Below are positions 1 to 32,000 of a stretch of 32,000 nucleotides of DNA, one piece after another. The notes under the pieces are model-generated. The model was not told the DNA's origin. It was given only the letters and a program-made list of their open reading frames with translations, and made no database searches. The DNA comes from Nostocales cyanobacterium HT-58-2 (lineage in GTDB: Bacteria; Cyanobacteriota; Cyanobacteriia; Cyanobacteriales; Nostocaceae). The stretch spans positions 7,774,942 through 7,806,941 of the forward strand of contig CP019636.1 in assembly GCA_002163975.1 (NCBI GenBank), read 5' to 3'. A program made the position numbers and the translations under genes. Position 1 is the first letter of the stretch. Every line of letters begins with the position of its first letter.

Positions 1-1427
1 CACAGTTGCATGGTGTGGTGTCGCGCCAGATGTTTAAGGGTTTGTGGCAAAACGTACCCACAGAGGAAGTGCCGATTAAAGCAATTACTAACGGCGTCCA
101 TGCTCGTAGTTGTGTTGCTAAATCAACCCAAGAATTGTACGATCGCTACCTAGGACCAAGCTGGTCTTCAGCACCACCAGATAACCCCTTATGGGAACGG
201 ATGGACGCTATCCCTGATGAGGAGTTGTGGCGCAATCACGAACGCTGTCGCTTGGACATGGTTTTGTATGTGCGGGAACGTCTTGTGAAGCATTTACACG
301 ATCGCGGTGCTTCTCCCTCAGAAATTGCCCAAGCACAAGAAGTTCTCGACCCAAACGTTTTAACCATTGGCTTTGCTCGTCGCTTTGCCACGTACAAACG
401 CGCTACTTTGTGGATGCGGGATGTAGAGAGGATTAAGCGGATTTTGTTGGGCAATAAAGACCGCAAAGTGCAATTTGTCATTTCTGGTAAGGCACACCCC
501 AAGGATATTCCTGGTAAGGAACTTATCCGCGATATCAATCACTTTATCCGCGAACAGGGTTTGGAAAAGCAAATCGTCTTTGTTCCCAATTACGATATTT
601 ACATCGCCCGGTTAATGGTTGCTGGCTGCGATGTCTGGTTAAACACACCGCGCCGTCCACGGGAAGCTTCTGGTACGAGTGGTATGAAGGCAGCTATGAA
701 TGGTTTGCCGAATTTAAGCGTACTAGATGGTTGGTGGGATGAAGCCGATTATGTTCGTACCGGTTGGGCGATTGGGCATGGGGAAATGTATGACGATCCC
801 AATTACCAAGATGAGATAGAAGCAAATGCTTTTTATGATTTGCTGGAAAAGGAAGTCACACCTTTGTTCTATGACCGGGATGTTGATGGTTTGCCTCGCC
901 ATTGGATTGATAAAATGAAGGATGCGATCCGGTTAAATTGTCCGTTCTTTAATACAGCGCGGATGGTGCGAGAATATGCACAGAGAGCTTATTTCCCTGC
1001 TAGCGATCGCTTCCACACTCTCACTGCTGATAATTATGCTCCAGCTAAAGAATTAGCTGCTTGGAAAGAGAATCTGAATGCACATTGGTACGACATCAAA
1101 ATTAAGGATGTTAACGTATCTTCAGGAGCTGATATTGAAGTTAGCCAACTTGTTAACGTTAAAGCCAAAGTTGACTTAGCAACTTTGACGAACGATGATG
1201 TGCGGGTGGAACTTTACCAAGGTGCTATTGATGCCAATGGTGAGATTGTCAATGGTGTGCCTGTTGTCATGGATTACCAAGGAGAAGAGCAGAATGGATT
1301 AAGTATTTACACGGCTGATATTGTGTATAATACTTCTGGTTTACAAGGCTTATCTTTGCGAGTGTTGCCAAATCATAAAGACCTCTCTAGCCCTTACGAG
1401 CCAAGGCTAATTGTTTGGGCACAATAA
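1..1427 (+). CDS. glgP: alpha-glucan (glycogen/maltodextrin) phosphorylase family protein, C-terminal ~475 aa; 5' end outside window
   Basis: The frame is open from the window edge to TAA at 1425-1427. It contains the pyridoxal-phosphate lysine context of glucan phosphorylases (PRRPREASGTSGMKAAMNG), plus KAHPKD and FVPNYD motifs typical of the long bacterial alpha-glucan phosphorylase family. Confidence 0.85.
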   Translation, partial: QLHGVVSRQMFKGLWQNVPTEEVPIKAITNGVHARSCVAKSTQELYDRYLGPSWSSAPPDNPLWERMDAIPDEELWRNHERCRLDMVLYVRERLVKHLHDRGASPSEIAQAQEVLDPNVLTIGFARRFATYKRATLWMRDVERIKRILLGNKDRKVQFVISGKAHPKDIPGKELIRDINHFIREQGLEKQIVFVPNYDIYIARLMVAGCDVWLNTPRRPREASGTSGMKAAMNGLPNLSVLDGWWDEADYVRTGWAIGHGEMYDDPNYQDEIEANAFYDLLEKEVTPLFYDRDVDGLPRHWIDKMKDAIRLNCPFFNTARMVREYAQRAYFPASDRFHTLTADNYAPAKELAAWKENLNAHWYDIKIKDVNVSSGADIEVSQLVNVKAKVDLATLTNDDVRVELYQGAIDANGEIVNGVPVVMDYQGEEQNGLSIYTADIVYNTSGLQGLSLRVLPNHKDLSSPYEPRLIVWAQ

Positions 1428-1477
1428 AAGTGATGTGCGGTAAGTATGAAGTACTGAGTGAAATAGATTACCACTCA

Positions 1478-2224
1478 TTACTCATCGTGTAGAACGGATT
1501 TGGGGATGACAATGTAACCTGTGGTGCGATCGCCAAGAACCAGGTTACGTTGTTCCCCCCAATACCACCAATATGCAGCGACGTAAGCACAGATAAGGCT
1601 ATCGAGTTTGTCTTCGACTTCTTTAAGGGCTGCGCCTGTGTTGGGAATCTCGGAAAGAAATGAACCGCTAAGGCGCAAAGGACACAGAGGAGGATCAAGA
1701 GAGGGTAAGATTTCTGTAATGTAAGTGTAGAGTTGGATGAGTTCTAAGCGGCGATCGCTGAGGCGTCCTTTTTTATATTTGAGGATTCGTTCTAAGTTGA
1801 ATAGATGAATTGTGGCTGGGTGAGGGAAGACTTCTATTTGGTATCTGCCGGGTTTTTGTGGTTCTATAGTTGGTGCGTGAGCAAAACCTCGCGATTCTAA
1901 TTCTAAGCCAAATTTGACTGTCCTTTCTGCAAAGGGTAAACCGAGGTTAGCTGGGTAGCATCCAGCATGATATTTGCCGAAGTATTTATGAGTGAGTTTG
2001 TCGGGTAGGCGACTTCCTGTGGTGTTAGGAATCAGGGTGGGTGCGTCTACAGCGATGATGGCGGGTTCGTGTGGGGCAACGCAGACATCAATCCAGGTTA
2101 AGATATCTGCAATGGATTCTTTGCGGTCTAAGTCTTGTATTTGCAGTTTTCCGTCTATGAGTTCTAAGGAGCATAAGCCGCTGGGTTGGGATTTCCAGCC
2201 TAAGTCAATTCCGAGAAATTTCAT
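1478..2224 (-). CDS. DUF429-like (predicted RNase H-fold) protein
   Basis: 248-aa ORF with an ATG start. The N-terminus MKFLGIDLGW and overall length match my recollection of the DUF429 family. The overlapping ORF 1468-1698 is treated as spurious. Confidence 0.6.
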   Translation of the reverse strand: MKFLGIDLGWKSQPSGLCSLELIDGKLQIQDLDRKESIADILTWIDVCVAPHEPAIIAVDAPTLIPNTTGSRLPDKLTHKYFGKYHAGCYPANLGLPFAERTVKFGLELESRGFAHAPTIEPQKPGRYQIEVFPHPATIHLFNLERILKYKKGRLSDRRLELIQLYTYITEILPSLDPPLCPLRLSGSFLSEIPNTGAALKEVEDKLDSLICAYVAAYWWYWGEQRNLVLGDRTTGYIVIPKSVLHDE

Positions 2225-2588
2225 TTTTGTTAACCCAATGGTGTGGTTATTTTCGCATTTTTGGGCGATAGTTGACGACGTGGAGTGAGATAGAATTGAT
2301 ACTCAACCCGTATTTAATACCTCTCTTTTTCCCACAAGCTAGAAGCCTGGGTCTGTAAAAACAAAGCCCACCTGCGTGGGCTAGACAAAAAGGGGGTTGA
2401 AAAACCAGACTTAGTATAAAAATTTAAAAAATAATACGCTAACTTCATAATAAATACGGAAAAAGTCATTAAGCTAAAGAGGCTAATGTTCAAGGTTGAC
2501 TATTGGTATTTAGCTTTTGTGATAGTTGAAAGGCTAACTAAAAACTACTGTTTTGTTCAGATCTGTTTACACTTAAGGATACTCAATC

Positions 2589-3761
2589 ATGAATATAGAA
2601 GAAATATTTCAAAAACAAACTTTCTATCTTAATGGTGAAGAAAAAAAAGGCAAAGTTCTTGCTGTATCTACCCATGTGAATCGTCGTCGTGTCTGCTTTC
2701 AGATTGAAGGAGAAAAACAAGGGAAATGGTTTTCGGAGTCGGAACTATTTGGAACTTCCTCTGAAAATGAAGTCATTCAGAATGAGTCACAGCAATACAC
2801 TCACTCTGGAAAAGTAGCAAAATCAGATATTTCTGTTAATAAACAAGCCGAGAAAGAGAAAGAAGCTAAGAATAAAGCAGAACGAGATATTCATTCTCTA
2901 ATCAATTTTGTTGCAGAGATGCAAAATGCAATACAGTATCGAGCAACAAAGGATATTGAAACAGTAAGCAGATTTTTTGAAGATACTCAGAAGACTATGA
3001 TACAAAGTCTCCAAACAGCAGTAAAAGCTGTAGGAGATACCAGCAATCAGGCTTGTCAATTGCTTGACCAAGCAACTCAAGGATCAGGGAAACTAATAAC
3101 TACCTTACACCAAACAATAACTAATTTATGGAATAGGTATTGGCTAGAACGGTTAATTGACCTCATCAAAATCGTTGATGTAGAAAAAGCTAGGAATACT
3201 GTGAGCAAAGTGAAAGGTGATTATCCCACTCTTCCACCTAGCCAGATTGCTGAGCATTTAATTAATGAAAAAGCCATTTGGGCTACAGTAACAGGGTTAA
3301 TTGGTGGTATCGTCCCAGTGCTTACAACGATACCAGTTGATTTATTTGCTACTCTTCCATTGCTTGTACAAATGGTTTACGAAATTTCTTTTGCCTACGA
3401 AGATGACTCAAAAGCTGCAGAAAAACCAGGTGAAATTTTAGCAATTTTTGGTCTGGCACTAGGTGCAGAGCAATTAGGAAAATTAGGTATAGGCTTTTTG
3501 CTAAAACATTCTCCTATTCCTAACTGGGGTATTGGAGCAAGCACTAATGTCATTATGTTCTTGACAGTTGGGTATGCAACTCGTGAATTTTATGAAGCGA
3601 AGGTAAAAGGAGTAGCAAGTCCAATAACTTCGGTTGAAGCGTATATAACTTTAGAGAAAAAAATCGGTGCTTACTTAGAAGAAGCTATTGCAGAAAAATC
3701 AACCATAGAAGCCACTGTGATTGAAGCTGTTTCTGTAAAAAAGCAAATCGTCTTAAGCTGA
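2589..3761 (+). CDS. hypothetical protein, coiled-coil middle region and EcsC-like hydrophobic C-terminal domain
   Basis: 390-aa ORF with an ATG start. It has a Lys/Glu-rich helical centre. The C-terminal segment (TGLIGGIVPVLTTIPVDLFATLPLLVQMVYEISFAYE) resembles the EcsC family core. The functional call is tentative. Confidence 0.45.
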   Translation: MNIEEIFQKQTFYLNGEEKKGKVLAVSTHVNRRRVCFQIEGEKQGKWFSESELFGTSSENEVIQNESQQYTHSGKVAKSDISVNKQAEKEKEAKNKAERDIHSLINFVAEMQNAIQYRATKDIETVSRFFEDTQKTMIQSLQTAVKAVGDTSNQACQLLDQATQGSGKLITTLHQTITNLWNRYWLERLIDLIKIVDVEKARNTVSKVKGDYPTLPPSQIAEHLINEKAIWATVTGLIGGIVPVLTTIPVDLFATLPLLVQMVYEISFAYEDDSKAAEKPGEILAIFGLALGAEQLGKLGIGFLLKHSPIPNWGIGASTNVIMFLTVGYATREFYEAKVKGVASPITSVEAYITLEKKIGAYLEEAIAEKSTIEATVIEAVSVKKQIVLS

Positions 3762-3972
3762 AAAGAAATTCTTGAATTTCAGTATCTGTAGAGTAGGCAA
3801 TGCTCACCAAAAGCTAGATATATTAGGACTACTATTTGATTTTTGAACAATATAACAATATTTATCTGTAGTGGCGCGACACAGCTAAATTTGTGCATTA
3901 GATTTGTAGTCAACTTCTGTGCTAAAGCACTACTACGAGCTTTTTCTATCGCATCATTTTAGTCTTGTCACG

Positions 3973-4064
3973 CCAGTAGGGTGCGTTAGGATGAAATCCG
4001 TAACGCACCAAACCCTTGATCGTGGTGCATGGTGCGTTACGCTATCGCTAACACACCCTACTGG
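3973..4064. repeat. nested palindromic (MITE-like) intergenic repeat
   Basis: Perfect 11-bp outer inverted repeat: CCAGTAGGGTG (3973-3983) and CACCCTACTGG (4054-4064). It encloses two hairpin units built on GGTGCGTTA..TAACGCACC (3980-4009) and GGTGCGTTAC..TAACACACC (4031-4058). Confidence 0.7.
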
Positions 4065-4072
4065 CTGGAAAA

Positions 4073-4480
4073 ATGACGAGTGGGTTGAAAAGTCCTAGTG
4101 ATTACTACATGAAGTTAATTAATAACTTTCCTCCACGTCCAATTACCAATCAGGCTGAGTTAATTGCCACTCAGAACCAAATTAATTCTATCTTGGACAA
4201 GAGAAATCTTACACAAGATGATAGAGATTATCTGAAGGTGCTTGGAACTCTTGTTTACGATTATGAACAGCAACACGAACCTATACCTATTCTCAAAGGT
4301 GTTGAACTCCTTAAAGCGTTATTGGAGGAATCAAGCCTTGAGCCTAGGAATTTGGCTTATATCTTTGAAAGTGAGTCTATTGTTTTAGATGTCATAAACG
4401 GCAAACATAAACTTACTGAGAATCAAATCAAAGAATTAGCTAAATTATTTCATATTTCTCCTAGTTATTTTGTTGAATAA
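4073..4480 (+). CDS. HigA-like HTH antitoxin/transcriptional regulator (orphan); true start may be ATG 4109
   Basis: 135-aa ORF. The layout is an N-terminal helical part (ITNQAELIATQNQINSIL, DYLKVLGTLVYDYEQQHEPI) followed by a C-terminal HTH-like part (LTENQIKELAKLFHISPSYF). This matches HigA-type antitoxins. No toxin-sized ORF lies upstream. Confidence 0.55.
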   Translation: MTSGLKSPSDYYMKLINNFPPRPITNQAELIATQNQINSILDKRNLTQDDRDYLKVLGTLVYDYEQQHEPIPILKGVELLKALLEESSLEPRNLAYIFESESIVLDVINGKHKLTENQIKELAKLFHISPSYFVE

Positions 4481-4629
4481 ATATGATTGTGCAACCTGAA
4501 TCATTTTATCGGTCAGCAAGTACAAAAGTAGATGTAGCGGATGGCTTATATGTGTTGCAACAGATAACTCATCCGTTACATCTGTTATTTGAACTGTTGC
4601 CAACTTTGCGCAAACTCAAAATGACCTAT

Positions 4630-6210
4630 TTAACTTATCGGTGACAACTGAAGATTTCCCTCCTCCTGTTGTGCTTGCTTGTGTCGCTTCCAATCTTCCA
4701 GTTGTGCTTCTAGTTGCGCCTTCACCTCATGACGGAAAGTAAAGAAGTGTTCGCCAATACCTAAAGCAACAAAGTAATCATAAAATAAATGCGGTTTCTG
4801 GAGTGCCATTGCTAGTATTTGCCACCAGAAGCGAAAACGTGTTGAGCGAACAAAACCCTGTCGCCAACAGATTGCTGAGAATAACTTCAATTCATGCCAA
4901 CCAAAGGGTCGCTTACTACTGGGACGTTTACCCTTCATCATACTGAAGTGGTGGAAGGTGCGTTTGAGATAAGGCAGTGGCTCATACAAGTTCCAGAATG
5001 CCTTGATATACTCTGTCACAATTTCTTCCATTGGACGAGTGGGGATAAAGTTGATCAGGGATTTCTGAAAAGTAAAGTAATTGCCTAACTCGTCTAACAA
5101 GCGCCCTTCCTGCTTAAGACGAGTCCACATTGACGTATTGTGCAATGCCTGTAGTAAACTCAGATGAGCCTGGGGAATACCAGTTTCCTCTACAAAGTCT
5201 TGAATGCGTTGCCCTGCACCAGGCTTCTCGCCATCAAAACCGAGGATGAAGCCAGACATAATCTGTAATCCGGCGCGAGTAATTTTATGACACGACTCCA
5301 TGAGGGATTGGCGTGTGTTTTGTTCTTTGTGGATAACCTGTAGGCTTTCCACGTCTGGTGTTTCAATGCCCATAAATACCATGGTGAACCCGGCTTGCAC
5401 CATCAGATCTATCAACTCGTCGTCTTCTGCAAGATTAAGAGATGCTTCTGTTAGCAGAATAAACGGGTAGTTGCGCTCTTGCATCCACGGAATCAAAGCA
5501 CGCAAGAAAACTTTGGCATTGCGCTTGTTACCAATGAAGTTGTCGTCCACGATAAATATTAATCGCCGCCAACCCATCTGATACAAAACTTCTAACTCAG
5601 CCAGCATTTGCTCTGGTGTTTTTGTGCGCGGCTTACGACCAAATAAGTTAATGATGTCACAAAACTCACACTGAAACGGACATCCCCGCGAAAATTGCAC
5701 TGTAACTGCCAGATAAGCATCTAAATCTAGCAAGTCAAAGCGCGGTATTGGTGTTTGAGTCACATCTGGTTTTTCTGTCGCACGGAAGATTCCCTGTTCT
5801 TCCCCTCGTGCTAGGGCTTCTAAAAAAAGGGGGATGGTACATTCCCCCTCATCTAGAATCAGATATTGCGCTCCTGCCTCCAGGGCGAATTCAGGGACTG
5901 ATGTGGGAAAAGGTCCACCCACTGCAACTTTTTTCCCTAGCGCAACTCCTTTTTGAATCAACTCCCAGAAATCTTGTTTTTGGATGATCATTGCAGAGAT
6001 CATTACCAGATCGCACCATGCCCAATCGTCATCAGTCTCTAGACGGACATTGCGGTCAACCAACCGAATTTCCCAATCAGCAGGCAACATGGCTGCCACT
6101 GTTATTAATCCCAATGGCGGATTGGTTGCACGTAAACCTGCCAAATCAAGCGTCTCCTGGTAAGACCAGAAGGAATTGGGCATTATGGGCCAGAGTAGTA
6201 GAGCTTTCAT
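4630..6210 (-). CDS. B12-binding domain radical SAM protein (with DUF4070-like C-terminal extension)
   Basis: 526-aa ORF. N-terminal Rossmann-like cobalamin-binding region (GLITVAAMLP...LVMISA). Canonical radical SAM cluster motif SRGCPFQCEFCD (CxxxCxxC). Confidence 0.8.
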   Translation of the reverse strand: MKALLLWPIMPNSFWSYQETLDLAGLRATNPPLGLITVAAMLPADWEIRLVDRNVRLETDDDWAWCDLVMISAMIIQKQDFWELIQKGVALGKKVAVGGPFPTSVPEFALEAGAQYLILDEGECTIPLFLEALARGEEQGIFRATEKPDVTQTPIPRFDLLDLDAYLAVTVQFSRGCPFQCEFCDIINLFGRKPRTKTPEQMLAELEVLYQMGWRRLIFIVDDNFIGNKRNAKVFLRALIPWMQERNYPFILLTEASLNLAEDDELIDLMVQAGFTMVFMGIETPDVESLQVIHKEQNTRQSLMESCHKITRAGLQIMSGFILGFDGEKPGAGQRIQDFVEETGIPQAHLSLLQALHNTSMWTRLKQEGRLLDELGNYFTFQKSLINFIPTRPMEEIVTEYIKAFWNLYEPLPYLKRTFHHFSMMKGKRPSSKRPFGWHELKLFSAICWRQGFVRSTRFRFWWQILAMALQKPHLFYDYFVALGIGEHFFTFRHEVKAQLEAQLEDWKRHKQAQQEEGNLQLSPIS

Positions 6211-6578
6211 AAAGCATATACCCCGGAATGTAAAAAAATTAATTCATTTCCAGGTTACTGCTGCTTTCTCTCAAGAGAGCTTAAATTATATTGATTTTTG
6301 TAAAGAAAAAACGACTAAATGTAATTGGCAGCAAACTTTACCATGACCTCACGCACAGTCCTCAAGCCACTAAGATCAGCTTTGTGTTTTTGCACGAAAT
6401 TATAAAGAAATGTCAAACTAAGAAAATCAATTGTATTCCCGCTACTGTCGAATTTAAAAATAGTATCTTGAAGTTTATGGGTAGGCAACGAGGCTTATCC
6501 ATATAAAGTTGTATTGACTACTTGAAGAGTTATCTGATAACTACTATACTCAGTTTGAGCATTGAATGAGCATTAAGT

Positions 6579-8018
6579 ATGACATACGCTAGAACACCAT
6601 CCGATAAGAGTTCCAAAGGTTCCATTGGTATCCAGGCTGAACAAGGTAGACTCAAAGCTAACTTTCCCAGACAGTATTTTGGAGGCAGGCAAGTACGTAA
6701 AGGATTAAGCCTACCAGACACACCTGAAGGACACGCGAAAGCTAACTTAGTAGTTCGACATCTACAACTAGACTTAGAACAAGGCAAGCTTAATGATGGT
6801 TACGGGAACTTTAACGAAATTAGGTTTCAAGAGATTCTATGTGAGCATGGCATCAAAGCTAACTTGCGGGTAATTAAAGGTGGAACAGCTAGAGCGTCTG
6901 ACCAGCTACCACCTAAACCTGAGTTAAGCATTCTAGAAATTTGGGATATGTACTGTGAGTATAAAAAAAGTAATCTTGCAATAACCACATACGAAAATGA
7001 ATATTGTACTGTTTATCGTAATTATTTTATTAATGCAATAAAATCGGTGGGAGAAGACTCAATTGCTATGCGTAATTGGTTATTGGCAAATAGAAGTCAA
7101 TCAATAACTAAAAAAGCGTTATCAGCATTAAGCAAGGCTTATGCAATGGCAATACGTCAAAGGTTAATTTTACATAATCCATTTGATGGATTATGTGATG
7201 ATATTGAAACCGCAAGAAGAAAAAAAGTAATTAATCAAGCAGATGAAATAGAAGATGACTCTGATATTTTAAATAAAAGTAAATCATTTACATGGGAAGA
7301 AGCGGAAGAAATTTTAAATTACATACAATCTAGAAAAAAAACTCGACATTGGTATTCATTTATTAAATTTAAATTTCTAACAGGTTGTAGAACAGGAGAA
7401 GCAATAGCATTCTGGTGGTGTGATGTTAAATGGAATGAAGAATGTATTATAATTAGGCGAAATTATAGTAGAGCTTGCAAAGTATTTAAGCCCACAAAAA
7501 ATGAAACTAACAGAATATTTCCTATGCCTAAAAATGGTGAATTATGGAATTTACTGAAATCAATACCTGAAGGACAACCTAATGAATGTGTATTTAAAAG
7601 CAAGCAAGGAAAAATAATTAACAGTGCAGTGTTAAGTGTTGCATGGGGAGGAAGTGAAAAATATAAAATGCAAGGAATAATACCTTATCTTGTCAAAGAA
7701 GGAAAAGTTAATAAATATTTACCTTGTTACAACACGCGACACACATTTATTACTCATCAAATTTTTGACTTAGGTAGAGATGAAAAAATAGTTAATGCAT
7801 GGTGTGAGCATTCTGAAGAAACAAGCAAAAAACATTATCAGGATATCATGGCTAAAGCAATCCAAACTAACCCTGACTTACCAAATAATCAACAAACAGA
7901 AATAATTACATCAGAAGTTGATTCACTTAAGAAAATTATCAAATCACTTCAAGACCAATTAAAAGTACAATCAGAATTAATAGCTAAACTACAATTACAA
8001 GTAAAACAACAAAAGTAA
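6579..8018 (+). CDS. tyrosine-type site-specific integrase (phage integrase family) with cyanobacterial arm-type N-terminal domain and coiled-coil tail
   Basis: 479-aa ORF. Catalytic-domain signatures: TGCRTGEAIAFWWCDV (Arg box), NTRHTFITH (HxxR) and a later KKHY tyrosine. The N-terminus GSIGIQAEQGRLKANFPRQYFGGRQVRKGLSLPDTPEG resembles the DUF3596-type integrase N-domain. The gene body after ~6950 is strongly AT-rich compared with the flanks. Confidence 0.85.
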   Translation: MTYARTPSDKSSKGSIGIQAEQGRLKANFPRQYFGGRQVRKGLSLPDTPEGHAKANLVVRHLQLDLEQGKLNDGYGNFNEIRFQEILCEHGIKANLRVIKGGTARASDQLPPKPELSILEIWDMYCEYKKSNLAITTYENEYCTVYRNYFINAIKSVGEDSIAMRNWLLANRSQSITKKALSALSKAYAMAIRQRLILHNPFDGLCDDIETARRKKVINQADEIEDDSDILNKSKSFTWEEAEEILNYIQSRKKTRHWYSFIKFKFLTGCRTGEAIAFWWCDVKWNEECIIIRRNYSRACKVFKPTKNETNRIFPMPKNGELWNLLKSIPEGQPNECVFKSKQGKIINSAVLSVAWGGSEKYKMQGIIPYLVKEGKVNKYLPCYNTRHTFITHQIFDLGRDEKIVNAWCEHSEETSKKHYQDIMAKAIQTNPDLPNNQQTEIITSEVDSLKKIIKSLQDQLKVQSELIAKLQLQVKQQK

Positions 8019-8044
8019 AATTTCTTTAGCTATTTACCTGCTTA

Positions 8045-8080
8045 ATCTCCTATTAGTTATAATAGGGGATTTTCTTTTAT
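8045..8080 (+). terminator. intrinsic terminator of the integrase gene
   Basis: 11-bp stem ATCTCCTATTA (8045-8055) / TAATAGGGGAT (8060-8070) with one G-U pair and a 4-nt loop GTTA. It is followed by TTTCTTTTATT. Confidence 0.65.
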
Positions 8081-8141
8081 TAATTATATTTTTAATTATT
8101 TTATTAATTATATTTATTTTATTATTAAATAAATATTTAAA
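8075..8141. repeat. 67-nt pure A/T tract containing a 15-bp direct repeat
   Basis: There is no G or C between 8075 and 8141. TTATTAATTATATTT occurs at 8077-8091 and 8101-8115 (24-bp period). Confidence 0.6.
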
Positions 8142-8335
8142 CCAATAATCATATGTGTATAAAAACTTAGTAACTACTACTAAAAACCTAAACACTTAAA
8201 AACTCATGTGCTTAAATTTTTACTCTAGATAGATACTTCATTGACTATAAATACCTTACCTTAACTAATTCGGTAAGCTTTATGTGATTTTTATTACAAA
8301 TATTTCACTCGAACGAGAACTGCCATATTAGGCAA

Positions 8336-8386
8336 GCCATCCAAAAAGCACTGGATGAACAGAAGCAATCAGACAACGCAACTTAG
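8336..8386 (+). pseudogene. 3'-terminal fragment of a paralogue of the small gene at 31365-31574
   Basis: Reads AIQKALDEQKQSDNAT* versus GAIQKALDEQKQPNDTTES* in the full gene. I count 42/51 nt identical to the reverse complement of 31371-31421. There is no upstream coding continuation. Confidence 0.7.
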
Positions 8387-8479
8387 GCATAAAGTCAAAT
8401 TTATCAGACAACTTTACGGAATCAGTAACAGCGAGCTTGTGGTAATAATTAAACAGGATGCCCCTAAACGAGGTAGCAT

Positions 8480-8899
8480 ATGGAGCCACTGACTGCTGGT
8501 GCGATCGCCACTCTCGCTTTCAAAACAGCTTTTGGAGAGACGATCAAGAATCTGACACAAGCAACCCTTGCTAAGATAAACGAGCTACGCAAGAAGATTT
8601 GGGATAAGTTTCGGGGAAATCTCCAGGCAGAAACAGCACTGGTAGAAGCAGAGAAAGGTTCTGAGACTTCTTTAGAGAGAGTGGCTGAGTACTTACAAGA
8701 ACTGATGGCTAAACAACCAGAGTTTGCTGCTGATATAGAAAAATTAGCTCGTGAAATTCAGCAAGAAATTAACATTGGTAACATTCAAGGGCAGAACGTT
8801 CAGAATGTCTACGGTGGAAAAGCAGAACAGAATAATGCGAACAACACCAATGCCCCAGTGATTCAAGGTGGCAGTGGTCACACCATCACATTCAATTGA
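8480..8899 (+). CDS. small helical protein with hydrophobic N-terminal helix (Bell/HeLo-like by architecture) and Gly/Asn/Gln-rich C-terminal motif; ends at a TGA that is in frame with the next ORF
   Basis: 139-aa ORF with an ATG preceded by GAGG. Residues 1-95 are predicted all-helical (MEPLTAGAIATLAFKTAF...). Residues 96-139 read EINIGNIQGQNVQNVYGG...APVIQGGSGHTITFN (8765-8896). Confidence 0.6.
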   Translation: MEPLTAGAIATLAFKTAFGETIKNLTQATLAKINELRKKIWDKFRGNLQAETALVEAEKGSETSLERVAEYLQELMAKQPEFAADIEKLAREIQQEINIGNIQGQNVQNVYGGKAEQNNANNTNAPVIQGGSGHTITFN

Positions 8900-9013
8900 C
8901 TGCAGTCGTCCGAATGGGAACGGACAAAGTTAAATTCCCCAAAAAATATTCCATACACAGGTGTCGCCAACTTTGTCGGACGACAGCATGAACTCACCCT
9001 GCTGCATGAAAAA

Positions 9014-10474
9014 TTGCAACAACCAGGTACAGTGGCAATTTCTGCCGTAGCTGGCATGGGAGGAGTTGGGAAAACCGAACTAGCGCTACGCTATGCAAAG
9101 CAACACGAAGCGGATTATCCCGGTGGTATTTGCTGGTTATCCGCTAGAGAAACCAATCTGGCAGCTTTGATTGTACAATTTGCCCAGCTGCAGATGAATT
9201 TGGAAGTGCCGCAGGAGTTGGGAGGAAAACAGCTAACTCTCGCCCAGCAGGTGAATTGGTGCTGGCAGAACTGGCAACCACCAGAAGGGCTAGCGTTGGT
9301 GGTATTGGATGATGTCACAGATTTAGGGAATTATCGCGAGTTCCTACCAACAGCGAACCGCTTTCGAGTGTTAATAACAACACGGTTGCGAAACTTAGAC
9401 ACCAATATTGAGGAAATCCCTCTGGATGTGCTGTTACCAGAAGAAGCATTGCAATTATTGACAGCATTAGTGGGTGAAAAGCGGGTACAACGGGAAGAAG
9501 AAACAGCCAAAGAGTTATGTGAATGGTTAGGATATTTACCGTTAGGTTTGGAGTTGGTGGGGCGGTACATAGCAAAAAAACCTCCCAATTGGACTTTAGC
9601 AAAGATGTTAGAGCGGTTGAAAGCGCAGCGATTGGAAGACGAAGCTATAGATCGTCATCAATTGCAACAAACCCTAAGTACAGCACAGCTTGGAGTGAAA
9701 GCAGCATTTGAATTAAGTTGGCTGGATCTCCATCCCATGACACAACGTGTTGCCCAGTTGTTGAGCTTATTTGCACCAAATATCTTTGCTTGGAAATCGG
9801 TAGAATCTGCAACAAAGACGCTCAATTGGACTGCGTCAGATGCCGAAACAGCAAACCAGCAACTATACGAACGTCATTTGATTCAGTGGGTGGAAGATAC
9901 AGAAGATGGCTACAAAATTCATCCCTTAATTCGGGAGTTTTTGAAAGTCAAGCTAGCAACTTCAGAACAAGTCGATGAGTTGAAACGCGCTTTTGCAGAG
10001 ACTTTGATCGCAATTGCGAAGACAATTCCCAATTCGCCAACCCAGGAGTTCATTAAATCAGTAAAAAATGCGATTCCACATTTAGCAGAGGTTGCACAAA
10101 ATCTGATTGATGCAGTCAGTGATGAAAATTTACCTTGGGCTTTTGTTGGCTTAAGTAGATTTTATGAAGGACAAGGTTTGTATGCGCTAGCTCAACCCTG
10201 GTTAGAGCAATGTGTATCAGTCGTACAATTGCGTTTGGGAGATGAGCATCCCGATGTCGCCACCAGTTTCCACAACCTGGCAACACTCTACCATTCTCAA
10301 GGACGCTACAGTGAAGCCGAACCACTCTACATTCAAGCATTGGAAATTTATGAGCATCGGTTAGGCGTCAATCATCCTCATACAATTATCTCCCGTAAAA
10401 ATCTTGAAGGACTTCGCTCAGTAAGGGGTCATCGTGCCAAAACGGGAAAATTGTACCTTAAGAGATTTAGATAA
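9014..10474 (+). CDS. NB-ARC STAND NTPase with short TPR C-terminus; coding sequence almost certainly begins upstream of the listed TTG (frame open back to 8900)
   Basis: Walker A GMGGVGKTELA, Walker B LVVLDDV, RNBS-B-like LITTR and a GLPL-like motif LGYLPLGLELVG. Two kinesin-light-chain-type TPRs (HPDVATSFHNLATLYHSQGRYSEAEPLY, IYEHRLGVNHPHT). The conserved pre-P-loop segment FVGRQHELTLLHEKL lies at 8972-9016, upstream of the only candidate start. Confidence 0.75.
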   Translation: MQQPGTVAISAVAGMGGVGKTELALRYAKQHEADYPGGICWLSARETNLAALIVQFAQLQMNLEVPQELGGKQLTLAQQVNWCWQNWQPPEGLALVVLDDVTDLGNYREFLPTANRFRVLITTRLRNLDTNIEEIPLDVLLPEEALQLLTALVGEKRVQREEETAKELCEWLGYLPLGLELVGRYIAKKPPNWTLAKMLERLKAQRLEDEAIDRHQLQQTLSTAQLGVKAAFELSWLDLHPMTQRVAQLLSLFAPNIFAWKSVESATKTLNWTASDAETANQQLYERHLIQWVEDTEDGYKIHPLIREFLKVKLATSEQVDELKRAFAETLIAIAKTIPNSPTQEFIKSVKNAIPHLAEVAQNLIDAVSDENLPWAFVGLSRFYEGQGLYALAQPWLEQCVSVVQLRLGDEHPDVATSFHNLATLYHSQGRYSEAEPLYIQALEIYEHRLGVNHPHTIISRKNLEGLRSVRGHRAKTGKLYLKRFR

Positions 10475-10807
10475 AAACCCAAACTCTTGTCCAGACTAAA
10501 TTACAGCTTTTAAATTTTTCAAATTTTTGATTTTTTAAGTTTGAAGCTCTGAAGTGGCATTGATCATTGCCAAAAATGGCCATTTTTGGGCAAGTTGTTG
10601 ACGCAGAATAGTCTCAAATGCTGATTCTAGCGTACCCAACTTCACAGCAGCCAACCATCATTTATGCGCAAGTTGGTCTTGAAACCCATTCTGAAGCATT
10701 AATTGAGAAATTCAAGAAAGCTGCGGCTGGGAAGCAAGCACAGTAAACGTTTTGCAGTATAAGCAATTCCTTGGCGTACAAAAAACCCGTTTTGGCACGA
10801 TGACCCC
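10425..10807. repeat. 383-bp MITE-like unit bounded by a perfect 22-bp inverted repeat
   Basis: GGGGTCATCGTGCCAAAACGGG at 10425-10446 and its exact reverse complement at 10786-10807. The interior contains a perfect 20-bp palindrome CCAAAAATGGCCATTTTTGG (10570-10589). The left arm supplies the last 17 codons of the NB-ARC-TPR ORF. Confidence 0.55.
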
Positions 10808-10970
10808 AGTAATGACCTCCCCAGATATTGATAAAGCACCTGAGCAGTAAAATAGGTGCAATCACGCAATACACAATTATTACTTACTCACAGGCTGAAG
10901 CTCACTGATATGACACTCCAAGTACTTCTGCCTGCCAATACCACAAATAACACCTATAGCCACTCTAGTA

Positions 10971-11228
10971 TTACTCAACACCTCTCACCAGAACCCGTTC
11001 TCTAGAAAAATCAGGATCATTACTACGGTAAATAGTTTTATCTCCTTCCTTAAAAGGATTGTGTGTAACGTCAAACAAAATACCCCTTTTTTCATCCACA
11101 CTCTCCACAGTGCTTACCTGGCAAGGATTTGAACCCTCCACACACCCCTCCACGCTCCCCTCCACACAACTCTCCACACTGGAAAGTGATGAGGAAGCAG
11201 GGGATGCAGAGGGAGCAGATGAAAACAA
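10971..11228 (-). pseudogene. detached C-terminal segment of the primase-helicase gene (frame-shifted away by an 85-bp duplication)
   Basis: Begins (L)FSSAPSASP, the same peptide that ends the primase ORF. Removing one 85-bp repeat unit puts it in frame with 11242-13298 (see findings). Confidence 0.6.
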
Positions 11229-11395
11229 ATCCCATTGTTATTCAACGACTTCTTCCACTGTCGAGGATGGTGTGGAGGGTGGTAGGGGAGGCAGAGGGAG
11301 CAGATGAAAATAAATCCAGCTGTAATTCAACGACTTCTTGGACTGTGGAGGATGGTGTGGAGGGTGATGTGGAGAGTGCCGTGGAGGGTTCAAGA
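11128..11395. repeat. inverted pair of 4 x 12-bp iteron arrays (core GTGGAG) plus 85-bp tandem duplication
   Basis: CTCCAC on the + strand at 11136, 11148, 11160 and 11172. GTGGAG on the + strand at 11345, 11357, 11369 and 11381. Both arrays start with TTGAACCCTCCAC when read inward. Tandem units 11206-11290 and 11291-11375 are roughly 85-90% identical. Confidence 0.8.
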
Positions 11396-13298
11396 GCTTG
11401 CTGCACCTCAATTTTGGAGGATGTGGAGGATTGAGCCACTGTTTGCAATGAATATATTTCCTCCAGAGTTAGAATTTCATCATCCGAACCTATCTGCCGT
11501 AGCCGCAACCCAAAAATCACATTGCAACTCCTGGTCTTTCCTTTTTGAATTTCACTCCACCCCAGGATGTTCTTGCACAAATCCAACAGATGTCCGGAAA
11601 ACTCAGTAATCGCCTTAGGCGTTTTACCCGCATCAGAGCAGCGTTGGTAGTAGCTGCCAAAAAGTGTCACCACATTACCAACACCAAAATCTTTCGCTTC
11701 ATTCTTATTGCTACCGATGGGAGTTTTGGCAGCGGCATCCCTAATAACATACTCATCCAACCACCAAGCAACAGAATCTGTGCGCTTGCGATGTTCCCAT
11801 GCTTGAAGTTCTACTTCCTTACATTTGATTTCACCAAGCAGGACAGAAGTGACAACCTCATCAGGTATTGCCAAGATGTGATTTGTAAAAGCATCTAATT
11901 GAGCTTCTAGCTTCTGTTGCAACCGAGAGTCTCTATCCTTGGGAGTGACAGTAAACGGCACATTTATGACGCGACGGTTCAATCCTGAGGATGTCTCATT
12001 AACGAACACAGGATAGTTAGAACTCATTACCACCATACCGTCAAAGATGTACTGAAACGCAGTTCTACCCTTTTGTTCACCGCGTATAAAATCACCACCA
12101 GTCAGCGATTTAAACTTACCGACCTTGCCAGAAAACTTATCCTCATCCCAAAACACCACTAAACGCTTGCGATAGCCGTTCGCAGATTCAAACTGATTTC
12201 CACACCAGTCATTTAATGTCGAAGAATGAACATTGCACTCACCAATCAAACTCACCAGTAACCTCATGAAAGTTCCCTTACCAGTACCACCATGTCCGGT
12301 GAGGTGGAGGAACTTTTGTAAATCAGCACGTCCTTTGAGAACAGCATTGCAGAAACACAGCAATATCTGCTTTAATTCTTCCTTCCCACCAGTCGCTTCA
12401 TCCATCCAGCTTGAGATAGTCTCCCAATTCGTCGCTGCTTGTTTGTAATCACGCGGAATACACCAGGTAAAGCGAAAACCAGGAGAATGGGAAACGACCT
12501 TACCAGTGGCAATTTCCAGCACTCCATTCTGGAATGGGATGTACTCCTTAGGTGATTTTTCTTCCCAAGTCCTTGCAATCAACTTACCGCGCATGGTTTT
12601 CACCACATTCACGATATAACTGTGGGAACCGTACTCCTTCATTCCTTTATTGACCACCGCGTCAGCAATGATGCTTTCTATGCACTCATCCGACTCAACC
12701 GACCAGACACCGCGATAGTCAGCTTCATATCGCATCCACAACTTTGATTCATTATTCCACCGTAAAGTCGAACGAAACTCATCTGCCAAAGCTATTCCCA
12801 TGACATTTGCTGGGGTGATTTTCTTTTTATTGCTCTTGGCTGGTTGGGTTTGTATGAACTCATCACCAGAAACAGCATTCTCAAACTGTCGTTCCAACCT
12901 CTGCAATAATTCCGGCGTGATGTCCATAACGTGCTTGAGTATGTCATCCTTGCTCAGATGATACTCCTCAATCCAATCCACTACGTCTACACCTCCAGAC
13001 TCAGGCAAATCATCCCACACTGGTGAGTCTGGGTAAGCGAGCAAAACCTTGGCGTTGGGAAAGTCTTGATAAATCCTTAAAAAGTGTTTCACACCTGGTT
13101 TGTCCATATCAGGACAAATTACAACTTGTTTCACCTCGGCTAAATCAGTAGAGTCAGTGTTTGCCCACTTACCACTGCCGCCAATGTTAGTCGTGGCAAC
13201 CAGATCCAGAAAACACAATGCGTCAGCTACTGGTTCTCCTTCACCAATGAACATTGGAACATCAGATTGAATTGCTAAACTCACATCAGGGTAATAGC
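11242..13298 (-). pseudogene. primase-helicase (Toprim + P4/D5-type SF3 helicase), distal part, separated from its N-terminus by a transposon
   Basis: Toprim motifs FIGEGEPVADA and VICPDMDKPG. SF3 Walker A LTGHGGTGKGTFMRLL and Walker B-like LVVFWDED. The first 12 codons of the listed ORF (to 13335) are transposon-end sequence, not native coding. Confidence 0.8.
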
Positions 13299-13512
13299 TG
13301 TAGGAGCCAGCAATAAGAAACGCTCCGACCAGCAATAATGATCATTCTGAGCCAGGATTAATTGCAACTATGTTAGTGAGTTGAGCCAGGATTATCTACA
13401 ACTGGGACAGGATTAACTGCAACCAGCCAGCAATAACTTGCTTTGAGCCAGAATTGTTTGCAACTAGAATCAAAAAAATTTTTGTTAAAATATTAGTAAT
13501 ATTAATAACTAA

Positions 13513-14484
13513 TTAAATAGGTAATCCTGCGGCTAACATTTGTTCTTGTAATTCGCGTGTTCTGGTGGGGTCAAGTTGTCCTCGTAATAAAGAGCGAATC
13601 TCAGATGGTTTAGCATTTAACTGTTCAGATAGGCTTTTGACGTTGTAGCCATGCCGCGTCAAAGTTGGCTCTAAGTCATCAATCTGCTTGGACAGAATCG
13701 ACTCGACAATGGAGAGCGTGACAATTGCTTCCCCCATACGATGAGCTTCCTCGAAGGATAAAGATAAGTGCATTTCTATTTGAAGGGGGGTTCTCAACCG
13801 CGTACAGAGTAGGTCAATGGCTTCTGCTGTAATTAAATTCTCCAGTAATGTTCCTTCTTTTGTGCAGGAAGAAAGCAGCCATTCGATGTACTGGCGCTGG
13901 CTACCCCCAATACTGTCGAGAGAGAAGATGACTGTGCGGTAGCCGATTTCTTCCATCATAGGACGACGTAAATCATTTTTGAGTTTAGGATGGCCTGCCA
14001 GGATAATAGAAAGGATGCCCCCACTATCTTCCACCACTTCAATTAGGCGCTTGAGTCCTGTCAAAGTGCTGCTATGTAGGTCGTGCGCTTCATCGACAAA
14101 CAGAGCCACTGGCTTCTTACCTTTGCGAATTAGCTCTTGCAGCTCCCTTTCCCGCTTTTCGCCTTGAGTGGAAATCTTGACTTCCTTATCCGATGATAAG
14201 TCGTAGAACAAGGCAGCAATGAGCGTTGGTAAGGTCGCTCGATTTTTATCTACTGACAGAGATTTAGAAACCAATATCTTGCCTTCTTTCTTTAAGGCTT
14301 CTTGCAACCGCCGCAATGTCACAGTCTTGCCGCACCCAACAACGCCTGTGACAGCAATCATTTTCCCCTGTGGAATTGCCGCTTTAATCTCTTTAAACAA
14401 CTGCCTCAAGTGGTCTGTTTCGTAATATCCTGCTCGCCGAAATTCCTTCACCAACCCATAAAATTCCATCACTTCAGTCAGCAT
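13513..14484 (-). CDS. AAA+ ATPase transposition helper (TniB/MuB/ExeA-like)
   Basis: 323 aa. Walker A GVVGCGKT and Walker B LFVDEAH. The start overlaps the transposase stop by 11 nt. Confidence 0.8.
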   Translation of the reverse strand: MLTEVMEFYGLVKEFRRAGYYETDHLRQLFKEIKAAIPQGKMIAVTGVVGCGKTVTLRRLQEALKKEGKILVSKSLSVDKNRATLPTLIAALFYDLSSDKEVKISTQGEKRERELQELIRKGKKPVALFVDEAHDLHSSTLTGLKRLIEVVEDSGGILSIILAGHPKLKNDLRRPMMEEIGYRTVIFSLDSIGGSQRQYIEWLLSSCTKEGTLLENLITAEAIDLLCTRLRTPLQIEMHLSLSFEEAHRMGEAIVTLSIVESILSKQIDDLEPTLTRHGYNVKSLSEQLNAKPSEIRSLLRGQLDPTRTRELQEQMLAAGLPI

Positions 14485-16132
14485 CTTTGTTTTCCCGCCT
14501 TTGCTTAAAGTAGTGCCGCACTCGTTCCAAAATCACCTTTTTAGAAAGCGTTTGGGCTAAGAGTTCATCGATGAAAGCCCGCTCTTGCTCCGACAATCTT
14601 GCTAGGGGTAGGGCAAGGTTATCCGCAATGGCTCGTTTGGCAGCGAGGATGCTGGGATAGGTAAACTCCTGGAATGGGTCTGGATCTTGGAAAGGAATGA
14701 TTATGGGTTCGCTCTTTGGCTGTGATGGAGCCAGAAATTGAAGCTCTCGGTTTCCTTCTAAGGCGGCCCGAGGCAAAACTAACCCAGTAGCCAGGGCAGC
14801 AATTCGGTCAGCTCGCTCCTGCGTTTTACTTTTCTTAAACTTGCGGTAGCGATGTAATGGAATCGGCCCGTCCACGGGTAGGTAAGGCCCATACTTAGTT
14901 CCGTCTTTCTCCACGTATAATTCATTGTCAAACAACCCCCACCAAAGGACGACAGTTTCTCCTGCCAAGTCAGGGTTTACTTCGTAAGCCACCCCTGCTA
15001 CTGATACCCTGGCACAAGCATCCACCTTACGTTGTTCCGGCTCCCTGGCAAAAGTACAAAACCGCTCCCAGCTACACATGGACTGCAATCCTTTTACTGG
15101 TAAGTGTAAAAGCCAATCTTCTAAACGAGAATGGTTCTCTTGGCGATGGGGTTGATTGTTATAGTGCAGCAGGTACTGGTGCAACCAACGGTTGGCTTCT
15201 TGTTCCGTTTGGGGTTGGTGAAAGTGGTAAAGGGTTTCATGGGCTTCCTTCACTGTCCGAAACGGGCGTTCTACTTTGCCTTTCGCCCGAGCCGTTACCC
15301 GCCGCCCGTCTTTGCCATTGGGCAGATGAGTAACTAATTTTACTCCCAAACATTCCATGACGTTCTGAAATACCCGACTTTTGCTAATCGGGCCATTGTC
15401 CGTATAAAGCATTTGTGGAATACCTTGAAAACCAAACCCTTCTATGGTTTTGGCACTCATGGCGTTAAATAGGAAGCGCAAAGCCGCTTCTACGTCCTCC
15501 CCATAAACACAGTGGTATTCCTGGTAACATACTCCACTTCTGTCATCAACGACACTGTAGAGCATCAACTGTGGGTTTCCACGCCCTGGCTGAATCCAAG
15601 TAGGAAGATCAAGGTGTTTTAAATCTGAGGGGCTGAGATCAAAGTGCCAGCAATCATTGCTCATGTCAGCTTGAAAGCGCACCGCAGGAGGCTGGCGCGT
15701 CATTGAGGTGTGGTCGTAGCCCCAGGTTTTTAAGTAGTAGTTGACGCTACTTTTAGTCAACAATCCGGCAGGAGGCTGGACAAATCCATCAGGCGTTTCC
15801 ATACCGTACTCTTCCAGCAGTTGAATTGCCCGAGCAGTTGAGACATGTCTTCCTTTCTTGTTGCTGGTACGGATTTTGAAGGCAGCAATAATTTCGCAGT
15901 AGCGTTCCATCTCTGCTGTTGATAACTTGCGTGGTGTCCCCCTATCTGAACGCCCTTCTGCTTTGGGACGAGACCGCTCTCGCAATGCCCGATACACTGT
16001 GTCTAGTGACACACCGTAGCTAGTGGCAGCTTCTTCAATCAGTTTTCGTCGCTCTCGAGACCTTGGTGGAAATAATTCTAGTCTCTGCCGTAATTGAACT
16101 AACGCATCATTAGGAATCTGCTTCCGGCTCAT
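14474..16132 (-). CDS. DDE transposase, Mu/TniA/TnsB-like (rve integrase core)
   Basis: 552 aa. N-terminal HTH (SYGVSLDTVYRALRE). DDE candidates are WHFDLSPSD, LYTDNGPISKS and KGKVERPFRTVKE. ATGA start/stop overlap with the resolvase gene. Confidence 0.85.
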   Translation of the reverse strand: MSRKQIPNDALVQLRQRLELFPPRSRERRKLIEEAATSYGVSLDTVYRALRERSRPKAEGRSDRGTPRKLSTAEMERYCEIIAAFKIRTSNKKGRHVSTARAIQLLEEYGMETPDGFVQPPAGLLTKSSVNYYLKTWGYDHTSMTRQPPAVRFQADMSNDCWHFDLSPSDLKHLDLPTWIQPGRGNPQLMLYSVVDDRSGVCYQEYHCVYGEDVEAALRFLFNAMSAKTIEGFGFQGIPQMLYTDNGPISKSRVFQNVMECLGVKLVTHLPNGKDGRRVTARAKGKVERPFRTVKEAHETLYHFHQPQTEQEANRWLHQYLLHYNNQPHRQENHSRLEDWLLHLPVKGLQSMCSWERFCTFAREPEQRKVDACARVSVAGVAYEVNPDLAGETVVLWWGLFDNELYVEKDGTKYGPYLPVDGPIPLHRYRKFKKSKTQERADRIAALATGLVLPRAALEGNRELQFLAPSQPKSEPIIIPFQDPDPFQEFTYPSILAAKRAIADNLALPLARLSEQERAFIDELLAQTLSKKVILERVRHYFKQRRENKDAD

Positions 16133-16692
16133 GGTGTTCCTTGGGCCTTTGCAATGTAACTGTAGAGCGTTGGCTTAGAAATTCCCATGATTCGGCAGAT
16201 TTCTTCAATGGTGTACTGACGCTCGTTGTAGAGCTTGATAGCCAATTGACGCTTTGGCGCATCTAATGCTTTAGGTCTTCCTCCCTTGCGCCCCCGCGCT
16301 CTAGCTGCTGTCAATCCGGCTTGTGTACGTTCTCGAATCAGGTTGCGCTCAAATTCTGCTAGTGCGCCAAACAGATGGAAGATTAATTTACCACTGGTTG
16401 AGGTAGTAGCTAGAGCCTCAGTTAAGCTGTGCAATTCGATACCGCGCTCAGATAAGGTTTCCACCATTTGGATTAAATCTTTTAAGGAGCGTCCCAAACG
16501 ATCTAATCGCCATACTACCAATACGTCTCCTGCACGGGCTGCCTCTAAAGCCTTTGTTAATCCTGGACGGGCTACTCCTGCTCCGCTAAGTCTATCCTCA
16601 TAAATCCGACTACATCCCGCCTGCTTTAGGGCATCTTTTTGCAGGTTTAGATTCTGGTCGTCAGTGGAGACACGGGCATAGCCAATCAGCAT
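16129..16692 (-). CDS. serine recombinase (resolvase/invertase family)
   Basis: 187 aa. Catalytic N-terminus MLIGYARVSTDDQ, the motif VVWRLDRLGRS, and a C-terminal HTH (ICRIMGISKPTLYSYI). Confidence 0.9.
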   Translation of the reverse strand: MLIGYARVSTDDQNLNLQKDALKQAGCSRIYEDRLSGAGVARPGLTKALEAARAGDVLVVWRLDRLGRSLKDLIQMVETLSERGIELHSLTEALATTSTSGKLIFHLFGALAEFERNLIRERTQAGLTAARARGRKGGRPKALDAPKRQLAIKLYNERQYTIEEICRIMGISKPTLYSYIAKAQGTP

Positions 16693-17011
16693 TTAGAAGT
16701 TAGCTTTAGTTAAGAAACTCATTGCTTATGATTATATCTTGCCATAGATTATTTAACTGAGTTTTTTAACCAAAAATTAACTGTCTTTGGCGGTGGTCGC
16801 AAGCAAAACTTCTTGGTCAAGAAAAGGGTGGTTTTCTTTACTTATAGTTGTAATTAATTCTGGCTCAAATTTCTTATTGCTGGCTGGTTGCAGTTAATTC
16901 TGTCCCAGTTGTAGATAATCCTGGCTCAATTCACCAACATAGTTGCAATTAATTCTGGCTCAGAATGATCATTATTGCTGGTCGGAGCGTTTCTTATTGC
17001 TGGCTCCTACA

Positions 17012-17429
17012 AATAGCGATAAACAGGGATATTCTCACGCTTGATATTCCCTAACCCTTTGACCCAACTTCCATTCTCATAACGTTCTTGCCAAATTTTC
17101 TTTTTCCCTTTGCCATCGTCACGGCGGACAACTTTAACCAAAGGATTGCCATTGCGATCATTGTAAATCCATTCTCGTTTCTGCTTTGATCTAACGGGCT
17201 TATGTAGCTCCGTTAGCGCCAGATAATAACTCCCCTCATGATCCGCCTTGCTTGTTTTGTGCCATCCCTCAGCCAGTGCATCACGTTTACACACCTCTAA
17301 ATTGCCAAGGCGATAACACCAGTCAGGTTTCCCACAATGGCGGCATGGTTCATTTTTCGTAACGGGTTGTAGCCCATGAGAAGTTTGTGTATTTTGTATC
17401 TCTGATGAATTAAGTATTGACGTGTTCAT
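17012..17429 (-). pseudogene. primase-helicase N-terminal fragment (Cys-rich zinc-binding region)
   Basis: ATG at 17429. Contains CRHCGKPDWCYRLGNLEVC. The ORF runs 1 codon into the transposon end and then hits TAG. It joins in frame to 13292 once the transposon and one target-duplication copy are removed. Confidence 0.8.
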
Positions 17430-17627
17430 TTTTCAACTCATCATTGAGTAGATAAAGTAGATAATTCAAACACACGCCATTGCTCACAATTTCGTTATAT
17501 CTTTAGTTTTGGGAGTCATATCTGAACTCCCCTCAACCCGTAAGACAGCTAGCCTATCCTTTCATTCCAAAGAAGTTCACAACCGTCTCATTCTGTCGTG
17601 ACAATTCATCAGAATTGACAGACTTTA

Positions 17628-17930
17628 TTATTTGTCAGCTTGTTGTGACTTCCAAACTTTGTAAGCTTTGGAGACAATTTTTTGGAAGTCATTGTAACTT
17701 TCTGGTAATAACTTCTCGAAGACATATTTGATGAGAAAGGAAACAACATAATCTTCATCAAAACAAACTGTCGCTGGAATCTTGTCATCACTCTTGCGTT
17801 GACCGACAACACGGAGCATCCCTTTATGTTTGTAACCATTCGGGAGTAGCATTTGCGAATTCAACCCGTAACGGTAAGGATTCCCTAATATTTCTTTCCA
17901 AGAAACAACCTTGTCTTGTTCTAATTCCAT
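17628..17930 (-). CDS. hypothetical protein (100 aa), first gene of the primase operon
   Basis: ATG-initiated ORF directly downstream of a tandem operator-like repeat. No recognisable motif. The overlapping ORF 17609-17839 is considered spurious. Confidence 0.5.
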   Translation of the reverse strand: MELEQDKVVSWKEILGNPYRYGLNSQMLLPNGYKHKGMLRVVGQRKSDDKIPATVCFDEDYVVSFLIKYVFEKLLPESYNDFQKIVSKAYKVWKSQQADK

Positions 17931-17947
17931 ATCTATTTTTCTCCTGA

Positions 17948-17999
17948 TTTCTCAAAGCATTTATCTGAGGAACCTGGTTTCTCAAAGCATTTATCTGAG
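17948..17999. promoter_or_regulatory. two tandem 22-bp operator-like repeats (30-bp period) upstream of the 17930 gene
   Basis: TTTCTCAAAGCATTTATCTGAG occurs at 17948-17969 and again at 17978-17999. The second copy, extended by one base (17980-18000), has inverted 5-bp ends TCTCA..TGAGA; in the first copy the final base is G (TGAGG). Both copies contain the recurring TTATCTGA core. Confidence 0.55.
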
Positions 18000-18202
18000 A
18001 AATTCGACTAAATACTATGAGAGACAACAACCCCTACTTAAATAGGTACACCCCATCAAGTAAATAAACACTCTTAGTGCTATCATCAAGCATCTAATTA
18101 GTTATCTGATACTTATATGATAGTTAATCTCAGTATAAATAAAACAAATACACTTTTCGTCAGTGTTATCACATAAATGTTTCTCAACACAAATCATTAG
18201 AT

Positions 18203-18601
18203 TTACGTAATCACTTTCGCTTCTAGCTTGAGATACCAAGTGAGTGAGTCATCTGGATTGATTGGTGCTTTGTAATAGCTTTTTGCATATATGACTCGTT
18301 TCACACCAATATCAAAAGTATCAGTAATTGGGTCAAATGATAATGTAAGAATTTTGTGTTCTTGAGCAACGTACAACCTCATACAGTTGCTTACGGTGAC
18401 TTCAGCCGTTGGGTAATACAACCGTAATAAACCATAAGATTGGTAGGTGTTATAAGCTCCCCAGATTTCCCAATTCGTCCTAAATGTGAGTCTAAAAGTT
18501 TTGCTATTGAGAATAGGATTGTCAAAAAGTTGCCAGTTATCAGTTACGGCGATTTCACCTATTTGTTCCCAACTACCTAATGAATCAGTAATTATTGTCA
18601 T
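18203..18601 (-). CDS. hypothetical protein (132 aa), beta-rich, Trp/Tyr-rich
   Basis: ATG-initiated ORF. No recognisable motif. Confidence 0.5.
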   Translation of the reverse strand: MTIITDSLGSWEQIGEIAVTDNWQLFDNPILNSKTFRLTFRTNWEIWGAYNTYQSYGLLRLYYPTAEVTVSNCMRLYVAQEHKILTLSFDPITDTFDIGVKRVIYAKSYYKAPINPDDSLTWYLKLEAKVIT

Positions 18602-18610
18602 ATTTAAATT

Positions 18611-18648
18611 TTTTAATAAAAATCGTCAGACAACTTATCTGACGATTT
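18611..18648 (-). terminator. intrinsic terminator after the 194-aa gene
   Basis: On the minus strand, stem AAATCGTCAGA / TCTGACGATTT (18620-18630 / 18638-18648) with a 7-nt loop, followed by TTTTTATT. Confidence 0.6.
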
Positions 18649-18672
18649 GGAAGATATGCATAACACCAAAAC

Positions 18673-19257
18673 TTAAAGAGTGAGAATTGTTGACCGACCA
18701 AGTACTAACTTGGCTTGACCTCTCGCACCTAACAACGCTCTTTTTGTTCCATTGTTTGGATTAAATAAAGATTGAAACTCTGAGACAAGATCATCAATGC
18801 CAAATGGCACTTTTGTACTAGAAATAGGTATAGAGTAGTGTGATTGCGCTCCATCCTTGTCGTGATATCTAATCACCCTAGTTCCCCAAGGAGTCGTTGA
18901 TGCAACAGGGTTATCATCTCCGTAAAACCACATAATTTTAACTATTGGATAATTTAATCCACGTACGCTAATAGGTTCCTTACCTGCTGGTAATGCATTC
19001 AATAAACCGACTGTTGCCAAGTCACCAATTTTTTGGATGGCAGCCTCACTCGCTTGTAACTTAATAATTTTTTCGTTATCTACAATATCCCGGTAATAAA
19101 CTGGTCTAAAATCCGCTCTCTTTTTGTAAGGCTTTGGATTGTTGATTCTATGCTGTTCTCTGTACTGCTCTCGCTTCTTAGCCTTATCCAGTATTCTCTG
19201 GATTTCATAAGAATCTTTGACTCGTCTTCCCATAATCACCCCGACTTTTGGATTCAC
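18673..19257 (-). CDS. hypothetical protein (194 aa; alternative ATG start at 19233) with Arg/Lys-rich N-terminal arm
   Basis: GTG start at 19257 or ATG at 19233. The N-terminal ~55 aa are highly basic (GRRVKD..KAKKREQYREQHRINNPKPYKKRADFRP). The remainder is predicted beta-rich. Confidence 0.5.
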   Translation of the reverse strand: MNPKVGVIMGRRVKDSYEIQRILDKAKKREQYREQHRINNPKPYKKRADFRPVYYRDIVDNEKIIKLQASEAAIQKIGDLATVGLLNALPAGKEPISVRGLNYPIVKIMWFYGDDNPVASTTPWGTRVIRYHDKDGAQSHYSIPISSTKVPFGIDDLVSEFQSLFNPNNGTKRALLGARGQAKLVLGRSTILTL

Positions 19258-19331
19258 ATTTTTTCTACTGTAAGCTCCTAAATTGGGTGTTTTTCGTCAA
19301 TGCTATTTTTCGGAAAGGTTAAACCTTTGCT

Positions 19332-20162
19332 CTAAATCACCAAAGGATTTCGTTTCGTTTTCGTCCTGTCGTAAAGCACAATTGGGTTACGGACTCCATG
19401 TATGTGTACTATCGCGTATTGAAATTTGACACTTGCTATTGGTCGCTTTCTTGCCATGCGTCTAGACTTACCTAAAATTGTTTCCTGTGCTGGAACTGTC
19501 GGATAAGCGGCTGCTGGTTCTTCATTTTCAGAAACATTCATTTTCTTCCAATCTGGGGTATGTCCTTGAATATCTAGGACTTGTTCAATCACTCTCTTAC
19601 CTTCAGATTTGTCTCTACAAAGTAGTTGCAATTGATAGCCTCTATCCCAGTCCGAGTAGCTGCACATTGTCTTGCCTTTTCTCCAAACAAAGCCACCGCG
19701 AGAGCCAAAATTAGTTTTCACTTTCTGCCCGTAGTTTACTAATTCAGCATTGGTGAGTGTGGTTGTTGATTCATGAGCTAGTCTGAAAGAAATTTCACCT
19801 GCAACCGGACTATAACCTGGTTCTACATCGTCTGGATCTTCAATAAAACACAGTTGAATTTGTGGTTTAAATTTGCGTTCTTGTTGAAATGTGATTGTTG
19901 GTATTGAGTAAACAGGATTTTTATCTAGTGCATCACCAAGAACGATGAAAAATGCAATTAATCGAGATGTTGTTAGTGTGATTGGGTCATTATCCTTATG
20001 CAAGCAGACTGCCCTAGCAACTTGTCTGGCGTTGTCAATATCTAAGCCATCGATAGAGACATCATCAATATCATGAAAGTACTCTCTCACTCGTTTGTTG
20101 ACATAACGCAAGCAGAATTGCTGGAATAATTCAACATCATTAAATTGTGGCGTACTTGTCAT
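19332..20162 (-). CDS. hypothetical protein (276 aa)
   Basis: ATG-initiated ORF, divergent from the collagen-like gene. No recognisable motif. Confidence 0.5.
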   Translation of the reverse strand: MTSTPQFNDVELFQQFCLRYVNKRVREYFHDIDDVSIDGLDIDNARQVARAVCLHKDNDPITLTTSRLIAFFIVLGDALDKNPVYSIPTITFQQERKFKPQIQLCFIEDPDDVEPGYSPVAGEISFRLAHESTTTLTNAELVNYGQKVKTNFGSRGGFVWRKGKTMCSYSDWDRGYQLQLLCRDKSEGKRVIEQVLDIQGHTPDWKKMNVSENEEPAAAYPTVPAQETILGKSRRMARKRPIASVKFQYAIVHIHGVRNPIVLYDRTKTKRNPLVI

Positions 20163-20220
20163 ATAAGTATTATTATATACGTTATATTTATTCTAGCTTT
20201 TCTAGTATTGTTCATTCTTG

Positions 20221-20237
20221 TCAGATAACTTATCTGA
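20221..20237. promoter_or_regulatory. 17-bp perfect palindrome in the divergent promoter region
   Basis: TCAGATAACTTATCTGA lies between divergent genes (20162 minus, 20362 plus). A near-copy TCAGACAACTTATCTGA is at 18626-18642. Confidence 0.5.
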
Positions 20238-20361
20238 TAACACTTACTAAACAGATAAAAGTACAAACAAAATACAGCTAATTGCCGCAATAAAAAATTA
20301 TAGAAAACAAACATAGACAACATGAAATAGTATCTATGCGTCAAATATTCAGGGGGTAAAA

Positions 20362-22443
20362 ATGAGTGATTGTTGCAGTGAGGTCAAAAGAGAATTGGCA
20401 GCGTTACGGGCTGAAATTGCTAAGCTCAATCAAATAAATGAGGAATCAATTATTAGAAAGGCTGTTAAACGTAGCGAAGCTTCAATCATTCCTCAAATCC
20501 CAGGTATTACTAACCCTTTAATCATTTCTGCCATCAATCCTTTTAACATTCGATTGGGTAAGGCAGAGAAATTATCTGGGCAAGCATTGGATCAGGCGCG
20601 GGCTTCACTTGAAAGAGCATATGCTGCCAGTAATACTGCTAGCAATGCAGCTGCTACCGCCAGCGGTGCTGCTAGTAAGGCGGGTGCAGCGATCGCCAGA
20701 GTTGCATCTTTAGCAGCTGCGATCGCGGGGTTAGCTGCGGCAATAGCCACTTTTAAAGTTCTTGGCGCAAGGCTTGATGCTCAAGAAAGGCGTGTAGATT
20801 CTATTGATAATGGCTTATCCAAACTGTTGACTTTGATTACACCCATCAAATCGACAGCACAAAGGGCAGAACAAAAAGCCGATAGAGCCGATAGTACGGC
20901 GAACACTGCAATTTTTAAAGCCAATAATGCATCATATGCCGCAAAAGAAGCACAGGGTACAGCTGCAAACGCATACGAAAAAGCGAATGAAGCTCTTTAT
21001 GAAACCCGTGCGGGTCGAGCGGCTCTAGGAAAGCGCATTTCTGTGCTTGACAAAGAAATTAATGATACGACCTACACGGCGAACCGTGCAAACTCCAAAG
21101 CAGAGGAAGCTCTAAAGCGAGCATTCATTCCAGGACCAGCAGGACCACAAGGCACTCCTGGGAAAAATGGTGAGCGTGGTCCTCAGGGTTTGCCAGGACC
21201 GCCAGGATCACAGGGCACTCATGGGAAAAATGGTGAGCGCGGTCCTCAGGGTTTGCCAGGACCGCAAGGTATCCCAGGAAGAGATGGTGAGCGTGGTTCA
21301 GTCGGTTTACTAGGACCGCCAGGACCGCAAGGTATCCCAGGTAAAAATGGCACAGATGGCAGAGATGGTAAAGACGGCAAGAACGGAAAGGACGCACCAG
21401 TGGATAACGAAAGCAAAAGAATGTTAGAAGAGCTTAACCGCAAAGTTAGCGCTATTCCCCCGTTAATCATTGCGAAACGAGATCCACTCACTTTTGAGGA
21501 AACCGTACAAGCAACCAACACGGGCGTTTGTCGCTCCACTCAACCCGGTGGGTGTATGAGTAAAGCTTTTAATGATTTAGGCAGTGATGTTAAGGGTAAT
21601 GCTAATACGAATACAGGCAATCTTTTGAATGCAATTAATCTAGGAGCCAACGCCGAACAATTAGGGATACTCAATATCATTAACACTAAGTTGGGACCAG
21701 AGTTACCTGGAGGGTTATCAGGGACATTCGGGCGATTATGGCAGACATTACAAATTGATAGGGTATTGAATGTATTAATCCTGATAACGACATTTCATAA
21801 TGCATTCATGCTGTCTAACAATATTGCTCAAACACTGTTTGGAGCCATTGACAATATCGGTCAAGTTGCTGGATTTAAGTGGAAGAATGAAAAAGGTGAT
21901 GAGGTTGGTTTTGGTGGTCTTGTCTCCCAATGGACAACTAGCTTTTTTAAGTCCATTTTTGGGGAAGAGAATTTTAACCAGATGGTGAAAACCTATCAGT
22001 CTGCTAATCGGATGTACCAAGCGACAACTAATATGTTGTGGTCGATTCAGTCAATGTTTGATTCAGTGAGAAGTGTGACAGAGTTGACAGCCAATAACAC
22101 TGGCAAGATTGGGAATGCATTAAAAAGAGCGGGAGTTGTTTTTGAGAATGCTTTTCCGAATATGAGTGAGAGGGTGACGGCTAGAACTGCTACACAAGCG
22201 AAGTGGGATAATATTTTGAGTGGTTTACAGCCAGTGGAAAATGCTGTGAGTGCTTTTAGTTCTGTGACTGGGGGGACTGTTTCAATTGGGGATAATTTTA
22301 ATCAGTTGAAGGAGCAGCGTAAGGAGTTTGAAAAGTCTAAGCAAGATGGTGAAAAAGCTGTGGAGACTTTGATTAATGGGGAGAAGGTAGCGGTTCACTT
22401 GAAAAGTGATATGACTGAAAAAGATGTTAGGAGAAATGATTGA
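20362..22443 (+). CDS. coiled-coil / collagen-like triple-helix repeat protein with hydrophobic segments (fibre- or spike-like)
   Basis: 693 aa. Ala-rich hydrophobic stretch ([23 protein letters not shown]). Coiled-coil repeats ([40 protein letters not shown]). 29 uninterrupted Gly-X-Y triplets (21131-21393) including a 60-bp DNA repeat. A second hydrophobic segment ([17 protein letters not shown]). Confidence 0.75.
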
Positions 22444-22470
22444 TTTTGTTATAAAAGTTTTACAACAAAA
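22444..22470. terminator. AT-rich bidirectional hairpin between convergent genes
   Basis: TTTTGTTATAAAA (22444-22456) G TTTTACAACAAAA (22458-22470). 12 of 13 positions pair. The stem is weak because it is AT-rich. Confidence 0.35.
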
Positions 22471-22485
22471 AGCTGCTTATTGAGA

Positions 22486-25400
22486 TTAATAGAGATATGG
22501 CTCACACGTTGCTTTAGCTGCTTTCTCCTCAGGAGTTTTAGGTTCTTTGAAAACAGGATGATCCTGTAATCGCTTACAAGCAGTTTTCAACCAGGGATCT
22601 AAACTCATATCCCACATCCTGAGTGTGTGATCATCACTTCCACTGACAATTATTTGCCCATCTTTGCTTATTGCTACAGTTCTTACGGGACGCTGATGAC
22701 CTTTAAAAGGCTCATTGATTGGCTGACCCTTGGAGTTCCACATCCGCACTGTGCCATCATCATCTCCACTAACAATTGTTTGCCCATCCGTACTTATTGC
22801 TACAGAAGTTACGGGACTCTGATGACCTAAAGGCTCACTGATTGGCTGACCCTTGCGGTTCCACATCCGGACTGTCTTATCTACACTTCCACTAACAATT
22901 GTTTGCCCATCCGTACTTATTGCTATAGAAGTTATGACACCCTGTTGTGTATCAATCTTACGTTCTAGCTCACCATTGCGGTTCCATATGCGGATTGTGC
23001 CATCTCTACCTGCACTGAAAATTCTGTTCCCATCTGCACTTATGGCTACAGTATATACATTACCCTGATGACCTTTTAGTTCACCGATTGGCTGACCCTT
23101 GTGGTTCCACATCCGGACTGTGCCATTATCATCTCCACTGACAATTATTTGTCCATCTATGCTTATTGCTACAGAGGTTACGGGGCTCTGATGACCTTCA
23201 AATGGTTTACCTATCGGCTCACCCTTAGAGTTCCACATCCGGACTGTATTATCTACACCTCCACTGACAATTGTTTGCCCATCTGTACTTATTGCTACAG
23301 AAGTTATGTGACCTAGATGACCTTTAAAAGGTCCACCGATTGGCTGACCCTTGCGGTTCCACATCCGAACTGTGCCATCTTCACTTCCACTGACAATTGT
23401 TTGTCCATCCGTACTTATTGCTACACTTCTTGCCGAACCCTGATGACCTTTAATAAAAAAGTTACTTTCTGAGTCCCACATCCTGAGTGTGTGATCATCA
23501 CTTCCACTGACAATTATTTGCCCATCTTTGCTTATTGCTACAGTTCTTACGGGACGCTGATGACCTTTAAAAGGCTCATTGATTGGCTGACCCTTGGAGT
23601 TCCACATCCGCACTGTGCCATCATAACTTCCACTGGCAATTGTTTGCCCATCCATACTTATTGCTACAGAACTTATGGGGAGCTGATGACCTTCAAAAGG
23701 TTGGCCTATCGGCTGACCCTTGGAGTTCCACATCCGCACTGTTGTGTTATTGTAACCTCCACTGACAATTGTTTGTCCATCCGTGCTTATTGCTATAGAG
23801 CTTATAGCACCCTGTTGTGTAGAAAACATACCTTCTGGCTGACCCTTGCGGCTCCACATACGGACTGTGCCATCTGCACCTCCACTGAAAATTCTGTTCC
23901 CATCTGCACTTATGGCTACAGTATATACATTACCCTGATGACCTTTTAGTTCACCGATTGGCTGACCCTTGTGGTTCCACATCCGGACTGTGCCATTATC
24001 ATCTCCACTGACAATTGTTTGTCCATCTATGCTTATTGCTACAGAGGTTACGGGGCTCTGATGACCTTCAAATGGTTTACCTATCGGCTCACCCTTAGAG
24101 TTCCACATCCGGACTGTATTATCTACACCTCCACTGACAATTGTTTGCCCATCTGTACTTATTGCTACAGAAGTTATGTGACCTAGATGACCTTTAAAAG
24201 GTCCACCAATTGGCTGACCCTTGCGGTTCCACATCCGAACTGTGCCATCTTCACTTCCACTGACAATTGTTTGTCCATCCGTACTTATTGCTATACCTCT
24301 TGCCGAACCCTGATGACCTTTGAGAACATTCTTTTCCCTACTAAACTCGACTGCACTAAACAAGCTGTCTTTTATTGTTTGAGGAATCAATTGATTGGGA
24401 AAATTGAGGAAAGGCGACCGGCTTTGTGCTACAAGATTAATCGCACTCACCATCCCTTGTACGGGATAACCTTGTAAGGGATTGTTTGATAACCGATTTG
24501 TTACTAGTACGGCAGCTTGTTCTATTCGCCCTCGTTCTGCATTTTGCCACCTATAAGCTGAGATCGCTGCTACTGTCGTTAACACTAAACCTATACTTAA
24601 AACGCCAGTTAAGACTTGTCGCTGCCTTATTCGCTCCTGTTCAGCTTTTATTGCGTTTTGCTTTTTTTCTTCTTCTGCATCCACAGAGGCATGGAAAAAT
24701 TTTACTTGCAGTGGCGTTATATGCTCGCTCTTCTGCTCGTAATATTCTCTCAATAAATCCAAATCTGGAGGACGCCAAAGGCTTCCCTCTGGGCGATTGT
24801 TCTCATTCCAAACCCTCGCTGCTTCGTCCAAGCGACGCTGAAAACGAATGTCGCTGCGGCTGCTATCTAGCCATTGTCTCATCTGTCCCCAGTTGGCAAA
24901 CAATGCTTCGTGGGTCACTTCTGCGGTTTCTGTTCCGTCAATGCTAGAGAGAGTCACTAATCGCACACCAGGGTGAGCAAATCTGTCAATCACTTTTTTG
25001 ACGTACTCTGGCTCATCTTTATAAGAAACCAAGCTATTAATATTTGTACGACGACGGGTGTCGCTTGTTCCTTCCCCAAGTTGAACTAATCCCAGAAAAA
25101 CTCGTTGAGCAATTTTCTTTTCTTGTTCGTTGAGGCTTTGATAAATGCGTTGAGCTTCATCTGCCAATGCTCCACCAACTCCACCAATTTGTTCAAGCGT
25201 CTTGACAGGTTCAACACCTTTTTTTAGCCCGTCCCAAATCCGGGTTAATGCAAATTGGAGTAGCGGTAATGCTCCTTCTCGTCCTTCTGTGTCCTTCAGT
25301 AACAAGTTAACAACAGCTTCCTCCAGTGGATGACCTGCATTTGAAGCTGGTTTGGTAATTGCTTGCCGCAATTCCTCTGTACTCATCGCAGGTACAATCA

Positions 25401-26223
25401 CACCAAGTTTTGCGATCGCCTGATTGAGTGCTGGGTGTCGTTGGGTTTCTCCAAGGAAGTCGCTACGCAGAGTGATGATAACCGATACACAACCAGAGCG
25501 ATCGCCTGCGGCATGAATTAAGTTCTCGATAAATATTTGGCGTTCGGTAGCGTCATCGCAAAGCGAGTAAACTTCCTCAAACTGGTCTACCAACACCACC
25601 AATGGCGATACAGCAATCTCTGGTAAAACATTGGCAATGCGCCGTAAGCCATCATAAATAATAGTATCAGTAGTGTTACTGCTAGTTTGTTTTAATTCTT
25701 CTGCAAACTCGCGGGTTTTAGCCACAGGAGTTTGGTCATTCGTCGCCACTCTTGCCAACACCGTTGCTAAAGCTTCCACAGGATGAGTACCAGGGACAAG
25801 CACCGCCACTCGCGCTTGGCTTTTACCCGGTAAAGGACGCCGTGCGAGTTCAGGAATTAAACCTGCACGCGCTAGGGAAGATTTACCAGAACCAGATGGT
25901 CCTAAAATTGGCAGCAAACGTAATGGCGCTTCTGGTTGAGTTGTGTTTTCGTGAAGAGTCCGAAATAGATTCCACAGTTTTTCGATTTGTTTTTCTCGCC
26001 CAAAATAGCGATCGCCATCAACCTCAAGAAATGCAAGTAACCCTTTGTAGGGATTGGGACCTATTTCTCCTATAGTAGAAACTTTCTCTTCAGGAAGTTG
26101 ACGCTCTTGTTGGTACTGGTAGATAACAACTTTATTGCCATTTCCAGAAATAATCGCACTGCTGACGGCATCCTTTTCAATTCTAATGCTGCGATTCTCA
26201 TCTCTTAACCCGCGATCGCTCAT
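22486..26223 (-). CDS. STAND NTPase (nSTAND1/NACHT-like) with one hydrophobic helix and 14 WD40 blades (paralogue 1)
   Basis: 1245 aa. Walker A ILGPSGSGKSSLARAG and Walker B LVVLVDQFEE, plus TLRSDF and ALPLLQFAL motifs. Hydrophobic segment VLTGVLSIGLVLTTVAAISAY (24553-24615). WD40 units GH..x..VAIS.DGQTIVSG..DGTVRMWN. Confidence 0.9.
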   Translation of the reverse strand: MSDRGLRDENRSIRIEKDAVSSAIISGNGNKVVIYQYQQERQLPEEKVSTIGEIGPNPYKGLLAFLEVDGDRYFGREKQIEKLWNLFRTLHENTTQPEAPLRLLPILGPSGSGKSSLARAGLIPELARRPLPGKSQARVAVLVPGTHPVEALATVLARVATNDQTPVAKTREFAEELKQTSSNTTDTIIYDGLRRIANVLPEIAVSPLVVLVDQFEEVYSLCDDATERQIFIENLIHAAGDRSGCVSVIITLRSDFLGETQRHPALNQAIAKLGVIVPAMSTEELRQAITKPASNAGHPLEEAVVNLLLKDTEGREGALPLLQFALTRIWDGLKKGVEPVKTLEQIGGVGGALADEAQRIYQSLNEQEKKIAQRVFLGLVQLGEGTSDTRRRTNINSLVSYKDEPEYVKKVIDRFAHPGVRLVTLSSIDGTETAEVTHEALFANWGQMRQWLDSSRSDIRFQRRLDEAARVWNENNRPEGSLWRPPDLDLLREYYEQKSEHITPLQVKFFHASVDAEEEKKQNAIKAEQERIRQRQVLTGVLSIGLVLTTVAAISAYRWQNAERGRIEQAAVLVTNRLSNNPLQGYPVQGMVSAINLVAQSRSPFLNFPNQLIPQTIKDSLFSAVEFSREKNVLKGHQGSARGIAISTDGQTIVSGSEDGTVRMWNRKGQPIGGPFKGHLGHITSVAISTDGQTIVSGGVDNTVRMWNSKGEPIGKPFEGHQSPVTSVAISIDGQTIVSGDDNGTVRMWNHKGQPIGELKGHQGNVYTVAISADGNRIFSGGADGTVRMWSRKGQPEGMFSTQQGAISSIAISTDGQTIVSGGYNNTTVRMWNSKGQPIGQPFEGHQLPISSVAISMDGQTIASGSYDGTVRMWNSKGQPINEPFKGHQRPVRTVAISKDGQIIVSGSDDHTLRMWDSESNFFIKGHQGSARSVAISTDGQTIVSGSEDGTVRMWNRKGQPIGGPFKGHLGHITSVAISTDGQTIVSGGVDNTVRMWNSKGEPIGKPFEGHQSPVTSVAISIDGQIIVSGDDNGTVRMWNHKGQPIGELKGHQGNVYTVAISADGNRIFSAGRDGTIRIWNRNGELERKIDTQQGVITSIAISTDGQTIVSGSVDKTVRMWNRKGQPISEPLGHQSPVTSVAISTDGQTIVSGDDDGTVRMWNSKGQPINEPFKGHQRPVRTVAISKDGQIIVSGSDDHTLRMWDMSLDPWLKTACKRLQDHPVFKEPKTPEEKAAKATCEPYLY
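22609..24321 (-). repeat. WD40 coding repeat array, 14 units as 7+7 with a near-identical internal duplication
   Basis: 23013-23451 versus 23883-24321 (offset 870 bp, equal to 7 blades) differ at 4 of 439 nt. 22610-22760 versus 23474-23624 (offset 864 bp) appear identical over 151 nt. Confidence 0.9.
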
Positions 26224-26253
26224 GGATATTGCCTCATCACCGATTCACCAGCA

Positions 26254-26310
26254 TCAAAGTGTCAACCCAACAATACTAAGTAGCTTATGCCAGTTTTCAC
26301 CCAGCCAAGA
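26254..26310 (-). pseudogene. relic of the 3' end of a CHAT-effector gene
   Basis: Encodes SWLGENWHKLLSIVGLTL* versus AWLGENWHKLLGIVGLGI* at the end of the CHAT gene (30059-30115). In both cases there is the same 30-nt spacer to the downstream NTPase ATG, with a similar GAGGCAA(A/T)ATC(G/C) pre-start sequence. Confidence 0.8.
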
Positions 26311-26362
26311 CACGATTAATTTTGTGATAAAAACTTCATAAAAAATTGCATATTTAACGAGA

Positions 26363-29300
26363 TTAATCGAGATATGGTTGACAAGTTGCCTTCGCTTCTC
26401 TCTCCTCAGAACTTTCAGGCTTTTGGAAAACAGGATGATCCTGTAATCGCTCACAAGCAGCTTTCAACCAAGACTCAAATTTAATATCCCACAACCGGAC
26501 AGTGCCATCTGAACCATCACTGACAATTGTCTGTTTATCTGTGCTGATTGCTACTGAGCTTACAGAACCCTGATGACCTTTCAATTCAGTGATTTGCCTG
26601 CCATTGCTATCCCACAACCGCACAGTGCCATCCTCACCACCACTGACAACTCTCTGCTTATCTGTGCTGATTGCTACTGAGCTTACAGAACCCTGATGAC
26701 CTTTCAATTCAGTGATTTGCTTACCATTGCTATCCCACAACCGTACAGTACCATCTAAACCACCACTGACAATTGTCTGATTATCTGTGCTTATTGCTAC
26801 TGAGCTTACAGAACCCTGATGACCTCTTAAGGTAGCGACTGGCTTGCCCTTACTATCCCACAACCGCACAGTGCCATCTGAACTACCACTGACAATTGTC
26901 TGATTATCTGTGCTGATTGCTACTGAATTCACGTGATCCTGATGACCTCTTAAGGTAGCGACTGGCTTGCCCTTACTATCCCACAACCGCACAGTACCAT
27001 CTAAACTACCACTGACAATTGTCTGATTATCTGTGCTGATTGCTACTGAGATTACGGAACCATGATGACCTCTTAAGGTAGCGACTGGCTTGCCCTTGCT
27101 ATCCCACAACCGCACACTGGGATCTGAACCACCACTGACAATTGCCTGTTTATCTGTGCTGATTGCTACTGAAAATACATAACCTTGATGACCTTTCAAT
27201 TCAGTGAGTTGCTTGCCCTTACTATCCCACAACCGCACGGTGCCATCTGAACCACCACTGACAATTGTCTGATTATCTGTGCTGATTGCTACTGAGCTTA
27301 CAGAACCTTGGTGACCTTTCAATTCAGTGAGTAGCTTGGCCTTGCTATCCCACAACCGCACGGTGCCATCTGAACCACCACTGACAATTGTCTGATTATC
27401 TGTGCTGATTGCTACTGAGCTTACATAACCCTGGTGACCTTTCAATTCAGTGAGTAGCTTGGCCTTGCTATCCCACAACCGCACAGTGCCATCTGAATCA
27501 CCACTGACAATTGTCTGATTATCTGTGCTGATTGCTACTGATTTTACAGAACCCTGATGACCTTTCAATTCAGTGAGTTGCTTGCCCTTACTATCCCACA
27601 ACCGCACAGTGCCATCCTCACCACCACTGACAATTGTCTGATTATCTGTGCTGATTGCTACTGAAAATACGTAACCCTGATGACCTTTCAATTCAGTGAG
27701 TTGCTTGCCCTTACTATCCCACAACCGCACAGTGCCATCCTCACCACCACTGACAATTTTCTGATTATCTGTGCTGATTGCTACTGAGTCTACAGAACCC
27801 TGATGACCTTTCAATTCAGTGAGTTGCTTGCCCTTACTATCCCACAACCGCACAGTGCCATCCTCACCACCACTGACAATTGTCTGATTATCTATGCTGA
27901 TTGCTACTGAGATTACAGAACCCTGATGACCTTTCAGTTCAGTGAGTTGCTTGCCCTTACTATCCCACAACCGCACAGTGCCATCTGAATCACCACTGAC
28001 GATTGTCTGATTATCCGTGCTGATTGCTACTGAGCTTACATAACCCTGATGACCTTTCAATTCAGTGAGTTGCTTGCCCTTACTATCCCACAACCGCACA
28101 GTGCCATCATATCCACCACTGACAATTGTCTGATTATCTGTGCTGATTGCTACTGATTTTATAGAACCCTGATGACCTCTGAAAATATTTTTCTCCCTAC
28201 TATTTTGGACTGCACTGAATAAGCTGTCTTGTACTGATGAGGGTAATGATTGATTGGGGAAACTAAACAAAGGTGAGCGGCTTTGTCCTACAAGACTAAT
28301 TGCTCTCACCAAACTTGTTAAGGGATCTACCGATAATAAAATTTTGGCTGTTAAAGCAGCTTGTTCTGTACGCCCTCGTTCTGAGCTTTGCCACTGGTAA
28401 ACAGCAAAGCTTGCTATTGTCGTCATGAATACAAAGCCTGTACTTAATACCCCAATCCAAAGTTGTCGTTGCCGTTTTTGTTCTTGCTTTCTTGCCTCTT
28501 CTGCATCCACACAAGCATGGAAAAATTCTAATTGTAGCGGTGTCATGTCGTTACCTGCTCGCTGGTGATAGCGCTGTAGCAAGTCCAAATCAGGAGGACG
28601 CCAAAGACTTCCCTCTTTTCGCCCATGTTCATCCCAAGCTTTTGCTGCTTCTTCTAGGCGACGCCCAAAGCGAATATCACTGCGACTGCTGTCCAACCAT
28701 TGATCCAACTGACGCCAGTGCTCAAACAGCGCTTCGTGAGTGACTTCTGCTGTTTCGCCTGCTTCCGGAATGGAGGAGAGGGTAATTAAGCGCACATCAC
28801 GGGCAGCAAATTTGCCAATCACCTGTTTGACTCGCTCTGGATTGTCTTTGTGTGAGACAAGCCCTGCAAACGCAGCGCGGCGGCGGGTGTCTTTTGCCCC
28901 TTCTCCCAACTGTACCAATCCTAGAAAAACGCGTCGGGCAATTTCTTTTTCTTCAGGACTGAGGTTATCATAAATCCGTTGAGCTTCCCCAGCCAGCGCA
29001 CCGCCAACTCCACCGATTTGTTTCAGCGTGACAGCAGGTTCAATTCCTTGGGTTAACCCTTCCCAAATCCGTGACAGAGCAAACTGAAGCAAGGGTAATG
29101 CTCCCTCTCGTCCTTCGGCTTCCTCAACTAACAAATTTACCGTCGCCTGATCTAAGGGATGACCCGCCAGTTCTGCTGGTTTGGCTATTGCTCGCCGCAG
29201 TTCATCAGCAGTCATTGCTGGGATAATTAAGCCGAGTTGAGCAACGAGTTGATTCAGCACAGGATGCCTTTGGGTTTCGCCGAGAAAGTCACTGCGCAAC

Positions 29301-30028
29301 GTCACAATCACAGAAACACGGGCAGAGGGGTCAGCAGCTGCATCAACTAAATTTTCAATAAAAGCCTTGCGTTCATCAGCATTCTTGCACAGCGAGTAGA
29401 CCTCCTCAAACTGATCCACCAGCACCACTAAGGAAGATTCGGCAATCTGAGGCAGCATATCGGCGATGCGCCGCAAACCATCGTATGCACCTGTCTTATT
29501 AGTGCGTTGCAATTCATCAACAAACTCTCGTGTCTTCGCCATCGGGGTAAGATCCTGTGTCGCTACCCGTGCCAAAACCCCAGCCAAAGCGTCCAAGGGA
29601 TGCGCTCCAGGTACTAGTATCGCCACCTGCGCCTGCTTCTTTCCCGGAAGCGGTTGCCGCGCCAGTTCTGGAATTAATCCGGCGCGTGCTAGAGAAGATT
29701 TGCCACTTCCCGATGGTCCTAAAATAGGAAGCAAGCGGATTTGAGACACATCTGAGTGAAGATCCCGAAATACATTCCACAGTCGCGAAATCTGAGCTTC
29801 TCGACCAAAATAGCGATCTGCATCTTCTTCATCAAACGCCAACAAACCTTTATAAGGATTGGGACCAATTTTAGTTTCAACAGGCGATAATTCTGATTGA
29901 ACTTCTTGAGCGGTGTGATATTGGTAAATCACAACCCTATTGCCATCCCCTGAAATAATCGCACTGCTGAGTGCATCTCGTTCGATTGCGATGCTGCGAT
30001 TCTCTCCCCCAAAAGTGCTGTCACTCAT
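26363..30028 (-). CDS. STAND NTPase (nSTAND1/NACHT-like) with one hydrophobic helix and 14 WD40 blades (paralogue 2)
   Basis: 1221 aa. Walker A ILGPSGSGKSSLARAG and Walker B LVVLVDQFEE. Hydrophobic segment LWIGVLSTGFVFMTTIASFAVY (28397-28462). 14 WD40 units of 41 aa each. Confidence 0.9.
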   Translation of the reverse strand: MSDSTFGGENRSIAIERDALSSAIISGDGNRVVIYQYHTAQEVQSELSPVETKIGPNPYKGLLAFDEEDADRYFGREAQISRLWNVFRDLHSDVSQIRLLPILGPSGSGKSSLARAGLIPELARQPLPGKKQAQVAILVPGAHPLDALAGVLARVATQDLTPMAKTREFVDELQRTNKTGAYDGLRRIADMLPQIAESSLVVLVDQFEEVYSLCKNADERKAFIENLVDAAADPSARVSVIVTLRSDFLGETQRHPVLNQLVAQLGLIIPAMTADELRRAIAKPAELAGHPLDQATVNLLVEEAEGREGALPLLQFALSRIWEGLTQGIEPAVTLKQIGGVGGALAGEAQRIYDNLSPEEKEIARRVFLGLVQLGEGAKDTRRRAAFAGLVSHKDNPERVKQVIGKFAARDVRLITLSSIPEAGETAEVTHEALFEHWRQLDQWLDSSRSDIRFGRRLEEAAKAWDEHGRKEGSLWRPPDLDLLQRYHQRAGNDMTPLQLEFFHACVDAEEARKQEQKRQRQLWIGVLSTGFVFMTTIASFAVYQWQSSERGRTEQAALTAKILLSVDPLTSLVRAISLVGQSRSPLFSFPNQSLPSSVQDSLFSAVQNSREKNIFRGHQGSIKSVAISTDNQTIVSGGYDGTVRLWDSKGKQLTELKGHQGYVSSVAISTDNQTIVSGDSDGTVRLWDSKGKQLTELKGHQGSVISVAISIDNQTIVSGGEDGTVRLWDSKGKQLTELKGHQGSVDSVAISTDNQKIVSGGEDGTVRLWDSKGKQLTELKGHQGYVFSVAISTDNQTIVSGGEDGTVRLWDSKGKQLTELKGHQGSVKSVAISTDNQTIVSGDSDGTVRLWDSKAKLLTELKGHQGYVSSVAISTDNQTIVSGGSDGTVRLWDSKAKLLTELKGHQGSVSSVAISTDNQTIVSGGSDGTVRLWDSKGKQLTELKGHQGYVFSVAISTDKQAIVSGGSDPSVRLWDSKGKPVATLRGHHGSVISVAISTDNQTIVSGSLDGTVRLWDSKGKPVATLRGHQDHVNSVAISTDNQTIVSGSSDGTVRLWDSKGKPVATLRGHQGSVSSVAISTDNQTIVSGGLDGTVRLWDSNGKQITELKGHQGSVSSVAISTDKQRVVSGGEDGTVRLWDSNGRQITELKGHQGSVSSVAISTDKQTIVSDGSDGTVRLWDIKFESWLKAACERLQDHPVFQKPESSEEREAKATCQPYLD
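26486..28180 (-). repeat. WD40 coding repeat array, 14 x 123 bp, very high unit-to-unit identity
   Basis: Strict 123-bp period. For example, 27236-27358 versus 27359-27481 differ at 2 of 123 nt. The consensus unit is KGHQGSVSSVAISTDNQTIVSGGSDGTVRLWDSKGKQLTEL. Confidence 0.9.
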
Positions 30029-30058
30029 CGATTTTGCCTCTATATCAATGTACTCCTG

Positions 30059-31102
30059 TCAAATTCCCAAACCAACGATACCAAGTAGCTTATGCCAGTT
30101 CTCCCCCAACCAAGCCGTTGTTTTGGTTAAGTGAGGTTTAAGTTTTTCAACCACAGAAGCAAATCCCTCAGCTTTCTTGGCATAATCAAGCGCTCGGTCT
30201 AATGCCTTCCCCACCTCATCTTTATCCGGCTTGGGCTTGTTTACCTCCTCCTCGGCATCAGCAAAGGCATTCTCAATTTTGCGACGATCCGGACTTTCCA
30301 GCTTTGCCAGTGCTTCACACAGCGCGTTCAGTTCTGCTTGAATATCAACACTTTCAGGCGCAGGTAAACTCACAGGTTGAAATTGTATATTGGCAACGTT
30401 GCTATCTCCCGTTTGAATAGCGCTACCAGTGACATTACCCCCGATAGAAACTGAGCGATTTTGTCCCATCTTCAGTTCACTACTCCTATCATCCTCAGCA
30501 GCAGGTTTGAGGGATACAGTGTCCTCCAAACTTACTTGATTTCGACGCCGCCTTGCTTTCAGCACTGGTGTGGAAAATTCTGGAATTCCCTGTAAGTCAA
30601 TCGAAGCACGTCCTACCTCAAAAGATTCCTCATAACCTCTACCAGCACCCAACGCGTCATAAAATCCAATAGCAAACTCAATAGCAGCGACATCTCCAAT
30701 TGCTTTATTCATGCCCACAACATAATCTATATGTTGGTGAATTGCCTCTGCTTGAACTTGTGAATAACAAGCATTGAGTAAAACACACTCAATTGTGTCC
30801 TGAAACAATCCAAACAACCTTGCCAGCGATTCTGCATTCACTAGTTGCACTTGCCCAGAATTATTTTCTAAAGCCAAGCCGTCACTACCTGAACCATGCC
30901 CAGAGAAGTGAACAATATTCGGTTGATGTTCCAACAGCGCACGGCGCAGATCTTCAACTCGTATCGCCAAGGAGGTGACGATTTCAAACTGTTCTCGATG
31001 TTTGGCAAGCTTGAGCGATGCTTGGATTTCCCGCACCTCCTCATCTAGGCGCAGCTTATCTGTGTTCTTTGGATTAGCTGATAATACGAGGATTTTTTTC
31101 AC
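30059..31102 (-). CDS. caspase-like CHAT-domain protein with internal Gly/Asn-rich motif and C-terminal helical domain
   Basis: 347 aa with a GTG start. Caspase His/Cys dyad contexts are IVHFSGHG (H69) and VLLNACYS (C112). Motif GQNRSVSIGGNVTGSAIQTGDSNVANIQFQ at residues 213-242 (30377-30466). Residues 243-347 are predicted helical and end in WLGENWHKLLGIVGLGI. Confidence 0.8.
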   Translation of the reverse strand: MKKILVLSANPKNTDKLRLDEEVREIQASLKLAKHREQFEIVTSLAIRVEDLRRALLEHQPNIVHFSGHGSGSDGLALENNSGQVQLVNAESLARLFGLFQDTIECVLLNACYSQVQAEAIHQHIDYVVGMNKAIGDVAAIEFAIGFYDALGAGRGYEESFEVGRASIDLQGIPEFSTPVLKARRRRNQVSLEDTVSLKPAAEDDRSSELKMGQNRSVSIGGNVTGSAIQTGDSNVANIQFQPVSLPAPESVDIQAELNALCEALAKLESPDRRKIENAFADAEEEVNKPKPDKDEVGKALDRALDYAKKAEGFASVVEKLKPHLTKTTAWLGENWHKLLGIVGLGI

Positions 31103-31364
31103 CGTTTTTATTCACTTAGGGAAATATACTAGTTATCGTAAAGTATTGACAAATCAAACAAGATATGGGGTAGTTAGAAGAGCGTCAAGAGAACTCTTCT
31201 ACATATCCATAGGTGCAACCAAAGTGAACTTATGCAGATCGCAGAGATAATAATATCGGGCTTTGAGGATTGCGCGAGAATTGCTTTTTTAAGGGGTAAC
31301 AAGATGCCTAGAACCCAAACTAAACCAGGATTATGAAGAGTTAATTAGTCAGATAAATTTGGCT

Positions 31365-31574
31365 CTATGACTCAGTTGTGTCATTCGGTTGCTTCTGCTC
31401 ATCTAGTGCTTTTTGGATGGCTCCACGCAAAAACTCTGCTGGATTGTCCTGAGATTTTACCTGTTGATACATTGACTCAGTGACTTTTACACATAGCGTT
31501 TTATCTAATGCTTCATCCCCTTCTGCGGAGAAGCCATAGTCCTTAATATTTGGGTTTCCACCCTTTCTTGCCAT
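31365..31574 (-). CDS. small (69 aa) protein, possibly ribbon-helix-helix-like DNA-binding
   Basis: ATG-initiated ORF. The pattern KTLCVKVTESMYQQVKS...EFLRGAIQKALDE (beta strand followed by helices) is suggestive of an RHH fold. A truncated paralogous copy is at 8336-8386. Confidence 0.5.
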   Translation of the reverse strand: MARKGGNPNIKDYGFSAEGDEALDKTLCVKVTESMYQQVKSQDNPAEFLRGAIQKALDEQKQPNDTTES

Positions 31575-31706
31575 TGTTATAGTTACGATACAAATATTGA
31601 CTTATTAATTGGTATACCTATTAATATATTGATTGGCAGTTATCGCATCTTGCCGGACGGGATAACTACCTAGCCCAATTTCAAGCGAAAAGGACATTAC
31701 CATTTT

Positions 31707-32000
31707 ATGTTCACCCGAACAGAATTAGAGCGCAAGTCAATCAAAGAATTGCGCAATCTTTGCTTGCACGTTTACGAACTCAAGCCAATAGGAAATACAG
31801 CATACAAGGATTCTTACATTAATGCCTTGCTTGTTTTCCCTGCGATCGCACTCAGACAAATTAAAGCTGGTACAGGGTACAAACGTATTAGAGAATCTCA
31901 TCTAGACGCACTAGGAGCAATCATTGAAGCGATAGGTTCTCCCACACAAGAACAGAAAGCATTGCTCAAGGTAACTATGGAAGGTAAAACAATGGAATTT
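31707..32000 (+). CDS. hypothetical protein, 5' part (runs off the window end)
   Basis: ATG at 31707, followed by 98 codons with no stop to the window edge. It is absent from the ORF track only because no stop lies inside the window. Begins MFTRTELERKSIKELRNLC (SAP/HeH-like helix pair). Confidence 0.4.
   Translation, partial: MFTRTELERKSIKELRNLCLHVYELKPIGNTAYKDSYINALLVFPAIALRQIKAGTGYKRIRESHLDALGAIIEAIGSPTQEQKALLKVTMEGKTMEF

What the first reader, a model, noticed from the sequence alone, without database searches (positions are those of the whole stretch)
22486..31102. CHAT protease plus two STAND-WD40 NTPases linked only by a shared ~28-aa Gly/Asn/Ser/Ile motif: candidate prion-like NLR-to-effector defence/death cassette
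On the minus strand, a 347-aa caspase-like CHAT protein (His in IVHFSGHG, Cys in LLNACYS) is followed after 30 nt by a 1221-aa STAND NTPase, and then by a 1245-aa paralogue.

Neither NTPase has an effector domain. Ahead of the NTPase module there are only ~40 residues. These contain ENRSIAIERDALSSAIISGDGNRVVIYQYH (29915-30004) and ENRSIRIEKDAVSSAIISGNGNKVVIYQYQ (26110-26199). The CHAT protein carries a matching segment, GQNRSVSIGGNVTGSAIQTGDSNVANIQFQ (30377-30466). The shared pattern is NRS-[IV]-x-I-x6-SAI-x-[ST]-G-[DN]-x-N-x3-I, with about 11-12 identities over 28 positions in otherwise unrelated proteins.

A short motif on the sensor N-terminus that is repeated on the neighbouring effector is the logic of fungal NWD2/HET-s. 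It is also the logic of the amyloid signalling sequences described for NLR-like genes of filamentous bacteria. In those systems the activated, oligomerised sensor templates the fold of the effector motif.

Three things differ here. The executioner is a protease, the motif is internal rather than terminal, and one effector is followed by two sensors with different hypervariable WD40 surfaces. A third STAND gene with its own G/N/Q-rich motif lies 12 kb away (8480-10474), so the island looks like an NLR cluster.
Basis: partly seen in the sequence, partly recalled or inferred. Interest (0 to 1): 0.8.

Follow-up and report, generated by a model that had tools for sequence, protein, structure and literature searches.

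The report
Shared-motif CHAT effector and STAND sensors
A cyanobacterial gene cluster encodes a caspase-like protease and two NLR-like sensors that share a short amyloid-type "handshake" motif; this kind of cell-death/defence switch is already described in filamentous bacteria, but this version has unreported features.

Summary
Window 30059-31102(-) encodes a 347-aa CHAT protease. It is followed by two nSTAND1-WD40 NTPases, and all three carry a ~30-aa G/N/S/I-rich motif. The similarity exceeds composition-matched shuffles.

In 80 related genome loci:
- The motif is conserved.
- It is found only on these partners.
- It co-varies between neighbours: three motif classes pair cognately.
- It also sits on adjacent NACHT and NB-ARC sensors.

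At least 35 of 38 informative loci have an adjacent sensor.

The logic is already published as BASS/NLR amyloid signalling, including CHAT effectors (Dyrka 2020). So this is a new variant, not a new kind.

New details:
- The motif is fused to a confident ~100-aa helical bundle with no known relative. The two form a portable module, found alone or behind TIR, caspase or CHAT domains.
- The sensors have a predicted membrane-spanning helix that would place the hypervariable WD40 arrays outside the cytoplasm.
- A relic shows the second sensor lost its own effector gene.

Amyloid templating itself is inferred, not shown.

In passing: the "third STAND gene" (8480-10474) is a Bell-domain ORF joined in frame to NB-ARC-TPR through a conserved leaky-context stop codon plus a covarying hairpin. 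It is a candidate for programmed readthrough.

The parts
30059..31102 (-). Effector gene (ARV62733.1, 347 aa, GTG start): CHAT domain, variable linker, motif, helical bundle
   Evidence: ORF. Pfam CHAT and PADLOC chat. 100% identical to an NCBI protein.
30578..31102 (-). CHAT caspase-like protease domain (aa 1-175) with His69 and Cys112
   Evidence: Pfam match to aa 7-159. H69 and C112 are invariant in 28 homologues. The AF2 model gives an alpha/beta fold with pLDDT ~70-86.
30377..30466 (-). Effector-side motif GQNRSVSIGGNVTGSAIQTGDSNVANIQFQ (aa 213-242)
   Evidence: 62 bits against the motif HMM. Conserved in the family. pLDDT ~30 in the full-length model, with only short strands predicted. 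No regular structure in the tail model.
30062..30376 (-). C-terminal helical bundle (aa 243-347). Together with the motif it forms a portable module of unknown fold family.
   Evidence: pLDDT 95-98. 385 representative proteins carry the module, many of them stand-alone proteins of ~140 aa. No Pfam, NCBIfam, PDB or BFVD relative.
30029..30058 (-). 30-nt operon spacer with an SD-like GAGG before the ATG of sensor 1
   Evidence: The length is conserved in 9 loci. Some loci have in-frame stops in the spacer, so it is an ordinary junction.
26363..30028 (-). Sensor 1 (ARV62732.1, 1221 aa): motif, nSTAND1, TM-like helix, 14 WD40 repeats
29915..30004 (-). Sensor-1 N-terminal motif ENRSIAIERDALSSAIISGDGNRVVIYQYH (aa 9-38)
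   Evidence: 50 bits against the motif HMM. Score 55 against the CHAT protein, reached in 0 of 2000 shuffles.
28613..29857 (-). nSTAND1 NTPase module of sensor 1 (aa 58-472; Walker A GPSGSGKSS)
   Evidence: PF20703, 372 bits.
28400..28462 (-). Predicted transmembrane helix of sensor 1 (aa ~523-543), preceded by KQEQKRQRQ
   Evidence: Kyte-Doolittle score 1.83. A comparable segment occurs in 34 of 42 nSTAND1 partners. Mean K+R is 4.8 upstream against 1.9 downstream, p = 9e-7.
26456..28177 (-). WD40 array of sensor 1: 14 repeats of exactly 41 aa with hypervariable positions
   Evidence: TRF finds a period of 123 nt, 13.8 copies, 91% matches. At repeat positions 7, 17, 23, 36 and 37 there are 290 non-synonymous and 0 synonymous codon differences.
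26225..26309 (-). Relic of the 3' end of a second effector gene (SWLGENWHKLLSIVGLTL*) plus its spacer
   Evidence: 67 of 88 nt identical to the 3' end of the real CHAT gene plus its spacer.
22486..26223 (-). Sensor 2 (ARV62731.1, 1245 aa): motif (26110-26199), nSTAND1, TM-like helix (24559-24615), 14 WD40 repeats (22579-24318)
8480..8899 (+). Bell-domain protein (ARV62719.1, 139 aa; starts MEPLT) with a C-terminal G/N/Q motif. It ends in the conserved TGA at 8897-8899.
   Evidence: Family members P0389 and P0391 carry BASS9. The MEPIS motif is described in 10.1101/2024.11.07.622273.
8908..8925 (+). Conserved 5-bp RNA hairpin (GUCCG-N8-CGGAC) starting 9 nt after the TGA (8-nt spacer)
   Evidence: 97.5% of cells paired, 10 compensatory cells, 0 of 500 shuffles reach this.
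8900..10474 (+). NB-ARC-TPR reading frame, continuous with the Bell ORF. No canonical start codon lies before its conserved FVGRQHEL element.

Best explanation
This is a two-component cell-death or defence cassette of the NLR/amyloid-signalling (BASS-like) type, here with one effector and two sensors.

Proposed mechanism:
1. Each sensor is an nSTAND1 NTPase. Its first ~40 residues carry a G/N/S/I-rich motif.
2. After the NTPase comes a predicted single membrane-spanning helix, then two seven-bladed WD40 propellers with hypervariable surface positions. These propellers are the likely ligand-binding part and are predicted to face the periplasm.
3. Ligand binding is inferred to drive NTP-dependent oligomerisation. 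This brings the N-terminal motifs together so that they fold into a cross-beta nucleus.
4. The nucleus then templates the homologous motif in the effector protein.
5. The effector consists of a CHAT caspase-like protease, the motif, and a helical bundle. Polymerisation would activate the protease by induced proximity, and/or change the state of the helical bundle. The expected outcome is proteolysis and death or dormancy of the cell.

Shown here: the domain composition, the operon linkage, the specific sharing and co-variation of the motif, its portability across STAND clades and across effector types, and the existence of covalent CHAT-nSTAND1-WD40 fusions.

Inferred, not shown: the amyloid nature of the contact, the membrane topology, the trigger, the targets of the protease, and the role of the helical bundle.
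For: - Domains.
- Motif similarity beyond composition.
- Conserved motif and tail in 4,023 homologues from filamentous cyanobacteria.
- Linkage to nSTAND1 in both gene orders.
- Class-level co-variation. Mean scores of tail classes against N-terminus classes 1/2/3 are 55.4/27.5/30.2, 25.4/60.0/32.0 and 29.6/39.0/74.0.
- Fine-scale co-variation.
- Motif HMM specificity, including adjacent NACHT and NB-ARC-TPR sensors.
- All-in-one CHAT-nSTAND1-WD40 fusions in L059 and L063.
- Stand-alone 'motif + helical bundle' genes followed within 7-9 nt by motif-bearing nSTAND1 genes. In L081 one effector sits beside three sensors.
- Amyloid-type features. The composition (N, I, G, V enriched; L, P, K depleted) matches the published BASS signature. 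The core resembles BASS6. Some effectors carry the motif as a tandem pseudo-repeat while their sensor has one copy, as in HET-s, BASS1 and BASS6. The motif is unstructured in AF2 monomer models.
- Published proof of principle for BASS signalling in phage defence.
Against: - No experiment or multimer model shows that this motif forms amyloid.
- A BASS6 profile built from published peptides reaches only E = 0.043 on the best CHAT tail and E = 3.8 on the window protein. Membership of a validated BASS family is therefore not established.
- The motif is internal, not C-terminal as in all described BASS effectors.
- Within the window's own sub-type of sensor N-terminus (...VIYQYQ, n = 6) there is no detectable fine co-variation. 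The window pair ranks only 16th of 38.
- A few CHAT genes are orphans, for example L015.
- The TM prediction rests on hydropathy and charge bias only.
Confidence: 0.6

Rival explanations
1. The motif is a conventional, non-amyloid homotypic adaptor. This is the 'EAD principle' of Kaur et al. The sensor and effector motifs would dock stoichiometrically, for example by beta-strand augmentation, possibly with help from the helical bundle. That recruits the CHAT protease to the oligomerised sensor, as CARD-CARD contacts recruit caspase-9 to Apaf-1. No self-propagating fold would be involved.
For: - Same gene logic and the same co-variation.
- Adjacent copies being most alike is exactly the published EAD rule.
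- The motif always comes with a folded helical domain on the effector side. That domain could be the real docking surface.
Against: - The sensors carry only the motif, not the helical domain.
- No Pfam EAD model matches.
- Nine of the 12 EADs are helical domains. Here the shared element is a 30-residue, L/P-free, N/G/I-rich segment that is disordered in monomer models.
- Pseudo-repeat duplication in some effectors fits a beta-solenoid better.
Confidence: 0.27
2. The shared segment is a recognition or cleavage site for the CHAT protease. Cyanobacterial caspase homologues commonly cut after Arg or Lys (my own knowledge). Cutting at the conserved N-R-S would free the helical module from CHAT and trim the sensor N-termini. 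The similarity would then reflect a common substrate sequence and not a contact.
For: - Arg-Ser at the start of the motif is nearly invariant on both partners.
- Protease-released latent effectors are a widespread defence logic.
Against: - The same motif with the same Arg occurs in stand-alone helical-module proteins and TIR fusions whose loci show no protease.
- Conservation extends over ~28 residues, far more than a cleavage site needs.
- Motif classes 2 and 3 have no conserved basic residue yet show the same pairing.
- BASS6 peptides share the Arg without any protease.
Confidence: 0.08
3. The resemblance is a by-product of low-complexity linkers and has no function.
For: The segment is compositionally biased. 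The window pair shares only 11 identities.
Against: - Shuffle tests.
- HMM specificity over 2,174 ORFs.
- Co-variation.
- Conservation at 60-80% protein identity across orders.
Confidence: 0.02

Closest known systems
Bell/BASS-NLR amyloid-signalling gene pairs of filamentous bacteria (Dyrka et al. 2020, 10.1101/2020.01.06.895854), including their CHAT-, TIR2-, hydrolase- and cyclase-BASS examples
   Same: - Adjacent, collinear genes.
- A ~25-30-aa G/N/V/I-rich, K/P/L-poor motif on the effector and at the N-terminus of a STAND sensor that has no effector domain.
- WD or TPR repeats on the sensor.
- Restriction to multicellular cyanobacteria.
- Pseudo-repeats in some effectors.
- 'All-in-one' fusions exist.
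- The core resembles BASS6 ([ED]RS[IV]..GG.N/D...I.TGD).
   Different: - The sensors are nSTAND1. That study screened only NB-ARC and NACHT.
- The motif is internal and is followed by a conserved helical bundle.
- A proxy BASS6 profile does not reach the published E <= 0.01 threshold.
- None of the window proteins is in their tables.
- The sensors have a predicted TM helix.
HET-S/NWD2 of Podospora anserina
   Same: The N-terminal motif of a WD40 STAND templates the motif of a neighbouring executioner. The WD40 repeats are highly homogeneous, with a few hypervariable positions.
   Different: In HET-S the executioner is a HeLo pore-former with a C-terminal double repeat. Here it is a protease plus a helical bundle with (in the window) a single internal repeat. 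The NTPase clade also differs.
Bab/Agp BASS11 abortive-infection system of E. coli (Ibarlosa et al. 2024, 10.1101/2024.11.07.622273)
   Same: It is the experimental proof that a shared amyloid motif couples a sensor to a small helical death effector in phage defence. BASS11 is also reported on CHAT and TIR proteins.
   Different: The sensor is TPR-GreA/B-C-PIN, not a STAND. The effector is Bell-like with the motif at its C-terminus. The motif family is different.
Effector-associated domains (EADs) of NTP-dependent conflict systems (Kaur et al. 2020 PMC7159879; 2021 PMC8195603)
   Same: The same small element occurs on a caspase, TIR or trypsin effector and at the N-terminus of a STAND or other core protein. 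Neighbouring copies are the most alike. The systems are enriched in multicellular bacteria. nSTAND1 belongs to the nSTAND group of clades used in this literature.
   Different: No Pfam EAD model matches. Most EADs are ~80-100-aa helical domains, whereas the shared element here is a short beta-prone motif.
Apaf-1/caspase-9 apoptosome
   Same: A WD40 STAND NTPase activates a caspase-fold protease through a homotypic N-terminal adaptor and induced proximity.
   Different: The adaptor there is a CARD six-helix bundle, the sensor is cytosolic, and there is no sequence relationship.
EACC1-caspase and other protease-gated pore formers (PMC12642450)
   Same: A caspase-like protease is genetically coupled to a small non-enzymatic module in defence islands.
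   Different: EACC1 is a single-TM alpha+beta protein that is cleaved to become active. The helical bundle here matches no EACC1 model, and it is fused to, not cleaved by, the protease as far as can be seen.

Membership tests
BASS/NLR amyloid-signalling pair (Dyrka 2020) | [quoted passage not shown] | tested here: met
BASS/NLR amyloid-signalling pair (Dyrka 2020) | The motif lies at the C-terminus of the effector protein | tested here: not met
   The motif is at aa 213-242 of 347 and is followed by a 105-aa helical bundle.
BASS/NLR amyloid-signalling pair (Dyrka 2020) | The sensor is an NB-ARC or NACHT STAND | tested here: not met
   Both window sensors are nSTAND1. The same motif does occur on adjacent NACHT (L037, L039, L081) and NB-ARC-TPR (L022) genes elsewhere.
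BASS/NLR amyloid-signalling pair (Dyrka 2020) | Composition: enriched in N/Q/G/V/I, depleted in K/P/L, ~25 aa, beta-prone | tested here: met
   N 2.2x, I 2.1x, G 1.9x, V 1.3x; L 0.05x, P 0.16x, K 0.5x; Q is not enriched at 0.77x. Short strands are predicted.
BASS/NLR amyloid-signalling pair (Dyrka 2020) | Recognised by one of the BASS1-10 profile HMMs at E <= 0.01 | tested here: inconclusive
   The original pHMMs were not available. A BASS6 profile rebuilt from 21 published peptides gives a best E of 0.043, and E = 3.8 for the window. The reverse search scores BASS6 peptides higher (up to 13.8 bits) than other BASS families.
BASS/NLR amyloid-signalling pair (Dyrka 2020) | The motif forms amyloid fibrils or prion foci, and the sensor motif seeds the effector motif | not testable with these tools
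   Needs ThT, EM, ssNMR or in vivo foci assays.
BASS/NLR amyloid-signalling pair (Dyrka 2020) | Occurs in multicellular or filamentous bacteria | tested here: met
   Hits are in Nostocales, Oscillatoriales and similar groups.
CHAT domain (PF12770), caspase-fold peptidase | Profile match above the gathering score, with a conserved His/Cys dyad | tested here: met
   41.7 bits against a cut-off of 24. H69 and C112 are invariant.
nSTAND1 (PF20703) | Profile match with a Walker A P-loop | tested here: met
   372 and 373 bits over 378 of 379 profile positions. GPSGSGKSS is visible.
Effector-associated domains EAD1-12 (Kaur 2020) | Match to a described EAD family | tested here: not met
   No EAD model hit even at E <= 10 for the tail or the sensor N-terminus.
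Effector-associated domains EAD1-12 (Kaur 2020) | EAD principle: the same element on the effector and the core NTPase, with neighbouring copies most alike | tested here: met
EACC1-caspase two-gene system | A small EACC1 protein with one conserved TM helix next to the caspase gene | tested here: not met
   No EACC1 match in Pfam or NCBIfam. The tail is a soluble-looking helical bundle.
Bell domain (for ORF 8480-8899) | N-terminal MEP[IL][ST]-type motif, a ~100-aa helical domain, a C-terminal BASS, and an adjacent NLR | tested here: met
   The ORF starts MEPLTAGAIATLAF. Family members carry BASS9. NB-ARC-TPR lies downstream. The MEPIS motif is described.

The most novel reading that the evidence does not exclude
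The ~30-aa motif plus the ~100-aa helical bundle may be a previously undescribed amyloid-gated executioner or adaptor module. It would be a functional mirror image of HeLo/Bell, with the motif first and the helical domain last. CHAT, TIR or caspase domains would be optional add-ons.

Its nSTAND1 partners may be single-pass membrane receptors whose hypervariable WD40 propellers sample the periplasm. That would make this an outside-in 'death receptor' pathway and not a cytosolic NLR.

In the same island, the Bell/NB-ARC-TPR gene (8480-10474) may make both signalling partners from one reading frame by programmed stop-codon readthrough. The partners would be a short Bell-motif effector and a long Bell-motif-NB-ARC-TPR sensor, and their motifs would be identical by construction.
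Probability: 0.3. Interest if true: 0.85.

Novelty: new variant of a known kind. Interest (0 to 1): 0.6.

Why it matters
It extends amyloid-type NLR signalling in bacteria in four ways:
- To a large STAND clade (nSTAND1) that the original screens did not cover.
- To sensors that are probably membrane-spanning.
- To a widespread (385 representative clusters), unannotated 'motif + helical bundle' module. This module links STAND sensors to CHAT, TIR and caspase effectors, or acts alone.
- To a clean natural co-variation series (three motif classes), which is ready-made material for specificity and cross-seeding experiments.

The neighbouring Bell/NB-ARC locus could matter more. If it is confirmed, it would be a rare case of programmed stop-codon readthrough in bacteria. 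It would also be a new way of keeping sensor and effector motifs matched.

Tried and rejected
- **Chance or low-complexity similarity.** Rejected by the shuffle tests and by HMM specificity.
- **Tail as a Pfam EAD, EACC1 or other named domain.** No hit in Pfam at E <= 10, in NCBIfam or in PADLOC.
- **Helical bundle related to Bell.** hhalign probability is 9.5% against the Bell family alignment and 3% against the single window ORF.
- **Helical bundle with a solved or viral structural relative.** Best Foldseek E is 0.5 (PDB) and 0.16 (BFVD). The PDB sequence search found only designed helical proteins.
- **Strict BASS6 membership.** The resemblance is real, but the rebuilt profile is not significant.
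- **Readthrough at the CHAT to sensor-1 junction.** Rejected. The spacer carries an SD and an ATG, and several orthologous spacers contain in-frame stops.
- **A tRNA integration site or suppressor tRNA in the window.** None found.
- **An Rfam family at the Bell stop-codon hairpin.** None.
- **Promoter and terminator scans of the cassette.** Not above shuffled expectation.
- **Window proteins in the Dyrka 2020 tables.** Absent.
- **Fine co-variation within the window's own N-terminus sub-type.** No signal, with n = 6.

Full report
**1. What is there**

The window comes from Nostocales cyanobacterium HT-58-2; the CHAT protein is 100% identical to ARV62733.1. The minus strand carries three ORFs:
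- 30059-31102: 347 aa, GTG start.
- 26363-30028: 1221 aa.
- 22486-26223: 1245 aa.

The first ORF matches Pfam CHAT (PF12770, E = 1.2e-10) and the PADLOC 'chat' model (E = 8e-21). The other two match nSTAND1 (PF20703, 372-373 bits, nearly full length) and each has 14 WD40 repeats. His69 and Cys112 of the CHAT protein are invariant in 28 homologues.

Local alignment of the CHAT protein against the sensor N-termini scores 55 and 45. Composition-preserving shuffles give 24-27 ± 4. The observed score was reached in 0 of 2000 shuffles for sensor 1 and 2-3 of 2000 for sensor 2.

**2. Is the motif meaningful?**

The CHAT protein belongs to a family of about 4,000 database clusters, conserved over its full length at 60-82% identity across filamentous cyanobacteria. 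Its layout is:
- a CHAT domain,
- a variable linker,
- the conserved motif QNRSVSIGG.VTGSAIQTGD.NTANI.FQ,
- a strongly conserved C-terminal region of ~105 aa.

I fetched 80 genome loci. Of 42 CHAT genes with the window-type tail:
- 32 have an nSTAND1 gene within 3 kb on the same strand. The order is either CHAT then nSTAND1 with a conserved 30-nt spacer, as in the window, or nSTAND1 then CHAT.
- Two more (L009, L012) have sensors cut off by the contig end.
- One (L022) has an adjacent NB-ARC-TPR gene.
- Four are uninformative because of contig ends.
- Two or three are true orphans.

All the neighbouring nSTAND1 proteins carry the motif within their first ~40 residues. It comes in two flavours...SSAIISG.GNKVVIYQYQ and ...SSAIITGDRNTATITITNYYY.

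A profile of the motif was searched against all 2,174 ORFs of at least 70 aa in ~1.4 Mb. It hit only:
- the CHAT tails,
- the nSTAND1 N-termini,
- four further N-termini in the same loci. Two are NACHT proteins, one is an NB-ARC-TPR protein, and one is a fragment at a contig end.

So the motif is not a generic linker, and it is portable across STAND clades.

**3. Co-variation**

CHAT domains of the same family occur with other tails. Five loci (L042, L046, L047, L051, L079) carry GISQSVSGGQMYGGMQA.QG next to nSTAND1 proteins that start ...VGGGMQAAIGDDNIQIQG. One locus (L032) carries QSIGNISTVGSNNAFSIIQ next to QSIGNINSQGDDNVINVIQ.

Mean scores of tail class against N-terminus classes 1/2/3 are:
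- class 1 tails: 55.4 / 27.5 / 30.2
- class 2 tails: 25.4 / 60.0 / 32.0
- class 3 tail: 29.6 / 39.0 / 74.0

Across all pairs, cognate scores exceed permuted pairings in 10,000 of 10,000 trials. Within class 1 alone, 26 non-redundant pairs give 61.4 for cognate against 56.6 for non-cognate (1 of 20,000). Matching substitutions are visible, such as SAIQTGD in both L019 partners and SAIITGD in both L010 partners. The window's own sub-type (n = 6) shows no fine signal.

Covalent CHAT-nSTAND1-WD40 fusions exist in L059 and L063. Such 'all-in-one' forms are the usual counterpart of split signalling pairs.

**4. The 'internal' position explained**

The motif together with the C-terminal region forms a module. 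A search of 1.84 billion representative proteins with aa 205-347 found 385 hits.
- Most are stand-alone proteins of 130-145 aa, with the motif at the N-terminus and then the helical domain.
- Others have the module behind TIR, CHAT+TIR, a C14 caspase or pentapeptide repeats, or in front of CHASE2.

Stand-alone genes are followed within 7-9 nt by nSTAND1 genes that carry the cognate motif. In L081, one such gene sits beside two nSTAND1 genes and one NACHT gene, all with the motif, next to an integrase.

AF2 models the helical part as a bundle of four to five helices at pLDDT 95-98. The motif stays unstructured: pLDDT 62-71 in the tail model and ~30 in the full-length model.

The bundle has no relative in Pfam, NCBIfam, PDB sequences, PDB folds or BFVD. 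It is not detectably a Bell domain. Because it is the only folded part of the stand-alone proteins, it is likely to be an effector or essential adaptor in its own right. That is an inference.

**5. The sensors**

Sensor 1 has 14 WD40 repeats of exactly 41 aa, 91% identical at the DNA level. Variation is concentrated at repeat positions 5, 7, 17, 22-23 and 36-39. At the five most variable positions, all 290 pairwise codon differences are non-synonymous. This is the pattern of fungal NWD/HET-E sensors (my own knowledge). Sensor 2 is more diverged, at 73%.

The mean K+R count is 4.8 in the 15 residues before it and 1.9 after it (p = 9e-7). This predicts a single-pass N-in/C-out topology, which would put the WD40 arrays outside the cytoplasm. 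The prediction rests on hydropathy and charge only.

**6. History of the locus**

The 139-nt spacer between the two sensor genes contains a relic at 26225-26309. It encodes the last ~17 codons of a tail gene (SWLGENWHKLLSIVGLTL*) plus the 30-nt spacer. The relic is 67/88 nt identical to the corresponding part of the real gene. So sensor 2 once had its own effector gene. The 'one effector, two sensors' layout arose by duplicating the cassette and deleting one effector.

The CHAT to sensor-1 junction is an ordinary SD-ATG operon junction.

**7. Comparison with what is known**

Dyrka et al. (2020) defined BASS1-10 as motifs shared by Bell-domain effectors and adjacent NB-ARC or NACHT proteins in filamentous bacteria. 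[quoted passage not shown] Ibarlosa et al. (2024) showed experimentally that such a pair (Bab/Agp, BASS11) is an abortive-infection system, and they state that BASS motifs occur on CHAT and TIR proteins. Kaur et al. (2020, 2021) described the equivalent 'EAD principle'. nSTAND1 itself is a Pfam family (PF20703) that others have already used to annotate such conflict systems.

The concept, including a CHAT executioner, is therefore known. The following points are not covered in those papers as far as I could read:
- nSTAND1 sensors carrying such motifs,
- the helical module,
- the internal or N-terminal placement of the motif,
- the TM prediction.

The window proteins are not in the published tables.

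The motif composition fits the BASS signature. Its core resembles BASS6, for example ATGFRSVAVGGDVGVAITGDGAR. My motif HMM scores BASS6 peptides above all other BASS families. However, a rebuilt BASS6 profile reaches only E = 0.043, so membership of BASS6 is unproven. Some orthologous effectors (L029, L030, L034, L035; P0070, P0085) carry the motif twice in tandem while their sensors carry it once, as in HET-s, BASS1 and BASS6.

**8. Mechanism and confidence**

I am about 85% confident that the motif is the specific coupling element between sensor and effector. The full best explanation, which includes coupling by amyloid-like templating, stands at about 60%. The main rival is a stoichiometric, non-amyloid adaptor contact (~27%). 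A protease-site explanation is unlikely (~8%), because the motif occurs in loci that show no protease. Chance is excluded.

**9. Side-finding: the 'third STAND gene'**

ORF 8480-8899 is a Bell-domain protein. It starts MEPLT..., and its family includes BASS9 carriers. Its TGA stop (8897-8899) is followed in the same frame by NB-ARC-TPR. There is no ATG, GTG or TTG before the conserved FVGRQHEL element.

In all 14 loci that have this stop context and a downstream P-loop, the P-loop lies in frame 0, at 50-55 codons after the stop. In-frame indels have therefore occurred. Twelve of these loci use TGA and two use TAG.

The context stop-CUR-CAG is almost invariant. UGA-C is the weakest bacterial stop context, and UGA-CUA is a classic readthrough context (both from my own knowledge).

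A 5-bp hairpin starts 9 nt after the stop and is kept by compensatory changes that alter the peptide. In it, 97.5% of cells are paired, there are 10 double-sided changes, and 0 of 500 shuffles reach this. No Rfam family matches it. No paper linking readthrough to these genes was found.

By contrast, classical Bell/NLR pairs from the same scan have ordinary stops, and their NLR gene has its own start codon and its own copy of the motif (L110, L113, L117).

The simplest reading is programmed readthrough. It would give a short Bell-motif effector and a rare long Bell-motif-NB-ARC-TPR sensor from one ORF. I put this at about 50%. The rivals are non-canonical initiation, or an ancient nonsense mutation kept for another reason.

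**10. Verdict**

This is a real, well-supported sensor/effector cassette of a published kind, in a variant with several unreported features. It sits in a mobile-looking island that also carries an integrase, a D5-type primase, a TniB-like ATPase and a resolvase. The island also holds a possibly more novel recoding candidate.

Noticed in passing
window 8480-10474 (stop at 8897-8899; hairpin 8908-8912/8921-8925): A Bell-domain ORF and NB-ARC-TPR share one reading frame, separated by a single conserved stop (TGA, or TAG in two loci) in the context stop-CUR-CAG. A covarying 5-bp hairpin starts 9 nt after the stop. No canonical start codon precedes the NB-ARC N-terminal element. In 14 of 14 such loci the P-loop is in frame 0. 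This is a candidate for programmed stop-codon readthrough that would make the effector and the sensor from one ORF.
   Followed up: yes
window 26225-26309 (-): A relic of the last ~17 codons (SWLGENWHKLLSIVGLTL*) and the 30-nt spacer of a second CHAT-tail effector gene lies between the two sensor genes. The cassette was duplicated and one effector was then deleted.
   Followed up: yes
window 28400-28462 (-) and 24559-24615 (-): A predicted transmembrane helix lies between nSTAND1 and the WD40 array in both sensors. A comparable segment is present in 34 of 42 related sensors, with a strong positive-inside charge bias. The WD40 arrays may therefore be extracytoplasmic.
   Followed up: yes
window 22579-24318 (-): The two seven-repeat halves of sensor 2's WD40 array are near-identical copies. 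For example, the repeats at aa 636 and 926, and at aa 678 and 968, are almost the same. This points to a recent tandem duplication of a whole propeller. Sensor 1 instead shows repeat-by-repeat homogenisation (91% DNA identity).
   Followed up: partly
window 6579-8018, 11242-13335, 13513-16692: Mobile-element genes surround the NLR-like genes: a tyrosine integrase, a D5_N/DUF5906 primase-helicase, a TniB-like AAA_22 ATPase, a 552-aa ORF with no Pfam hit, and a serine resolvase. The region looks like an integrated element or defence island. No tRNA gene is present in the window.
   Followed up: partly
window 20362-22443 (+): A 693-aa protein with collagen triple-helix repeats and an alanine-zipper-like segment lies directly upstream of sensor 2, convergent with it. 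Its function is unknown.
   Followed up: no
L042, L046, L047, L051, L079; L032:3927-7431: There are two further motif classes on CHAT effector/nSTAND1 pairs: GGMQA.QG-type and QSIGNI-type. In each the motif is internal and followed by a helical C-terminal region. The sensor N-termini of these classes end in a conserved ...TFN[KE]TEILQISVEEIKTR segment.
   Followed up: partly
L048, L050, L053, L058, L061, L062 and others; L057, L060, L064, L065 and others: The same CHAT domain family is also fused to TIR + AAA_35 or to AAA_35 alone. A large WD40 gene that lacks an nSTAND1 module usually follows. This is a different way of wiring the same protease.
   Followed up: no
L081:1-8795: One stand-alone 142-aa 'motif + helical bundle' gene is flanked by three motif-bearing STAND genes (nSTAND1-pentapeptide, NACHT, nSTAND1), directly downstream of an integrase-like gene.
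   Followed up: partly
L086/L087:6001-8244 (P0136): Pentapeptide-repeat proteins carry the same motif + helical module at their C-terminus, but they sit in housekeeping-looking neighbourhoods with no STAND gene nearby.
   Followed up: no
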